Shown here piece after piece: positions 1 through 64,000 of a stretch of 64,000 nt of DNA (its first letter is position 1; each line of letters starts with the position of its first letter). The notes below the pieces were generated by a model. That model had not been told where the DNA came from, did no database searches, and was given only the letters and a program-made list of their open reading frames with translations. Position numbers and translations under genes: made by a program. The DNA comes from an uncultured Candidatus Saccharibacteria bacterium (GTDB lineage: Bacteria; Patescibacteriota; Saccharimonadia; CAILAD01; BJGX01), in assembly GCA_964481235.1 (NCBI GenBank), contig CAYZYH010000001.1, positions 25,372-89,371 of the forward strand, written 5' to 3'.

Positions 1-1452
1 AACATCCTTGATAGCTGGTTGATCGCATAAAAAAGACACAAAGCGATCTATTCCCATTCCCCAGCCGGCGGTTGGTGGCATGCCTATTTCTAGAGCCCTG
101 ATGTAGTCGTAGTCAATTGGATGCGCTTCTTCGCTTTCACCTTTATCTAGTACGGTTTGTTCGGCCTGCATTCTTTCTAGTTGATCAAGAGGGTCATTAA
201 GCTCGTTGTATGCTTTAATTAACTCAAACCCCGAACAAACTAACTGCATACTTGCAATATTGCTACTATTCTCTTCTTTGCGCTTAGCTAAAGGTATCAT
301 TTCGGCTGGATAATCTGTCAGAAACAGTGGTTGAATGATATTTATTCTACAGGTTGCTTTATAGAACTCGTCAATTAAATCTTTTTTTGGTGGGTTATTG
401 CTTAGATCTATCTTTAATTTGCGTGACTTAATCTCGTTTATAAGCTCATCTCTAGATACACTATCAATATCAACTTTGGTTTCACGCTTTATTAGATCGC
501 GTAATGTAATACGCTCGTATGGCGGTGTGAAGTCTAGCTCGTTACCCTGATAGGATATCTTTAGTTGACCGTGGGTAGCCATTAATACTGCACTAATCAT
601 CTCCTCAGTAAACACCATTAAATCTTGGTAATTAGCGTATGCCCAATAGAACTCAAGCATAGTAAATTCAGGATTGTGTGATCGATCAATACCTTCATTA
701 CGAAAGTCTCTGGCAAACTCAAACACACGTTCAAAACCAGCAACAACAGCTCTTTTGAGGTATAGTTCGTTACTTATACGGAGATACAGATCGGACTCAA
801 GTTTGTGGTGATAGGTCGTAAATGGTCGCGCACTTGCACCACCATAGAGTGGCTGAAGTATTGGCGTTTCTATTTCAATAAAACCACGACCAATCATAAA
901 CTGACGTAATGTTTCGGTAACTTTTGAGCGCAACTCAATGTGTTTTTTTACTTCTGGGTTAATATGTAAATCTATATATCTCTGCCGATAACGCTTTTCA
1001 ACATCTTTAAAGCCATCGTGTATATCGGGTAGTGGTCGCAAACTTTTTGTTAGTAAAGTGAGAGCAGTGGTAAATATACTAATTTCACCCCTCTGTGTTT
1101 TATTTAGTGTGCCGTCTACTTGAACAAAATCGCCAGTATCAAGTAGTCGCAATTGTTTGAAATCTAATTGGTTCTGGGTATTGTCGGCACTAAATGTTTT
1201 TTTATTTATTACAGATTGAATTTTGCCAGACTCATCAGCTACATCAATAAAACACATTCCTCCCATCAGACGTATACTACTAATACGCCCAACAGACCTT
1301 ACACTACTACCTTCTTTTGTTGCAAAATCTTCTATGAGAGTTCTATTTGTGTCACTCCTATCACCCATCTGTGGATAGGGGTTAATACCCGCCAAGCGCA
1401 ACTCAGTAAGTTTTCTTAATCTTTCATCTCTTAGTTCTTTTATATTTGCCAT
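1..1452 (-). CDS. lysS: lysyl-tRNA synthetase, class II (partial; C-terminus runs off the window start)
   Basis: Reverse-complement from ATG at 1452 reads MANIKELRDERLRKLTELRLAGINPYP... followed by the class II core (FIEIETPILQ, FRNEGID..HNPEFTMLEFY). The frame stays open to position 1. Not in the ORF track because it is truncated. Confidence 0.85.
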   Translation of the reverse strand, partial: MANIKELRDERLRKLTELRLAGINPYPQMGDRSDTNRTLIEDFATKEGSSVRSVGRISSIRLMGGMCFIDVADESGKIQSVINKKTFSADNTQNQLDFKQLRLLDTGDFVQVDGTLNKTQRGEISIFTTALTLLTKSLRPLPDIHDGFKDVEKRYRQRYIDLHINPEVKKHIELRSKVTETLRQFMIGRGFIEIETPILQPLYGGASARPFTTYHHKLESDLYLRISNELYLKRAVVAGFERVFEFARDFRNEGIDRSHNPEFTMLEFYWAYANYQDLMVFTEEMISAVLMATHGQLKISYQGNELDFTPPYERITLRDLIKRETKVDIDSVSRDELINEIKSRKLKIDLSNNPPKKDLIDEFYKATCRINIIQPLFLTDYPAEMIPLAKRKEENSSNIASMQLVCSGFELIKAYNELNDPLDQLERMQAEQTVLDKGESEEAHPIDYDYIRALEIGMPPTAGWGMGIDRFVSFLCDQPAIKDV

Positions 1453-1484
1453 TGTTTTCTTATTATACTTTTTTATATCTTAGA

Positions 1485-1533
1485 ATACAAAACAAAAAGC
1501 ACTTGCCGACTCCTAGCCATAAAACAAGTGCTT
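1485..1533 (-). terminator. rho-independent terminator downstream of greA
   Basis: Inverted repeat aagcacttg / caagtgctt (1497-1505 / 1525-1533), followed on the minus strand by TTTTGTTTTGT. Confidence 0.5.
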
Positions 1534-1553
1534 ATTTGTAGAAATAATAATCG

Positions 1554-2015
1554 TTATACTACTTTTGTAATCTTGTAGGTTATTGAGCCGGCTGGTACTT
1601 CAACGCTCGCCTTATCGCCAACTTTTTTACCTAGTAGAGCTTTGCCAATAGGTGACTCATCAGAAATCTTACCGCTTTCTGGATCTGCCTCTGTCGAGCC
1701 AACTATATGAAATACTTGTTTGCCATCATCTAGAGTTACATGCACCTGGGAACCTACCGATACTTTGTTACCATCGCTTTTTTTAATTGGTTTAGCGTGT
1801 TTTAAAATATTTTCAATTTCGCTAATTCTGCCTTCTACAAAGGCTTGACGTTCTTTGGCATCGTCCCAACTTGAGTTTTCAGAAAGATCACCAAATTCTT
1901 TGGCTTCTTTAAGGGCTTTTGCTACTTCTTTTCGTTTGTTTTTTACCAGATCTTCTAATTCGGCTTTTAGATCTTTAACACCTTCCGTGGTGAGATAAAA
2001 ATCTTGGTGTGTCAT
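1554..2015 (-). CDS. greA: transcription elongation factor GreA
   Basis: MTHQDFYLTTEGVKDLKAELEDL... coiled-coil N-domain plus C-terminal FKBP-like domain. Start chosen at the internal Met preceded by GGAG (track ORF starts 15 codons earlier). Confidence 0.85.
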   Translation of the reverse strand: MTHQDFYLTTEGVKDLKAELEDLVKNKRKEVAKALKEAKEFGDLSENSSWDDAKERQAFVEGRISEIENILKHAKPIKKSDGNKVSVGSQVHVTLDDGKQVFHIVGSTEADPESGKISDESPIGKALLGKKVGDKASVEVPAGSITYKITKVV

Positions 2016-2224
2016 ATAATTGATTAACTCCTTACTTGATACAAACAGTATAAAGCTCAACTTTCTAAGAAAAATGACCCTCTACTTGTTAATGCCAAGT
2101 GAACAGGTCGATTTATATCAGAACTTAAGCTCTGTTGCTCAATGTATTTTCTCAAATTGCTCTACCAATGTCAAGGCTACTATGGGCTATTTTGGCTAGA
2201 TAAATACGAGGATATTATTATAAG

Positions 2225-4204
2225 TTAACTTCTTGGAACACTAAAATACCACTTTAGTATATTGTTGGCTGCAGGTACCGCAAACTCTGAGCCCTCACCA
2301 GAGTTTTCTACTAGAACTACCAGTGTAATTTTGGGTGCCTCGGCAGGTGCATAGGCTGTAAACCAGGCATGAGGCTTGGTGGTAGGATTTTTGCCATCAA
2401 AACCTTGTGAACTAGTTTCGGCAGTACCTGTCTTGCCCGCTACCTTTACCCCCACTTCCTGTTTAATCTTACAACAAGCCGTACCCGACTCTACTACCCC
2501 CTCCATACCTTGTTGAATTAGCTTTATGTTTGCGGGAGAAGCAATGCTTTGTACCACTACTTCTGGGTCAATTGTACGCACTACTGAGCCAGCTTCAGAC
2601 TTTATTTGAGAAGCAAAGTGTGGCTTGTACAGTGTTCCACCATTAGCAATGGCGCCTGTAGCCATTGCTAATTGCAATGGTGTAGCCCGCATATCACCCT
2701 GTCCAATAGAAATATTGTAAGTATCTCCAACCGACCAAGGCTCAGATGAGTACTTTTTCTTATTATCTGGCGTAGGAACAAATCCAGCCGATTCATCACC
2801 AATATCTGCGCCAGTAACTCGACCAAAGCCAAACTTCTTATACCAATCTGTTAATTTAGTTGGGCCTATACCTTTAACTCCTTCAAAACCACCACCTACA
2901 ACATAGAAAAATATGTCTGAGCTCCAGGTAATAGCCCGAAGTACATTTACAGTACCGAGACCCTCTGGTTTCCAACCCTTATAGGTGTAGACAATTGACG
3001 GGTTGTACTGGTTGGGGACATCAATTTTACCTTTATCTTGTACGGTGGTAACTGTCGAATTTATTACTCCCTCCTGCAAACCAGCAGTAGCAATAAAAGG
3101 CTTTACCGTCGAACCTATTGGATACCCACCAGAGCTCACCCTATTAAATAGAGGTTTCCCAGGATCATTAAGTAGGTTGTCGTATTGTGACTGCGTGATG
3201 CCAGCCGCAAATAAGTTACCATCATAGCTAGGGTAGTTGACCGCTCCCAACACCTGACCATTTCTTGGGTCAATAGCAACTGCTGCACCAGCTTTGCTGC
3301 CAGACGATTCTACGGCTGACTTAACCGATTGAGCCATAACATCTTCAAGCGCTTTATCTACACTTAGTACAAGACTATTACCTGCAATAGGCTCGCTTCT
3401 TGCCAACGCTCTCACTTGTAAGCCAGTTGCATCTACCTCGGTTTGTTCCTTACCATACTTACCTCGCAAATCAGATTCATAGGCTTTTTCTAGACCAGTT
3501 TTACCAATCAAATCAATTGGCCGATAATTGGGGTTTTGCTTGAACTCCTCCGCCGAGATACGACCTATGTAGCCCAAGAAAGGGGCTAAACTACCGCCAT
3601 CTAAATATTCTCTAGTAGGGTTCACGTCTACACCAAACCCATCTAGGTCGGTGTGATGCTCTTCTATATTTAACGCTTGGTCTCTGGTAATATTTTCTAC
3701 CATTACAATCGGCAAACTATAGTTTGAACCCTTTGACTCTGCAGTCTTTTGGATATCTGTAGCTGATTTCTGGGTAAGATCAGCAATTATCTGGTAACTT
3801 GCAAGTCTTTTATTGGGCTCTAAAGGCAGTTGATTGGGAGTAACCACTAAATCAAACCGTGCATTGTTTCTAGCCAAAACAATACCATTACGGTCGTATA
3901 TTGCGCCACGTGGTGCAGCAATGGCAGTTGTTCTTACGCGGTTGCCACTAGCCAACAAACTGTGTTCTTGTCCGGTTATTATTTGCAGATACATTAATCT
4001 CCCGAGTAGTACTGTTACAAACACCGCTGAAAGAACTGCCATTGCATAAAAAATAGGTGAATTAATAGGTTCTTCTAATTGAATTTGTTCTGTACTACCC
4101 GATAGAATTGCCGCCGACCAGTCTTCGGCTTCGCGCATACGGCGTTCTTTTTTCGAAAACTTGTAGCCGTATGCTCGATCATAAAAATCACCAAAGATAT
4201 TCAT
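2225..4204 (-). CDS. mrdA: penicillin-binding protein 2 / peptidoglycan D,D-transpeptidase
   Basis: N-terminal TM, STVKP (SxxK) and KTGTA motifs. Position downstream of mreBCD. ATGA overlap with mreD. Confidence 0.85.
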   Translation of the reverse strand: MNIFGDFYDRAYGYKFSKKERRMREAEDWSAAILSGSTEQIQLEEPINSPIFYAMAVLSAVFVTVLLGRLMYLQIITGQEHSLLASGNRVRTTAIAAPRGAIYDRNGIVLARNNARFDLVVTPNQLPLEPNKRLASYQIIADLTQKSATDIQKTAESKGSNYSLPIVMVENITRDQALNIEEHHTDLDGFGVDVNPTREYLDGGSLAPFLGYIGRISAEEFKQNPNYRPIDLIGKTGLEKAYESDLRGKYGKEQTEVDATGLQVRALARSEPIAGNSLVLSVDKALEDVMAQSVKSAVESSGSKAGAAVAIDPRNGQVLGAVNYPSYDGNLFAAGITQSQYDNLLNDPGKPLFNRVSSGGYPIGSTVKPFIATAGLQEGVINSTVTTVQDKGKIDVPNQYNPSIVYTYKGWKPEGLGTVNVLRAITWSSDIFFYVVGGGFEGVKGIGPTKLTDWYKKFGFGRVTGADIGDESAGFVPTPDNKKKYSSEPWSVGDTYNISIGQGDMRATPLQLAMATGAIANGGTLYKPHFASQIKSEAGSVVRTIDPEVVVQSIASPANIKLIQQGMEGVVESGTACCKIKQEVGVKVAGKTGTAETSSQGFDGKNPTTKPHAWFTAYAPAEAPKITLVVLVENSGEGSEFAVPAANNILKWYFSVPRS

Positions 4205-4206
4205 AT

Positions 4207-4725
4207 CTACCGCCTTAATATTTTAAGTTTGGTTTTTTGAAAAGAAAACCTTAGTTGGTCGATGTAGCCAAAAAGATAGTAGAACACTATCACCCACGCC
4301 AAGCTAAAGACAATTTGTAGTGATACCCTAGTAATATTTGTGCCAATCTCAAGAATATGATCAACGGAAAATATTCCTACAAACTGCAGAAAGTTGTATA
4401 GCAAGGTAATAAGGCCACTAAGTAGCAAGATGGTCGTTAAGCTTTTTTCGCGCTGTCCAAAGCGCATCGCGAGTTTGCAAAAAAGGGCTATTAACAAATA
4501 TAAGACAATGTTATATCCAAAACCAACGCCACTTGATACATCTATTAATACTCCAGAGACAAGCGCGATATATAAAAGTTGTTCGGTAGATACAAAATTG
4601 GCCAACACAACAATAGCTAGCAAGCTAAGTGGAGCAGCAAATACTCCACCGCCAAAACTTTGGCCAATACTTACTTGTAGCGCTATAATTACTAGAACTA
4701 TCAGCCAAGTCACAACCAATTTCAT
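4207..4725 (-). CDS. mreD: rod shape-determining protein MreD (polytopic membrane protein)
   Basis: 172 aa, hydrophobic. Sits between mreC and PBP2. 4-nt overlaps with both neighbours. Confidence 0.65.
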   Translation of the reverse strand: MKLVVTWLIVLVIIALQVSIGQSFGGGVFAAPLSLLAIVVLANFVSTEQLLYIALVSGVLIDVSSGVGFGYNIVLYLLIALFCKLAMRFGQREKSLTTILLLSGLITLLYNFLQFVGIFSVDHILEIGTNITRVSLQIVFSLAWVIVFYYLFGYIDQLRFSFQKTKLKILRR

Positions 4726-5519
4726 TGACGTAATCCCACTACAATAAATACCAGCTCTAGAGAATTTAGGTCTACCAATGGCTTGAGTGTAGCAGATTGA
4801 AAAATGGCATTATCTGCTTTTGTAATAGAGTCTATAGTGCCCACTAATATACCTTGTGGTACCAGGCCAGACCCGGTGGTGACTACTTGCTCGGTCTGAC
4901 TTATTGTCTCACTTTGAGCAACTTTTTCAAAAACATATCCCTGACCTATCTGACCACGCACAATACCTTGGGCTCTGCCATCTTGGGCAACTGCTCGTAT
5001 TCTAAAGTCTGGGTCATTCACCATAAATACTTTAGCGCTGTAATCATTCACCTCTTCGATAGTTCCTACCAAAACACCACTACTTACTACTGCCTGGCCT
5101 TTCTTAAGCCCGCTTGAACTACCTCTATCAATTGTTAGGTATTGCCTAGTATTGTCGGGTTGCACACTCACTACCCTGGCAGGAATTAGATCTAAGTTTA
5201 ATCTTGCATTGAAGTTAAGTTGAGATCGTAATAAGTCATTTTCTCTAGCAACCTCTTTTAAAGAGGCTAGCTGTTGGCGCAGCTCTAACTGTGTGGCATT
5301 CAATTTTTTATTCTCTTTATTTAAATTTGTGATTGAGGCAAGAAAATTATACTGGTCTTTTACGTTGTTACGAGCCTGAATCAACCTAGTTCCAATAGGA
5401 TTTGCAATTTGATCGTACACCAACCTGAACGGCCACGCTTGACCGCTATAGCGCAATACAATAATAAAAACTGCCAACACACTCACGCCTATAATAGGTA
5501 ATAATATCTGTTTTCGCAT
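4722..5519 (-). CDS. mreC: rod shape-determining protein MreC
   Basis: N-terminal TM, coiled-coil segment, then beta-rich C-domain. Immediately downstream of mreB. Confidence 0.8.
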   Translation of the reverse strand: MRKQILLPIIGVSVLAVFIIVLRYSGQAWPFRLVYDQIANPIGTRLIQARNNVKDQYNFLASITNLNKENKKLNATQLELRQQLASLKEVARENDLLRSQLNFNARLNLDLIPARVVSVQPDNTRQYLTIDRGSSSGLKKGQAVVSSGVLVGTIEEVNDYSAKVFMVNDPDFRIRAVAQDGRAQGIVRGQIGQGYVFEKVAQSETISQTEQVVTTGSGLVPQGILVGTIDSITKADNAIFQSATLKPLVDLNSLELVFIVVGLRQ

Positions 5520-5584
5520 AGGTTAACTAATTATATCCCAACTTACTTAGAAACTCCTTAAGCATCACATCGATAAATACAAGG

Positions 5585-6637
5585 CTAGTATGGCACCTTG
5601 GCGTACTGAGTAGTTACCAATACGTCTTTAAGGCTATCTAGATCTTCAAGCACCATGCCCGTACCCCTTACTACCGCAGTTAGAGGGTCATCAGAAATAT
5701 GTACCGGCATTTTGGTTTGACTAGATAACAATACATCGAAGCCCCTTAATAATGCACCACCACCTGCCAAATATATACCTTTATCCATGATGTCAGCCAA
5801 AAGCTCGGGTGGGGTTTCTTCTATGGTGTGTTTTACAGCATCTACAATAGCACGCACGCTTCTAGCCAGTGCCTTGCGAGTTTGGTCAGAGTCGATCTTC
5901 ATCTCTTTAGGTAAACCAGTAATCATATCACGGCCCCGTATTGGTGCATCAAGTACCTTATCTAGCTTAGCAGCCGAGCCAATACTAATTTTAATACTCT
6001 CGGCCGTACGCTCACCTATTTGTAGGCTAAATTCTTCTTTGGCATAGGCAATAATATCTGCAGTTAACTCATCGCCGGCAATTCTAATAGACTTAGAAGA
6101 TACTATACCGCCAAGACTAATTACCGCCACCTCAGATGTACCGCCGCCAATATCAACTATCATACTACCGGCCGCATCGTGCACTGGCAGGTTACTACCT
6201 ACTGCTGCCGCCATTGGCTCTTCAATTAAAAAGGTTTGTCGAGCTCCAGCATTACTTGCAGCATCTTCAACGGCACGTTTTTCAACCTCAGTTACACCCG
6301 ATGGAATACCTATTACAACACGTGGTCGAGGAAACAGCACAAAACTTTCCTTATGTACTTTCTCTATAAAATATTTGAGCATTTGTTCAGTTATCTCAAA
6401 ATCACTCACCACTCCATCAACTAGAGGACGTGTGGCGACAATATTGGCCGGAGTTTTACCCACCATTCGTTTAGCCTCGTCGCCGATTGCCAAGATTTGC
6501 TTATTTTTGGTATTAATTGCTACCACAGAAGGTTCGTTGATCATTATTCCTTGACCCCCCACGTACACCAAAGTATTGGCCGTACCTAGGTCAATACCAA
6601 TATCGTGACTAAATTTTCCTAAAAAAGAATTTATCAT
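5585..6637 (-). CDS. mreB: actin-like rod shape protein MreB
   Basis: IGIDLGTANTLVYV..., DIGGGTSEVAVISLGG..., classic MreB/actin-fold motifs. Confidence 0.9.
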   Translation of the reverse strand: MINSFLGKFSHDIGIDLGTANTLVYVGGQGIMINEPSVVAINTKNKQILAIGDEAKRMVGKTPANIVATRPLVDGVVSDFEITEQMLKYFIEKVHKESFVLFPRPRVVIGIPSGVTEVEKRAVEDAASNAGARQTFLIEEPMAAAVGSNLPVHDAAGSMIVDIGGGTSEVAVISLGGIVSSKSIRIAGDELTADIIAYAKEEFSLQIGERTAESIKISIGSAAKLDKVLDAPIRGRDMITGLPKEMKIDSDQTRKALARSVRAIVDAVKHTIEETPPELLADIMDKGIYLAGGGALLRGFDVLLSSQTKMPVHISDDPLTAVVRGTGMVLEDLDSLKDVLVTTQYAKVPY

Positions 6638-6707
6638 ACAATACTAGTTTACCAAGCAATTCTATCTGTTGCTATACAAACTGGGGTGATTTAGTTAATT
6701 CTCTAAA

Positions 6708-7442
6708 TTATTTAATCAACCCAGCTAGTACTATAAACGCTAAGGCGTTGTTTATCATATGTAGCGCAACTCCCGGGATAATACTTTTTAAGCGAATGTA
6801 AAAAACGCTCAAAACACAGCCAAGTATAAAAGTATAAATAATCACATTGGCTTGACCATGTAAAAATGCAAATAGAGCGCTAGAACCAATTATGCCCGCT
6901 AGCCAACCAAATCGTTTTGTTAAACTAGAGAGTAACAAACCTCTAAAATAGAGTTCTTCAATTATTGGTGCACAAACCACCGTAACAAAAAAGCTTACCC
7001 ACAAGCCAGCCCCAGAACGTCCAAACTCAAAACCTACATCTTGAGCTTGATTAACATCGATACTAGGAAAAAAAACACTTACCAACACAAATGCCACTAC
7101 TACCAGCCCACTAAATACCACTAGGCCTGATAGAACATAAAGAATACCTTTCCAAATAGTAAATTTTCTTAAGCCCAGGTCAGATAATTTGGCTTTGTAT
7201 TTTCGTAGTAACCAATACAACAGCCCTACTTCTATCAATAAAGATATTACAGTAAAGATAGTATCCATTACCAAATCGTTATTACGAATAGTTTGTCTTA
7301 TTGATTCAGGAAAAACCCCAAAATGCGAAAGCCCAATAATAATTAAAAAAAGTGCAAAAGGAATAGCAATTGAAAATACTATTACTTTTAAGACATCTCG
7401 AAGACTCCATGGAACCTTAGCAATTGTAATATCTTTGCGCAA
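6708..7442 (-). CDS. CPBP family intramembrane metalloprotease (CAAX protease / Abi-type)
   Basis: Multi-TM protein with EELYFRG and FAFLHG motifs typical of the CPBP family. Confidence 0.7.
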   Translation of the reverse strand: MRKDITIAKVPWSLRDVLKVIVFSIAIPFALFLIIIGLSHFGVFPESIRQTIRNNDLVMDTIFTVISLLIEVGLLYWLLRKYKAKLSDLGLRKFTIWKGILYVLSGLVVFSGLVVVAFVLVSVFFPSIDVNQAQDVGFEFGRSGAGLWVSFFVTVVCAPIIEELYFRGLLLSSLTKRFGWLAGIIGSSALFAFLHGQANVIIYTFILGCVLSVFYIRLKSIIPGVALHMINNALAFIVLAGLIK

Positions 7443-7454
7443 AACTACCTTTAC

Positions 7455-8537
7455 CTATCGAAGCCTAGCAATATCGCTAATACTAATCACTACCATAAGA
7501 ATTAATAACCCCACAAAACCAGCAATATGTATTATATTCTCTCGCTCTGGAGTAATACGTATACCAATCTTTTGTAATATCAGTACAAACTGACGACCTC
7601 CGTCTAAGGCCGGTAATGGCAGGGCATTTATAACCGCTAAGCTAAGTGATATTGATGCTGTAAAAAGTATTATATAGCGAAATCCAAAGTTCATTATTTG
7701 GGAGAATATTGATACCGCCCCTATTGGACCAGACACCTGCTCACTTACTTTGCCAGCTGAAAACAGGCCTACAATAAGGCTACCAAATGCCGCTAGTGTT
7801 GCCCAAATAAATTGAAACATCATTACAAGTGCGGCGATTGGTGCAGTCCACCAACTGTAATAACTTAGCGACATTTGGTCGGCCGTAATACCTAAAATGC
7901 CATTTTTTTCATCATTACCTAGCACAACGGTTTTTTCAGTGACGCTACCCGACTTATTGACTTTTATTACTACGCTTTGGCCTGCATGCGCTTTTGTATA
8001 CTGCCTTAACCCCTCGTTGCTGGTAATCTGGGTATTGTCGATAGTAACAAGCCCATCACCTTGAGATAAGCCAGCCTTTGCAGCTGCACTATCTGGTGAG
8101 ACCGTTAAAATAGTTAACTCATTACTACTAGTTTGTTTGGGTTTTATGGGGCCAAAGTCTGGTAATGGTTGTCCCAGAGGTGGCATACCTACAATTAGCA
8201 AGAAGGTAAACAAGATATACGCTATTAAGAAATTCACCACTACCCCGGCCATAATAACTCGAGTTTTGGGCCAAAAACTCAGGCTAACAAAACTACCTTT
8301 ACCTTTCACCGATCCATCTTCGCCACGCAACCTTACAAATCCGCCAACTGGTAAAGCATTAATGCTATAAATTGTATTACCACGTTTTCTTCCATACATT
8401 CTCGGTGGAAACCCCACTCCAAACTCATCTACTATTACACCCTCACGTCTTGCCGACAAAAAGTGTCCAAGTTCGTGCGCAACTACTAAAATAGTAAATA
8501 GTATTAGTACACCAAGAATACTTATTGCAAGTATCAT
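7455..8537 (-). CDS. rseP: RIP metalloprotease RseP (site-2 protease, M50) with PDZ domain
   Basis: HELGHF zinc motif in TM1, central PDZ-like segment, C-terminal LDGG motif. Confidence 0.85.
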   Translation of the reverse strand: MILAISILGVLILFTILVVAHELGHFLSARREGVIVDEFGVGFPPRMYGRKRGNTIYSINALPVGGFVRLRGEDGSVKGKGSFVSLSFWPKTRVIMAGVVVNFLIAYILFTFLLIVGMPPLGQPLPDFGPIKPKQTSSNELTILTVSPDSAAAKAGLSQGDGLVTIDNTQITSNEGLRQYTKAHAGQSVVIKVNKSGSVTEKTVVLGNDEKNGILGITADQMSLSYYSWWTAPIAALVMMFQFIWATLAAFGSLIVGLFSAGKVSEQVSGPIGAVSIFSQIMNFGFRYIILFTASISLSLAVINALPLPALDGGRQFVLILQKIGIRITPERENIIHIAGFVGLLILMVVISISDIARLR

Positions 8538-9247
8538 TACCTACCAAACCTCCTCTTTCTTTCATTAAACTCAAGTAATATTTTATCTAGATCATTCTCA
8601 TTAAAATCTGGCCAAAATTTATCGACAAATTTCAGTTCAGAATAAGCACTATCCCAAAGTAAAAAGTTACTTAGCCGTTGCTCACCACTAGTACGCACTA
8701 TAAGATCGGGTGCTGGAACACCAGCGGTATATAAATGCTCTTTAACTGTTTCTTCTGTAACGTTTTCGGGCTTAATATTTTCCTGAATAATTTCACGGAC
8801 TGCTAACACTAGTTCTTCTTGCCCGCCATAGTTAAAACATGCCATAAATGTACCAGCAGTATTGTTTTTTGTTAGTTCCTCGGCTTGCTCAATAGCAGTA
8901 ACCACTTTTTTATCTAATTTATTACGCGAGCCAATAATACGCAGACGAACGTTCTTTTCGTTTAACTCTTTAGCGTCTTTAAGCACAACTTTAAGAGTAA
9001 GTTTCATTAGATAGCCAACCTCTTCGCTACTTCTTTGCCAGTTCTCAGTTGAGAACAAATAACAACTAAAGTAGGGGATGTTTTTATCAAAACAGGCCTG
9101 GGCAATATTTTTTAGGTTTTTATAACCAACAAGATGACCCTCAAAGGTACGCATACCGTGCTGTTTGGCCCAACGACGATTACCGTCTAGTATAAAGCCA
9201 ATATGTCGAATTTGCTGGGTAGATTCTTTCATAAATGTTTTTGCCAA
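8537..9247 (-). CDS. uppS: undecaprenyl diphosphate synthase (isoprenyl transferase)
   Basis: HIGFILDGNRRWAKQ, and a C-terminal cis-prenyltransferase motif (RTSGEQRLSNFLLWDS). Confidence 0.9.
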   Translation of the reverse strand: MAKTFMKESTQQIRHIGFILDGNRRWAKQHGMRTFEGHLVGYKNLKNIAQACFDKNIPYFSCYLFSTENWQRSSEEVGYLMKLTLKVVLKDAKELNEKNVRLRIIGSRNKLDKKVVTAIEQAEELTKNNTAGTFMACFNYGGQEELVLAVREIIQENIKPENVTEETVKEHLYTAGVPAPDLIVRTSGEQRLSNFLLWDSAYSELKFVDKFWPDFNENDLDKILLEFNERKRRFGR

Positions 9248-9257
9248 CTTGTTTTAT

Positions 9258-9818
9258 TTAAGTTTGCATTAATTCAGATTCTTTTGCGCCTACTATATTA
9301 GTAATTTGTTTTTGGTAGTTTTCTATTAGACTAGTAACATCTTTTTCTAACTTAGTAAGATCGTCGCGTGAAAGATCTTTGCTTTTTTCTGCAGATTTTG
9401 CATCGTTAATGGCTTCGTGACGAGCGTTTCTTAGCGAAATACTAGCTTGCTCAGCTTTTTCGTGTATCAGCTTAACCATCTGTGAACGAGTTTCTTCGCT
9501 CATAGGTGGCACATTTAAACGAATAACGTGACCATCATTATTGGGGGTTAGACCCAAACTTTGCTTTTCAGAAATAGCCTTTTCTATAGCTGCTAAATTG
9601 CTACTATCCCATGGTTGTATCTGAATAGTTTTGGCATCTGGCGTAGAAATGGTAGCAAGTGCCTTGAGTGGAGTTTCTGCTCCGTATACACTCACCTTGA
9701 TAGAATCTACTAAGCCTCCATTTGCTCGACCCGATCGAATACCTGCTAGTTCACTGTTGAGGTGTTCTAAGCCAGCTTTCATTTTTTCTTCACAAGTTTT
9801 GATAATTTGTTGTTGCAT
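9258..9818 (-). CDS. frr: ribosome recycling factor
   Basis: 186 aa, canonical RRF sequence (VSVYG..TPL, ISTPD..TI.IQPWD). Confidence 0.9.
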   Translation of the reverse strand: MQQQIIKTCEEKMKAGLEHLNSELAGIRSGRANGGLVDSIKVSVYGAETPLKALATISTPDAKTIQIQPWDSSNLAAIEKAISEKQSLGLTPNNDGHVIRLNVPPMSEETRSQMVKLIHEKAEQASISLRNARHEAINDAKSAEKSKDLSRDDLTKLEKDVTSLIENYQKQITNIVGAKESELMQT

Positions 9819-9882
9819 AATACCTTTATTATATCTTAACTATATTGCTTTAAACAACTTTAGTGATTAGATAAGTAAGATA

Positions 9883-10479
9883 CTACTCTACACCAAGTTC
9901 TAGGCGAGAAAAACGCTTAATTACGATGTTTTCGCCAAGTTTACCAATGAGTTCTTTAGTGAGTTGTTCAATAGTTTTACTGTCGTCTTTAATAAATGGC
10001 TGATCTAGCAAACATACTTGCTCGTACCATTTCTTAAGTTTGCCTTCTACCATTTTGTCGGCAAACTCGGCTGGCTTACCACTAGCCAACACCTCTTTTT
10101 TAATTGTGTCGGTTTCTTTTTTTAACTCTCTTGGGTCAACGGTTGCGCTAGACAAATAGGTAGGGTTAGTAGCAGCAATGTGCATAGCTACATCACGAGC
10201 AAAATTTTTGAAGTCTTCGGTGCGAGCCACAAAGTCGGTTTCACAATTTATTTCTACTAATACACCTATTTTTTCACCGTGCACATAGCTCTCTATTACA
10301 CCATTGCCAGCCACTCTATCGGCTTTTTTACCTGCCTTGGCAATGCCTTTTAGGCGCATTAGCTCTACAGCTTTATCAAAATCACCTTTAGACTCGGTAA
10401 GTGCAGCTTTGGCGTCCATCATACCTGCGCCTGTTACGTCACGTAGCTTTTTTATGTTTTCTATTGTAATATCGGCCAT
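9883..10479 (-). CDS. tsf: translation elongation factor Ts
   Basis: MADITIENIKKLRDVTGAGMMDAKAAL... The start sits after the RBS GAGGGAG that overlaps the rpsB stop. The track ORF is N-extended. Confidence 0.85.
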   Translation of the reverse strand: MADITIENIKKLRDVTGAGMMDAKAALTESKGDFDKAVELMRLKGIAKAGKKADRVAGNGVIESYVHGEKIGVLVEINCETDFVARTEDFKNFARDVAMHIAATNPTYLSSATVDPRELKKETDTIKKEVLASGKPAEFADKMVEGKLKKWYEQVCLLDQPFIKDDSKTIEQLTKELIGKLGENIVIKRFSRLELGVE

Positions 10480-10480
10480 T

Positions 10481-11287
10481 TTATTCTCCCTCTTCAACTG
10501 ACTGCTCAGTAGCGGTCTTAGCTTTGTACTCTTGAGCACCTTTAGAGGCTGCATCGGCAACTTTTGCGGTAACTAGCTCAATCGCCTTAATAGCATCATC
10601 ATTGCAGGCTATCGGAAACTCAACAAGTTCGGGGTTGGCATTGGTATCGGCAATAGCAATTACCGGAATATTTAACTTACGAGCTTCAAGAATAGCGTTG
10701 TCTTCGCGTGGCATATCTACTACGTATAGTGCAGCAGGAAGTCCGTGCATATCACGTACACCATCAAACATTTGTTTGAGTTTGCGCAATTGATCTTCTA
10801 AAACTACTTTTTCTTTTTTAATTACACCCTCAAAATCGTTTTCGGTCTTTTGAGATTCTAATTTTTTAAGCCTCTGAATACGCAATGTAATGGTATCGAG
10901 ATTGGTGAGCATACCACCAAGCCAACGGTGGGTTACAAAAGGCATTCCAGCCTCGCGAGCATGTTTTTCTACTATAGACTTAGCTTGTCTTTTGGTGCCG
11001 ACAAAAAGTATCTGGCCACCTTGTTTAGCAATCTCGTAAGCAGTTTTTTCGGCCACCTCTAGTTGCCTAGCGGTAATAGTTAGATCAATAATATGTACTC
11101 CAGATCTAACACCAAAAATATATGGCTTCATCTTAGGGTTCCAGCGGTCGGTACGTTGACCAAAATGTGCACCAGATTCTAATAGTTGCTTGAGTATGGG
11201 GTCTATTTTTGTTGCTACAGTTTTCTTTGCTGCGGTAGCTTTTTTTGCAGTAGCCTTTGTAGTGCTACCTGTTGTCTTACTTGGCAT
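10481..11287 (-). CDS. rpsB: 30S ribosomal protein S2 with Lys/Ala-rich N-terminal extension
   Basis: Core S2 (HFGQRTDRWNPKMKPYIFG, VDMPREDNAILEARKLNIPVIA). Preceded by RBS GAAGGAG. Confidence 0.9.
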   Translation of the reverse strand: MPSKTTGSTTKATAKKATAAKKTVATKIDPILKQLLESGAHFGQRTDRWNPKMKPYIFGVRSGVHIIDLTITARQLEVAEKTAYEIAKQGGQILFVGTKRQAKSIVEKHAREAGMPFVTHRWLGGMLTNLDTITLRIQRLKKLESQKTENDFEGVIKKEKVVLEDQLRKLKQMFDGVRDMHGLPAALYVVDMPREDNAILEARKLNIPVIAIADTNANPELVEFPIACNDDAIKAIELVTAKVADAASKGAQEYKAKTATEQSVEEGE

Positions 11288-11369
11288 ATCGCTCCTTCTT
11301 TCGTTGTATTAGTGCCCCAAGCGGGAGGAGTTATTACTAATACTGTTGCGTTAATTTTTTGACTCATCA

Positions 11370-11397
11370 ATGATAACAAATTTTCTGCAATCAGTCA
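11370..11397 (-). promoter_or_regulatory. sigma70-like promoter for the rpsB-tsf-frr-uppS cluster (TTGACT-17-TATCAT)
   Basis: Minus-strand reading: TTGACTgattgcagaaaatttgtTATCAT, about 75 nt upstream of the rpsB ATG. Confidence 0.5.
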
Positions 11398-11441
11398 ATT
11401 ATCTAGGCCTGAAATGACTAAAATTAGGGTATACTATCGTT

Positions 11442-12374
11442 ATGCAAAAAAAACTTAAGCTTAATAATAAATGGTTTTGGGTAGGAGTGTTGGCAGCAGT
11501 AATAAGTGCACCCAATGCCACAATTGTAAAATACGTAACCAATAGTATAGACCCATTTGTATTTAGCGCCTTGCGTTTTGCACTTATTGCGGTTGTTACA
11601 ACTCCATATATTTTTATTGCCCGTCACAAGTTCAATACAAAGAACTTAAAATACGCCATTTTAGTAGGTCTATTTATGACTATAGCAATATTTACATACG
11701 TGTGGGCTATTCGGCTTAGCCAAGCTAGTTATGTTACCATCATCACTCTACTTACACCTATAATTTTTGTGCTGTTATCTATTAGGCTTACCGGCGATAA
11801 AATAAACAAGCGTAGCATTGCAGGCATCACTTTGGCCGCACTTGGAGCATTTATTATTATTGCCCTACCAATTGCTATACAGCAAAAAGCCCCAGCTCAA
11901 TTTTACCCATTAGCCAGCTTGCTAGCGCTACTTAATACTGTTAGCTTTCCACTTGCCATTATCTATTCAAAAAAATCCAATGAATCGGGGCTACCACTTA
12001 CATCTATATTTTCTATTTCGTCGTGGATAGTGCTAACTTTTTCTGTTATGTTTATTGTTCTTTTTGTGCCTATTAAATCTGTAACACTTAGCTGGGACAT
12101 AATATTTGGCATTGCATACTCAGGTATTGTCGTGGCCTTAGTAGCAAGAATAATCGGGGTAATGAGTTATGAACATATTGGCTCAGCTGTAACTAGCGCC
12201 ATTGCTTATGCCGAGACACTTCTGGCAGTTACGCTACCAATAGTTATATTGGGTGAAAAAATATCTATATATATGGTATTGGGTGGAATCTGTATACTTC
12301 TTGGTGTTTACTTAGCCGAACATCATCACAGCAACAAGCATAAACGACACTATTTATTCTATAAAAGTCACTAA
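11442..12374 (+). CDS. DMT superfamily (EamA-like) transporter
   Basis: About 10 TM helices, duplicated EamA-like halves. TATACT -10 element 6 nt before the ATG (possibly leaderless). Confidence 0.7.
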   Translation: MQKKLKLNNKWFWVGVLAAVISAPNATIVKYVTNSIDPFVFSALRFALIAVVTTPYIFIARHKFNTKNLKYAILVGLFMTIAIFTYVWAIRLSQASYVTIITLLTPIIFVLLSIRLTGDKINKRSIAGITLAALGAFIIIALPIAIQQKAPAQFYPLASLLALLNTVSFPLAIIYSKKSNESGLPLTSIFSISSWIVLTFSVMFIVLFVPIKSVTLSWDIIFGIAYSGIVVALVARIIGVMSYEHIGSAVTSAIAYAETLLAVTLPIVILGEKISIYMVLGGICILLGVYLAEHHHSNKHKRHYLFYKSH

Positions 12375-12379
12375 ATCAA

Positions 12380-12967
12380 CTAAGCTTTTCGACCCGTCAT
12401 ACCGAGTAGTTTGGTTTGGGCGTCGGCATCTTTAGTAACTTTTACTTCTGGGCCAAATACACCCATTTTGCGCCAATCTTCAGCTTGTGGTGAAATAACT
12501 TTATATAGTTCTTCTACCAGCTCGGCTGGCAACTCGGTACTGGCACCAATAAATTTGGCAATATCGTAAGCTCGCAGCGCTCTAAAATATGAGATGTGCA
12601 GTAAGTAATCTTTGGCAGGCCAATCGCCATAGCTCAAGTGCACTATTTTGTCGGGCTCGCTAAATACCCCTACTATCATTTGAGTCTCACCAGCGATAGC
12701 CTTAAAGCGCTTTATTGGGTCTTTACCCAGCAAGTTGCCATCGTATTTGCTGCCTACCTGCTCAATAGTTTTGCCTGATAGAACATCGGGCACCCATATT
12801 TCGTCATAGAGATGATAATTAATAACTTCGCGCAATGTACTAGCCTTGTCGGTAATATAGCTAGGTACTTTTTGGTCCCACTGATCGTCTTTAATCTGTT
12901 CTACTACGCTCACAAATGTCTTATCGGCCAAAATAAATAGTTCTTGTGGTGTCATAACAGTCTCCAA
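12380..12967 (-). CDS. hypothetical protein, possibly DinB_2 / maleylpyruvate-isomerase N-terminal-like (actinobacterial-type)
   Basis: 195 aa. Pattern DDQWDQKVP...TLREVINYHLYDEIWVPDVLSG resembles the TIGR03083/03086 N-terminal helical bundle. Weak. Confidence 0.35.
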   Translation of the reverse strand: METVMTPQELFILADKTFVSVVEQIKDDQWDQKVPSYITDKASTLREVINYHLYDEIWVPDVLSGKTIEQVGSKYDGNLLGKDPIKRFKAIAGETQMIVGVFSEPDKIVHLSYGDWPAKDYLLHISYFRALRAYDIAKFIGASTELPAELVEELYKVISPQAEDWRKMGVFGPEVKVTKDADAQTKLLGMTGRKA

Positions 12968-13037
12968 TTAATACTTAATATTATAGCACTGTTATTGATC
13001 CCTAGACTTTAATTTTTATAACTTAGTCTAAATATTA

Positions 13038-14825
13038 TTAACCAGCAATATCAAACTTCTTCAGTTTAGCCTTACCAGCCTTAGTCTTGCTGATAGTCTG
13101 AAGCTCAAGCAGCTCGGCATATATGCCATCTTTACGGTTGGCCAACTCGGCTGGGCTACCTACCTCGGCTACTTTACCTCCTTTAATACCCACAATGGTG
13201 TCAACATTAGAGATAGTACTAAGACGGTGAGCAATAATTAGAGTAGTGCGGTTTTTCATTAATCTCTCTAGGGCTTGCTGCACCTCATGCTCAGCCTTAC
13301 TATCTAAGCTACTAGTAGCTTCGTCTAGTATTAAAATAGGTGGGTTTTTCATGATAGCGCGAGCTATAGCAATGCGTTGTTTTTGCCCGCCACTTAGTTT
13401 TACACCCCTCTCACCTATCTCACTATCAAAGCCTCTAGGCAGTTTTTTGATAAATTCATAAGCATTGGCAGCCTTAGCGGCGGCAATAAGGTCTTTTGTG
13501 GCCGGTTTATTTTGGCCATAACCAATGTTAGATTTAATAGTACCCGAGAAAAGCTGTGGCTCTTGAAACACCACCCCAATACTTCGACGCAAACTCTCTT
13601 GGCTAACGTTGTTTACGTCGTTGCCATCAATTAAAATTCTACCTTTGCTAACCTCATAAAACCGCAGCATAAGATTGGCTAACGTGCTCTTACCCTCACC
13701 ACTTTCGCCCACAAGGGCCAATTTTTTGCCAGGTTCAATTACAAAGCTAATATCTTGTAGTACCTTCTTCTCTTTATCATAAGCAAAATCTACGCTCTGG
13801 TACTCAACCATACCTTTTTTTACCTGAAGCTTTTTGGCCCCTTTAATATCAGTGATGTCGGCTTGCAGGTCCATAATCTCAAAGTAATCTTTACTACCTG
13901 CTGTTGCGCGCTGCAGGGCATCAATAATAAAACTGCTGCCAAATAATGGAAATTGAGCTTGAGTAGACAGAGTTAGCAGTAGCGTCATAGTACCTAAGTT
14001 ATATACGCCTATATAGGCTTGGTAGATAATTACTCCTGTTATAGCTGTAAAAATTATGTTTAGCGCCAACCGGCGATACACATCGTAGCGATGCCACTCT
14101 ATAGATTGGTCTTTAGATTGATGTTCAATCGCTCGTCGCTTGTTGCCATAAAACAACAACTCACTGGCCTCCATTACAAAAGATTTTACTACTCGCACCT
14201 GGGCAATCGACTCCACAAATCGACCATTACCGACATCGAGATTTTTATTTATTCCCTCTTGGTGTCGTTGCCACCCCTTGCTACTCAGGTGAGTTATCCA
14301 GATATAAATTGGGAATATTATGGCTAGCAAAAGCGCCACGGGCCAGCTATAAAAAGCGATTATTACCAGGGTAATAATCGTAGTTAAGAAAAACTGCACA
14401 AAATTATTGGCCAGAGTCTGCATAAGAGTAGCAATCGTAACTATCGATCTATCGAGACGGGCAGTGATTTTACCAGTAATCTCGTTGTCATAATAACCAA
14501 TAGGTAGCTCCATAAGGTGAGAAAAATACCGCTCTGAGAGCAGGCTGTTGAGCTTTACGCTCATCATATCGCCCCAGTAGCCGTTGAGATTAGATAGTAG
14601 AGTAGCTACCACGCTTGCTGCTCCGCCGACTATAACTAACCCTATAAAGAAGCTAAAAGGCACATTATTGCCAGCATATTTACTAACAATGCCATCTACC
14701 AAGCCCTTGGTAATAAAAGGAACTACTAGGTTGAGTAGAGCAATTATAACTACAGCAATAGAAATAGCCACATAATATGGCCACAGCTGTTTAGAATATT
14801 TAATTATCTTCCAAATTGCTCTCAT
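13038..14825 (-). CDS. ABC transporter permease/ATP-binding protein (type I exporter, MsbA-like)
   Basis: Six TM helices followed by an NBD with Walker A (GESGEGKST), signature LSGGQKQRIAIARA and Walker B ILILDEATS. Confidence 0.9.
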   Translation of the reverse strand: MRAIWKIIKYSKQLWPYYVAISIAVVIIALLNLVVPFITKGLVDGIVSKYAGNNVPFSFFIGLVIVGGAASVVATLLSNLNGYWGDMMSVKLNSLLSERYFSHLMELPIGYYDNEITGKITARLDRSIVTIATLMQTLANNFVQFFLTTIITLVIIAFYSWPVALLLAIIFPIYIWITHLSSKGWQRHQEGINKNLDVGNGRFVESIAQVRVVKSFVMEASELLFYGNKRRAIEHQSKDQSIEWHRYDVYRRLALNIIFTAITGVIIYQAYIGVYNLGTMTLLLTLSTQAQFPLFGSSFIIDALQRATAGSKDYFEIMDLQADITDIKGAKKLQVKKGMVEYQSVDFAYDKEKKVLQDISFVIEPGKKLALVGESGEGKSTLANLMLRFYEVSKGRILIDGNDVNNVSQESLRRSIGVVFQEPQLFSGTIKSNIGYGQNKPATKDLIAAAKAANAYEFIKKLPRGFDSEIGERGVKLSGGQKQRIAIARAIMKNPPILILDEATSSLDSKAEHEVQQALERLMKNRTTLIIAHRLSTISNVDTIVGIKGGKVAEVGSPAELANRKDGIYAELLELQTISKTKAGKAKLKKFDIAG

Positions 14826-14893
14826 AAAGTTCTTTCAATTGTACGCTACTTGAATAAATTTAAAAACCCTCCTAAATATAGAAGGGTTTGAGT

Positions 14894-15085
14894 TTACCTA
14901 TCGGTAGCTTGGCTATTTGGGGTAGTACCAAAAATCAAATACGAAATTACACAAGACACAAATACTGCACCAATAGCAGACATTTTACTTGGGGCCGCTA
15001 AAATACTCTGGGACGCTACTAAGTAAACAACCAAAGTTATTAATCTGCTCTTGGCCAGATTTTTTGCAAGTCTTTCTGGGCTCAA
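14894..15085 (-). CDS. small hypothetical membrane protein (63 aa)
   Basis: Two hydrophobic helices. Sits between a strongly supported gene and a terminator-like hairpin at 14857-14882. Confidence 0.3.
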   Translation of the reverse strand: MSPERLAKNLAKSRLITLVVYLVASQSILAAPSKMSAIGAVFVSCVISYLIFGTTPNSQATDR

Positions 15086-15094
15086 TTGGTTTTG

Positions 15095-15433
15095 TTACAT
15101 TTTGTTATAGAAGAAAAAAAGCACTCCCAAAAGAATTATAATCACCACGCCCAGCGCCACCAGTATCTTGGTTTGGCTGATAGGTTCTCTTGGTGGGTTT
15201 TCAGATAGTAGGGTATCTACCTTGTCAGATTCAAGTTCTTCTGGAGTAATATTGAGATGATCGTCTATAATAACTTCTTTACTAGCATATTTTAAGCTTT
15301 CTGAGCCTTTTTGGGGGCTATTTGATGTATTTTTCACCTTTGCACGGCTATTTTCAGGCTTTGTAGTTACAGAGCTATTTTGAGCTCGTTTTTGAGCTTG
15401 ACGACGTTTTTTAGATTTAGACTTTTTGGCCAT
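15095..15433 (-). CDS. hypothetical tail-anchored membrane protein with Lys-rich N-terminus
   Basis: Strong RBS AAGGAGGG 5 nt upstream of the ATG. K/R-rich N-terminus and a C-terminal TM. Confidence 0.55.
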   Translation of the reverse strand: MAKKSKSKKRRQAQKRAQNSSVTTKPENSRAKVKNTSNSPQKGSESLKYASKEVIIDDHLNITPEELESDKVDTLLSENPPREPISQTKILVALGVVIIILLGVLFFFYNKM

Positions 15434-15558
15434 TATTTGCCCTCCTTTATCTAATACAATCTGTATTTATTATTATAGCAGGTAAATAAAATCCCTCTGA
15501 GTATATTAGATGCTCGTTATAGTTATCTATATTTAGGTATTGAAGCATAATTGCAGTA

Positions 15559-15583
15559 GATAAAACCCCCTAAAACTAGGGGG
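15559..15583 (-). terminator. rho-independent terminator after the 15596..15946 gene
   Basis: cccccta-aaac-taggggg hairpin, followed on the minus strand by TTTTATC. Confidence 0.55.
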
Positions 15584-15595
15584 TGAAATAGATAA

Positions 15596-15946
15596 TTAAT
15601 CTGGTTCTCTAAACAAAATTTCGCGCATTTCTGCCTTGAGTTTGCTTGCATAGTGGAAGGATATTATAGATAGTAATAGACTGGCCATCGGTAGGCTACC
15701 CATAACAAACCCAAGCAAGTAAGCATCTTTTGACTCGATTGGTAAACTGCCGTTATCAGCTACAGAGAAGACTATTGTAGCCATAGCAACAATTATTACT
15801 ATCTGTGCCATTAATACTGCCAAGCATACTCTTTTGAGATTTATGAGGTGTAGTTTTTCTGAGTCGTTAGCATCTAGGGCCAAGATCTCAGCAGTGCTTG
15901 GTAGTCTACCCCTATTGGCTTGATATGCATTGGTAGTACTGTTCAT
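15596..15946 (-). CDS. hypothetical small membrane protein
   Basis: 116 aa, two or three TM helices. ATGA-overlapped with the upstream ORF. Confidence 0.45.
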   Translation of the reverse strand: MNSTTNAYQANRGRLPSTAEILALDANDSEKLHLINLKRVCLAVLMAQIVIIVAMATIVFSVADNGSLPIESKDAYLLGFVMGSLPMASLLLSIISFHYASKLKAEMREILFREPD

Positions 15947-16299
15947 TGCTCTGCCTCTCTTGGGCCGGTTTCTTCTGGTGTTGTGTTGGCGTTGTTGTTA
16001 GCTGAAATGGCGAATAAGCTCGTCATTTGATTGGTGTAGGAAAATACTCCTACAATTAAGGCCAAATAAAACAATACTCGCCAACCAGATGAAGGATCAA
16101 TTGGTTTACCCTCAACAACGTATAAAAAGGTATTGAGAGTAATAAGAAATACACTAAATGAATTAACTACAAAACATATTTTGAAGAAAACCGACCAATT
16201 CCTGTCGCTCAACAGTTGAGATTGCTCATGAATATCATCAGTACTCTGTAAGATCTCTTTTGTCGTTGGTATTCTATTGAGAAGTAATGGCAATTGCAT
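15943..16299 (-). CDS. hypothetical small membrane protein
   Basis: 118 aa. RBS AAGGA 6 nt upstream. Extended -10 promoter upstream. Confidence 0.45.
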   Translation of the reverse strand: MQLPLLLNRIPTTKEILQSTDDIHEQSQLLSDRNWSVFFKICFVVNSFSVFLITLNTFLYVVEGKPIDPSSGWRVLFYLALIVGVFSYTNQMTSLFAISANNNANTTPEETGPREAEQ

Positions 16300-16338
16300 G
16301 CTCTATCCTTGAGGTGGTAGGTGCGATTACATGAGTTA

Positions 16339-16347
16339 ATTATACCA
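16339..16347 (-). promoter_or_regulatory. extended -10 promoter (TGgTATAAT) for the two small membrane-protein genes
   Basis: Minus-strand reading: aaccaatatgGTATAATtaactc, about 40 nt upstream of the 16299 start. Confidence 0.45.
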
Positions 16348-16456
16348 TATTGGTTAGTAATTTAGATTGACGCTATTTTGGCCTTATTTCAACCTGTCAA
16401 GCATAAATACTACTTAATTTTTAACCTGTTAGCCTGAATTATTCACAAAATAACTA

Positions 16457-16485
16457 TTGACAAAAGTGCTTATGTTTGGTATACT
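16457..16485 (+). promoter_or_regulatory. consensus sigma70 promoter TTGACA-17-TATACT
   Basis: ttgacaaaagtgcttatgtttggtatact. Perfect -35, 17-nt spacer, near-perfect -10. Confidence 0.7.
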
Positions 16486-16491
16486 AGCGGT

Positions 16492-16616
16492 CGTTCTGTA
16501 GATGGGTCGAATTTGAACCCCCCACAGAACAGTTGAAATAACATTAATCGAAAGGAGTACGACGCGTCAGCTGAACCGCCACTCTCAATTTATTGAGATC
16601 GACGTATTCAACAACT
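16492..16616 (+). promoter_or_regulatory. structured 5' leader (about 100-125 nt) of the Rpf-like gene; possible cis-regulatory RNA
   Basis: 7-bp stem gttctgt...acagaac enclosing a nested gggt/accc hairpin. Repeated TGAACC(C/G)CCAC at 16521 and 16573. ctcaa-ttta-ttgag hairpin. AAAGGAG lies more than 35 nt from either candidate start. Confidence 0.35.
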
Positions 16617-17198
16617 ATGCGCCTAATACCCCAAGCAGCCATTGCTATTGCAATGATTGCACAACAGGTGATTGCCACGGTACAAGTACCACTCACCGAA
16701 ACAGCTAAGGCTGCCGAAGCCACAACTGTTGTACCAAGTAACTACACATTGACAATTAACACAAAAGCTCCTGGTGCTCTTGAGCTTAAAGCCAAAAAGG
16801 GATCATTCGACACCGATGTTGTTGCTCCTCTTAAGGCCGCTCAAGCTGCCAAAGCTGCTGAAGCCCAAAAGGCTGCAGAGGCTCAAGCTGCTGCTAACCA
16901 AGCTGCTGCTGTTGCGCGCGTAAGTGCTGCTCCAGCTAAGGCTAAACTGGTTATTGGTGGTGACGACGCTTTTGCTCAGTTACGATACTGTGAAGCTGGT
17001 GGTGACTATAACAAAAACACCGGTAACGGTTACTATGGTGCCTACCAGTACGATATACGTACCTGGGGCAACTATAGTGGTTATGCCCGCCCTGACCTTG
17101 CTCCTCCAGAGGTGCAAGATGCCAAGGCACGTGCCACCCAAGCCGCACGTGGTTGGTCTCCATGGCCTGCCTGTGCACGTAAGCTTGGATTGTTATAA
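16617..17198 (+). CDS. resuscitation-promoting-factor-like protein (transglycosylase-like domain, PF06737-type) with Ala/Lys-rich repeat linker
   Basis: C-terminal CEAGGDYNKNTGNGYYGAYQYDIRTW...GWSPWPAC matches the Rpf consensus CESGGNW.INTGNGYYGGLQF...TW...AWP.C. The track starts at TTG 16593; ATG 16617 is equally possible. Confidence 0.7.
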   Translation: MRLIPQAAIAIAMIAQQVIATVQVPLTETAKAAEATTVVPSNYTLTINTKAPGALELKAKKGSFDTDVVAPLKAAQAAKAAEAQKAAEAQAAANQAAAVARVSAAPAKAKLVIGGDDAFAQLRYCEAGGDYNKNTGNGYYGAYQYDIRTWGNYSGYARPDLAPPEVQDAKARATQAARGWSPWPACARKLGLL

Positions 17199-17231
17199 GC
17201 AGCTGTTCTAAACAGAAAGCTAAAACAAAAG

Positions 17232-17261
17232 CAAAAAGCTCCCTATAAACGGGGGCTTTTT
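17232..17261. terminator. bidirectional intrinsic terminator
   Basis: gctccc-tataaac-gggggc followed by TTTTT on plus, and preceded by AAAAA (giving a T-run on minus). Confidence 0.55.
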
Positions 17262-17289
17262 GTATATAAAAAGCCCCAGGTTGTTAAAC

Positions 17290-17751
17290 CTAGAGCCGAT
17301 AGTCGAAGTCTAGCCACCAATCGGTAAGATCAAACTCGACCGCATTGATAGTAGAAAATGCAATACGCACTACTTCGAGCGCCTTAGTTTTGTAATTAGG
17401 TAGCTTACTAATACTAGTAGCAATAGCCAAATAAGCTGCCTCTCCAGGTACATTACCTACAAACTCTACTCGCCACAACCAGCCAATAGTGGAATAGTTG
17501 GTGTGGCTAGGTTTTGATGGGTTGGGGTGGCGAACTGTACACTTTTGCCCCATGTAGGGCTTAAAAGCTGCCGTAATTTCGGCTTGAAAGTCTCGAACAC
17601 CAATTGGGTTGCTAAGACCTTGCTTGGAGCGCTCAATAGCCCACTTGTCGCGCATTTCGTGGCCCAAGTCGTCTTTTTCTAACACTACAGCCAAACAACG
17701 CTCTCGGGCTTTGATAATTATCTCGGTGCAATCAGGCACAACATACTCCAA
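17290..17751 (-). CDS. hypothetical protein (153 aa)
   Basis: Long ORF, no recognisable motif. Confidence 0.4.
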   Translation of the reverse strand: MEYVVPDCTEIIIKARERCLAVVLEKDDLGHEMRDKWAIERSKQGLSNPIGVRDFQAEITAAFKPYMGQKCTVRHPNPSKPSHTNYSTIGWLWRVEFVGNVPGEAAYLAIATSISKLPNYKTKALEVVRIAFSTINAVEFDLTDWWLDFDYRL

Positions 17752-17891
17752 ATTGAGATGTACAAAACAGCTCTAATGTAGCACCTCAGCTACGATTATT
17801 CAAGACACCATTACGCACATGCTTGATGTTTGAGCCTAAAGTTGTAACAATATACAGGATTTATCCGTACCTTCAAACGAGAGGCAAAAAG

Positions 17892-18758
17892 GTGTCTACT
17901 ACCTTAGACAAGCTAAGATCTAGATGGGCTGAGGGCAAGTTTGTATGTGTAGGTTTAGATAGTAAGCTATCTAAACTGCCGGGTCATATCGTAAATAGGA
18001 ATCCGTGGCCAGTAGGTGCAGATGAGCAGGTTGAGTTCAATCAACAGATTATCGATGCTACTGGTAATACAGTAGCGGCTTTTAAGCCTAACTTCGCTTT
18101 TTACCTGTACAGCCCTGATGGCCTAGAAGCTCTTAGGGAAACCATTGCTTATATACATGCTAAGTTTCCTGATGTAGTAGTTATTCTCGATGCCAAGTTT
18201 GGTGATATTGGTAATACCAACGATCCATACGCTCAGTTTGCTTTTGAATTTAGTGGGGCTGATGCTCTTACAATTCACAGCTATATGGGGCAAGTTGCTA
18301 ATCAACCGTTTTTGGACAACCCCGATAAGCTTATTTTTGTGCTTTGCCGCACTAGCAATGATGGTGCGAATGAGTTTCAAGATATGGAACTTTCTAATAT
18401 GGACTTTACGGTACACACCAGAGTCTATGAGGAAGTTGCTTATAGGGTTAATAAACACTGGAATACCAATGGTAACTGTGGCCTAGTAACTGGCGCCACC
18501 ACGCCCGACGAAATTAAATACGTTCGTGAAATTGCTCCAGACGTACCACTGCTTATACCTGGCATTGGCGCCCAAGGTGGCGAGCTAAAAGCTTCGGTGC
18601 TTAATGCCGCTACCGATGATGGGGGATTTGTAATTAACTCCAGTAGAGGCATTATTTTTGCCAGTAGTGGCAAAGATTTTCCCGAAGCTGCTCAAGCCGA
18701 GGCTTATAAGCTCACCCAACAAATTCGGTTCCATCTCAACGAACGGAGACCACAATAA
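17892..18758 (+). CDS. pyrF: orotidine 5'-phosphate decarboxylase, type 2
   Basis: FVCVGLD, ILDAKFGDIGNT, LIPGIGAQGG. GTG start with GAGAGG RBS chosen; the track ORF starts at 17823. Confidence 0.8.
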   Translation: MSTTLDKLRSRWAEGKFVCVGLDSKLSKLPGHIVNRNPWPVGADEQVEFNQQIIDATGNTVAAFKPNFAFYLYSPDGLEALRETIAYIHAKFPDVVVILDAKFGDIGNTNDPYAQFAFEFSGADALTIHSYMGQVANQPFLDNPDKLIFVLCRTSNDGANEFQDMELSNMDFTVHTRVYEEVAYRVNKHWNTNGNCGLVTGATTPDEIKYVREIAPDVPLLIPGIGAQGGELKASVLNAATDDGGFVINSSRGIIFASSGKDFPEAAQAEAYKLTQQIRFHLNERRPQ

Positions 18759-19498
18759 TGGCTAAATCAGCTCCTGTGTCTCAAGATCTGCTCGATATGT
18801 TGTCTGGTTTTGGTTGTTTGGTCTTTGAGAACCAACACTTTGTCTATAAGTCTGGCAAGCATGGCCATGCTTATATAAATGTCGACCCTGTTCTGTACCA
18901 GCCAAATGCAATTGCTACTATTGCTACCAAAATAGCTCGAGCTAGCAGTAGGGCTGGTCTACCTATTCCAGAAGTCGTTGCCGATCCTGCAGTTGGAGCA
19001 ATTAGTTTTGGCTTGATGGTTGCCGACAGGTACAATGAACAGATAGCCTACAAGAGTGCCGATATAGGTACTCGCCCCGGCTCATACCCTAGTCAAGTTA
19101 TGCATGTTTTTGCCGACAAGCTATCAGATGGTAGTTTTGCTTTGGAGCGCACTGGGTTTGCAAGAGCCTGCGAGGGAAAACGAGTGTTGGTGGTTGAAGA
19201 TGTACTCAACTCCGGCACTAGTACTCGCGCAGTAATTGACTGCGTTCGCCAAGCTGGCGGAAATGTAATTGGGGTAAGTTGCTTTGTTAGTCGTGGTGGT
19301 CTTAATGCTACAGATCTAGGCGTACCAATGTTTACAGCTGTTGTTGATATCGACATGCAGCAATTTGAAGCCAATGAGTGCCCACTTTGTGAGGCTAAAG
19401 TTCCAATGGTGATTGATGCTGGTCTTGGTAAGGGCCGCGACTGGGCTGAGGGTAATCCAGACTTCCCAGGCGGTTTTATCGAGCTACTCGTTGACTAA
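18758..19498 (+). CDS. pyrE: orotate phosphoribosyltransferase
   Basis: PRTase motif VLVVEDVLNSGTS. Overlaps the pyrF stop (TAATGG). C-terminal extension with CPLC. Confidence 0.8.
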   Translation: MAKSAPVSQDLLDMLSGFGCLVFENQHFVYKSGKHGHAYINVDPVLYQPNAIATIATKIARASSRAGLPIPEVVADPAVGAISFGLMVADRYNEQIAYKSADIGTRPGSYPSQVMHVFADKLSDGSFALERTGFARACEGKRVLVVEDVLNSGTSTRAVIDCVRQAGGNVIGVSCFVSRGGLNATDLGVPMFTAVVDIDMQQFEANECPLCEAKVPMVIDAGLGKGRDWAEGNPDFPGGFIELLVD

Positions 19499-19542
19499 AA
19501 ACCTATACCCAATTCTTGATTGAATTGGGTATTTTATTTAGC

Positions 19543-19571
19543 TTAAACAACTAAAAAAGACCAGATTTACT
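19543..19571. terminator. bidirectional intrinsic terminator (pyrE on +, small peptide gene on -)
   Basis: agaccag-attta-ctggtct, flanked by an A-run and a T-run. Confidence 0.6.
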
Positions 19572-19635
19572 GGTCTTTTTAACTATCTCTTCAATGTATA
19601 AATTCAATGTAAAACGCAAATTTTAACTTTAGAAG

Positions 19636-19734
19636 TTACTGGCAAACCTCACATTCGGCCAATTCTTCTGGGTTGATCGGGCAAACCATGGGTTTATCCC
19701 ACTCTTCGTCGTTGATCTTGTTCGTTTCTGGCAC
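19636..19734 (-). CDS. small Cys-containing peptide (32 aa), GTG start: (M)PETNKINDEEWDKPMVCPINPEELAECEVCQ
   Basis: RBS AAGGAGGG 8 nt upstream of GTG. Its own TTTACA-18-TATAAT promoter and a downstream terminator. Below the 60-aa track cutoff. Confidence 0.45.
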   Translation of the reverse strand: MPETNKINDEEWDKPMVCPINPEELAECEVCQ

Positions 19735-19798
19735 TTAAATAACCCTCCTTTTGTTTTATTTAATGCTTAGCTATTTACTAAACATGTTCGTGCTTATG

Positions 19799-19828
19799 AT
19801 TATACGCCTTTGTAAATCAGCTTGTAAA
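19799..19828 (-). promoter_or_regulatory. sigma70-like promoter TTTACA-18-TATAAT for the small peptide gene
   Basis: Minus-strand reading: ctaTTTACAagctgatttacaaaggcgTATAATcat. Confidence 0.5.
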
Positions 19829-19870
19829 TAGCAAATATACAAGTTTTTAGCACTATATGTAGTGTTTTTA

Positions 19871-19901
19871 ACAAAATAAAAACCCCTACTGGTAGTAGAG
19901 G
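19871..19901 (-). terminator. intrinsic terminator after the wHTH/coiled-coil gene
   Basis: cccctact-ggt-agtagagg hairpin (one mismatch), followed on minus by TTTTTATTTTGT. Confidence 0.45.
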
Positions 19902-19912
19902 TTTGAGACTTA

Positions 19913-20572
19913 CTAGCTAACTTTCATTAAGCTAGCAGTAGCATTGCGAACAGCCTCACTTAGAGGAAGATATTCTAACTCCAACTCGGCATACAGAGCA
20001 CGCATTGCGGCAAGCGACTCCTCTTTGGCCTTGATCTCCTGATGCAAAGCCTGAAGCTTACTGACAGTTTCATCTAGCTTAGCCTGAAGTTCAGATGCCA
20101 AAGTGACAATGTTTGGGAAGCCATCATTGGTGTCTGCTGCTGCCTCGAGACCTACGGTCTCTGCAGTAGTGCCAACCTCTGGCTGATTAGAAGGTGTCTT
20201 TACTGGTTGCTTAGGAGCCCTAGTTTTTGGCTTGATGTTTTGAGTAGCATAAATTCGCTTGGTATGACGCTCGCGGGCATTTCGCAGGTCGCTCGCAGTA
20301 ATGCGCTTCTTGGTCATATCGATATGCCACAGGTATGTGCCATTAGGTTGCTTGTCGCCCTTCACCATCACCCGCATATAGCTGAGATGGCGCGAGATGG
20401 TTGCGCTATGGTGGTATAGACCCAGAGGCTCTAAAAGTTCCCTGAGGGTAAAAACTCGGTTCCCCGATTCATCACCAGGCATAGCCTGCAGAGCTTTCAG
20501 AACCTTATTGAGTATCTTCACCCATTCGTCTTCATTGCGAAGTCGCTTATTCTTTTCTGACAAAAGATCCAC
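19913..20572 (-). CDS. hypothetical protein: N-terminal winged-helix-like region, basic linker, C-terminal coiled coil (putative regulator)
   Basis: FTLRELLEPLGLYHHSATISRHLSYMRVMVKGDKQPNGTYLWHI resembles helix-turn-helix plus wing. C-terminus has heptad-like LQAKLDETVSKLQALHQEIKAKEESLAAM. GTG or TTG start. Confidence 0.5.
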   Translation of the reverse strand: MDLLSEKNKRLRNEDEWVKILNKVLKALQAMPGDESGNRVFTLRELLEPLGLYHHSATISRHLSYMRVMVKGDKQPNGTYLWHIDMTKKRITASDLRNARERHTKRIYATQNIKPKTRAPKQPVKTPSNQPEVGTTAETVGLEAAADTNDGFPNIVTLASELQAKLDETVSKLQALHQEIKAKEESLAAMRALYAELELEYLPLSEAVRNATASLMKVS

Positions 20573-20582
20573 CTTAGTTATG

Positions 20583-20597
20583 CGGGTAATTTACCCG
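20583..20597. promoter_or_regulatory. perfect 7-1-7 palindrome CGGGTAA-T-TTACCCG between promoter and start of the regulator-like gene (candidate operator)
   Basis: Checked by base pairing position by position. Lies at roughly +15 to +30 of the predicted transcript. Confidence 0.4.
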
Positions 20598-20614
20598 ACA
20601 AAATGGTCTTTGAG

Positions 20615-20643
20615 ATTGTAGCAATAAACTCTACATATGTCAA
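20615..20643 (-). promoter_or_regulatory. consensus promoter TTGACA-17-TACAAT for gene 19913..20572
   Basis: Minus-strand reading: cacaTTGACAtatgtagagtttattgcTACAATctc. Confidence 0.6.
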
Positions 20644-20653
20644 TGTGAGCTAT

Positions 20654-20683
20654 GTAAAAACCCCTAGAACATAATTCTAGGGG
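20654..20683 (-). terminator. intrinsic terminator after the GHKL ATPase gene
   Basis: 9-bp stem cccctagaa / ttctagggg with a 5-nt loop, followed on minus by TTTTTAC. Confidence 0.6.
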
Positions 20684-20696
20684 TTGGTTTATTAAT

Positions 20697-22364
20697 TTAC
20701 TGGGTTAGCAAGATAACAAAGGCAGCAAGCTCTGTGTCGAGCACTTCGGCTGCATGCTTTTGTGATTCTTCAGGTGAACAATGCAGGCTAAGTGCCTGAA
20801 TAGCCACCTGCTGTTGGTAGCGACGAATACAGAGGTCGGGGTTGCGACTGTAGTCGGCGCATTGTAGATACAAGGGGTGCTTGGTGTTGATCCACAAAAC
20901 ACCTACTCGCAAATCTAGTTGCCAGGGTCCACTGAGGTGTTGAGTTTCGCCAAGGCGCAAGCCAAACGACTTCGCCTTAACGGTTTTACGCTCCTTACCA
21001 GATGGGTCCGGAACCTTGGTTTCGCCACCATTGGTGGTTCTACCATTTCCACCGCCACTGTTGCCGCCGCCTCCACCAGTTGGTGGTGCATCGCCCCCAG
21101 TGCCGCTGTTTCCGCCACCAGAACCACCTTCTCCGGTCTTCTTTGGAGCAGATGTTTTGCTGGCAGGCACATCAGTTTCTTCGTCGTCGCCGGTAGGGTC
21201 GGGGCCTTGTGCTCCAGTACCCGGTAGATCGGCCGGAAATCGACCAACAAGATCGGCATACATTCTCATAGATGGGTCTTCAAAAAGCTTATTGAGAGCA
21301 TCCAGAGCTTTTTCGGCATTTTTCTCAAATCGTTCTGAGTCTTCCCGGCTAAGAGCCTCTTGGTAGTATTCCCTACCAATATGCTCATACCAATTCTCTA
21401 GTGCCATACAGAACTCTACAAAGCCATCGTTGTCTTCATAGCTTACTCTATCAGGACTCAGTGTAAGAGTGTTACTGAGCAACTCTCCTTCAAAAATTCC
21501 CGAACAAAGTGCCTGAACAATCTCGTCGTCCAGTAGCTCTGTGAGGCTCCTTTGGTTTTTTATAAGAGTCTCAAATGGTACACGATACGGTGTAGCCAGG
21601 GTACCTGTAGAAACGCTACCGCTATACTTGCCTTCAATTCGAAGGGCTAAGAACAGCTTGATCTCAACCAACTTATCACGCCTAGGCTCAAACAAGAACA
21701 GATCAAGTTTGGTACCACTATAAGGCTCAGCCACCGTCGTAAAGGTGTATTCTGGGCCCTTCAATGGTTGTACGGTAAAGCGCAACACCGTGTCGTTTCG
21801 AAGCATCTTGGTGCGAAAGTTGGTAACAGCTGTAGCAGCCAACTTATTCACATCAAACTCCGACGTTTTACGGTCTTTGGTAACACCATGCATTACCATG
21901 CGCGTACGCCAATTGGGGTTTACGGGGTGCTTTTGGCGTTTTTGTTGACTCTTGGAGAAAACAACCTCTACTTCTGAATCAGGAATATCAACTTCGTCAG
22001 CCGATTTCTCAATTTCATCGGTAACAAAGGTCCACTCCAGACCATTAGATGTAAATGTGAAGTAATCACACTTACCCAAGGGAGCTACCAGGCCACGGCC
22101 AAATTGACCATAGGCATCTAATTGCTCGCCCTTAATGCTACGGCCAACTGTCTGTAGAGCAGTGTTAAACTTCTCTTTGGTAACACCTACGCCGTCGTCA
22201 TAAACGCGAATTTCGCGCTTTTTGCGATTGATATCTACCCAAACATTTTGAGCATCGGCATCCATAGCGTTCTGGATAGCCTCTAAGATAACCGCAAAGA
22301 CATATGGGTAAGTTTCTGCGGCGGCCATGATGGCCGCTCCTACGTGGGGTTTGAGTTTGGCCAT
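20697..22364 (-). CDS. GHKL-superfamily (Bergerat-fold, HSP90/MORC-type) ATPase with Gly-rich low-complexity linker and uncharacterised C-terminal domain
   Basis: N-box ILEAIQNAMDA, G1 box RVYDDGVGV and G2 box GQFGRG within the first 100 aa. About 60-aa GGSGGGNSGTGG... linker. RBS GAGAGGA. One-nt TGATG overlap with the upstream gene. Confidence 0.6.
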   Translation of the reverse strand: MAKLKPHVGAAIMAAAETYPYVFAVILEAIQNAMDADAQNVWVDINRKKREIRVYDDGVGVTKEKFNTALQTVGRSIKGEQLDAYGQFGRGLVAPLGKCDYFTFTSNGLEWTFVTDEIEKSADEVDIPDSEVEVVFSKSQQKRQKHPVNPNWRTRMVMHGVTKDRKTSEFDVNKLAATAVTNFRTKMLRNDTVLRFTVQPLKGPEYTFTTVAEPYSGTKLDLFLFEPRRDKLVEIKLFLALRIEGKYSGSVSTGTLATPYRVPFETLIKNQRSLTELLDDEIVQALCSGIFEGELLSNTLTLSPDRVSYEDNDGFVEFCMALENWYEHIGREYYQEALSREDSERFEKNAEKALDALNKLFEDPSMRMYADLVGRFPADLPGTGAQGPDPTGDDEETDVPASKTSAPKKTGEGGSGGGNSGTGGDAPPTGGGGGNSGGGNGRTTNGGETKVPDPSGKERKTVKAKSFGLRLGETQHLSGPWQLDLRVGVLWINTKHPLYLQCADYSRNPDLCIRRYQQQVAIQALSLHCSPEESQKHAAEVLDTELAAFVILLTQ

Positions 22365-23149
22365 CAGCGTACAATCCTCTCTTCGCTCTTGTGGGCACGA
22401 ATCTTGCGACGACTTTGTTCGTTACTAAGAGAATCAAACAAGCTACTAAGCTCGCTGATTCCGTCGTAACCTACGCGTTTTCTTAAGCCTCTACGCTGCT
22501 CCTCGCTCACAGCGTCGCTATTGAAATAACGAGCCAGTGGTAGAAGAGCCTGTAACGAGGCAACAAAGATATTCTCAACTTCTACTACAGATAGAGTGGT
22601 CTCATCTGGCGTAGACGTGAGAATAACAGATTGGTTATTAGCCTCAACTGGCTTAGCTCTGTAGAGCACCGGACTTTGCTTTACATTATCCCAAAAATCG
22701 GCAATGTAAAACTGAGTTGTCGAAACAACGATCTCAGCATATACTTTAGCCAACTCGTCCTTATCTTTGGTGCGTCCAGTTCTTTGCAGAATATACCTCA
22801 GATACTGCTTGGTTCTAGCGTAAGCCAGAGCCTCACTAGCATCTGTGGCACTACACACTCCAAGGCCAACTGCATAGGCAATTGTCCTATCTTCTTTCGC
22901 AAGATCTTCCCATTCCGTACACTTATAGCCAAATAGCTCTAGCACTACTCGAACACGCAAAAGAATCTCACCTTGAGTGTTAAAGCCATTGCGAATCCAC
23001 ACTCTAAGTGTAGAGTGGTAACTAACATTTATGAGTTGAGCAAACAGCTTTTGTTCAGGTGGCTTATCGAATCTACGTATAAATGCCTCAAAGCACTCTT
23101 TTGTAGTTCCTCTAAATACCACGGCGCCATCTAGCTCTCTAGTGGACAC
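22364..23149 (-). CDS. hypothetical protein (261 aa), first gene of a two-gene operon with the GHKL ATPase
   Basis: GTG start with AAGGTGA RBS. No recognisable motif. Translationally coupled to the downstream gene. Confidence 0.45.
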   Translation of the reverse strand: MSTRELDGAVVFRGTTKECFEAFIRRFDKPPEQKLFAQLINVSYHSTLRVWIRNGFNTQGEILLRVRVVLELFGYKCTEWEDLAKEDRTIAYAVGLGVCSATDASEALAYARTKQYLRYILQRTGRTKDKDELAKVYAEIVVSTTQFYIADFWDNVKQSPVLYRAKPVEANNQSVILTSTPDETTLSVVEVENIFVASLQALLPLARYFNSDAVSEEQRRGLRKRVGYDGISELSSLFDSLSNEQSRRKIRAHKSEERIVR

Positions 23150-23211
23150 TTTTTCACCTTTCGGTTTTTCAAAGTACTGTATTCATCACCCAAGTTGGGC
23201 GAACTGACGTA

Positions 23212-23240
23212 ATATTACTACAATTTAGTACTATAGTCAA
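23212..23240 (-). promoter_or_regulatory. sigma70-like promoter TTGACT-17-TAATAT for the 261-aa / GHKL operon
   Basis: Minus-strand reading: ccTTGACTatagtactaaattgtagTAATATtac. Confidence 0.55.
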
Positions 23241-23308
23241 GGTAAAACACTGGACCCTTGAAGCCTATGACTAGATTTTTTACACCATAAGAACTATAAT
23301 ATTAGGAC

Positions 23309-24007
23309 ATGGACAATGCCTTTAAACCCCACACTCTAGAAGAAATTATGACTAGTTGCGGTAGCAAGACCAACGACGAAACTAGCGAGAAAGTTTGTCT
23401 TATTAATGAAGAAATTAGCCAAGGGCTCAATATTGTACAGCGCTACCCTAAAAAAGTTACAATATTTGGATCGGCTCGAGTAAAAGAGAATCATCCAGAG
23501 TACATTAAAGCTCGAAAGATTGCCTACAGATTAGTAAAAGAATTAGATTATACTGTACTCACCGGTGGTGGCCCAGGCATAATGGAAGCAGCTAATCGTG
23601 GTGCTAAAGAGGCAGGTGGACATTCTATAGGGCTAAACATTGAGCTACCTAAAGAACAAGAATCTAACCCATACCAAACTGTAGCGCTACCTTTTCATTA
23701 CTTCTTCACTCGCAAGGTAGTTATGGCTTTTGCAGCTCGTATGTATATTTTTTTTCCAGGTGGTTATGGCACGCTTAATGAGTTTTATGAAATCCTATCT
23801 CTGGTACAAAACCACAAGATTCATACCGTACCTATTGTGTGTGTGGGCGCTAAGTTTTGGGAACCAATTGATATTGGCCTACACCAGACCCAAATGCTTT
23901 CTCCAGACCTTATGGCTATAAACCCCGAAGATACTAGTTTGTATACAATAACCGACGATATTGAGACTGTTGTGCAAATTGCGCACAATGCGCAAATGAG
24001 GGTTTAG
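23309..24007 (+). CDS. LOG family protein (TIGR00730; cytokinin riboside 5'-monophosphate phosphoribohydrolase-like)
   Basis: TGGGPGIMEAANRGA and PGGYGTLNEFYE motifs. Confidence 0.8.
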   Translation: MDNAFKPHTLEEIMTSCGSKTNDETSEKVCLINEEISQGLNIVQRYPKKVTIFGSARVKENHPEYIKARKIAYRLVKELDYTVLTGGGPGIMEAANRGAKEAGGHSIGLNIELPKEQESNPYQTVALPFHYFFTRKVVMAFAARMYIFFPGGYGTLNEFYEILSLVQNHKIHTVPIVCVGAKFWEPIDIGLHQTQMLSPDLMAINPEDTSLYTITDDIETVVQIAHNAQMRV

Positions 24008-24020
24008 CTGATTTGATATT

Positions 24021-24058
24021 AAAAAATCCCGAGCATATATCGCTCGGGATATTTATTC
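24021..24058. terminator. bidirectional intrinsic terminator
   Basis: atcccgagc-atatatc-gctcgggat 9-bp stem, flanked by an A-run and a T-run. Confidence 0.55.
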
Positions 24059-24412
24059 GGTATGATGAGGTTCAAGCTCTTCATACCAATCAGAAGGAAG
24101 GTCTTCTAAAAGATTATGAAAATCAATCAGATCGTCATAAGATACCGGTAGGCCGGATTTGGGCTCTAAAAACTCTAGAGGAATATCTACTTGCTCTACA
24201 CCACTAGCCATAAGTAGGTCGATAGTTTTAGAACTGGCTGGCTTAATAACTACCTTTTGACACTCTGGGCAAACAAAGATATAACTGCCTGATCCGTCGT
24301 TATTTTCAATTTTCACCTGAATATCATCAGATGTAAATTCTACTTCACCACAGGCTTGGCAGCTGTCTCTAATAGTAGCCACTATACCCCCTTTTTTTAT
24401 CAACAGGTGCAA
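24053..24412 (-). CDS. hypothetical zinc-ribbon protein with acidic C-terminus
   Basis: CQAC...CPEC pairs. An alternative GTG start at 24382 sits behind AAGGGGG. Confidence 0.45.
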   Translation of the reverse strand: MHLLIKKGGIVATIRDSCQACGEVEFTSDDIQVKIENNDGSGSYIFVCPECQKVVIKPASSKTIDLLMASGVEQVDIPLEFLEPKSGLPVSYDDLIDFHNLLEDLPSDWYEELEPHHTE

Positions 24413-24509
24413 AATCTATATATATTATACTGATTTATTTATGTAATTGCAAATACAATTAAATTTGGTCGTTAATAATTCTAGGATGATTGCGGAGTAA
24501 TTTACTAAT

Positions 24510-25292
24510 CTATGATGTAGATACGTTGCCACGACCATGTTCATAATTGATATCAAGGGTGAGGGTTTCTTTAAAAGTTTTAGGGTCATAATCCCATGGG
24601 CAAACCATAGTAACACTTTGAAACTTGGGTGTTACTCTAGCACTACTGTCACGACGCGTATACCACAATACTTGGCAATTACGCATACGATTTTTAGGGT
24701 CACGGCTAGCCTCAATCTTGTGGTAGTACCCTACCGTCATGCCCTCTAATAAGAATCTAAAAGCCCACATTATCTCGCCATGACAAACCATAACCACCCG
24801 CATGTCACTACACTCTCGGTGTAGGGTGTCTATAATTGTTGACTTCAGTCTTTGAGCAACATCAGCAATAGATTCGCCATTAGGCGGTCGCCAATAAAAT
24901 GGATTGGTATCTTTTTCAATTGCAGCTCGAGCACTAACCTGTTCGCGTTCATCGGCTGGTATACTATCAAAATCACCCCAACTCCTTTCGCGAATAAATA
25001 TATCTTCTCGCCAACGCTTATTGGGCAAATTTAAGTGCAGAGCTGTCTCTTGTGCACGTAAGTAATGGGACATGTATTGCCTATCAAACATGTCGCCTAC
25101 ATGCTTTTTTATAAAATCGCCAGCAGATTTAGCCTGGGCAATGCCTTTATCTGACAATCGCAAAACTGAATTGTGTCTTCTGCGATACTCCTCTGTAAAA
25201 TGACGATTGTCACCAGACTCTGCGGTCTTAACTGCTACATTTCCTTCGCTTTGACCGTGACGAACAAGAACTAGATCTATGGGCATTGTCAT
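24510..25292 (-). CDS. histidine phosphatase family protein (phosphoglycerate mutase-like)
   Basis: LVRHGQSEGN catalytic RHG motif, and a later CHGEIM His. Confidence 0.7.
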   Translation of the reverse strand: MTMPIDLVLVRHGQSEGNVAVKTAESGDNRHFTEEYRRRHNSVLRLSDKGIAQAKSAGDFIKKHVGDMFDRQYMSHYLRAQETALHLNLPNKRWREDIFIRERSWGDFDSIPADEREQVSARAAIEKDTNPFYWRPPNGESIADVAQRLKSTIIDTLHRECSDMRVVMVCHGEIMWAFRFLLEGMTVGYYHKIEASRDPKNRMRNCQVLWYTRRDSSARVTPKFQSVTMVCPWDYDPKTFKETLTLDINYEHGRGNVSTS

Positions 25293-25440
25293 ATACTTTT
25301 AAACTCCAATTTATATTTATTATTTTACACCATAACTAGAGGTAAGATTAAAATGTAGTTTTTAAAAACAACTTAAAAAAACAATAAAATTGAATAATGT
25401 TTTTGTTATAATCAAATTCTGTTTATATTAAATACAAATA

Positions 25441-25839
25441 TTGGAGGATACCATAGAAGATAGAACACCACTCGAAGCCATACATCACTTAATGCCAGAA
25501 ATACGCGATACTCAAAACAAGGTAAAGACCTTGAGAGAACAGCTAAAAGATGTAACTGAGCAGAACGAGGAATACAAGCAACTAGCCGAAGAGATAAAAG
25601 CACTTAGCGAAAAACGCTTGGCCGCTAAAAAAGCCTTATTGGACGATAAAGACTACCAGAAAGTCAGTGCCGATTTAGACGACGAACGCATTAAGCTAAA
25701 AGACCTTCAAGAAATACTCAGCCACTACCTAATTAGCCATTATCGTGAAACCAATGCTACTCAGGTAACCGACGATCTCGGCGAAACCCGTGCTGTAGTT
25801 TTACAAGCTAAAATTGGTAAGCCGGAAGCTGCCAAATAG
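25441..25839 (+). CDS. hypothetical coiled-coil protein; start uncertain
   Basis: Heptad-rich sequence. GGAGGA at 25443 has no canonical start codon within reach. Alternative ATG at 25495. Confidence 0.35.
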   Translation: MEDTIEDRTPLEAIHHLMPEIRDTQNKVKTLREQLKDVTEQNEEYKQLAEEIKALSEKRLAAKKALLDDKDYQKVSADLDDERIKLKDLQEILSHYLISHYRETNATQVTDDLGETRAVVLQAKIGKPEAAK

Positions 25840-25848
25840 ACTATTTTG

Positions 25849-28545
25849 TTATACCGTTGAATCATTCGAATCATTGGAGCTAGTTGTATTTGGTGGTGCA
25901 GGAGGAATATTAGGGGGTATATTTTGATGTTGAGTTTGCTGATCCGGCTGTCGAGTAGACTGAACTGGTGGGGGTGTCGTGGAGGCAGCTGGCGACTGTT
26001 GCTGTTCAGACTGTAGGCTAGCCGACGGTGCAAATGTGACAATCTTATTGCTGCCCATTGGATCTTGACCAGTGGTGGTTTGGGTAGGCAGATTTTTGGG
26101 GTTAACGGGGTTTTGGGCTACACCAGTCATTGCTTGCAATACTCCAGCACTACTATCGTATGGTGCTAGCGTACTAGCGATAAATTTGGCTTTCTTATGG
26201 TGGTGTATAATAGCGATCACCACTACAATAATCGCTACTATAAGTGACGCGATAAGACCAAGTACTAGGTATATACTAGTACTTGATGTTTCTGGCAGAT
26301 CTTGGCCAGCAGATACTTTTGAGTTGGCAGTCGCAATTAAACCAGCCGCCAAGTAATTTGCTGGGTATTGTTTTTGAGACTCAGTAAAAAACTGCGATGC
26401 TTTTGAATAGTGAGCTTGCGCAAAAGCATCTATGCCAGCAAACCATGCCTGTGAAGTTGGACTAGTAGTATTTAAAGTAATATTCTTCTTGTTAAGTAAA
26501 GCTTTAAAATCAGCAATATCACGCAATATTCCGCCGGTAGAGAATTTACTTATACCAGATTCTACATCCGAAGATGGCAAAGCATATGTAGCTAAGCCAA
26601 CAATATTCCCTGACTCGGCAAAACCAGGGCCTCCAGAATTACCCTCGGCTATTGGTACGGTAGTTTCAATAATCTTACGTTGCTTAGTCTTAGAATCAAA
26701 AACAATGTTTTCTACCCGACCTTGTGTAGCTGAAGGTATAGTAGTGGCTTGCTTGGTAGTTAGTCCACCGTCCACAAATCCCGGAAATCCCATAGCTGTT
26801 ACAATACTGGCAGTTTTAAGCTCATCAATAGTTCCTAAGTTGGCAACTGGAAAATTGTTGCCTTCAATTTTTAGTAGAGCCACATCAGAATCAGTAGAGT
26901 TACTTAAGTCAGCTACCTCTTGCTGAAGAGAACTTTCGTCAAAATCTTCACCAATCAGCTTAGCTGAAACATTAGTGTTGGTCTTTATAAAGCTCAGATT
27001 ACTACCATTTATCGTTACTTTCAGGGGTTCATTACTTAGCTGTACACCAAATTGGCTATTAGTCTTTGTAACTTGAAAATTTGCTGGTGGTATTAGTAGT
27101 GTAGATTGCAATATTTTTTCTGATGCTGTTGGGTCATTTTTTGCCAGTGCTGCCACCAGGGAATCTACTTGGCTAGCGCTCATAATATTGGCACTTACAA
27201 GGTACTTTAGGTAGTTTTTTAAAGGCTCAAAGTTTTTAGCATTAGACGACAAAACCAAATAGGTCTGTAATACCCTTGCGGGTATATCGGTTACAACATG
27301 ACCATTGGTACTTATGTACCCATCGCTTGAAACAATCGCGCCACTACCTGCAACCGCATTACAAGCATCTGAAGCAGTAAATCCAACCTGTTTGTTGGGT
27401 GATAATATACTAAAATTCATACAGATAATCGAACCGATACGTACAACTGCAGGCTGGTTTTTGGCCACCACTTTTAGTGCAGTTTCGTTTACCAGTTCTG
27501 TAATAGTTTTGGTGGTTTGCGACGACACTACTCCAGTGTCGTGGTGCTGCATACCAGGATGAGTACTCATGTCAGTACTAGCCGCCAGAGCGATGTCACC
27601 AGGTAGGTTACGATTGACAAGCTTGGCATCATTATCGGGCTTTGAATACTGAATTGTCTCTATCACCGCCTCTAGGTTAGCCAGTTGGGCGCTATCGGCC
27701 AAATTGGTGTTTTTTAGACTAATTACATATGGTCGACCATTTTGAACAGTTACGTATTGAACAGTAGTATTGGTAGTAGTAATAAATTCTGTATTGGTAA
27801 TGTTATAGGTGAGTTTTTTATATTTTGTACGCCCAATAGTTACATCTTCTTGCTTGGTTAGCTCTACTGTAGTCTTGTCGTCTATCTTTGGCGCAAAATA
27901 CTTTGTCGTTAACTCTAGATCACTCAAGTTTCCAAATTGTTCTTTACGTAAATCGAAAAAGTTTTTTCGATTATTGGTTGTTAATTGTAGCTCAGATACT
28001 TTTATGGTTTGGCTATCTAAAAAACTGGTCTGTTCGCTGTTGTTTGGGTAAATATTTACTAGCGAATAGTCGTCAATTTTATCTAGATCATCACCAGTGA
28101 CTGTCACAACCTTTTCATCGTCTTGTAATACTGTGGCGTTAGCAGCTAGTATTTGTTTACTATAACTAAGCATAAAACCAAGCTTAGAGTGTATTATTTG
28201 AACACTTTTAGAAGCTTGGTTAAGATTGACGGCATTTTGAAGAGATTTTGAGGCTTCGTTTCTTGCAGTCCTTATTTTGTAAAATCTAACACCTACCACT
28301 ATTGCAATTACTGTGAGTATAGCTAGCAATATACATAGAGCAATCAACAACCATTTCTTATGTTTTTTATGTCTGGCATGCTCCAAGCGAAGATGATGAT
28401 GTGATTTTTTGATAGTTGCACTGTCTTGAATATCTTCATTGTGCAAATTATCTGTTAAATTAGATTTTTTTTCTAAATCATCGTGAGATTTCGTTATTTT
28501 CATAATATGCTTATGATTGTACTCTTTTACAAGATGACTTATCAA
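25849..28545 (-). CDS. membrane-anchored trypsin-like (S1) serine protease with large N-terminal extracellular region and Pro/Thr/Gln-rich C-terminal tail
   Basis: N-terminal TM. ISTNGHVV (His) and GNSGGPGF (Ser) motifs. Second TM after the protease domain. The tail reads PPNIPPAPPNTTSS... Confidence 0.65.
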   Translation of the reverse strand: MISHLVKEYNHKHIMKITKSHDDLEKKSNLTDNLHNEDIQDSATIKKSHHHLRLEHARHKKHKKWLLIALCILLAILTVIAIVVGVRFYKIRTARNEASKSLQNAVNLNQASKSVQIIHSKLGFMLSYSKQILAANATVLQDDEKVVTVTGDDLDKIDDYSLVNIYPNNSEQTSFLDSQTIKVSELQLTTNNRKNFFDLRKEQFGNLSDLELTTKYFAPKIDDKTTVELTKQEDVTIGRTKYKKLTYNITNTEFITTTNTTVQYVTVQNGRPYVISLKNTNLADSAQLANLEAVIETIQYSKPDNDAKLVNRNLPGDIALAASTDMSTHPGMQHHDTGVVSSQTTKTITELVNETALKVVAKNQPAVVRIGSIICMNFSILSPNKQVGFTASDACNAVAGSGAIVSSDGYISTNGHVVTDIPARVLQTYLVLSSNAKNFEPLKNYLKYLVSANIMSASQVDSLVAALAKNDPTASEKILQSTLLIPPANFQVTKTNSQFGVQLSNEPLKVTINGSNLSFIKTNTNVSAKLIGEDFDESSLQQEVADLSNSTDSDVALLKIEGNNFPVANLGTIDELKTASIVTAMGFPGFVDGGLTTKQATTIPSATQGRVENIVFDSKTKQRKIIETTVPIAEGNSGGPGFAESGNIVGLATYALPSSDVESGISKFSTGGILRDIADFKALLNKKNITLNTTSPTSQAWFAGIDAFAQAHYSKASQFFTESQKQYPANYLAAGLIATANSKVSAGQDLPETSSTSIYLVLGLIASLIVAIIVVVIAIIHHHKKAKFIASTLAPYDSSAGVLQAMTGVAQNPVNPKNLPTQTTTGQDPMGSNKIVTFAPSASLQSEQQQSPAASTTPPPVQSTRQPDQQTQHQNIPPNIPPAPPNTTSSNDSNDSTV

Positions 28546-28563
28546 GCCAACTAGATAATAGCA

Positions 28564-28592
28564 TTGACTATTATGACGATTTGTGCTAAAAT
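28564..28592 (+). promoter_or_regulatory. sigma70-like promoter TTGACT-17-TAAAAT
   Basis: ttgactattatgacgatttgtgctaaaat, about 70 nt upstream of ATG 28664. Confidence 0.55.
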
Positions 28593-28663
28593 AACCAAGA
28601 TTTGTCTGCTAGTTAGTAGCAGGTATAAATTAGTACCTCTCAACCCCAAAAAAGGAAGAATCA

Positions 28664-28960
28664 ATGACTCAGCCAGGAATTGATCTCAACAAGAATATGG
28701 CGACAATCTGTAAAACTTTTGCACTCAACATTGTGCACACTGTTTTTACCAAGCTCACCGCCTATCTCTTGGTAATTTGTTTGCTTTTCGCCGGATGCGC
28801 AATTAGGTGGTTTAACATCTTTGCGCACGCAAACCACACCCAGGTACAACAGTATCACCACGTTGCTTATCAGGTGTTGATCTGTGTTGGACTAGGTTTG
28901 TCTGGCCTGTTTCTGCTGTACTTCGTCTTGCGGGCCCTCAATCTGAAATCTGATGACTAG
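28664..28960 (+). CDS. small hypothetical membrane protein (98 aa)
   Basis: RBS AAAGGAAG 7 nt upstream. Two or three TM helices. ATGA overlap with the downstream gene. Confidence 0.5.
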   Translation: MTQPGIDLNKNMATICKTFALNIVHTVFTKLTAYLLVICLLFAGCAIRWFNIFAHANHTQVQQYHHVAYQVLICVGLGLSGLFLLYFVLRALNLKSDD

Positions 28961-29663
28961 CAGGGTGGCAAAAGACATAAAAGAAGAGGCTTACACCAAA
29001 GAATATTACCTAAAAAAGCTAGTAGGTGTAATTATCTTTGTAAGCATCTTTCCTATGCTAGTAGCGTGGATATGGCCCAAACCATACCTGCCTAGCCAAG
29101 ATCTAGATGCTCAGAGTGTCGAAGAAGCCTTAGAAAGCGAAACTGGCCCTATACCCGGAAATGACACACCAGAGGTTTCAGTCAACGAGGTAGAACGTTT
29201 TCTGCAAGTAATCGCTTACAATGAAAGCCGAGGCGACCCCTTGGCTGATGCACGTGGCTCAACTGCCACAGGTAAGTACCAGTACATATACAGTACCTGG
29301 AATGGTGATCCTGGACAAGAAAATGGCGCGAAGTACTTGTTCCCGCCCGCCATTGAATACGCCGAAGCGCGTGATGCGCCCGAGGCTGTTCAAGACGCAG
29401 TGGCATACATCGAGTATTCGCTAAAGTTCAGAGATCTGGGTGGTGACTTATTTAGCCTTGCTATTAGTCACTTCTACCCAAAAGGATTATCCCATCCAGA
29501 GGAACTAGACGAGATAATTGGCAACAATACTGTAACACCACGTGAGTACGCCAATATGCTCATTGAGGGTATCCAGTCTGGTGTAGGACTAGATATCCCC
29601 CTAAACTATCGGGGAGCACCCGATTTTGACCAGTATGCTGCGGCAGCTGGTATAGAAATATAA
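28953..29663 (+). CDS. hypothetical membrane-anchored protein with possible lysozyme/transglycosylase-like (Rpf-related) domain
   Basis: [30 protein letters not shown] resembles the Rpf motif (CESGGNW..NTGNGYYG.LQF...TW). N-terminal TM. Confidence 0.4.
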
Positions 29664-29687
29664 CCATGGGTATTAAAGCCCCTTCTA

Positions 29688-29725
29688 CCCCACCACGTTA
29701 CTTATGTGACATGGTGGGGTTTATT
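29688..29725 (+). terminator. intrinsic terminator
   Basis: ccccacca...tggtgggg 8-bp stem followed by TTTATTCATTTT. Confidence 0.5.
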
Positions 29726-29776
29726 CATTTTAGACTTGTTTTTATCTTATCTATATGCTATTATTCTATAGATATG

Positions 29777-30127
29777 AAAGCCAAGATTCACCCAGATTAT
29801 GTAAAGACCAAGGTAACCTGTGCAGGTTGTGGCACAACTTTTGATTCAAACAGTACTGTTTCTGAAATACATGTAGATGTTTGTAGTAATTGCCACCCTT
29901 TTTATACAGGCAAGCAAAAACTAGTTGATACTGCTGGGCGAGTAGATCGGTTTAAAGCTAAGCAGGCAGCTGCCAACGCCAAAAAAGATGCTCTCACTAA
30001 AAAAGGCCAGAAAGCCCTAAATAAGGCCGAAGCCGAGGCTATATTGAAAGCCGACGAACAAATTAGTGAACAAAACACAACTACAGCCAAGGAAGCTACA
30101 AAAGATCAAAGTACTACCGACAAATAA
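29777..30127 (+). CDS. rpmE: 50S ribosomal protein L31 with Lys/Ala-rich C-terminal extension
   Basis: MKAKIHPDY...CAGCG...[13 protein letters not shown]. The track ORF is N-extended from 29666. Confidence 0.8.
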
Positions 30128-30191
30128 CTAATATATTCATAAAAATAACTGCTTTAGGTATAATATAAGTAGCTATTTTTTTATAAAAACT

Positions 30192-31247
30192 ATGGAAACC
30201 AAAGATCAGATAATAAAACTACAAGAAAGCCTTAAAGAAGTTGAGGCAGAACTCGCTAAACCAGATATCTATGCTAGCCCCAAGGCTGCAGCAATTGTTA
30301 ACAAGCAACGTGATATAAAAGCTAAGTTAGAGCTATTTTTGCAAATTCAAAAAATTCAAAATGATATAGCCGAGGCCAAACAAATGCTAAGTGAACCCGA
30401 CATGAAAGATTTGGCTGAAGAGACTTTGAGTGAGTTGGAACCAAAACTAGAAAGATTAATAGCTGAGGCCAAGATAGCCTTGCTACCCACCGACCCCAAC
30501 GAATATAAAAATGCTATTGTTGAAATCCGAGCAGGCGCAGGTGGTGACGAGTCTAGTCTGTTTGCGGGTGAGTTACTACGCATGTACTCACGTTATGCCG
30601 AAACGCACGGTCTTAAAGTAGAACTACTTAGTGAAAGTGTTGGTAGTAGTGGTGGCTACAAAGAAGTAATAGTACTTATTAGTGGCGAGAAAGCTTACGG
30701 ATTACTTAAATATGAGAGTGGTGTGCATAGAGTGCAACGCATTCCAGCTACAGAAAGTGCTGGTCGTATACATACTAGTACCGCTACGGTTGCTGTACTA
30801 CCCGAAGCCGAAGAGTCTGAGATAGAGATAAGCCCTGCCGATTTACGCATAGATGTTTTTAGAAGTGGTGGTCATGGTGGCCAGAGCGTTAATACCACTG
30901 ATAGTGCAGTGCGCATTACACATATTCCTACCGGCATTGTTGCAACCTGCCAAGATGAAAAATCACAGCTAAAAAATAAATTGAAGGCCATGAGTGTACT
31001 GCGTTCTCGTCTACTAGACCAACAGCAACAAGAAGAAGCCAAGCAACTTGGGGAAAACCGTCGTATGCAAATAGGAACCGGTGACAGATCTGAAAAGATT
31101 CGCACTTATAATTTCCCCCAAGACCGAGTAACCGACCACAGGATATCTTTTACTACACATGGTTTGGCTAAAATATTAGACGGAGATCTTGATATTGTTT
31201 TTGAAGCATTGCGTAGTGCTGCTGTAGATAAAGCCCTAAAAGATTAA
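30192..31247 (+). CDS. prfA: peptide chain release factor 1
   Basis: GGQ motif ([17 protein letters not shown]) and a PAT tripeptide (RIPATES). Confidence 0.9.
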
Positions 31248-31261
31248 GTGAGTAATAAAAT

Positions 31262-32083
31262 TTGATCATCCAAGAAGCTATTATAAATACTGAGAGTAAG
31301 TTTAAATCTGCAAAAATACCATCACCTCGTCTTGATGCCGAGCTTTTACTTGCCCATGTGCTTAACCAACCGCGTGAATACTTGATAGCCCACAACAACA
31401 GAGAGCTATCAGATGGTGAAATATCTATCTATAAAGATTATGTTTCACGCAGATTAGCGCGCGAGCCAGTATGCTATATTACTAATAGAATAGAGTTTTA
31501 TGATATAGATTTCTATGTGGACAATAGAGTGCTTGCACCAAGAGTAGAAACCGAATTAATTGTAGAACAGGCCATAGAATTTGCCCCCAACAGATCCAAA
31601 CTAATTGATATTGGTACTGGTTCTGGCGCTATCGCAATCGCTATTGCCAAACACCGCCCTGATCTTAAAATTACCGCCACCGAGGTGTCTGCCGATGCAC
31701 TAAAAGTAGCAAAACTTAATGCCATAAAGTTACTAGGTAAAGATCATAAAATAGAATTTGTGTTGAGTGATATTTTTGAAAATATTAAGGATCAATTCGA
31801 CACTATTGTTACCAATCTACCCTATGTTTCGAAAGATTATTTACCACAGATGAAGCCTGAGGTAAAAAAAGAACCAGCTATAGCGTTGTTTGGCGGTTCT
31901 GGGGATGGCCTAGGCCTCTACAGAAAGTTTTATATGCAGATTCCTGTTCACATAAAAAAAGGTACACGTATATACCACGAATCCGACCCCTGGCAACACG
32001 ATAAACTAAAAGAAATTGCTTCAAAAATAGGATTAAAACTTGCCTTAGAAGACTATCTAATTCTTGGATTTAAAAAGTTGTAA
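31262..32083 (+). CDS. prmC: release factor glutamine N5-methyltransferase (HemK)
   Basis: DIGTGSGAIAIA SAM motif and NLPY catalytic motif. Directly downstream of prfA. Confidence 0.8.
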   Translation: MIIQEAIINTESKFKSAKIPSPRLDAELLLAHVLNQPREYLIAHNNRELSDGEISIYKDYVSRRLAREPVCYITNRIEFYDIDFYVDNRVLAPRVETELIVEQAIEFAPNRSKLIDIGTGSGAIAIAIAKHRPDLKITATEVSADALKVAKLNAIKLLGKDHKIEFVLSDIFENIKDQFDTIVTNLPYVSKDYLPQMKPEVKKEPAIALFGGSGDGLGLYRKFYMQIPVHIKKGTRIYHESDPWQHDKLKEIASKIGLKLALEDYLILGFKKL

Positions 32084-32095
32084 CTTTAAATAGTA

Positions 32096-33247
32096 CTAGT
32101 TTTGTGGCGCTTCGGCCAACGTTACTTTTACTTGGCTTTCCTTACCATCTCTATAAATTGTAAGAGTAACGGTATCGCCTACGTTATGCTGATTGACCAA
32201 GCTAGAAAGTGAATTACTAGCATCTATCTTTGTACCATCGACTTTTAAAATAATGTCGTCATCTTTTAAACCTGCTTTGTCGGCCGGGCTCCCGCTTTGC
32301 ACGCCACTCTCTCCCTGGCCACCTTGTATATAAGCACCGTAATCTACACCGAGATTATTTGCCTTGGCAATTTCTGGCGTAATAGCAACATATCGAACAC
32401 CCACAAAAGCTCGCACAATTTTGCCGTTTTGCTCCACGGTTGAAATATCTCGTTTAACTTCATTTATTGGTATAGCAAAGCCAATATTTTGAGAGCCCTC
32501 ACCCGCAACTGCTGTGTTCATACCAATGACTTGGCCCTCTACATTTACAAGTGGTCCACCAGAGTTGCCAGGGTTAATTGCAGCGTCGGTTTGAAATAGG
32601 TTTTGCAAACTTTCCGTGCCTCCACCGTCAGCCGCCGTAATAGGGCGTGATTTACCAGAAATAACACCGGTAGTAACGGTGTTTTGAAATTGTCCAAGCG
32701 CATTGCCAATTGCAACTACAAAAGACCCTACCTCTACCTTGCTACTATCGCCAATTTCAGCCGGCACCAAATCGCTCACACCATCTATCTTTAAAAACGC
32801 TATGTCATTAATGGGGTCTTTGGCAACAAGCTTTACTTTTGTATACTCTTGACCATCAGATCGTACTACAACAAAAGAACTTCCGCCCTCTACTACGTGC
32901 TTATTGGTAAGTATTAATCCATCGGCCGAAATTACTATGCCAGTACCAGCCCCCTTTCCCTGAGTACTTCTACCAAATGCGTCACTACCAATAGTAGAGG
33001 TAGTAATACTTACTACGCTGGGGCTTACTTTTTTGGCAACATTAATAGTTGCGTTTTGCTCGCTTATCACCACGTTCTTGCTCTGCAAGGTACCAAATCT
33101 TGAGTTTGGTTGATGTGTGCTCCACCAATTAAAACCGGCAGCGCCAACAAACCCAAATATCAAAGAAGCTAGCACCAAAATAGTTGCATATTTTATAATA
33201 CTGTTTTTTCGATGAGAGCTATTGTGTGGTGTATTTTCTTGTGACAT
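32096..33247 (-). CDS. HtrA/DegP-family serine protease with PDZ domain, membrane anchored
   Basis: TNKHVV, GNSGGPLVN. C-terminal PDZ. N-terminal TM. Confidence 0.85.
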   Translation of the reverse strand: MSQENTPHNSSHRKNSIIKYATILVLASLIFGFVGAAGFNWWSTHQPNSRFGTLQSKNVVISEQNATINVAKKVSPSVVSITTSTIGSDAFGRSTQGKGAGTGIVISADGLILTNKHVVEGGSSFVVVRSDGQEYTKVKLVAKDPINDIAFLKIDGVSDLVPAEIGDSSKVEVGSFVVAIGNALGQFQNTVTTGVISGKSRPITAADGGGTESLQNLFQTDAAINPGNSGGPLVNVEGQVIGMNTAVAGEGSQNIGFAIPINEVKRDISTVEQNGKIVRAFVGVRYVAITPEIAKANNLGVDYGAYIQGGQGESGVQSGSPADKAGLKDDDIILKVDGTKIDASNSLSSLVNQHNVGDTVTLTIYRDGKESQVKVTLAEAPQN

Positions 33248-33303
33248 ATTACATATAATAACAAAATGTAGCTGAGAATTGACTTAAATAATACATTCTA
33301 TGT

Positions 33304-34125
33304 TTAAAGCGCTACCGCCCATTTACTTAGAAGTAGTAAAGCAATAAACACCACCGCGGTAACACTTATATATTCAAAAAGCAGGCTTCTACGCAAAGTA
33401 TTTTCTTTGAAATGATAGTAGAGACCGCCAAAGCCATAGGCAAGTGCAGCCACAATAAGAGAAGACTGGCTAAGTAGTAGATTGGTTTGAGGTATGTGAT
33501 ATAAATTTATCCAAAGCGTAGTTATCCAAAATATTTCTAGCACAATTAACGACCACACGCTTGCGATCACGTAGGGTTTATTCGTAAAACTTAGTAGCCA
33601 AGCAAGTGATAAGAAAAACATACTTAGCCACACACCCAACATAACAAGCACTACTGGCCAGTGCCAATATGCCAACATAAGGCTAGCTAGGCTAAGACCA
33701 AGAGTAAGTAGTACTATATGTAAAATATTTACAAAGATAACGTTTGGCTTGTTACGTACCTCTTGTAAAAGTAAGCCCATATAGCCCACACCAACCAAAA
33801 CACATAGCAATATAAACCAGCCTATTGGTATTAAGAAAATCACATGTATGGTATATATGTATCCGTACAAAAAAAGTAACCACATGCTTGGCCTTATAAG
33901 TGAAGCTAATATATGAGCTCTCTTACGGCTGATTAATATTCTACTAAGCACCCAATAATTCACGGCAATCGCCAAAGGTAGTATTAGTATAGGGTAAGCC
34001 GAATAATACAATAAGGCAATTGACGAAATGGTTAGACCAGACCCTGCGGCCAAAATAATTCTTTGGTCGTGAGTAAATACTTCTATTCGTTTTAGTTGGT
34101 CACTGAGTTTGATAATCTGCTCCAA
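33304..34125 (-). CDS. hypothetical polytopic membrane protein
   Basis: About 8 TM helices. Overlaps the start of the LCP gene by 26 nt. Confidence 0.5.
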   Translation of the reverse strand: MEQIIKLSDQLKRIEVFTHDQRIILAAGSGLTISSIALLYYSAYPILILPLAIAVNYWVLSRILISRKRAHILASLIRPSMWLLFLYGYIYTIHVIFLIPIGWFILLCVLVGVGYMGLLLQEVRNKPNVIFVNILHIVLLTLGLSLASLMLAYWHWPVVLVMLGVWLSMFFLSLAWLLSFTNKPYVIASVWSLIVLEIFWITTLWINLYHIPQTNLLLSQSSLIVAALAYGFGGLYYHFKENTLRRSLLFEYISVTAVVFIALLLLSKWAVAL

Positions 34126-35449
34126 TTATTACACTAATATCGGCCTGTGGGGTCGTACCGCTTATTGGCTCTACCACTGTAGCAGTAACGCCCAATCGCT
34201 TCTCTAAATATTGCAACGTGTAAGGTTTTTTTCCACCAGTATTGTCGACTATTTGCGTATTCTTTACTGTGTTTGTCGGTGCCGCAACAATACCTATTAC
34301 ATTATAATTATAACTTTTTAATAGCTCAGAGGCTAGCTTAGCCTTTAAATCACTAGGTGTACCATTGGCAATTTGTATAGTAGCGGCTTCTTGTTTGATA
34401 TATCCATCTACAAATATGCTCCTTACATACGACTGTATAGCTGCATATTTACCTACTCCCGCACTAGGCACAACCACACTAGCGCCTCCAATAGTATCGG
34501 TCACAACCAAATTATTTGTAGTGTTGTCTAGAACATGAGTAACTATTTTGCTTGTATCTACCTCGCGTGCTATTTGGGCTAGTCTTTCAAGCTCTTTTAG
34601 TTGCAGATCAGTTCTGACGTTGTCACCTACTATACCGAGTAGTTCATTAATTTTTGCAGGATTTTTTAAAATGTTTTGCTTTTCTGCTTTTTCACGCAAA
34701 GCTACTATAACATCTTGTTGGCGACTCGCGCGACCAAAATCGTCGCCACAGTTACCCTTGCGGCAGCGAGCATATTTAAGTGCTGCACTACCATTGAGGT
34801 GTTGCGGACCAGCCTGCAAGCTAAATCCACAAACCATACCTTCATTTTTACTGCAAGGATAGTCTGGATCAACCAAGTTATCTTTTACCACCACATCTAC
34901 GCCACCCACCATATCTACTGTTTGCTTTAATGCCGTAAAGTCAGTTCGAATATAGTAATGAATGGGTATACCAAGAACATCTGAAACGGTCTGTTTTGCT
35001 AGTTCGGGCCCACCACCTTTTTTGTTTTGCTCGCCAAAAGCATTGGCATTGTTTATTTTACTAAATCCGTTATTGCCAATTTTTACATATAAGTCTCTTG
35101 GTATTCCTAGCATAGCGACGTCGTGTGTCTTGGGATCATAACTTGCTACAATCAGTGTGTCACTAAGTTGCTCACCTTCATGTCCTACATCTCCCACCCC
35201 CATTAGTAAAATATTTACTCTACCAGCTCCTTCACCTTTAAGAGTTTCAGGTTTTATTTCTTCGGTCTTCAATCCCTCCGCGACAGTACCAGTATTTTTT
35301 TGTATTACCTTACTAATAGTCTTGTAGGTGTGATAAGCATATGCACAGGTAGCTAATACCCCAACTAGTAGCACCGCTAGCGTCACTCTTAACCAAATTC
35401 TTTTTTTCTTAGCAGGCTTAATGTTACTGTTCTTTCTTTGTAATTTCAT
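34100..35449 (-). CDS. LCP (LytR-CpsA-Psr) family cell-envelope phosphotransferase
   Basis: N-terminal TM. DTLIVASYDP...GIPRDLYV LCP core. Confidence 0.8.
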   Translation of the reverse strand: MKLQRKNSNIKPAKKKRIWLRVTLAVLLVGVLATCAYAYHTYKTISKVIQKNTGTVAEGLKTEEIKPETLKGEGAGRVNILLMGVGDVGHEGEQLSDTLIVASYDPKTHDVAMLGIPRDLYVKIGNNGFSKINNANAFGEQNKKGGGPELAKQTVSDVLGIPIHYYIRTDFTALKQTVDMVGGVDVVVKDNLVDPDYPCSKNEGMVCGFSLQAGPQHLNGSAALKYARCRKGNCGDDFGRASRQQDVIVALREKAEKQNILKNPAKINELLGIVGDNVRTDLQLKELERLAQIAREVDTSKIVTHVLDNTTNNLVVTDTIGGASVVVPSAGVGKYAAIQSYVRSIFVDGYIKQEAATIQIANGTPSDLKAKLASELLKSYNYNVIGIVAAPTNTVKNTQIVDNTGGKKPYTLQYLEKRLGVTATVVEPISGTTPQADISVIIGADYQTQ

Positions 35450-35555
35450 ATTTTATAATACAGGCCATTATGGTGTTAATTATTACTTTATTGATACGCA
35501 CAACAAAAAACATTGTACTCGACTTTATTGTAAGTATCTGCGTATAATACTATAA

Positions 35556-36368
35556 ATGGATGATAAAAACCAAACCTCTAATGATAATTCGAATACCAGC
35601 CCTATCGAACCTAAGCCTGAAAATACTTTAGAGGTTGGCAAAGAAATTAAGCCTCAGAGTGAAAGCGAAATCAACCACTCTGGGAGCCATGCACAAAAAA
35701 AAGCTGCCGACAATTTAGCTTACGATAATGATATGGCAAGTTTGAATAAAACAGATATAGAAGAGCAAACCAATGAACAGCCCGAAAAAAAACGTTCCAT
35801 CATAAAGGAATTGTTGATTTGGGCCGGGGTTACAATTGCCATAGTATTTATCATTCAAAATTTTATTTTTCAAGCTTTTTACGTATCGGGTAGCAGTATG
35901 GAGCCTGGTTTTCACGACAATGATTATTTAATAATCTCAAAAATTCCGCTAACTATGTATGATGTTGGTAGGTTTTTTGGACAAAAAGAAGTAAATATTA
36001 AACGAGGTGATGTATTGGTGTTTAGGTATCCGAAAGCTCCTGAGACTTTCTTTATTAAGCGTGCTATCGCCTTACCGGGCGAGCGTGTTACGCTAAAAAA
36101 TGGCGTAGTAACCATCTATAATACCGAACACCCCGAAGGTATGGTGCTAAATGAATCATATATAGATCCTCAATTTACTACTCAAGGGGACATAGACGAA
36201 ATAGTAGAGCCTGGAATGGTATTTGTAATGGGAGACAATCGAAGCCCGGGCGGAAGCTTCGACTCGCGTGAGTGGGGCCAATTACCACAAAGTAACATTA
36301 CTGGCTTTGCCAGCTTGCGTCTGCTACCAGTCAATACTCTCAAACTAGTAACAGACCCAAGTTATTAG
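35556..36368 (+). CDS. lepB: signal peptidase I with N-terminal low-complexity extension
   Basis: SGSSMEP (Ser box), KRAIALPGE (Lys box), GDNRSPGGSFDSREWG (box E). Confidence 0.85.
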   Translation: MDDKNQTSNDNSNTSPIEPKPENTLEVGKEIKPQSESEINHSGSHAQKKAADNLAYDNDMASLNKTDIEEQTNEQPEKKRSIIKELLIWAGVTIAIVFIIQNFIFQAFYVSGSSMEPGFHDNDYLIISKIPLTMYDVGRFFGQKEVNIKRGDVLVFRYPKAPETFFIKRAIALPGERVTLKNGVVTIYNTEHPEGMVLNESYIDPQFTTQGDIDEIVEPGMVFVMGDNRSPGGSFDSREWGQLPQSNITGFASLRLLPVNTLKLVTDPSY

Positions 36369-36396
36369 TTATTAAATTGAAAAACTATTTCAAATA

Positions 36397-37317
36397 TTAA
36401 ACACTGGGTTCAGAACCAGTGATTTGAGAAAATATTCTGGCCAACTCTTCATCTGAATAATATTCTATCTGCAATTTACCGCCCTTGGCTGTCTTATGTA
36501 GACTTACCTTGGTACCTAAATATTTACCAAGGTCTTGGGTGAGCTTGCGCTGAGGTGCTTCGGCTTCTATTACCTTACTACGCTTTATTTCTACCCCACC
36601 CTTAAATTCTCTAATGAGTGTTTCGGCGTGCCTAACTGTAAGGTTGTGTTTAATAATATAATTTAGAAATTGATCTTGTTTGATAGGATCGGTTAAAGAC
36701 AATAGGGTTCTAGCATGACCTTCGGTGATTATTCCGTCATTTAGCGCAATTTTGGCTTTATGGGTGAGATTTTGCAAGCGAATAATATTTGTAATAGTAG
36801 AAGTTGCTTTGCCCACCGCCTTACCAATTTGTTCGTGTGTCATATTAAACTGGTCGACAAGCTTTTGATAAGCCACCGATTCTTCTAGAGGTTTAAGATC
36901 GGATCTCTGCACATTTTCTATGAGAGCAACTTCTAGTTGTTGCTGTTCGTTATAAGTACGAACAATTACGGGTACCTGGGTGAGACCGGCAATTTTGGCT
37001 GCCCTTAAACGCCTTTCCCCTGCAACCAACTTGTATTTCCAATCATTCTCAGCAGTTACAATTAGAGGTTGAATGATACCATGCTCTTTAATGCTGTCGG
37101 CCAACTCCTGTAGTTCAGCTTGTTCAAACTCAGTACGTGGTTGATAGGGGTTGGCATCAATATTTTCAATAGGAACTTCAGTAACTGTTTTGTTACTTAC
37201 CCTAACTTGATCGGGCAAACTAGGTGCTGCAAATTCGTCTACTTCACCAATTTGACTAGGTATAAGTGAGTCTAAGCCTTTACCAAGACGACTGTTACTT
37301 GCTGGGTTGTTCGACAC
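36397..37317 (-). CDS. parB: chromosome partitioning protein ParB
   Basis: GERRLRAAKIAG ParB box and HTH. 23-nt overlap with parA. Confidence 0.85.
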   Translation of the reverse strand: MSNNPASNSRLGKGLDSLIPSQIGEVDEFAAPSLPDQVRVSNKTVTEVPIENIDANPYQPRTEFEQAELQELADSIKEHGIIQPLIVTAENDWKYKLVAGERRLRAAKIAGLTQVPVIVRTYNEQQQLEVALIENVQRSDLKPLEESVAYQKLVDQFNMTHEQIGKAVGKATSTITNIIRLQNLTHKAKIALNDGIITEGHARTLLSLTDPIKQDQFLNYIIKHNLTVRHAETLIREFKGGVEIKRSKVIEAEAPQRKLTQDLGKYLGTKVSLHKTAKGGKLQIEYYSDEELARIFSQITGSEPSV

Positions 37318-38086
37318 GACGACTCACCTCCTTTGATAGTTTTTTATAAGCAAATGCACCTCTACAGAATCGGTCATAAGCATAAATGGGTTTGCCATGC
37401 GATGGTGCTTCTGCTAATCGTATATTGCGCGGTATAGTGGTGTCAAATAATAGCTTACCAAAATGCTTGTTTAGCTCGCCCATAACGGCAGAGCTAAGGC
37501 TAGTACGGCCATCGTGCATAGTCACAACAACCCCCAACAACTTTAAGCTAGGATTTAGTGCTGAACGAACTCTCTTAACTGTGTTTAAAAGTTGGCCGAG
37601 GCCCTCTAGAGCATAATACTCTGCCTGGGCGGGTATAATTAGCATCTGTGCAGCTACCAAGCCATTAATAGTTAGTAGCCCAAGCGATGGTGGGCAGTCA
37701 ATAATAATATAATCAAAATTAAGACCTTGTAGGGCAGTTTTTAGCACAAATTCTCTATGAGGACGTGCGGCAAGCTCAATCTCGGCCGCTGCCAAATCTG
37801 AGTTGGCAGGCAACACGCTCAAATCGCTGTACTGTGTTTTTACCAAACTCTGCATAATATTTGTACTACCGCGAAGCACATCGTAAACAGTTTGGCTAAC
37901 TTCGGCTTTATTTATACCCAGGCCACTACTACTATTGCCTTGTGGATCTAGGTCAATTAAGAGGGTCGATCTGCCCATTTTTGCCAAATAGGCCGCAAGG
38001 TTAATTGCAGTTGTGGTTTTACCAACACCTCCTTTTTGATTCGCAATTGCAATACAATGCGCCACTTTTTGTTTTTCCTCCCTCAC
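37295..38086 (-). CDS. parA: chromosome partitioning ATPase ParA/Soj
   Basis: Deviant Walker A NQKGGVGKTTTAIN. Confidence 0.9.
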   Translation of the reverse strand: MREEKQKVAHCIAIANQKGGVGKTTTAINLAAYLAKMGRSTLLIDLDPQGNSSSGLGINKAEVSQTVYDVLRGSTNIMQSLVKTQYSDLSVLPANSDLAAAEIELAARPHREFVLKTALQGLNFDYIIIDCPPSLGLLTINGLVAAQMLIIPAQAEYYALEGLGQLLNTVKRVRSALNPSLKLLGVVVTMHDGRTSLSSAVMGELNKHFGKLLFDTTIPRNIRLAEAPSHGKPIYAYDRFCRGAFAYKKLSKEVSRRVEQPSK

Positions 38087-38261
38087 AGCATTATTGTTAA
38101 GTTAATTTTAGCATAAGTTTAAGAATTATTTCAAATAATACGAACATCTTTCGAACAATGTTAATCTTTAAATTTTTACTTTACAAACTTACTATATTTT
38201 GCTAAAATAATGCCTTAGTAATAGATAAGAAAGATCTTAAACTAGATATTTATAAAAAGCC

Positions 38262-38570
38262 ATGCTAGCAGTAATAGAAACCGGATCAAAACAATACTTA
38301 GTAGAAAAAGGCCAAACCTTAGAGGTGGAGCTTTTACATAATGACAAAGCAGCCGTTGAGTTTAAGCCATTGCTTTTAATAGATGGTGAGAACATAAAAG
38401 TTGGTAAACCAATCGTTTCGGGAGCAGTAGTTAAGGCTACAGTTGCAGATGAAATTGTAAAAGGTAAAAAACAAGTTATTTTGCACTACAAAGCCAAGAA
38501 GCGCCAAAGTACTAAGACAGGCCACCGTCAAAAGTATTCAGCCATTACAATTACCGATATAAAAGCTTAA
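38262..38570 (+). CDS. rplU: 50S ribosomal protein L21
   Basis: MLAVIETGSKQYLVEKGQ... No rpmA follows it. Confidence 0.85.
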   Translation: MLAVIETGSKQYLVEKGQTLEVELLHNDKAAVEFKPLLLIDGENIKVGKPIVSGAVVKATVADEIVKGKKQVILHYKAKKRQSTKTGHRQKYSAITITDIKA

Positions 38571-38592
38571 AATACTTAAAAAAAATATAAAA

Positions 38593-38623
38593 GTAAAAAC
38601 CACCTGCTAACTAGGTGGTTTTT
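38593..38623. terminator. bidirectional intrinsic terminator
   Basis: aaccacct-gctaact-aggtggtt followed by TTT. Confidence 0.55.
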
Positions 38624-38658
38624 GGTTATCTATTAGTAACAAAACGATAATAAATAAC

Positions 38659-40116
38659 TTATTTGCAGGATCCAGAAACAGCAATGCCACTTATGCGATC
38701 ATTCATCCAGACAAGAGTATCTTTAAAGCTTGCATTCATAGTCTGGTAATGATCAACAAGCCCTTGTGGGTTATAGCTTTGAACTGCATACTTACTAGTG
38801 GTGTACTCTTTGAGATTGGTTGTATTACCCGATGCGCACAGTCTGGCGTAACCGGCTAGGTTTTGGCGGGGCAACACTACGTTGTCGTGCATACCTTGAT
38901 TAATAAGCTTGGGTGTATCAGTTTTTATAGGGCCCACAATGTTACTCTCCATGTCGGCCATAAATTGAGCATATATTTTATTACTAGCGAGATTACCAGT
39001 TTTGGCAGCAGCTATAAACTCTTGGGTATAAATATTTGCCGATCTATTCACGCCAAGATTATTTGGCCAGTACCTGTTGACTGTGTCTATACACTCACGC
39101 GACACATCGGTCTGTAGAGATTTAATCCATTGTGGCAATAGTATTCTATTAACCGGATATTCTCGCTTGTACCAATCTTGATAGCTAGTGAGTACGAATG
39201 GCCCAAACCAGTTAATATTGGCATTATTGGTAATAGCATCGGTGAGGGTTTCGTTTACGCTAGTAACCGGGCCAAAACCGATTGCACCTCGCAATTTGAT
39301 GTCTGGTGCATATTTAGAAGCGATCGCGTCGGCCCAGAAAGCAGCATGTCCGCCTTGGCTGTAGCCACCAGTAAATATGGCATTTTCATCGATATTATTT
39401 TTTGACAACTCAAGATTTTCTAGTGAGTGAATACTATCTAGTACTGCGCGACCTTCTATATCACCCACCATGTAGTGATGAATTCTGCTGGGATCACGCA
39501 GGCCCTCATAGTCGGTAATAACCACAATATAACCTTGACTTGCATACGCAGCCATCAAGCTATCGTAATTTGCCCAGTTGCGCTTAGCGGGCTGTTCTAA
39601 ACTACCTCCGCAAGCGTCTCCAATACCAATTGTACCTGGCGCAAATGCCAGCACTGGTAGTTTTTTTGTACCAATATTGGAAGGAACGTATACTCTAGCA
39701 TAAATTGGTACATCATTAACTATGCCATCTGAGCTGGTATACACATAGGTTTGTTTGGTGTGACCCTGTGTAACTGGCAAATCAAAATTACGGTTATTTT
39801 GCCGAATACGTTCAAGTGTTTGAGCAGCGGTAAAGTTTTGTGCAGGCTCGGTAGAAACTATCTTGCCAGTGTCAATTTTGGGTGGCTTGGTTGATTCAAG
39901 TTGTTTGGTTGGTGGCGAGTAGATAACTTTGTTTGAGTCTTTGTAAGATTGCCATCTAAGAAATCCAGCAATAGCAATCATGATAACTAGTTCTACAGCG
40001 ATGATGATATAAAATTTTTTGCTTATTTTGCTTTTAGTAATCTTTGGCGACGTCGTAACCAAGTGTGAGGCGCTTTTGTGTTGTCGAATAGTTTTTTTGA
40101 GTGTAGCTTTTTTCAT
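38659..40116 (-). CDS. secretory-lipase-like alpha/beta hydrolase, membrane anchored
   Basis: N-terminal TM. GYSQGG nucleophile elbow typical of the LIP family. C-terminal Cys pair. Confidence 0.55.
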   Translation of the reverse strand: MKKATLKKTIRQHKSASHLVTTSPKITKSKISKKFYIIIAVELVIMIAIAGFLRWQSYKDSNKVIYSPPTKQLESTKPPKIDTGKIVSTEPAQNFTAAQTLERIRQNNRNFDLPVTQGHTKQTYVYTSSDGIVNDVPIYARVYVPSNIGTKKLPVLAFAPGTIGIGDACGGSLEQPAKRNWANYDSLMAAYASQGYIVVITDYEGLRDPSRIHHYMVGDIEGRAVLDSIHSLENLELSKNNIDENAIFTGGYSQGGHAAFWADAIASKYAPDIKLRGAIGFGPVTSVNETLTDAITNNANINWFGPFVLTSYQDWYKREYPVNRILLPQWIKSLQTDVSRECIDTVNRYWPNNLGVNRSANIYTQEFIAAAKTGNLASNKIYAQFMADMESNIVGPIKTDTPKLINQGMHDNVVLPRQNLAGYARLCASGNTTNLKEYTTSKYAVQSYNPQGLVDHYQTMNASFKDTLVWMNDRISGIAVSGSCK

Positions 40117-40592
40117 ATACCCACCTTAGACATTAAATACATGTCTACGTCTGTATCTATATCGGTAAGAATCTTATTAATATCATAGCCCGATCGTTCA
40201 TAAAAATGTTGTTGGTTGTGAGTTACCAGCTCTATAGAGTCAACTTTTCTGGCTTTTAGGCCCCGCTCGGTTTCGCTCAGAAGTAACTGACCTAGTTGTT
40301 TTTTTCTAAGTGCTGGCACAATATATAGCCAGTACAAAAAAGCCCTCATATTGCTTTTTTGGATGCCAGATATAGAATAGCCTTCTAACTGGTTGTTTTG
40401 ATATATACCCATGAACAGCCTATAAGGATGAATGGTGCCCAACCTGATCTTATTGATATTATTGGTACGGCGCACATTTTGTCTATACGATGGCGAAAAA
40501 TATGCAAAATCTTCTTCTAGTGCTTGATCAAACAGATAATATAGTCTGCCACTATGAAAGATTGGTATTTTTTTTATAACAATATCAGCCAT
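40113..40592 (-). CDS. GNAT family N-acetyltransferase
   Basis: ALRKKQLGQLLL acetyl-CoA-binding motif and a C-terminal YERSGY motif. Confidence 0.65.
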   Translation of the reverse strand: MADIVIKKIPIFHSGRLYYLFDQALEEDFAYFSPSYRQNVRRTNNINKIRLGTIHPYRLFMGIYQNNQLEGYSISGIQKSNMRAFLYWLYIVPALRKKQLGQLLLSETERGLKARKVDSIELVTHNQQHFYERSGYDINKILTDIDTDVDMYLMSKVGI

Positions 40593-40631
40593 TTAATAAG
40601 TATTATACTTTGTTACAGCAAAAGTAAACAA

Positions 40632-41564
40632 TTAAAGGTTAGAAATAAAGTGCTCGGCCTCTAGTGCCGCGCGACAACCATCGCCAGCCGCGGTAATTGC
40701 TTGTCTATAGCGCGAGTCGGCTACGTCACCGGCGGCGTATACGCCAGGTATTTCTGTGCTAGTGTCGGGCTTGGGTGTGAGATAGCCTTTTTCATCTCTA
40801 TTCAATACACCGTCAAAAAGTTTAGTGGCTGGCGTGTGACCAATAGCTACAAACAGTCCGCCACAGGCTATGTTGTGCTCTTTGCCAGTCACGGTATCTT
40901 TTAGCTTTACTCCCTCTACAAAATCTTTGCCTAGCACATCTACTACTTGAGCATTCCAGATGATATCAATTTTTTTGTGCTTTTTTACACGTTCTTGCAT
41001 AATCTTACTAGCTCTAAATTCGTCTCTGCGGTGAACAATAGTAACCTTACTTGCAAATTTAGCTAACGTAAGAGCTTCTTCCATAGCGCTATCGCCACCA
41101 CCAGCCACTACCACGTGCTTATCGGTAAAGAAAAAGCCATCACAGGTTGCACAGGCCGATATGCCTTTGCCCATTAAACGCTGTTCGTTTTCTAAGCCCA
41201 GCCAGTTTGCACTCGCCCCGGTCGATATAATAACGGTTTTGGTATTGTACATGTCATCACCTACCCAAATCTTTTTGGGTTGAGCTTTTAGATCAATCTT
41301 GGTTACAAAATCGGCTCTAAATTCGGTACCAAATCGCAAAGCCTGAGCCTTCATCTGCTCCATTAGCTCGGGACCCATAATACCGTCTTTGAACCCCGGA
41401 AAGTTCTCTACCTCAGATGTAAGTAGTAGTTGCCCGCCAGGAGTATCACCGGCTATCATTAAAGTACTAAGACTGGCGCGCGAAGCATAAATTGCCGCTG
41501 TGTACCCAGCCGGTCCAGCACCAATAATTATTACATCATAAATTTTGTTCGTTTTTTCGCTCAT
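40632..41564 (-). CDS. trxB: thioredoxin-disulfide reductase
   Basis: GAGPAGYTAAIYA FAD motif, CATCDGFFF redox CxxC, GGGDSAMEEA NADPH motif. Confidence 0.9.
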   Translation of the reverse strand: MSEKTNKIYDVIIIGAGPAGYTAAIYASRASLSTLMIAGDTPGGQLLLTSEVENFPGFKDGIMGPELMEQMKAQALRFGTEFRADFVTKIDLKAQPKKIWVGDDMYNTKTVIISTGASANWLGLENEQRLMGKGISACATCDGFFFTDKHVVVAGGGDSAMEEALTLAKFASKVTIVHRRDEFRASKIMQERVKKHKKIDIIWNAQVVDVLGKDFVEGVKLKDTVTGKEHNIACGGLFVAIGHTPATKLFDGVLNRDEKGYLTPKPDTSTEIPGVYAAGDVADSRYRQAITAAGDGCRAALEAEHFISNL

Positions 41565-41619
41565 AGAAATTATATTATACCAAAGATATCAGTGATTACT
41601 TAATTTTCGAATTAATACT

Positions 41620-42396
41620 TTATGGTCTTAGTGTGCCAGCAAAAACCTGCCAGGCTAAAGCTGATTTTGCTACTAAGCTAAGGATAATATAAACACGCTC
41701 TCCATATAGATAATCGCGCCATGGGCCAATTTTTTTGTATTGCAATACCATGTTAATAGCAAAGCAGTTGAAAAATATAAACAAGCTTACAAATATGTAG
41801 TAAACAAAAGTGGGTATTTTGGCATCGCCAATACTAAATTGTGCCGAAGCCCAAAAAGTGAGCGCTATACCTATCCAAGGCACTATGCCTGCCAAACAAC
41901 CAACATAGTAACTCAGCCAGTTGGTTTTTTGAGTAGTCTGGTTGTGTACCTCCATTATTAGACCACACAGATTCATAACGGCTGTTAAGGTGAATAGCGC
42001 TAGAAGTGTCACTATGTCGTATATACCAGTTAGCATAGCTATTGCTACTATCATGGTGCTCGCACTTATGCTGTATTCTATCCAGCGAGCGCGGTTAATT
42101 CCTTTGGCAAGGTCGGTCTCATAGCCTTTGCGCCAAACTGTCGTAATTACCAAGTGTGCAATACCACTCATCAACAAAAAGGCCACCACCAGGTATGCTA
42201 GGTTTATATTAAACAGAGCTTTTGTAGCTGGTTCTAAAGATTGGGTGTTGTAATTAAATTGCAAAAAAGAAATTGTTACCGGCAAAGTAAAGCTTTTGCT
42301 TAGGTACAATATAAGACCAGCTTGGGCAAAATGCAGACCAGCAGCGATAAGATTTAAGTTGCGTAATTTTTTGAAAGAAATTTTAGATTCACTCAT
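41620..42396 (-). CDS. heliorhodopsin-like 7TM protein (putative retinal-binding)
   Basis: 258 aa, 7 TM. Motifs RWIEYSISAS (TM3 Glu), GCLAGIVPW, and SLVAKSALAWQVFAGTL with Lys in the last helix. Confidence 0.6.
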   Translation of the reverse strand: MSESKISFKKLRNLNLIAAGLHFAQAGLILYLSKSFTLPVTISFLQFNYNTQSLEPATKALFNINLAYLVVAFLLMSGIAHLVITTVWRKGYETDLAKGINRARWIEYSISASTMIVAIAMLTGIYDIVTLLALFTLTAVMNLCGLIMEVHNQTTQKTNWLSYYVGCLAGIVPWIGIALTFWASAQFSIGDAKIPTFVYYIFVSLFIFFNCFAINMVLQYKKIGPWRDYLYGERVYIILSLVAKSALAWQVFAGTLRP

Positions 42397-42488
42397 TACT
42401 ACTCTCCATTTGGTTATTTAGTTATTGTAGCACAAGTTCTTTTACATGGCTGTGATATAATAATTATAGGTAAATAAGGAGTGAAAAA

Positions 42489-42869
42489 ATGACTGGATTT
42501 GTAACCAATATAGAAAAAGATACGCTCGAAAACGACAATTTTCGCAAAGTGCTCTACACCGCCAAAAACATGCAACTAGTAGTGATGAGCCTAGATGCAG
42601 GTGAAGAAATTGGCCTCGAAACCCACCCTGAGCATGATCAATTTATAAGGGTAGATAAGGGTAATGCCAAGGCTATTTTGAATGGTGAAGCGTCAGAACT
42701 ATCTGATGGTAGCTGCGTGATTATTCCGGCTGGCGTGGAACACAATGTAGTAAATACTGGTGACGGCGAGCTCAAACTTTACACCATATATTCGCCACCA
42801 GAACACCCCGATGGCACTGTGCACGCCACCAAGGCCGATGCCATGGCCGACCCCCACGAGCAACACTAA
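42489..42869 (+). CDS. cupin domain protein
   Basis: HPEHDQF...GVEHNVVNTG two-His cupin motifs. Confidence 0.65.
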   Translation: MTGFVTNIEKDTLENDNFRKVLYTAKNMQLVVMSLDAGEEIGLETHPEHDQFIRVDKGNAKAILNGEASELSDGSCVIIPAGVEHNVVNTGDGELKLYTIYSPPEHPDGTVHATKADAMADPHEQH

Positions 42870-42922
42870 GCTTCGCAATATTTAGAAGTGGATCTAGAAG
42901 TTTCTGATACAATAGAAACTCA

Positions 42923-44089
42923 ATGCAAAAACTTTCCACTCAACAAGCAGAAGCCTTGAGCGCTATAGGTTCGTGGCTCAAGTCTAAAAACCAACCCTAT
43001 TTAACACTAGGTGGTTATGCAGGTACCGGCAAAACCACGCTTATAGCAGCCCTACGCGAAATACTCGCCAAGAACCGGCCCGATATGCGCTTGGCTTTTG
43101 TAGCCTACACTGGCAAAGCTGCGCAAGTGCTCAAAAAACATTTGCGAGCAAAAAAAGCTACTAAAGGTATTGATACTATATCTACAATTCACGGGCTTAT
43201 GTATTACTCAAATTCTAAAAAAGACCAACCTATTAGTTGGCGCAAGCGAGAGAATCTTAAGTACGACCTTATAATAGTTGATGAAGCTAGTATGATAAGT
43301 GAAGACATATGGCATGATCTACTTAGTTTTGGTATACCCATACTCGCCGTTGGTGATCACGGACAATTACCACCAATCAACTCAAACTTTAATCTCATGG
43401 CTAACCCACATATTCGTTTAGAGCAAATTTTTCGGCAGTCATCCAATAGTCCAATAATTAAGATTGCTACCAATGCTCGTATAAATGGTGAAGTAATGAT
43501 AGCCAATTACTCTCCAGTAGTTAAAAAATTACAGAAATCAAATAGCGAAACTGGCGAGATTGTAGAAGAGATTTTGCGGCGGCATGGCGAAGATAGTCTG
43601 GTACTATGTGGTTACAACCATACGCGACAAAAACTCAATAGCTACATAAGAGAACTCAAAGAATTTGAATCGCCCAACCCAATGGTTGGCGACACAATAG
43701 TATGTTTGCGAAATAGCCGCGAGAGCGGGCTTAGTAACGGGCAAGTTGGGGTAATTAATTACATTGGTGATGCCGATGATGATATTAAAAAACAATGGTG
43801 GTATTTACAAGCTGATTTTGACGGAACTAAATTTGAAGGCTATGCACCGCGCGAACAGTTTGGAGCGCTCACTACCATGTCACGCTTGCCTAAGCGTAAA
43901 AAAACCGACCCTATTGGCCTATTTGATTTTGGCTATGCACTTACTGTACACAAAGCTCAGGGTTCACAAGCTCAAAGAGTACTGCTGTTTGAAGAAAGAT
44001 TTTCACAAATGAGCGACGACGACTGGCGCCGTTGGCTCTATACAGCAGTTACAAGAGCCGAAGAAGAACTCTATATTATTGGAAATTAA
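42923..44089 (+). CDS. SF1B DNA helicase (RecD/Pif1/Dda-like, AAA_30 family)
   Basis: Walker A GYAGTGKTT, Walker B IIVDEASM, C-terminal YALTVHKAQGSQ motif. Confidence 0.75.
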   Translation: MQKLSTQQAEALSAIGSWLKSKNQPYLTLGGYAGTGKTTLIAALREILAKNRPDMRLAFVAYTGKAAQVLKKHLRAKKATKGIDTISTIHGLMYYSNSKKDQPISWRKRENLKYDLIIVDEASMISEDIWHDLLSFGIPILAVGDHGQLPPINSNFNLMANPHIRLEQIFRQSSNSPIIKIATNARINGEVMIANYSPVVKKLQKSNSETGEIVEEILRRHGEDSLVLCGYNHTRQKLNSYIRELKEFESPNPMVGDTIVCLRNSRESGLSNGQVGVINYIGDADDDIKKQWWYLQADFDGTKFEGYAPREQFGALTTMSRLPKRKKTDPIGLFDFGYALTVHKAQGSQAQRVLLFEERFSQMSDDDWRRWLYTAVTRAEEELYIIGN

Positions 44090-44138
44090 AAAATGCCTAC
44101 CATTTATAAATAGGCATTTGAATTTATCCAACACTGTA

Positions 44139-44624
44139 CTAAATAGGCAGCTCTCTAACCTCGCAAAATTTAGGTATTAACCTAGAATCTTTATAGATAC
44201 CTAATAAACTACATAGTGCGGCAATAACCATACCATGTGTTATCCAAACCCTTTCTCTAGGACCATCACCCAGAATTACTTGGGCTTGTTCTAGGGCAAT
44301 ATTAGGCAATTCGTCGTTGTTCAACATTTTACGTAACTCTGTTAGTTCTAGACCGTGCACAACTTCGTCGAGTATTTGGTATGGTTGAAGATCTTTAAAT
44401 CCAGCTTGAGCGGCAGTTTCTGCGGTACGGCTTAGAGTAGAGACAGCAACGCGAGTAACAGGAGGGTTGATACCATAGTGCATTAAAAGCTCGTCGCCCA
44501 ACAATCTAGCTTGTTTTTGACCCTCTAACATTAAAGGAGCCTCGGCACTAGCAAAAGCCATGGTGCCAATATTATTACGGTTATTTGCCTCAGAAAGTGC
44601 GTGTCGAATCACTAGGATAGTCAC
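44139..44624 (-). CDS. histidine phosphatase family protein (small)
   Basis: ILVIRHALSEAN...THGM. Histidine phosphatase fold with Ala substituted in the RHG triad. Confidence 0.55.
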   Translation of the reverse strand: MTILVIRHALSEANNRNNIGTMAFASAEAPLMLEGQKQARLLGDELLMHYGINPPVTRVAVSTLSRTAETAAQAGFKDLQPYQILDEVVHGLELTELRKMLNNDELPNIALEQAQVILGDGPRERVWITHGMVIAALCSLLGIYKDSRLIPKFCEVRELPI

Positions 44625-44666
44625 GGATATATAGTACTAAAGATACCTTATTGGGTCAATGTAATA

Positions 44667-46493
44667 TTATTTTCGCTTGCGCTTGTTGGGGTCGAGTTCG
44701 CGTTTGCGTAGTCGTAGTGATTTTGGAGTAACCTCTAAAAGTTCGTCATCCTCTATAAAATCTATGCATTCTTCTAGGCTCATTTTGACAGGTGGCATTA
44801 GTTGCACAACTCCATCGCTACTGCTAGTGCGCATATTGGTTAGTTGCTTGCCTTTACAAATATTAACTTCCATATCTTCACTTCGATTGTTAAGACCAAT
44901 TATTTGCCCGGCATAGACTTTTTGGCCCGGCTCTACAAAACAAACTCCTCGTTCTTCTACTTTTTGGAGTGAGTAAGCAGTAGCGCTACCAGCCTCAAAA
45001 GATATGAGTGCGCCATTGCGTAATTGCTTGAGCGCCGATGTCTGTTCGGTATAGCCTATCATTAGACTATTTATTACTGCAGCACCTTTGGTGGTGGTCA
45101 TTAGAACATTGCGCAGACCAAGCAACGCGCGAGTAGGTAGTTCATAGACGAGTTTAGATACGCTCTTTGAACTACTAAATTGTTCTTTTAAGGTGGCTCT
45201 ACGGGTACCTAGCTCCATCTGAACTGCGCCCACATTTTCTGGCGGTACTTCAATAATAAGCTCTTCTACCGGCTCCATAGTCTTGCCGTCTTCTTGTTTA
45301 GTTACCACTTGTGGGCGACCTACCTCTAGTTCAAAGCCTTCACGTCTTAGCGACTCAATAAGTACGCTGAGGTGTAGTTCGCCTCTACCACTAACCAAAT
45401 AACCAATATCGTTTGGCTCTATTTGCAGGCCCACATTGGTTTCGAGTTCTTTTTGTAGTCTATCGCCTATTTGGCGAGACGTTGTAAACTCGCCCTCTGT
45501 CCCTTTTACAGGGCTGGTGTTGGGGCCTATATATATTTTGAGAGTTGGGGCCTCTACCTCAAGTACTGGCAGGGCCTCTGGGTTATTAACATCGGCAATT
45601 GTTTCGCCTATTTGGGCATCGACAACCCCCGTAAGCTGTACAATATCGCCGGCAATTGCTACCTTGGCTTCTACACTAGTAAGACCTTTGCTTATAAATA
45701 CATTATCGATACTAGTTTTGGCTTGAGTGCCGTCTTTTTTACAGAGCACCACTGCTTCACCTGGCTTTACTTGGCCACGATTGACTCTACCAATAGCATA
45801 TTTACCCCTAAAATTATCCCAACGAAGCGCCGTTACTAACATTTGAAAAGACCCATCTAGTTCAACTCTTGGGGCTGGCACTTGCTCAACAATGGCCTTA
45901 AATAAAACATCTAGATTGGCTACGGCTGTAACGTCACTAGGTATCTCGGCCCAAGCTTTGCCCTCGCGCGATATAGCATAATACACTGGGTAGTGTAGTT
46001 GGTCCTCATGAACAGCCAGTTCTAAAAATAAATCTGCAAGTTCTTCTTCTACTTCAGCCACTCTACTACCTGGCTTATCTATCTTGTTAATTACTACTAT
46101 GGGCTTAAGATTTCCTACCAAGGCCTTTTGGAGTACAAATTTAGTCTGAGGCATTGGGCCTTCTTGGGCATCAACAATTAGCAAGCAGCCGTCAGCCATA
46201 TTTAGAGTACGTTCTACCTCACCGCTAAAATCAGCATGTCCAGGTGTATCAATTATATTTATTCTATAGCCATCGTGCACCACCGCAGTAGTTTTGGCGG
46301 TAATTGTGATACCACGCTCGCGCTCTTGATCGCCACTATCCATTATCAGCTCTTGACTCATCTCGGCTTGGTTGTCGCGAAAAGTTTGTGATTGCTTTAA
46401 TAAACCATCTACTAGAGTGGTCTTGCCATGGTCTACGTGAGCAATTATTGCAATATTGCGTATTTTACTTGGGTCTTGTATTTGGTCACTCAT
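44667..46493 (-). CDS. typA: translational GTPase TypA/BipA
   Basis: [28 protein letters not shown]-like domains. Confidence 0.9.
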
Positions 46494-46621
46494 AATAATC
46501 TAAAAAAATAACAGCGCGACAATTATATCGCGCTTGCGCTACTAATTAACTATTATTATGTCACAACTCGCATAAGTTTACAATAGATTTAATATATTTT
46601 GCTTATGTAGCGTCTTTAAAA

Positions 46622-48199
46622 CTAAAACAGCTGTTGTTGTTCAAAGTCTACTTTGGTTGCTTGGTTTTTCATACTCACAATACCGTTTTTGTTTCCGTTA
46701 GCCAACAAAGCAACCAAAAACTCAAATATTTTAACCATAGCGTAGGTATCTAACTCACAGTACTGCCGCAAACTATTCATTAGCTTAGTTTTTTCGGCAT
46801 CGCTAAACTTTTCTTCATAGACAGCTTGCATCCATAGTCTCTGAGCCGAGCCACCCTCTTGTATATCTAGATCTTTGTAGCTTAGCTCGGGCGCTATTAC
46901 TGGCAAAACATTCTTTATACTCGCCGAGCCCATAAAATCTTTGTCAATATAATACCCTTTACTAAAGGGTTTCATCAAATCAATTACCCTACTGTTTACG
47001 TCCTGTAAAAAATTATTATACTCTGGCTCTAGCTTGCCCATAAGATCATTACAACTCTTCTCAAAGCCCTCCCACCACACCAAAACTGTTCCAGACTCAC
47101 CAATGTCGGCTTGCAATTGTTTTAGTAGCTCTGGTACTGGGTTGGTATCGAGTGTATGCAAAAATTCTTTATGTACCAAATCACCTCCCGGCTCCTGTAT
47201 GATGTGTAGCGAGTACTGAAAGGGTAGTTGATCGAACGGTTTGAGCCCGTCAAACGGCGGCACAATTGAGCTGAGGGTTTCATAGTCTAAAAAATATAAA
47301 GGATACTGCAGAGAATTTATAAACTTTTTTATTTTACCAATATTTACTATAGGCTCACCTATTTTGGTAGCTTCTACTTGTCTTTTTTGTTTGGGTTTTA
47401 ACGCAAAATCATCCGGAATATCGGCGATACTACTAATATGCATATCTTCTAGTTGGCCTAGTTGTTCGGCCGCAGCCGAACATAAATTGTAAATAGTGTA
47501 TTTGTCTTGAGTTGGCATAAGAGCCAAATATATCTCTAGCCAGTCTTTAATAGCCCCCATCTTGGTACGACGGGGCGTAGGGTCTGGCATTTCACTAGAT
47601 TCAACTACTTTTAAGGCTGCCTCAATATTTCGCTTGGTTGCATCTAACTTCTGCATTACTTTATTAGTAACATTTTGCTGCACACTTAGTGAAAGCTCAT
47701 CTAACGCACCGTGGCGCACATAGTGATTATTACAATATACTACGCCAATATTTCTTACGTTATAACCAGCGCTTTCTAGTACCACCACCTGAAAAGCTAG
47801 GTCATCAATATGGTCGGGCTTTACTTTGGTACTCGATTTTATCTCATATAAATCAAAGGTTTTGTCCCCCACCAACTCAACAATATCAACAATACAAGTA
47901 ATTTGTTCGCCAGCAAATTTAGCCTCAAATCTACCCTGGGAGAGCGCTTTGGCACCAGCTCTAAGAGCCTTTTGAGTGCGCTCGGGCATACTCAAATATT
48001 CTTGATAGTTATTAAAACCAACCCGCACCACATCTGTAAAATGTTTCTCAGCATACTCTTCAAACAAATTGCCAGCATCAAAACGCGCCTGCAAGTTATC
48101 ATCAACTTCTGGTAGCATTTTTTTGTCGTGACGCTTAAGCCACAACCATGCCGGATGCTTAAGATACATTATGTATTCAGATTTGCTTAGTGTAATCAT
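46622..48199 (-). CDS. DUF2779-like protein (predicted PD-(D/E)xK-type nuclease N-domain)
   Basis: N-terminal LSKSEY...LWL. Family assignment is from memory. Confidence 0.45.
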   Translation of the reverse strand: MITLSKSEYIMYLKHPAWLWLKRHDKKMLPEVDDNLQARFDAGNLFEEYAEKHFTDVVRVGFNNYQEYLSMPERTQKALRAGAKALSQGRFEAKFAGEQITCIVDIVELVGDKTFDLYEIKSSTKVKPDHIDDLAFQVVVLESAGYNVRNIGVVYCNNHYVRHGALDELSLSVQQNVTNKVMQKLDATKRNIEAALKVVESSEMPDPTPRRTKMGAIKDWLEIYLALMPTQDKYTIYNLCSAAAEQLGQLEDMHISSIADIPDDFALKPKQKRQVEATKIGEPIVNIGKIKKFINSLQYPLYFLDYETLSSIVPPFDGLKPFDQLPFQYSLHIIQEPGGDLVHKEFLHTLDTNPVPELLKQLQADIGESGTVLVWWEGFEKSCNDLMGKLEPEYNNFLQDVNSRVIDLMKPFSKGYYIDKDFMGSASIKNVLPVIAPELSYKDLDIQEGGSAQRLWMQAVYEEKFSDAEKTKLMNSLRQYCELDTYAMVKIFEFLVALLANGNKNGIVSMKNQATKVDFEQQQLF

Positions 48200-48206
48200 A
48201 TAGATA

Positions 48207-49046
48207 TTATAACTTTAATAACTTTTCTATTTCACCTACAATTATTTTACTAAATCCTGGTGTTAACTCATGGCCAGCATTAATTTTTCTTACAGCTATG
48301 TTAGCGTGGTTCTTTTGCAAAACTATAATATTACGGCTCACTACCAAGACGTCAAATCTGCCGTAAATAATTCTGATAGGAATGTGTAGACTCGCGAGGT
48401 CAGTACTAGTACGTTGTTTCTCAATAGTGTTATGTAGGCTCTCATGGAAAGCAGGCCAACTTTCTGTGGTTACATCCATACCCTTGATGTTTAATTTTTT
48501 AAGCATATCAGAGCCTTTTATGGCCCAGTCTGGGTTAGCCCGTAACTTTCTATAAGCTTTAAAGTACAGCTCGTCAGACGTGCTCTGCCATTGCAGAAGT
48601 TTTTTGTCACTAAGCTCAGATCGCTTATAGATTGGTATGCTACAGAGTAGCATATTTTGTACCTTATCTGGATAACGAACTGCCAATCGCGCTGCAACAA
48701 TCCCTCCCATTGAATGTGATACTATTATAGATCTCTGCCATAAATGTACTTTCTTGAGTGTATGTACAATAGCATCTACATGGTCGTCGGCCGTATATTC
48801 ACAATCGGTAGGACGAGGCGACGCACCAAAACCTAATAGATCTATAAGTACTATCTTGTGCTTGCCGTTTAGCATCTTCACAACCTCACTCCAGAGATCA
48901 ATATTGCTTGCTAGGCCGTGCAAAAATACAATTGGCTCTCCGGGGCCATCTATGATTTTAATGTTAAGCAAATAACGTGGCTTAAATATCGATTTTAGCC
49001 ACCTACTAGTTTGAATATGAAAATTACTATATATACTCATTACCAC
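48207..49046 (-). CDS. alpha/beta hydrolase
   Basis: VSHSMGG nucleophile elbow and HGLAS oxyanion region. Confidence 0.7.
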   Translation of the reverse strand: MVMSIYSNFHIQTSRWLKSIFKPRYLLNIKIIDGPGEPIVFLHGLASNIDLWSEVVKMLNGKHKIVLIDLLGFGASPRPTDCEYTADDHVDAIVHTLKKVHLWQRSIIVSHSMGGIVAARLAVRYPDKVQNMLLCSIPIYKRSELSDKKLLQWQSTSDELYFKAYRKLRANPDWAIKGSDMLKKLNIKGMDVTTESWPAFHESLHNTIEKQRTSTDLASLHIPIRIIYGRFDVLVVSRNIIVLQKNHANIAVRKINAGHELTPGFSKIIVGEIEKLLKL

Positions 49047-49052
49047 TTTTTA

Positions 49053-49556
49053 TTAGAATATTTTCCAGGTAATTGAAATTGCAGTCTTATAATCACTAGT
49101 GTTTGAAGAGTTGACCAAAACTATAAACGACTCATCACCTTTTTTGTACTCTTGCGAATAAGGCATATCTGTGTATTTACTAGTGTATCCAGTAATACTC
49201 CAGCCCAATGATTTTAGCTGTTCGTCGTAATATTTTGCAACATCTGCTGGGGCGTCGTTAGAGTACAGCAATACACTCACGCCATCTTTTGCAGTAGAGT
49301 TTTTTTTGCTTAAGTTAGTAAGTTTGGCATTTGGGTATTGTGGCAACCCCGACGACGTGTAGGAATCTGGATAGGTCTCAATATCTTCAACAACTTCGGC
49401 AGTAACTTTTTGCTGATCTTTAAGAGCCGGACTAGAGTAGTACCTCAACACAAAACTACCAATAGCCAAAACTATAAAAGTTGCAAAAATTATAACTACC
49501 ACAACAAATATGGCAACAATTTTTGACGAATTGGTATTTTTGCCCAACTGCTTCAT
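49053..49556 (-). CDS. hypothetical membrane-anchored secreted protein
   Basis: N-terminal TM, Ser/Thr/Tyr-rich. Confidence 0.45.
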   Translation of the reverse strand: MKQLGKNTNSSKIVAIFVVVVIIFATFIVLAIGSFVLRYYSSPALKDQQKVTAEVVEDIETYPDSYTSSGLPQYPNAKLTNLSKKNSTAKDGVSVLLYSNDAPADVAKYYDEQLKSLGWSITGYTSKYTDMPYSQEYKKGDESFIVLVNSSNTSDYKTAISITWKIF

Positions 49557-49567
49557 ACTAAACTTAC

Positions 49568-49822
49568 TTATTTACCTTCTCTCTCTACTACAATAGTACA
49601 CTCTGTAACTAAAGCGGCAATTGCGCCTACGGCAGCTAGTGGGGGTGCTAGCACTGCCCCAACCACACCAACCGTAAGTGGTAATTCAACAATACTTTTA
49701 CCTTCTTTGTTGCGAATAGTAATACGCCGTATATTACCCTCGGCAATAAGATTTTTTACTTTTTTAAGTAAGTCTTCACCATTTACCTTAAATTCTTCGG
49801 TACGCTGTGACTTTGTGGCCAT
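49568..49822 (-). CDS. DUF4342-like small protein
   Basis: Start chosen at MATKSQRTEEFKVNGEDLLKKV... behind RBS AAAGGAG. C-terminal Gly/Ala hydrophobic segment. Confidence 0.5.
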   Translation of the reverse strand: MATKSQRTEEFKVNGEDLLKKVKNLIAEGNIRRITIRNKEGKSIVELPLTVGVVGAVLAPPLAAVGAIAALVTECTIVVEREGK

Positions 49823-49934
49823 GAGTATCTCCTTTTTATTGCTTCTATTATACTCTATTCTGCAGATACTACTTGTGTTTGTGAACATATGGGTCTACAA
49901 TATTGCTAAGAACGCTAATGCTTAAGATTGTGAT

Positions 49935-51527
49935 ATGCCTAAAAAAACCGTTAAAAAAAGAGTTAAGAGAAGCAGTAAAAAATCCTCTATAAGAAGTTTT
50001 GGTTTTAAAAAGTGGCAATTTTTGTTTGTAATTGGAATTGTTGTTGCATTGGGAACACTAGTATTTTTTGTAAGCAATGCCAGTGCTCCACCTAGGTCTG
50101 TGAAAGAATTTGGAGCCATTGGTGATGGCGTTACAGATGATACTGTAGCCATCCAAAATGCTATCGACACAGTATCGGCCTCGGGCACAGCTGCTAATCG
50201 TTCGCAAGAATTAACCCTACCCCCTGGTCAGTATAATATTACTAAGCCACTATTAATGAAATCTTTTGTGCAGTTTAGGGGCACAAGAGGTCAAAGTATT
50301 ATTGTTAACACCGCCACAGACCCCAATAGACAAGTACACGTCATTCTTGGCCTAGCCCATCCATGGGCTTTTGATGAGCGAAATGCTACCGATGCTCAGG
50401 GTAGAAATCAAGTATTTACCAATATAGCGGTTTCTCAGACAAGCTGGGCAAAAGATTCAACGTCACTCAATCTTAAAAATAGCAATGACGCAAGCAAGCT
50501 AGCTGTTGGTGAAATAGCCTGCATAAGATCTGAAGTTGCATTTAAGGTTGGTGACTATGAACAGCCAGATTTTGTTCAATTTAACAAAATACGAGCTATT
50601 AATGGTAATAAAATAGACTTTGCCGATAAAGCACTTAATTCTATTCCGAACCCACAAATTTGTAAGGTGGAAGGTAGAAACCCTTACTATAGCTATGTTA
50701 TGGAAAAAGATGTGCCATGGTATTCGGCTCAGTGGGTAGAAATAAGTGGTATTACATTTCGTGGTGGTGAAGCTGGTCTTGGTGGCAGTCTTTGTTATAG
50801 TTGTTTTGTGAAACAGGTAGATTTTGAAAATATAGTAACACCTATGGCTATGAATGCCTTGGTAAAAAATATCTTTTCAGACATAAATGCCACTTACACT
50901 GGGCGAGCTATAGAAATCAAAATGGCCTCTTCGCAGAGCTCATTTAAAAACATAAATTTACGCTATATACCTAAAGGTTGCGCAACGCCATCAAATTGTC
51001 ATCTTAACGGAGTTTGGCCAGTAGATGTAGGCGAGCGTTCGGCCGATATTGGTTTTAACAATATAAACATTAACGATAGTGGTTCGTACCGCAGTGTCGC
51101 ACTTTTCTCTATAGGAGATGCTAGAACTGTTCGATTCGTTAATTCTAATATAACGGTTTCTGGCAACGCTACACGTAACGCCGTGCTAGATATTAGAGGT
51201 AACTACAATATTGGCGACACCCCACAGTCGTTTAAAACTGAGAATTATTGGTTTGAAGGTAACAACTTCCACCTCACTCAGCCTGTTACTCAGCTTGCTA
51301 CACTAGGAGATAAGCTAAAACGAACCGACGACACATACGCTGTACAAAATATCTTGTTCCGTAATAATAGCTGGAGTGGTACACCTACTACTTCTGGCAT
51401 TGCCTACTTGGCGCGTAACCAAGTTAAGAATTGGGCAATAGTAAATGACAAATTCAACAATACCGCAAATAGAATGGTAGTAGAAAGTAATAGTACTCAG
51501 CCAAGAGAAAGTGGCATAAAATACTAA
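49935..51527 (+). CDS. membrane-anchored right-handed beta-helix protein (pectate-lyase-superfamily / tailspike-like glycosidase)
   Basis: K/R-rich N-terminus plus TM. FGAIGDGVTDDTVAIQNAI is the PF12708 N-terminal signature. Asn-rich beta-helix repeats. Confidence 0.6.
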   Translation: MPKKTVKKRVKRSSKKSSIRSFGFKKWQFLFVIGIVVALGTLVFFVSNASAPPRSVKEFGAIGDGVTDDTVAIQNAIDTVSASGTAANRSQELTLPPGQYNITKPLLMKSFVQFRGTRGQSIIVNTATDPNRQVHVILGLAHPWAFDERNATDAQGRNQVFTNIAVSQTSWAKDSTSLNLKNSNDASKLAVGEIACIRSEVAFKVGDYEQPDFVQFNKIRAINGNKIDFADKALNSIPNPQICKVEGRNPYYSYVMEKDVPWYSAQWVEISGITFRGGEAGLGGSLCYSCFVKQVDFENIVTPMAMNALVKNIFSDINATYTGRAIEIKMASSQSSFKNINLRYIPKGCATPSNCHLNGVWPVDVGERSADIGFNNININDSGSYRSVALFSIGDARTVRFVNSNITVSGNATRNAVLDIRGNYNIGDTPQSFKTENYWFEGNNFHLTQPVTQLATLGDKLKRTDDTYAVQNILFRNNSWSGTPTTSGIAYLARNQVKNWAIVNDKFNNTANRMVVESNSTQPRESGIKY

Positions 51528-51558
51528 CTGTAATTAATACGCTTTTTTAAGTTACTAG

Positions 51559-52563
51559 CTACAGTAGAATATACTTAAACTCTTTTTTATCTTTTAGTTT
51601 CTTTATATTGTTTACCAACATCTGATACACTTCTTCGGCCTTGGCTTCACTATTTGCGTATTCACCTTGGTTTATGTCTGGTATACTCCACACCAAATAC
51701 TTTGTGGCACTCAAATCGAACATTTTTTGAGCATCAGCCAGTACGGTGGGTGATACAAACACTACAATAGTAGAGGCATCAATATTGTTTTGAGTAGTTT
51801 GTGTCCAGCTTTTTTTGTAATTCTTATAATGATGCTTATTAAGTATATATCTACCTAAGTAGCTAATATTTCCGTTCTGGTTTTCACTAGCCTGTATACC
51901 GCTAGATATTACCTTTATTCTGTTGCTTTTTATCTCATTAAAATAAGCTTCGGCTAGACGGCTTCTAAAAGTATTGCCACGACACACAAAATGTACAATT
52001 GGGTTAATATACTTAATGGCTCCATTTAACGAAAATTTCCAATAGGTATAAAAGGGCGTAATCCTACCTACTCTTACCAAGCGATGTAGCTTAACTAGTC
52101 GTTTAGCATTGCGTAAGGTCAAAAAGTAGATTTGGGCCGACTCACTAGATTGTAGGTGGGTGTGGGTAATCGGCTCACGTAATTTAATTACGTAGGTGTG
52201 TAGAAATGTTTTGGCAGTTTTATTAAGCCTTGGGTAGTGTTTATTATATGTTCTGGTGTTAATTAAAATAACTTCGCGCTCGGCAACGCCAATACCTAAT
52301 TCTTCCTTTACTTCTCGCCTAATAGCTTGCTCGGGCTTTTCCCCTGCACTCACAATCCCACCAGCTGAGAGCTCAATAAGATTGGGGTTCATTATAATAT
52401 CACGTGATCGTTTTTGAGCCACAATTCTGTTGTCTTCCGTAATAATAATGGCGTGTACTGAGTTGTGCCAATAGCCTTGGTCACAAACCTCATCTATAGT
52501 AGCTTTTCGGCCAGTGGGCTGGCCATTTTTATCTAATACGTCTACGAGTTCTTGTTTGGTCAT
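51559..52563 (-). CDS. Nudix hydrolase fused to low-molecular-weight protein-tyrosine-phosphatase/ArsC-like domain
   Basis: Nudix box GGIVSAGEKPEQAIRREVKEELGI. C-terminal VHFVCRGNTFRSRLAEAY is a C-X5-R P-loop. Confidence 0.65.
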   Translation of the reverse strand: MTKQELVDVLDKNGQPTGRKATIDEVCDQGYWHNSVHAIIITEDNRIVAQKRSRDIIMNPNLIELSAGGIVSAGEKPEQAIRREVKEELGIGVAEREVILINTRTYNKHYPRLNKTAKTFLHTYVIKLREPITHTHLQSSESAQIYFLTLRNAKRLVKLHRLVRVGRITPFYTYWKFSLNGAIKYINPIVHFVCRGNTFRSRLAEAYFNEIKSNRIKVISSGIQASENQNGNISYLGRYILNKHHYKNYKKSWTQTTQNNIDASTIVVFVSPTVLADAQKMFDLSATKYLVWSIPDINQGEYANSEAKAEEVYQMLVNNIKKLKDKKEFKYILL

Positions 52564-52648
52564 TTAGTAGTTATTAAAACCTTTTTTTGACTCTGTCGTT
52601 ATGGCGTTCAAATGTGCGCTCAATGTTAATATGTTTTTTCATTTTTTT

Positions 52649-52657
52649 ATTATATCA
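52649..52657 (-). promoter_or_regulatory. extended -10 element TGATATAAT inside a duplicated motif of about 28 nt (copy 1)
   Basis: Minus-strand reading: agaTGaTATAATaaaaaaa, about 80 nt upstream of the 52563 start. A near-identical copy lies at 53633-53641. Confidence 0.4.
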
Positions 52658-52690
52658 TCTTACTGTTATTGGTTATTTACCAAAAATAAC

Positions 52691-52720
52691 TTGACAATAC
52701 GGGGCAGTTGTTAGTATGTT
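52691..52720 (+). promoter_or_regulatory. possible promoter TTGACA-18-TATGTT for the frameshifted gene
   Basis: ttgacaatacggggcagttgttagtatgtt. Confidence 0.35.
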
Positions 52721-52769
52721 TAAACTTAAGAAGTAAGAAAGCATAATAAACAAAAAAGGACTCATTAAA

Positions 52770-53415
52770 ATGAAAAAAGAACATCGCTAAAAAGAAGCTA
52801 TCTACCAAGAAATTATCCCGTAGCCAAGTATTAATTGCAGTTTTAGTAGTTATTGCTGTTGCAGGGCTAGGATATTTAGGCTACCAATATTCTCAGGCAG
52901 CAACAGAAGGCGAAGAGGCTACCGGTAGAGGTAGAGAGGCTAATGTTGTTCCAAATAGTTCCACTCCACCAACCGAGGTTGATGGTATACAAATAGGCGA
53001 CTCCACAAGCTCTATCGAAGCATTAATAGGAGACGGTAATGAAAAATACACTGTTTTTAATGAAAGAGACACAATGAAGATATGGGCATGTAGACTAAAT
53101 GGTAACCCCGACGACGGCGTTAGGGTAAAAGTTCACTTTCGACAAAAGGGCAATGCCGTGAATTTTGCATTTTATAACAACCAAGGGTATGCTCACCCTG
53201 TTCCTTCACAGGCTATCACTAGAGTTAGCCCCAGCAAACAGGGCGTATATAGAGACCCTCTTAATAATCGTACTAACCCCTGGACTTTAGTAGAGAGAAT
53301 ATACACCTACGACCCAGTTGGAAATTGGCATGGTAGAGATTTTAAATTTAAAGAATACTCCGTTTGCCGTAATGATTGGAACGAACTTACTTCAATTACC
53401 CGAAACCCCTCTTAA
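52770..53415 (+). pseudogene. membrane-anchored secreted protein gene interrupted by a frameshift in an A6 tract
   Basis: ATG 52770 behind AAAGGA reads MKKEHR*. The +1 frame continues KKNIAKKKLSTKKLSRSQVLIAVLVVIAVAGLGYLGY... for about 214 codons to 53415. One A fewer in 52773-52778 fuses them. Confidence 0.5.
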
Positions 53416-53559
53416 ACTTAAAATATAATCTTAATAGATTTGGCTTACCTGTGCTTTATACTAAAAAATAGTTTGGTGTGTTAGAAAGCAAGTATAAATA
53501 TTACTTAACAACTAAAATCTCACTATAGAGACAAATAGAATACTATCCAGAGAAGTGCA

Positions 53560-53598
53560 CTAAAATCCCAAACTAGCATTCGGGTATTTTTTGCTCAT
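53560..53598 (-). pseudogene. 12-codon remnant (MSKKYPNASLGF*) resembling the N- and C-termini of the 56299..56805 membrane protein
   Basis: Shares the exact 15-mer aaaatcccaaactag (53562-53576) with 56350-56364. Has its own extended -10 copy at 53633-53641. Confidence 0.25.
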
Positions 53599-53715
53599 TT
53601 ATTAGTTATTAGAGTACCTTTTTCTATTTTTTATTATATCATCTACTCACTTACGCTTAGTGGCTCTCAGTTACAATATTTAATTTTTAGCTTGTGCTCA
53701 TGCTTAATAAACTTA

Positions 53716-56229
53716 TCAACTAGATATGTGTTTTACTGGTATAAGTTTTTTTAATGCATCACCAGTCAGCAGAATCAATACAAAAACAACTATTGCTACA
53801 ATTATCTGATTACTACTAGGTCTTTGAGTATTTAGATATTTCGCCAAACCTGTGTACATTAGCATAACCTGAAAAATAAATGCCATAAAAATACCGCCAA
53901 ACAACACCCAATTGGTACGTTTGAATCCCTCAACAAACGAATGGTTATCACTTCTTGAATTGATGGCGTTCGCCCACTGTGCAACAACTAAGCTCAAAAA
54001 TGCCAGAGTTTGCGCATATGCTAAGCCCATTGGTAGTGACAAATAATAGACAGTGAGGGTGATAGTCGCCATTACAGTTGCCATTACCACTATTCTAGTA
54101 GCTCGTTTCTTGCCTACTAACGGAGCCGATGGAGGTCTTGGTGGTTCAGCCATCAGGTTTTTTTCTGGCTTTTCAAAGCCCAGAGGTATCATAGTAAAAC
54201 TGTCGGTTACAAAATTTATCCACAAGATTTGCAAAGCAGTTATTGGTAGAGGTAGACCAAAAATAAGTGCGCCAACTATGGTAAATATCTCTCCTAAGTT
54301 TGTAGCCAATATATAGGTAAGAATTTTTTTTACATTCCTAACAATTGAGCGCCCTTGCTCTATAGCATCTATAATTGTTGCAAAGTTATTATCTAATACA
54401 ATCATGTCAGAGGCTTCTTTGGCAGCGTCATTACCCGAACCAACTGCTACGCCAACATTTGCCATACGAAGAGCTGGCACGTCATTAATACCATCCCCTG
54501 TCATTGCAGTAATCTGTATTTTGTCTAGAGCATTTATTATTTTAAATTTGTACTCTGGCAAAACTCTACCAAAAACTTTTTGCGAGACAACAAGCTTACG
54601 AATTTGTTTGTAGCTCAATCGCTCTATCTCTTGCCCATTGAGAGCATGTTGAGATTTAGATATACCGCTAAGTTTTGCAAAATAACCTGCCGCCTCTTTG
54701 TGGTCACCGGTCAGTAGTATTACATCTATACCTGCCATGTGAGCTCTTTCAACGGCTTGAGGTACTCTCGGTCTTAGTTCGTCACCAAAAGCCACGAGAC
54801 CTGCGAAAGAATAGTTAGATAACTTAGCGTTTTTTAGACTATCTATTTTTTCATTTTTTGCCGCAATAGCCAGTACTCTCATGCCATCACGAGCCAATAC
54901 ACGTATTTGTTTATTGATAAGCTTTTTTGCATTTGGGCTAAGATGGCAGATAGCAATAATTGCCTCTGCTGAGCCCTTAATATAGGTTGTATAGGTCTTA
55001 TTTTGGCTCCATACTGCGCCACTCATACGTTTGTTTTGCACAAAAGGCAAACGTTTTACTATTTTGCCAGCCAAGTCTATCGATTTGCCATATTCATCAT
55101 TAATAAGTTCATCTAGCTCATCCCCTTTACCATTAAAAAATGTAGAGGACTTAAATATTACACTTTTTAGATCGGTTTTAGCCGAAGGCGACCAAGTTTG
55201 AGCAACATGTAGGTTGTTTTTTGTGATTGTCCCGGTCTTATCAGTAGCTACTAGAGTAACTTGGCCTAGTGTTTCGACAGAACTGAGGTTGCGCACTAGA
55301 GCATTCTTGCGAGCCATAGTTTTAACTCCAAAAACCATCACCACCACTACAGCTATTGGTAGCCCTTCGGGTATAGCAGAAACCACCAGCGATAATATAA
55401 AACGCAGAGCCTCTAGAAGTTCAACACCTCTGAATAATTTTAGTACAAATGTAAATAATGCCACCCCAAAAACAAAAAGTATTAGCCACTTGGTAAGACG
55501 ATCAATCTTAAGTTGCAAGGGGCTTTTAACTTGATGCTTTTGTGATAGTTTGGCTATACGACCAAATTCAGTATTCATACCTGTTGACGTAACAATCATT
55601 TCGCCATCACCCTCAGACACAAATGTGTTGGCAAAGACCATATTGGTTTGATTATAAATAGGTAGTTTTTGTTTAAGTGTTTCGGTGTGTTTATGTTGCT
55701 TGTCCGATTCACCGGTTAGTACTGACTCGTCTACATGAAGGTTGTCGCTAAGTATAAGCCTACCGTCGGTTGGTACCTTAACTCCTTCGCGTAACACCAC
55801 AATGTCGCCAGGTACCAACTGAGAGGATTTGAGTTTCACTAATCGACCATCGCGGCGCACCAAACAATCTAATTCGCTTTGTTTAGAAAGGGACTTCATG
55901 ATGTGGTTTGCCGATATATATTGCACATAGTAAATAATTGCGTTTACCATAAGTATCGCTGTAATAACAACAGCCTCTATAAGCTTATTTATGGCCACAC
56001 TTATACCGGCAGATACAATCAAGATAGCAACAAACCAATTAGTAAAAGGCTCTAGCAGTGTATGAACCCATTGCCAACGCTTTTTTATACTTACTACATT
56101 TGGGCCATATTTTTTTATTCGTTTTGTAGCATCTTTCGAGCTAAGTCCTTTTTCTAAAGACTGTATCTTGAAAAATTTTGCAACTTCTTGAGAGGTCTGA
56201 GTTGAAAAGTCATTAGGCTTAATAGACAT
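53716..56229 (-). CDS. P-type cation-transporting ATPase (P2-type, Ca2+/Mg2+-like)
   Basis: DKTGTIT phosphorylation site, MTGDGINDVPAL hinge motif, 10 TM. Confidence 0.9.
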   Translation of the reverse strand: MSIKPNDFSTQTSQEVAKFFKIQSLEKGLSSKDATKRIKKYGPNVVSIKKRWQWVHTLLEPFTNWFVAILIVSAGISVAINKLIEAVVITAILMVNAIIYYVQYISANHIMKSLSKQSELDCLVRRDGRLVKLKSSQLVPGDIVVLREGVKVPTDGRLILSDNLHVDESVLTGESDKQHKHTETLKQKLPIYNQTNMVFANTFVSEGDGEMIVTSTGMNTEFGRIAKLSQKHQVKSPLQLKIDRLTKWLILFVFGVALFTFVLKLFRGVELLEALRFILSLVVSAIPEGLPIAVVVVMVFGVKTMARKNALVRNLSSVETLGQVTLVATDKTGTITKNNLHVAQTWSPSAKTDLKSVIFKSSTFFNGKGDELDELINDEYGKSIDLAGKIVKRLPFVQNKRMSGAVWSQNKTYTTYIKGSAEAIIAICHLSPNAKKLINKQIRVLARDGMRVLAIAAKNEKIDSLKNAKLSNYSFAGLVAFGDELRPRVPQAVERAHMAGIDVILLTGDHKEAAGYFAKLSGISKSQHALNGQEIERLSYKQIRKLVVSQKVFGRVLPEYKFKIINALDKIQITAMTGDGINDVPALRMANVGVAVGSGNDAAKEASDMIVLDNNFATIIDAIEQGRSIVRNVKKILTYILATNLGEIFTIVGALIFGLPLPITALQILWINFVTDSFTMIPLGFEKPEKNLMAEPPRPPSAPLVGKKRATRIVVMATVMATITLTVYYLSLPMGLAYAQTLAFLSLVVAQWANAINSRSDNHSFVEGFKRTNWVLFGGIFMAFIFQVMLMYTGLAKYLNTQRPSSNQIIVAIVVFVLILLTGDALKKLIPVKHISS

Positions 56230-56298
56230 AATTATATTATACGTAAATTATTGCTTATAAACTCTATTGCTGCTAGCTATTTGTAATAAAATTACTGC

Positions 56299-56805
56299 TT
56301 AGTATTTAACTATCGAGAGTAATAAAAATACTAGCGAAAGGGGTACGCCAAAATCCCAAACTAGTATAAGGGTGTTGTTTGGTGCATAGTTTTTATTACG
56401 AATAATTTCTATTAAGTGATTGATGCCAGCCAAAAACAAGAACGATATTACAGGCAGACTAATCGCCACCCAAGCCTCTACTACACCGTAGTAAACAGCA
56501 TAAAAACAACCAAGCGCCAGCCCGAGGCTTACAAAAGCAATCTCGTATTGAAAGCCATTAGTTTTCCAACCAATACTCGCAGCCATTTTCTTGGCTAAAA
56601 CCGAGTGCATAATACTAGAGAACAAAAACACCCAGCCAGCAAAATATAATATCCATTTAATATAACTAACATTGGCCCCCTCGCCCAAAACTGCTCCTGG
56701 TGCCGACATACCACTTAACGCAAACACCCAGGCCAATATGAACATACTGGGTAGTACCAGCGACGATATCTTACTGCCTATGTTATTATTTTTTTTCTTT
56801 GCCAT
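56299..56805 (-). CDS. hypothetical polytopic membrane protein
   Basis: 168 aa, 4-5 TM helices. Confidence 0.5.
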   Translation of the reverse strand: MAKKKNNNIGSKISSLVLPSMFILAWVFALSGMSAPGAVLGEGANVSYIKWILYFAGWVFLFSSIMHSVLAKKMAASIGWKTNGFQYEIAFVSLGLALGCFYAVYYGVVEAWVAISLPVISFLFLAGINHLIEIIRNKNYAPNNTLILVWDFGVPLSLVFLLLSIVKY

Positions 56806-56860
56806 AACTATTACCCTTTTTTAATGCAAGCTTAAGTACTATCATACTCTTTTTGAAAGA

Positions 56861-56882
56861 ATAAATAAATTAAAAACCCCAG
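56861..56882 (-). terminator. intrinsic terminator after the 56899..57402 gene
   Basis: ccccag-taaa-ctgggg, followed on minus by TTTTTA. Confidence 0.5.
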
Positions 56883-56898
56883 TAAACTGGGGCTAAAG

Positions 56899-57402
56899 CT
56901 ATTTATTGTAAGTAGTAATTTTTAAACTTCTTGGTAGAGGCTGATTAGTAAGTGGGTCAAAGTAGCGAAAACAACGACTACACATCACACGATCTGGTAC
57001 TCTAGTCATATCAAAATCAATTGCAATATGTATTACACCGTCTTCATCGAATCTAGAATCTTGAATGGGTTTCCACGATCTTTCCAATATGTGCCCAAGC
57101 TCATCGCAAATCTGCGCAGACTCTTCACCCAACTCCCACGAACATAGCGGGCAAATTCCTTGATTTGACGGGCTATCTTCTCGCAGTTTTATAGACTGAC
57201 CATTTTGCCACTCGTGTCCACCAAAAGGTGTACCACAGGTGGGGCAAGGTAGCCAAAAGTATCCGTTTAGGTTTGCATAAATTTTGTTTCTGGCTCGGCT
57301 AAGACCCCAGCGAATACGTCGTATTTTTTGCTGTAATGTTCTTTCTCTTGAAGTAATAGTATTCTTCACCACTACTACCTTTCGTATTTTTGAAAGTACC
57401 AA
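56899..57402 (-). CDS. hypothetical zinc-finger protein
   Basis: CPTC...CPLC...CSRC cysteine pairs. Confidence 0.45.
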   Translation of the reverse strand: MVLSKIRKVVVVKNTITSRERTLQQKIRRIRWGLSRARNKIYANLNGYFWLPCPTCGTPFGGHEWQNGQSIKLREDSPSNQGICPLCSWELGEESAQICDELGHILERSWKPIQDSRFDEDGVIHIAIDFDMTRVPDRVMCSRCFRYFDPLTNQPLPRSLKITTYNK

Positions 57403-57495
57403 AGAATCTATGAGAATATACTATAAATAAGCACTTTTTGCAAGTATTTATTGGGGTACTGCCAAAAGTTCATAAACATTGCTACAATAATAGTA

Positions 57496-58119
57496 ATGGT
57501 TAAAAAAGACACCAACTCTAAGCAATTTTACTCTACACGCCGGGTAGAAGCATTATCTGACGGGGTATTTGCCATAGCTATGACTCTTCTGGTATTGGGC
57601 CTCAAATTTGGTGAATTTGGCAATGCTAACACCAGCACACAGCTCTGGCAAAACATCACCAATAACTCCACGATGCTAGTAAGTTTTGTGGTAAGTTTTT
57701 TAATGCTTGGTAGTGCATGGTCTGTACACCTACGACAGTTTGAAAAAATAAAACAAGTAGATATGCACCTGGTTGCTATCAACACTCTTAGATTGCTCTT
57801 GGTAGTATTTATGCCCCTTACAGCAAGTATTGCCGGTAATTATAGTAATTTAGTATTGGGCAGAATGCTATTACCTATAAACTATGCTCTAATTACAATA
57901 GTAAGTGCTTGGCAGTGGCGCTATGCTCTATCTACCGACTTTAGTTTTGACGAAAGCCTTACAGATCGCGATATTGCTTATAATAAGGCTCGTAACACTG
58001 CTGCAATGGTTACCTCGCTAATAGTTGTGGGAGGTTCGATATTTATTGGTCAAGCAGCCTTTATGCTGTTTTTTGCAATGCCCCTACTTATACGTGTGTT
58101 CTCACGCGATTTGCGTTAA
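57496..58119 (+). CDS. DUF1211/TMEM175-like membrane protein (putative K+ channel family)
   Basis: RVEALSDGVFAIAMTLLVL signature. The track ORF is N-extended from 57451. Confidence 0.6.
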   Translation: MVKKDTNSKQFYSTRRVEALSDGVFAIAMTLLVLGLKFGEFGNANTSTQLWQNITNNSTMLVSFVVSFLMLGSAWSVHLRQFEKIKQVDMHLVAINTLRLLLVVFMPLTASIAGNYSNLVLGRMLLPINYALITIVSAWQWRYALSTDFSFDESLTDRDIAYNKARNTAAMVTSLIVVGGSIFIGQAAFMLFFAMPLLIRVFSRDLR

Positions 58120-58224
58120 ATTTGCTTGCCTAAATATTACTTGACTATTGTTGTGTTTTAAGCTAAAATATCTGGGTTAGATAGTACCTCGTACAACAAA
58201 ACCACCTACTGTAAAGGGAATTTA

Positions 58225-58695
58225 ATGCGAGCTCGCAAAATTGTTTTGGGTGTAGCACTGGTTATGACCAGTCTGCTCACGCCCTGCCTTAGCACTTGCC
58301 CAGTTAGTGCTCAAACCCCTTCTAGTGCCGAGGCACTGTCTTCGGTGCCAGAAGTACAAGCTGGTCAACACGTAGAAAGAATTGCCTACAACACACCTTT
58401 CTATAAGTTCAGAGTCTATAACGGCGGAATGTATTGTGAAGCCAACGTGCGATTCTGGGTAAGAAATGGTGTTCAGGTAACTACCATGAAGATGGTAGGG
58501 AGTGAGTGCTATCGCCAGCGTATTCGGGCCAACTACGGTAGTGGCTACGAGCGACCTCTTACCGATTTCAACCCTGGTAACAAGCTAAGGGTTGAGACTC
58601 CACTATCTCGTCCGTTTGTTTCTGTACTCTATGGCCTGTGCGTAGTACACCAAACCTCACAAGAGAGAGTTTGTAGCCTTCTAGAGCGCGTCTAA
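58225..58695 (+). CDS. hypothetical secreted Cys-containing protein
   Basis: Signal-peptide-like N-terminus, 6 Cys. Confidence 0.45.
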   Translation: MRARKIVLGVALVMTSLLTPCLSTCPVSAQTPSSAEALSSVPEVQAGQHVERIAYNTPFYKFRVYNGGMYCEANVRFWVRNGVQVTTMKMVGSECYRQRIRANYGSGYERPLTDFNPGNKLRVETPLSRPFVSVLYGLCVVHQTSQERVCSLLERV

Positions 58696-58839
58696 GCCAG
58701 AGAGCTACTTACCCCACAGCCTATCACCACATAAATGGTGATAGGCTGTTTTAATTTCGACTTATAGTATCTTTGGGCTTATAAATATAGTTATATGGTA
58801 TAATATAATCGTAATAATTAAATAGGTTAGGAGTACACT

Positions 58840-59061
58840 ATGGATCTCTTTCAGGCAATTTATTGGGTAATAGCCGGTCTTATTTGGATAGCCATTGCAT
58901 TTTGGCCAGCTCGAGTAGCAGGTCGCAAAGGTCACAGTTTTTGGGGATACTTTATCTTTAGTTTAGTCTTCTTTCCGCTAGCACTTATAGTAGCCTATGT
59001 GGTTAAAGATCAAAGTCACACATCGTCGTCCCATATAGAATCGGTAGATACTGTAGAGTAA
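58840..59061 (+). CDS. small hypothetical membrane protein (73 aa)
   Basis: RBS AGGAG 8 nt upstream, two TM helices. Confidence 0.45.
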   Translation: MDLFQAIYWVIAGLIWIAIAFWPARVAGRKGHSFWGYFIFSLVFFPLALIVAYVVKDQSHTSSSHIESVDTVE

Positions 59062-59067
59062 AAGGCT

Positions 59068-59595
59068 TTAAAGCTTAGCGGTTCCTTCAATTCGCTCACT
59101 TATTTCAGAGGGAAACATATTGTCTGCTACTAAAGAGCTAGCATTATGCCAGGCTGGGTTATAACTACCTGAAACGGCTACGTCGCGCTCAGCCTCTGGC
59201 CCACCAATAGTTAGATCTATTAATTCATGGCGCGCATAGCCTAAGTAAAAAAACTCCCCTTCATGCTCAATCACTGAGCCAGTAAGTACGACATTGTCTT
59301 TACCCAGACCTAGTTCTTCATTTAACTCGCGCCAAATGCCGTCTATAGCACTAATATCTGACTCTTCTAGGCCACCACCAGGGTATACAACGTAAGGATC
59401 TCGACCTGGGCGAACTCGATCTATGCCTAATACTTTGTTGCCATCTTGACTATAAATAATAGCCCTACATCTGTCGGGTCTAGTAGTGGTGGCATCGGGA
59501 ATGAAGGCATATTTTTCTTGTAATCTCAAAAGTGTCGCTGGAACACTCTCTGCTCTTGGTTCTATCTCTCTTGGTTCATTTCTTGGTTCGTTCAC
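59068..59595 (-). CDS. Nudix hydrolase
   Basis: Nudix box GGGLEESDISAIDGIWRELNEELGL. Confidence 0.75.
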   Translation of the reverse strand: MNEPRNEPREIEPRAESVPATLLRLQEKYAFIPDATTTRPDRCRAIIYSQDGNKVLGIDRVRPGRDPYVVYPGGGLEESDISAIDGIWRELNEELGLGKDNVVLTGSVIEHEGEFFYLGYARHELIDLTIGGPEAERDVAVSGSYNPAWHNASSLVADNMFPSEISERIEGTAKL

Positions 59596-60799
59596 GGGTT
59601 ACCTTTACATGTTTTACTATTTTATTAGCAGTCTGTTCTATTGTACCAGAGTTATTCACCACAATGTCGGCGTGTTGTTGATACTGAGCCAACCCTTGCT
59701 GCAGTTTAGTTTTATCTTTCTTTTGTTGCTGGCGTTTAAGCTTTATTGGGTTTAGATGAGCAAACTGCTTAGTATTTCGCTCAGATCTTTGCTTATCAGA
59801 TAGAGTAAGTAGTGTTGGCACCCAGCGCTCCCCCAAAATTAGCTTGAGAGCTATACTAATATCCACTCCATGCAAACTTTCTAGTGTGGCCCTATCTATA
59901 TGCCTGTTGGTTGCCAAAAAATGAGTAATTGTAAGGGCGGTTTTTGATGGTTTAGCATAGGCTTTTTGGTAGTCACGAGTATGTTCGTTAAAAAAGCCGA
60001 CCTTAAGTCTAGTAAACGAATAATTGTCCTGCAAAAACTGAGCTACTGTGCCCTTGCCAGTTTCGCTTAGGCCGGCTAGGCCAACAATAACTGGGTTGTT
60101 AGCAAATAGTGGTGGAATGTTATGTTTTGTTACTTGTTGACGAATAGAGTTTTGTACTTCAATAGCCGGGCAATCAACTAAAACGGTAATATTGTTTGTG
60201 TGTTGATCTATTAAGATTTTTTCTAGATTTTTTTGATAAGTTGCATATAGTCTGTTCTGTTTTAGGCTAAAACTTCTACCTTCGCTTCGAGCTGAGCGTA
60301 ACACTTGGTTGTAGCACTCTATTTTTTTTTGCCAAGGAGTGCAAGGCTTTAAGAATATTTCTATTCTACTGCCAAGAGGGGTAACGGCTAGGTCATTTTT
60401 AATCTTTTTATCGACTGCTTTGGCGATTTTGTTTAGCGCTAGAGTATCTTTTGGTCTTTTACGCTCGCGTGTCAAAAAAGTTGCAATAAGTTGAGCCCGC
60501 AACATTCCCGCACCTCTCTCTACAACCGCCACATCTAAATTTGTTGCCAGCAAAACCTTAGTTAGTCGGTTGTTGTAAGCGTCTATAAGTGCCTCGCACA
60601 GTTCACTGAAGGTAGATTTTACAAACCACCATTCAAAGAATTCTTTTGGGCTTAAATTGTCTGGTATCTTTTTTGAATAACCTGTAAACGAACCAAAGTT
60701 GTGTACATGAATACCTTGTGTCTCATAGGTCAATAGCTCGGCTTGTGTAGATTTACCTACAAAATCTGGGCCAGATATCTCGATAATTGTTTTTGTCAT
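59576..60799 (-). CDS. tandem P-loop kinase-like protein (thymidylate-kinase-like N-domain; dephospho-CoA-kinase/cytidylate-kinase-like C-domain)
   Basis: Start chosen at MTKTIIEISGPDFVGKSTQ (Tmk-like P-loop). Second P-loop VGLAGLSETGKGT. CoaE/Cmk-like tail DIVVNNSGTIEQ. Confidence 0.4.
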   Translation of the reverse strand: MTKTIIEISGPDFVGKSTQAELLTYETQGIHVHNFGSFTGYSKKIPDNLSPKEFFEWWFVKSTFSELCEALIDAYNNRLTKVLLATNLDVAVVERGAGMLRAQLIATFLTRERKRPKDTLALNKIAKAVDKKIKNDLAVTPLGSRIEIFLKPCTPWQKKIECYNQVLRSARSEGRSFSLKQNRLYATYQKNLEKILIDQHTNNITVLVDCPAIEVQNSIRQQVTKHNIPPLFANNPVIVGLAGLSETGKGTVAQFLQDNYSFTRLKVGFFNEHTRDYQKAYAKPSKTALTITHFLATNRHIDRATLESLHGVDISIALKLILGERWVPTLLTLSDKQRSERNTKQFAHLNPIKLKRQQQKKDKTKLQQGLAQYQQHADIVVNNSGTIEQTANKIVKHVKVTRERTKK

Positions 60800-60839
60800 G
60801 TTGAAAATTGTTATATTGTGCGATATTATACTATTTATT

Positions 60840-61811
60840 ATGTACCATGTAAAGCCTAACAAAGATAACATAGTATTAAAACAATTTAAGACACGCGCCC
60901 ACTATGACCTTGAAATAGATGGCTATAACTTTATTCAACAATACTATACAAAGATACCTCGTCGTATCCGAACAAATAGTAAAAAGTTGAAAATTGAGTA
61001 TGAAGATGTGGGTAAAAATTGTTCTACCCTAGGTGAAGCACTTGATAAAAATCTAATGATAGATATGAGCAAAACTTGGCAAGAGCTAGCTTTACTCGCC
61101 AACAAAAGCTGGTCACATACCCATGCCCGGGGTGGCACGCAATTATTCTACATAGATAGGCTTTCAAGAATTCACGATGCGAAGCTAGCCTTACTTACAA
61201 ACTATCAATTACCAAAACTTGATAATTATGAGGCAAAGATTGAACCAACTTTCTTCTCAGATTTAGGTAAAAAAATACAAGAATTACAATATGGTATTTG
61301 TGTACCATCGCAAGGAGATCTACACGAACGCAATATTTTTACTAACGGTGTGATAGTAGATTTTGAAGGGGCTGGCTTTAATAATATTGCCACCGACATA
61401 GCAACATTCGTCTGGCACACAATATTTGCTGGTAGTTACTTTGGGCCTCAATACGCCAAGTGGGCAACTACTAAAACATCTAAAAAGATAACAGTGGGAC
61501 CAAAATGCTTCTCTATTTTTGGCAATACCATTAATATAAACATTGGTATAAACCGGCAAGAACTAATTTTGCAGTTTATTTACCAATACATTAATAGGCT
61601 TAACCTTGCAGACCAAGAGAAATACTTAGATCAAGTTTGTTTAGCTATTGCTTTTCGTATTCTCACAACTTTTCAATTGAGTACAATGAGCGAAGAGGAT
61701 CAAAAAATGTCACTAGTTTTTGCACACTTGTTTGCTAACACACAATTTTCACTCTGGGAAAAACTAAGGTTCTTTTTGAATTCTAGTGAAGATTTAAAGA
61801 CATCACTCTAG
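60840..61811 (+). CDS. phosphotransferase-family (APH/choline-kinase-like) small-molecule kinase
   Basis: GDLHERNIF (Brenner H..D....N motif) and DFEGAG (DFG-like). Start taken at the internal Met to avoid a divergent overlap. Confidence 0.55.
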   Translation: MYHVKPNKDNIVLKQFKTRAHYDLEIDGYNFIQQYYTKIPRRIRTNSKKLKIEYEDVGKNCSTLGEALDKNLMIDMSKTWQELALLANKSWSHTHARGGTQLFYIDRLSRIHDAKLALLTNYQLPKLDNYEAKIEPTFFSDLGKKIQELQYGICVPSQGDLHERNIFTNGVIVDFEGAGFNNIATDIATFVWHTIFAGSYFGPQYAKWATTKTSKKITVGPKCFSIFGNTININIGINRQELILQFIYQYINRLNLADQEKYLDQVCLAIAFRILTTFQLSTMSEEDQKMSLVFAHLFANTQFSLWEKLRFFLNSSEDLKTSL

Positions 61812-62451
61812 CAATAACTTCTACCAACTGACTATCGCTATATTTGCGAATGTTATTTTTTATACTCATAAGTGAGTCTCGAATATCTTCCATATACTCT
61901 TTCTCTTCAATAGTGTTACTAGCCTGAGCATAGACTTTGCATAATATATAAGCCAGTTTTATCAACTTACGTCTTTCACCATAACTAGCCGGATGCGATA
62001 GTCTTACTAGTTGTTTAATAGTAAGGGCTTTTAGCTTATGAAAATCTAACACTGAAAACTTTCGAATTGTATCTAGACTAAGTATGGGTATGGCGCAATT
62101 AGAACTTAGCAAGGTATTGTGCTTATTTGAATCTATACAGGCCTGTACAGCTTTTCCATCTAGATACATATAGCTATTTTTTAAGTCTTTTATTGTGCTG
62201 TACTCAACGGCTGTATTACTACATTGCAAACCAAGTCTTTTTTCTAGTGCAATGCGTAATTCAGCCAAGATTCTGTAGCTATTTTGGTCTAAATTTTTTA
62301 CTATAACCACATAGTCGATATCGGAATCGCGATCTAGGGTATGGCTAGCAGCGCTACCACACAAAACAATACCGGCTAGATTTTTACCTAGCTCTTTATA
62401 GTGCTCTGAGTATATTACTTTTAAAAATTCTTGGGGTATTAGATTGTACAC
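61783..62451 (-). CDS. Pol-beta-superfamily nucleotidyltransferase (KNTase/ANT-like)
   Basis: GIVLCGSAASHTLDRDSDIDYVVIV GS...D.D motif, helical C-domain. Convergent 29-nt overlap with the kinase gene. Confidence 0.55.
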   Translation of the reverse strand: MYNLIPQEFLKVIYSEHYKELGKNLAGIVLCGSAASHTLDRDSDIDYVVIVKNLDQNSYRILAELRIALEKRLGLQCSNTAVEYSTIKDLKNSYMYLDGKAVQACIDSNKHNTLLSSNCAIPILSLDTIRKFSVLDFHKLKALTIKQLVRLSHPASYGERRKLIKLAYILCKVYAQASNTIEEKEYMEDIRDSLMSIKNNIRKYSDSQLVEVIARVMSLNLH

Positions 62452-62614
62452 TTTTTTACTAGGCTTGACGGTTATGTGTTGGTATTTATTATACTACTTA
62501 TCGCTACTTAGGGCATAGTTTGTACAAATACTTTAAGACCACACATACTTATTAATAATATAAAGTAGTAATTATATAAAATATCCCTTGCGCAATTCGC
62601 AAAGGATAGTTAAT

Positions 62615-62812
62615 TTATTGTTGTAACTTAAGACCTCTTTTGGCTATTTCCTCTGTTAGTGCGCGCTCATATGCTGCTCTAGTAGAGGTCCAGCCCGGAT
62701 TATTCTTTCCAGTTTTTTTTAGATTGATCAATTCTTGATCGCTTAACTTAGCAAACCCAGCTTGGTATTCTAGGTAACTTTGTTGTGGGTTGGTAGCTTT
62801 AGAACCTGTCAC
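62615..62812 (-). CDS. small hypothetical protein (65 aa)
   Basis: ORF only. Terminator-like palindrome downstream at about 62880-62905. Confidence 0.3.
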   Translation of the reverse strand: MTGSKATNPQQSYLEYQAGFAKLSDQELINLKKTGKNNPGWTSTRAAYERALTEEIAKRGLKLQQ

Positions 62813-62936
62813 GCCCTGCCCTCTCCAGTTATAAATCGCTAGTTTTTGTATTATATCACTTTTTATAAGTAAAAGGCCCCAACAATTGTTGAAGCCTTTT
62901 TAAGTTTAATTTACTTTAGTATCTAGTAGGTACTAA

Positions 62937-64000
62937 CTAGTCTTCGTCGGTTGACGGTGCTTCATCGCTCGGCTCAGCCGAGGCTTCTGCACTATCTACT
63001 GCAACATCAGAGGCAACTTCGGGCGAACCCAAGCCGTTGCCGTTAACCATCTTATCTACACCTAGGGTCATGAGGGTATTTAGAAGGCCAGAGCCCACCG
63101 AGTCACCACCAACCTGGATTTGCGGGGTGAGTACCACTCCGCCCTTACCGATCTGCTCAAGAGCAGCAACCAAACCAGTCTGCTGCCGGCCAATGGCCTG
63201 CTGCTGGGCATCGAAGCCCTTGGCAACAGCAAGACCCTTGGCCTCGGTGGCCGTGGCTTCTGCCAGACCAGTGGCCTGAATAGCAGCAGCCTCAGCTTCA
63301 CCTGTCAGCTTGGTCACATCGGCAGCTGCCTGACCCTTGGCACGCGCAACTGCAGCATCACCTTCAGCCTGGGCAACCGCGGCTTCTGCCTCGGCACCCT
63401 TGACCTCGATACTAACCTTAGCACGGGCCAGATCGGCCTGAGCATCGGCCACACCGCGCTGGTTCTCTAGGGCAATACGAGCCTGTTCAGCAATCTGCTG
63501 GCTCTCGTACGTCGCCTTCTGCTGGGCCGCAATCTCTCGCGTCGTCAGCACCTCGACCAACTCAGCCGGGAAGATGACGTCCTGAATGTACACACCCCGG
63601 ACCTCTACCTGGTATCGTGTGAGATAGGTAGTGACGTACGATTCGGCCTGAGCCTGAACTTCGTCACGCTTCTGAATGAACTCGGCGGCGCCGAGCGACT
63701 GCAGCTTGTTACGGAAGTAGTTGCCCACCGCCGACTGCAGAACCTCATTAACCAGGTTCTGCATGGTTCCCACCATGCTGATGACCTTCGGCGCCCGGGT
63801 GTCGGGCACGTGAATCTGCACCTGTAGGTCAATGCTAAAGTCAAACGCTTCCTTGCTCTTGGCGTCGATCGACGACAGTCGGCCGTCGAGATCGTGCGCA
63901 TCACTGGTCGCGTTGGCCCAGTTGAGCGTCAAAATAGACGTTGGCACAATCTCGGCCTCGTAGATGCGCGGGTTTAGGGTGTACTTGCCGGTACGCAGAG
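62937..64000 (-). CDS. SPFH/Band-7 flotillin-like protein (partial; N-terminus beyond the window end), GC-rich
   Basis: Frame stays open upstream of the track start (GTG 63947) to position 64000. Flotillin-type Ala/Glu repeats (AEAEAAVAQAEGDAAVARAKGQAAAD...). Acidic Ser/Asp tail. Confidence 0.6.
   Translation of the reverse strand, partial: LRTGKYTLNPRIYEAEIVPTSILTLNWANATSDAHDLDGRLSSIDAKSKEAFDFSIDLQVQIHVPDTRAPKVISMVGTMQNLVNEVLQSAVGNYFRNKLQSLGAAEFIQKRDEVQAQAESYVTTYLTRYQVEVRGVYIQDVIFPAELVEVLTTREIAAQQKATYESQQIAEQARIALENQRGVADAQADLARAKVSIEVKGAEAEAAVAQAEGDAAVARAKGQAAADVTKLTGEAEAAAIQATGLAEATATEAKGLAVAKGFDAQQQAIGRQQTGLVAALEQIGKGGVVLTPQIQVGGDSVGSGLLNTLMTLGVDKMVNGNGLGSPEVASDVAVDSAEASAEPSDEAPSTDED

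Follow-up and report, generated by a model that had tools for sequence, protein, structure and literature searches.

The window analyzed here, a stretch of DNA of 64 kb, contains a gene for a heliorhodopsin (HeR) of 258 aa on the minus strand (41620..42396, stop codon included), identified from the list of open reading frames (ORFs) and from matches to PF18761 and NF038020. The frame begins with ATG, has a Shine-Dalgarno sequence, GGAG, 8 nt 5' of the start codon (42407..42404), and ends with a TAA stop codon (41622..41620). Directly downstream on the same strand, after a 55-nt gap, lies trxB (40632..41564), encoding a thioredoxin-disulfide reductase (TIGR01292, 402 bits, cutoff 343; Pfam Pyr_redox_2). 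Two further minus-strand genes, assigned with Pfam, lie downstream of trxB and code for a GNAT acetyltransferase (40113..40592) and a LIP-family secreted lipase-like protein (38659..40116). On the other side of HeR, a divergent spacer of 92 nt is shared with a plus-strand gene for a Cupin_2 protein of 126 aa (42489..42869; Pfam Cupin_2, 57 bits). The possibility that this cupin is a characterized enzyme was rejected, as its closest solved relative, BH2720 (E = 6e-33), is a structural-genomics protein with no known function. No Rfam families or tRNAs were found in the 64-kb window, so HeR has no riboswitch or other RNA element nearby.

Promoters and terminators were sought with a generic sigma-70/terminator scan, which returned fewer hits than it did for shuffled sequence and did not pick up the conserved -10 boxes; these were located by reading and aligning the spacers. 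The scan placed a single strong terminator downstream of HeR-trxB-GNAT-LIP (38595..38623) and none between HeR and trxB, so that co-transcription of these two genes by read-through is possible. An extended -10-like promoter element matching the consensus, TGCTACAAT (42424..42432, minus strand), sits upstream of HeR in the spacer common to the cupin gene. The pattern TG-N-TACAAT is conserved there in the window and in three related loci (L082, L083, and L002), and the flanking spacer varies. A second element with the extended -10 consensus, TGGTATAAT (41574..41582, minus strand), was read 9 nt 5' of the trxB ATG, a start that has no Shine-Dalgarno sequence. Its pattern, TG-N-TATAAT, is kept in four lineages, and the rest of the HeR-trxB spacer contains indels and substitutions. 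Judged from these letters, TGGTATAAT is possibly a promoter of trxB's own that yields a leaderless mRNA.

Membership in the heliorhodopsin family was established with profile and structure searches. The PF18761 match spans the full model (positions 1–242 of 242) with 324.7 bits (cutoff 26.7; E = 4e-97), and the HeR equivalog model NF038020 gave 337.9 bits (cutoff 100). The best PDB match in a phmmer search was 6is6 (E = 2.5e-87), a structure of TaHeR, the heliorhodopsin of Thermoplasmatales archaeon SG8-52-1 (PDB 6IS6, 7U55, 7CLJ). These E values put the match far above chance. Identity is 60% to TaHeR and 45% to 48C12 (PDB 6SU3, 6UH3), the founding HeR, which comes from an actinobacterial fosmid. 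The first-pass annotation had called the gene heliorhodopsin-like and named PF18761 as the model to compare it with; on these results it is a real, intact heliorhodopsin. A type-1 rhodopsin was rejected: helix G carries SxxxK, not DxxxK, and the Pfam scan reported only PF18761 at E ≤ 0.01, with no match to Bac_rhodopsin (PF01036). Viral/subfamily-2 HeRs lack the fenestration motif and Pro172 and have His at 48C12 positions 162 and 166 and Glu at 202 (PMC7049168, bioRxiv 10.1101/2025.11.27.691015). A proton-transporting HeR of that kind is ruled out by Y163, C167, L205, and P173.

An AlphaFold (AF2) model of the protein (pLDDT 90.5, pTM 0.86) has seven long helices, at residues 8–32, 66–85, 102–122, 128–154, 160–187, 196–221, and 229–256, in agreement with the seven predicted from the sequence beforehand. 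The AB beta-hairpin typical of HeRs is present at 37–65, with strands at 37–48 and 53–65. Foldseek comparisons gave TM scores of 0.88–0.92 against TaHeR (rmsd 1.9–2.2 Å; 0.88/0.91 for 6is6) and 0.84–0.86 against 48C12, and only ~0.6, at 9%–18% identity, against type-1 rhodopsin structures. Loops on the N-terminal side hold 14 Lys and Arg residues versus four on the opposite side, a distribution that under the positive-inside rule predicts an inverted topology with a cytoplasmic N-terminus.

The residues expected of a retinal-binding HeR are present. The predicted Schiff-base lysine, K244 (codon AAA read directly at 41665..41667, minus strand), lies in the SLVAK motif of helix G and aligns exactly with the retinal-binding lysines of TaHeR (K238) and 48C12 (K241). 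Together with S240 it is carried by the segment YIILSLVAKSALAWQVFAGTL, and the two form the SxxxK pattern as S240-L-V-A-K244. S240, which takes the place of the type-1 Asp212, aligns with S237 of 48C12 and S234 of TaHeR. The predicted counter-ion is E107 in helix C (codon GAA, 42076..42078, minus strand), aligned with E108 of TaHeR and E107 of 48C12; the same column holds D in the TaHeR E108D mutant chain 7clj. RWIEYSISAS, which had been read as the Glu counter-ion region of TM3, corresponds to R104–S113 and contains E107. The earlier proposals for the lysine and the glutamate, to be checked by alignment to 48C12 and TaHeR, thus agree with both references. The cavity histidines H22 and H81 align with H23 and H80 of 48C12 and with H23 and H82 of TaHeR, and N101, R104, Y108, and E233 are further cavity residues that are present. 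K244, E107, S240, H81, R104, G170, F209, and A213 are invariant in all 68 homologs compared. For 47 key residues compiled from structural papers, mostly Kovalev 2020 (PMC7049168), 41 are identical to 48C12, and five of the other six have the TaHeR state. A surface cluster, Q25/S245/W249, is also conserved; its equivalent in 48C12 has been proposed to be a signaling latch (PMC7049168).

Alignment to 48C12 identifies the helix E segment Y163–W174, YYVGCLAGIVPW (41875..41910, minus strand), as one predicted side of the lateral fenestration by the beta-ionone ring of retinal. The motif GCLAGIVPW, singled out earlier as a HeR hallmark, occupies G166–W174 of this helix and maps to the fenestration residues C167 and G170 and to the pi-bulge P173. 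Fenestration residues are contributed by helix E (Y163, C167, G170) and helix F (F209, N210, A213), equivalent to 48C12 positions 162, 166, 169, 206, 207, and 210. A fenestration and carotenoid-binding site has been defined at these positions in a preprint by Kornilov et al. 2025 (bioRxiv 10.1101/2025.11.27.691015), with opposing aromatics at 162 and 206, non-bulky residues at 166 and 210, and Gly at 169 in 48C12 numbering. Y163, F209, C167, A213, and G170 agree with that definition, and N210 is at the conserved Asn position, as far as a sequence motif can tell. At the lining positions the window HeR resembles 48C12, with the bulkier I171 and F206, and not TaHeR, which has the wider states F172 and A200; retinal uptake may for this reason be slower than in TaHeR. 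The idea of a fenestration in TaHeR is credited to Shihoya et al. 2019 by PMC9296517.

The gene is under strong purifying selection, with a dN/dS of 0.039–0.044, equal to that of trxB, and its frame is intact and full-length in all relatives examined. Those relatives are overwhelmingly from Saccharibacteria/Patescibacteria MAGs, and the best 80 genome loci are mostly labeled Saccharibacteria. A neighbor-joining (NJ) tree places the window HeR as sister to L002 inside a Saccharibacteria clade. Ten genes are syntenic, at 69%–92% protein identity, with those of a MAG submitted as Candidatus Saccharibacteria, which indicates a Saccharibacteria-type (monoderm, CPR) host genome, in line with the monoderm host expected by the first-pass annotation. 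HeRs are reported to be restricted to monoderms and to occur in Patescibacteria (PMC8612252), and for that reason Saccharibacteria/CPR are taken here as monoderm. The high identity to TaHeR suggested a recent horizontal transfer from archaea, which was rejected as the NJ tree puts TaHeR outside the Saccharibacteria clade. GC content around HeR (0.40–0.41) equals the window average and also counts against a recent transfer.

A Pfam scan of the 66 non-nested window ORFs of at least 90 aa found no blh/BCD, crtB, crtI, crtY, or Bac_rhodopsin. The sole isoprenoid enzyme among them is UppS (8537..9247). The earlier remark that blh and crt genes are missing from the window is borne out for these 64 kb, which are a small part of the genome. 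For the genome as a whole, the absence comes from the literature: Jaffe 2022 found no blh in rhodopsin-bearing Saccharibacteria, together with fast uptake of external retinal that is likened to uptake through the opening of TaHeR (PMC9296517). Given that report, an external source of the chromophore is most likely here as well. Retinal scavenging is not a new idea, being in print for type-1 rhodopsins of Saccharibacteria (PMC9296517).

Conservation of the neighborhood was assessed by tblastn of ten window neighbors against 80 related genome loci, by an unbiased clustering of 975 ORFs from 78 loci, and by comparing the context of HeR relatives at 95%, 71%, and 70% identity. HeR is directly followed by trxB only in L002, L082, and L083, whose HeRs are at least 88% identical to that of the window; the trxB-GNAT-LIP order downstream is the same in all three. 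In L012 (76% identical) another gene lies between HeR and trxB, and at ~70% identity the neighbors are unrelated (PF1765-like in L084, His_Phos_1 and DUF2207 in L085). Counting the window, 7 of 78 loci have trxB no more than 6 kb from HeR, above the ~1%–2% that a single-copy gene placed at random in a ~1-Mb genome would give, and 9 of 78 have a cupin homolog that near. In the remaining trxB-containing loci, trxB is 3–6 kb from HeR, and two of these carry it on the other strand; this looks like residual synteny. Among 150 directly flanking genes, the commonest Pfam family accounts for six at most, and Pyr_redox_2 was not among the 25 commonest families in the Pfam scan. The earlier description of HeR as next to trxB is therefore right as to the adjacency and as to trxB encoding a true TrxB (TIGR01292), but the arrangement is not conserved beyond close relatives and for this reason carries little functional weight. 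A recurrent operon neighbor across related organisms, as expected for a regulatory HeR, is not what trxB is among these loci. As a conserved HeR partner trxB was rejected, since the adjacency is shallow and lost at ~70% HeR identity. It is an ordinary housekeeping gene beside HeR by a local quirk, and probably not a dedicated partner.

The best overall explanation, to which we give a probability of about 85%, is a functional HeR of the TaHeR-like subfamily, inherited within the Saccharibacteria/Patescibacteria HeR clade and acting as a retinal-binding light sensor or regulator with imported retinal. By analogy with characterized HeRs, it would bind all-trans retinal at K244, absorb green light (the pocket residues T138, A112, N142, and M216 are TaHeR states), and pass through a slow photocycle with no ion pumping. 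It would then act as a light sensor or regulator by altering the activity of other proteins via its cytoplasmic face. This has been demonstrated for HeRs with glutamine synthetase, photolyase, or an ABC transporter as the bound partner (PMC11109279). The chromophore would be acquired from outside, from the host or community, through the fenestration.

Other explanations were weighed against this one. HeR could be the input of a histidine kinase/response regulator cascade with its transducer encoded elsewhere in the genome, an unlikely arrangement. A classical signaling cascade has been proposed for many monoderm HeRs, and Bulzu 2021 found two-component domains significantly over-represented near HeRs in several phyla, including Patescibacteria (PMC8612252). 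The proposed latch cluster is conserved here, and HisKA/HATPase_c occurs in 4 of the 150 HeR-flanking genes of related loci, but this frequency is low, the Pfam scan found no HisKA or Response_reg in the 64-kb window, and the sole HATPase match is a HATPase_c_3 protein without HisKA ~20 kb away. It is quite unlikely that HeR is a two-antenna light harvester combining an exogenous xanthophyll with retinal in an energy-related or enzymatic role instead of sensing. The full motif of the preprint is present (the Y163/F209 aromatic pair, small C167 and A213, G170, and N210), and Kovalev 2020 raises anion binding in the Schiff-base cavity, the residues of which are all conserved in the window HeR (PMC7049168). 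However, carotenoid binding by HeRs comes from docking and sequence motifs in that single preprint (bioRxiv 10.1101/2025.11.27.691015), energy coupling has been demonstrated for no cellular HeR, and I171 and F206 are bulky and make for a narrower opening, like that of 48C12. There is very little chance that the gene is a relic whose product stays without retinal in this organism and does nothing that depends on light. No chromophore pathway is found in the window or, reportedly, in Saccharibacteria (PMC9296517), but a dN/dS of ~0.04 is on par with a housekeeping enzyme, the retinal lysine, counter-ion, and pocket residues are invariant in 68 homologs, and the frame is unbroken in every relative examined.

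We consider it very unlikely that HeR and TrxB form a functional pair in which TrxB is bound on the cytoplasmic side of HeR and is made more active by it in light. The extension of this reading, that light sensing is tied to photo-oxidative defense and that HeR-trxB-GNAT-lipase is a light-related operon, is just as doubtful. The two genes lie 55 nt apart on one strand, the first terminator-like site downstream is at 38595..38623, the HeR-trxB-GNAT-LIP order is kept in three related loci despite a dS of 0.7–1.5, and trxB is near HeR more often than the random expectation. Redox proteins including thioredoxin were found enriched near HeRs by Bulzu 2021 (PMC8612252), an oxidative-stress role in CPR was proposed by Chiriac 2022 (PMC9166423), and operon partners are regulated by HeRs in other phyla (PMC11109279). 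Against this, the adjacency is confined to HeRs of at least 88% identity and differs in L012, L084, and L085; the other trxB loci are 3–6 kb off, two on the opposite strand; Pyr_redox_2 is outside the 25 commonest flanking families; trxB has a conserved extended -10 of its own; and TrxB is absent from the ten neighbor groups of Cho 2024 (PMC11109279). The most specific version, in which HeR is a light-gated TrxB regulator in a genus-level Saccharibacteria lineage, with a chromophore only from the host and a redox defense that depends on attachment, is barely plausible. If true, TrxB would add a new class of HeR partner, the host would supply retinal and perhaps also a xanthophyll antenna, both entering through the fenestration, and the epibiont would switch on a light-triggered redox defense only while attached to a host that makes pigment.

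The reading of the gene as a HeR is correct but describes something ordinary and already known, and as a discovery it matters little; it confirms that a reading of the raw sequence recognized a HeR with no tools. HeRs of Saccharimonadia, the SLVAK motif, a proposed link to protection from oxidative stress, and the borrowing of retinal by Saccharibacteria that bear rhodopsins are already in print (PMC9166423, PMC8612252, PMC9296517). Close relatives in Saccharibacteria/Patescibacteria MAGs are named 'heliorhodopsin HeR' by NCBI, whose pipeline would name the window HeR automatically. The outcome is a clean residue-level annotation for this gene. No biochemical or biophysical characterization of CPR/Saccharibacteria HeRs is apparent in the literature found, and the identity of the window HeR to the crystallized TaHeR makes it a convenient test case.

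Compared with known systems, the protein is most similar to TaHeR, with which its identity extends over 248 aligned residues. The two share the counter-ion, the lysine, both histidines, and the pocket states T138, A112, N142, M216, and Y163, and the predicted fold superposes on TaHeR at ~2 Å. The organism of TaHeR, too, is said to lack a retinal pathway (PMC9296517). Unlike TaHeR, the window HeR has seven extra residues in the E-F loop (AQFSIGD), the fenestration lining of 48C12, and a bacterial instead of an archaeal host; the NJ tree groups TaHeR with Hadarchaeota and Dehalococcoidales sequences, immediately outside the Patescibacteria clade. The structural residues shared with 48C12 include the Schiff-base cavity, the E149 region, and the surface clusters, whereas the 48C12 pocket residues Q213, N138, S112, and I142 are replaced by M, T, A, and N and the dimer-interface Y179 by W.

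The type-1 rhodopsins of Saccharibacteria (SacRs) described by Jaffe 2022 share with the window HeR the host phylum, the lack of a nearby blh, and the hypothesis of retinal from the host, and the lateral opening by which they rapidly take up external retinal has a possible counterpart in the fenestration motif (PMC9296517). SacRs, members of the Bac_rhodopsin family, have a DTS motif and normal topology and pump protons outward (PMC9296517), whereas the window HeR matches HeR models only and has a predicted inverted topology; no SacR gene was found in the 64-kb window. The regulatory HeRs, acting on glutamine synthetase (Cho 2022), photolyase (Shim 2022), and the OmrDE ABC transporter (OcHeR, Cho 2024) (PMC11109279), belong to the same family, and the window HeR likewise has a near same-strand neighbor that is in principle a possible partner. 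Unlike theirs, this neighbor is outside the ten recurrent groups (PMC11109279), its adjacency is shallow, and it has its own promoter-like element. Chiriac et al. 2022 cataloged 80 HeRs in Saccharimonadia and proposed a sensory role related to oxidative stress, with no mention of the HeR-trxB adjacency of this genus-level lineage (PMC9166423). The window HeR shares with those Saccharimonadia/CPR HeRs the phylum-level host, the family, and the SLVAK motif of helix G (PMC9166423); it does not differ from them in kind and is one more of that catalog, or one of the same sequences.

The heliorhodopsin (HeR) gene proposed in the first-pass annotation was recovered at 41620..42396 (-), with an ATG start, a 258-aa product, a TAA stop and a GGAG ribosome-binding site 8 nt upstream, and the three peptide motifs quoted there are all present in the protein. 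The heliorhodopsin profile PF18761 matched end to end (profile 1–242 of 242, 324.7 bits against a cutoff of 26.7, E = 4e-97) and was the sole Pfam family reported. The score for the NCBIfam equivalog NF038020 (337.9 bits, cutoff 100) means that the NCBI annotation pipeline would assign the name "heliorhodopsin HeR" automatically. Its best relative in the PDB is TaHeR, the crystallised protein of Thermoplasmatales archaeon SG8-52-1 (6is6/7u55, E = 2.5e-87, 60% identity), followed by the founding heliorhodopsin 48C12 (E ~4e-56, 45% identity). An AlphaFold2 model built with 68 homologues (mean pLDDT 90.5, pTM 0.86) predicts seven long helices and the long AB beta-hairpin that is a heliorhodopsin hallmark. 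Using Foldseek, this model superposed on TaHeR with TM 0.88–0.92 (rmsd 1.9–2.2 Å) and on 48C12 with TM 0.84–0.86, but on type-1 rhodopsins with TM of only ~0.6 and 9%–18% identity. Purifying selection on the gene is strong: comparison with two orthologues gives dN/dS values of 0.039 and 0.044, matching those of the neighboring trxB.

Of 8,000 candidates scored in a word-indexed protein search, 7,980 had E ≤ 1e-10, and the few named matches were "heliorhodopsin HeR" of Saccharibacteria, Nomurabacteria or Patescibacteria group bacteria. The identical sequence is present in NCBI and Logan assemblies. A majority of the best 80 loci in species-representative genomes are labelled Candidatus Saccharibacteria, Saccharimonadales or Saccharimonadia. 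One of these, L002 (HeR 88% identical), shares a ten-gene order with the window, with proteins 69%–92% identical, and is sister to the window HeR in a neighbor-joining tree, within a large Saccharibacteria/Patescibacteria clade. This placement, with a GC content around the gene equal to the window average, suggests vertical inheritance within the clade and argues against a recent import. TaHeR falls just outside the clade, alongside Hadarchaeota and Dehalococcoidales sequences. It is 56%–62% identical to HeRs of Saccharibacteria, Hadarchaeota and Actinomycetota MAGs (L080, L074, L077 and L081), and the TaHeR-type subfamily has evidently been transferred between phyla and domains. One Saccharibacteria HeR (L060:6001-6786) falls outside the remaining clade, and its very long branch reflects either genuine divergence or an ORF-call artefact. 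No rRNA, tRNA or Rfam family was detected at gathering score across the 64-kb window, and the taxonomic assignment is accordingly based on these related sequences.

Finding a heliorhodopsin in Saccharibacteria is ordinary, and such genes are already in print. In a survey of 1,326 CPR genomes, Chiriac et al. (2022) counted 80 heliorhodopsins among Saccharimonadia; they name SLVAK as a frequent motif of helix G and suggest a connection with protection from oxidative stress (PMC9166423). The first-pass annotation describes heliorhodopsins as enriched in monoderm bacteria; Bulzu et al. (2021) report HeRs as restricted to monoderms (PMC8612252). With these studies and that of Jaffe et al. (2022), the type of feature, its host and most of its interpretation are already known; the earlier observation is confirmed and its interpretation supported. 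No paper on the biophysical characterisation of a CPR heliorhodopsin was found in a literature search, and the window sequence could serve for one.

The only new detail is a genus-level arrangement with trxB, and the evidence argues against giving it much weight. As annotated, trxB (40632..41564, same strand) lies immediately downstream after a 55-nt gap, and TIGR01292 (402 bits, cutoff 343) confirms that it encodes a thioredoxin-disulfide reductase. The adjacency is shallow by four independent checks. Searches by tblastn with the window neighbors as queries located trxB no more than 6 kb from HeR in 6 of the best 80 loci, directly adjacent in L002 only, separated by one further ORF in L012, and 3–6 kb away in L003, L009, L042 and L054, on the opposite strand in two. 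Context look-ups found the complete arrangement, with a divergent cupin gene and HeR followed by trxB, GNAT (40113..40592 in the window) and LIP (38659..40116 in the window), in two assemblies with 95% identical HeRs (L082 and L083), and unrelated neighbors at ~70% identity (a PF1765-like protein in L084; His_Phos_1 and DUF2207 in L085). When 975 ORFs from 78 loci were clustered, each neighbor family occurred in at most 13 loci, and trxB in seven, adjacent to HeR in two, with the window included in both counts. Pfam annotation of the 150 immediate HeR neighbors in 77 loci was led by a ClpB-like AAA+ protein (six times), followed by HisKA/HATPase_c, MFS, AcrB and NAD_binding_10 (four times each); Pyr_redox_2 was outside the top 25 families. 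Published HeR neighborhoods are enriched in two-component and redox proteins, thioredoxin included (PMC8612252). With direct trxB adjacency confined to close relatives, it is very improbable that TrxB is the protein regulated by HeR. Action through a two-component pathway encoded elsewhere is unlikely.

Transcription of trxB appears able to proceed independently of HeR, judging from a perfect extended -10 element, TGGTATAAT (41574..41582, -), in the spacer 9 nt before the trxB ATG. This element is kept in four lineages, while the remaining spacer varies and carries indels. The trxB start has no Shine-Dalgarno sequence, and its mRNA is possibly leaderless or near-leaderless in these Saccharibacteria. 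Upstream of HeR lie a separate conserved -10-like element, TGCTACAAT, and a Shine-Dalgarno sequence. Since no terminator was found between the two genes, read-through may occur.

The divergent gene (42489..42869, +) encodes a small BH2720-like Cupin_2 protein. In 9 of 78 loci (the window, L003, L007, L008, L015, L019, L051 and L072 among them) such a cupin is encoded no more than ~2.2 kb from HeR; these loci fall on several branches of the HeR tree, and the spacing and relative orientation of the two genes differ. Only an ABC ATPase family recurs more often as a neighbor, and the cupin is absent from published HeR neighbor groups. The ClpB-like double-AAA+ protein (~828 aa) is convergent directly after HeR in L015, L031, L039, L044, L045 and L051 (about 6700..9250 in locus coordinates where the flank is full); it is confined to one sub-clade, where MurT and a MurA-like gene lie nearby. 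GC content, ~0.40 in most of the window, peaks at 0.48 in 20001..22000 and at 0.475 in 62001..64000. The first peak holds a 555-aa HATPase_c_3 protein (20697..22364, -) abutted by a 261-aa ORF with no Pfam match (22364..23149, -), possibly a gene pair of foreign origin or of defence type. Several further ORFs of 110–430 aa have no Pfam match, such as 15095..16299, 59576..60871 and 60798..61811.

A Pfam scan of 66 non-nested window ORFs (≥90 aa) bore out the reported lack of retinal-biosynthesis genes for these 64 kb, a small fraction of the genome: no blh/BCD (beta-carotene dioxygenase), phytoene synthase, phytoene desaturase or lycopene cyclase was present, nor any type-1 rhodopsin, and the sole isoprenoid enzyme was an undecaprenyl-diphosphate synthase (8537..9247). 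A genome-wide lack rests on Jaffe et al. (2022), who did not find blh in rhodopsin-encoding Saccharibacteria (bins 79%–98% complete). They showed that Saccharibacteria type-1 rhodopsins load external retinal within 30 s, likened this uptake to the TaHeR opening and suggested that the retinal comes from Actinobacteria hosts (PMC9296517). Scavenging is thus a reasonable and already published reading, and retinal would be supplied from outside the cell. A "second antenna" light-harvesting role for HeR is unlikely. By analogy with characterised family members, HeR would form a green-absorbing pigment with a slow photocycle. It is probably non-transporting, as it has no features of the proton-transporting viral subfamily, and probably a sensor or regulator acting via its cytoplasmic face. 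The reported HeR targets glutamine synthetase, photolyase and the OmrDE ABC transporter are precedents for such regulation (PMC11109279).

Functional positions (PMC7049168; bioRxiv 10.1101/2025.11.27.691015) were transferred through pairwise alignments, and every sequence and predicted fold feature needed for retinal binding at K244 was shown to be there. The proposed last-helix lysine, K244, aligns with the Schiff-base lysines K241 of 48C12 and K238 of TaHeR, and S240 supplies the serine of SxxxK. The suggested glutamate, E107, aligns as the predicted counter-ion, with the register confirmed by the E108D mutant chain 7clj, which shows D in that column. H22 and H81 are the two cavity histidines, and N15, Y92, N101, R104, Y108, E149, Q219, Y229 and E233 are conserved. 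No variation occurs among 68 clade members at K244, E107, S240, H81, R104, G170, F209, A213 or M216. Phe replaces the first cavity histidine (48C12 H23) in 7 of 68 close homologs, a sub-group that may have an altered proton-transfer network. Lys and Arg are in excess on the N-terminal-side loops (14 versus 4), which predicts the inverted, N-in topology of heliorhodopsins. The protein agrees with 48C12 at 41 of 47 mapped positions and with TaHeR at five of the six that differ (M216, T138, A112, N142 and Y163), and so is assigned to the TaHeR-like pocket type. The lateral-fenestration/carotenoid-site motif reads as complete (Y163, C167, G170, F209, N210 and A213), whereas the positions reported to set the opening width, I171 and F206, have the narrower 48C12 state rather than the F172/A200 of TaHeR.
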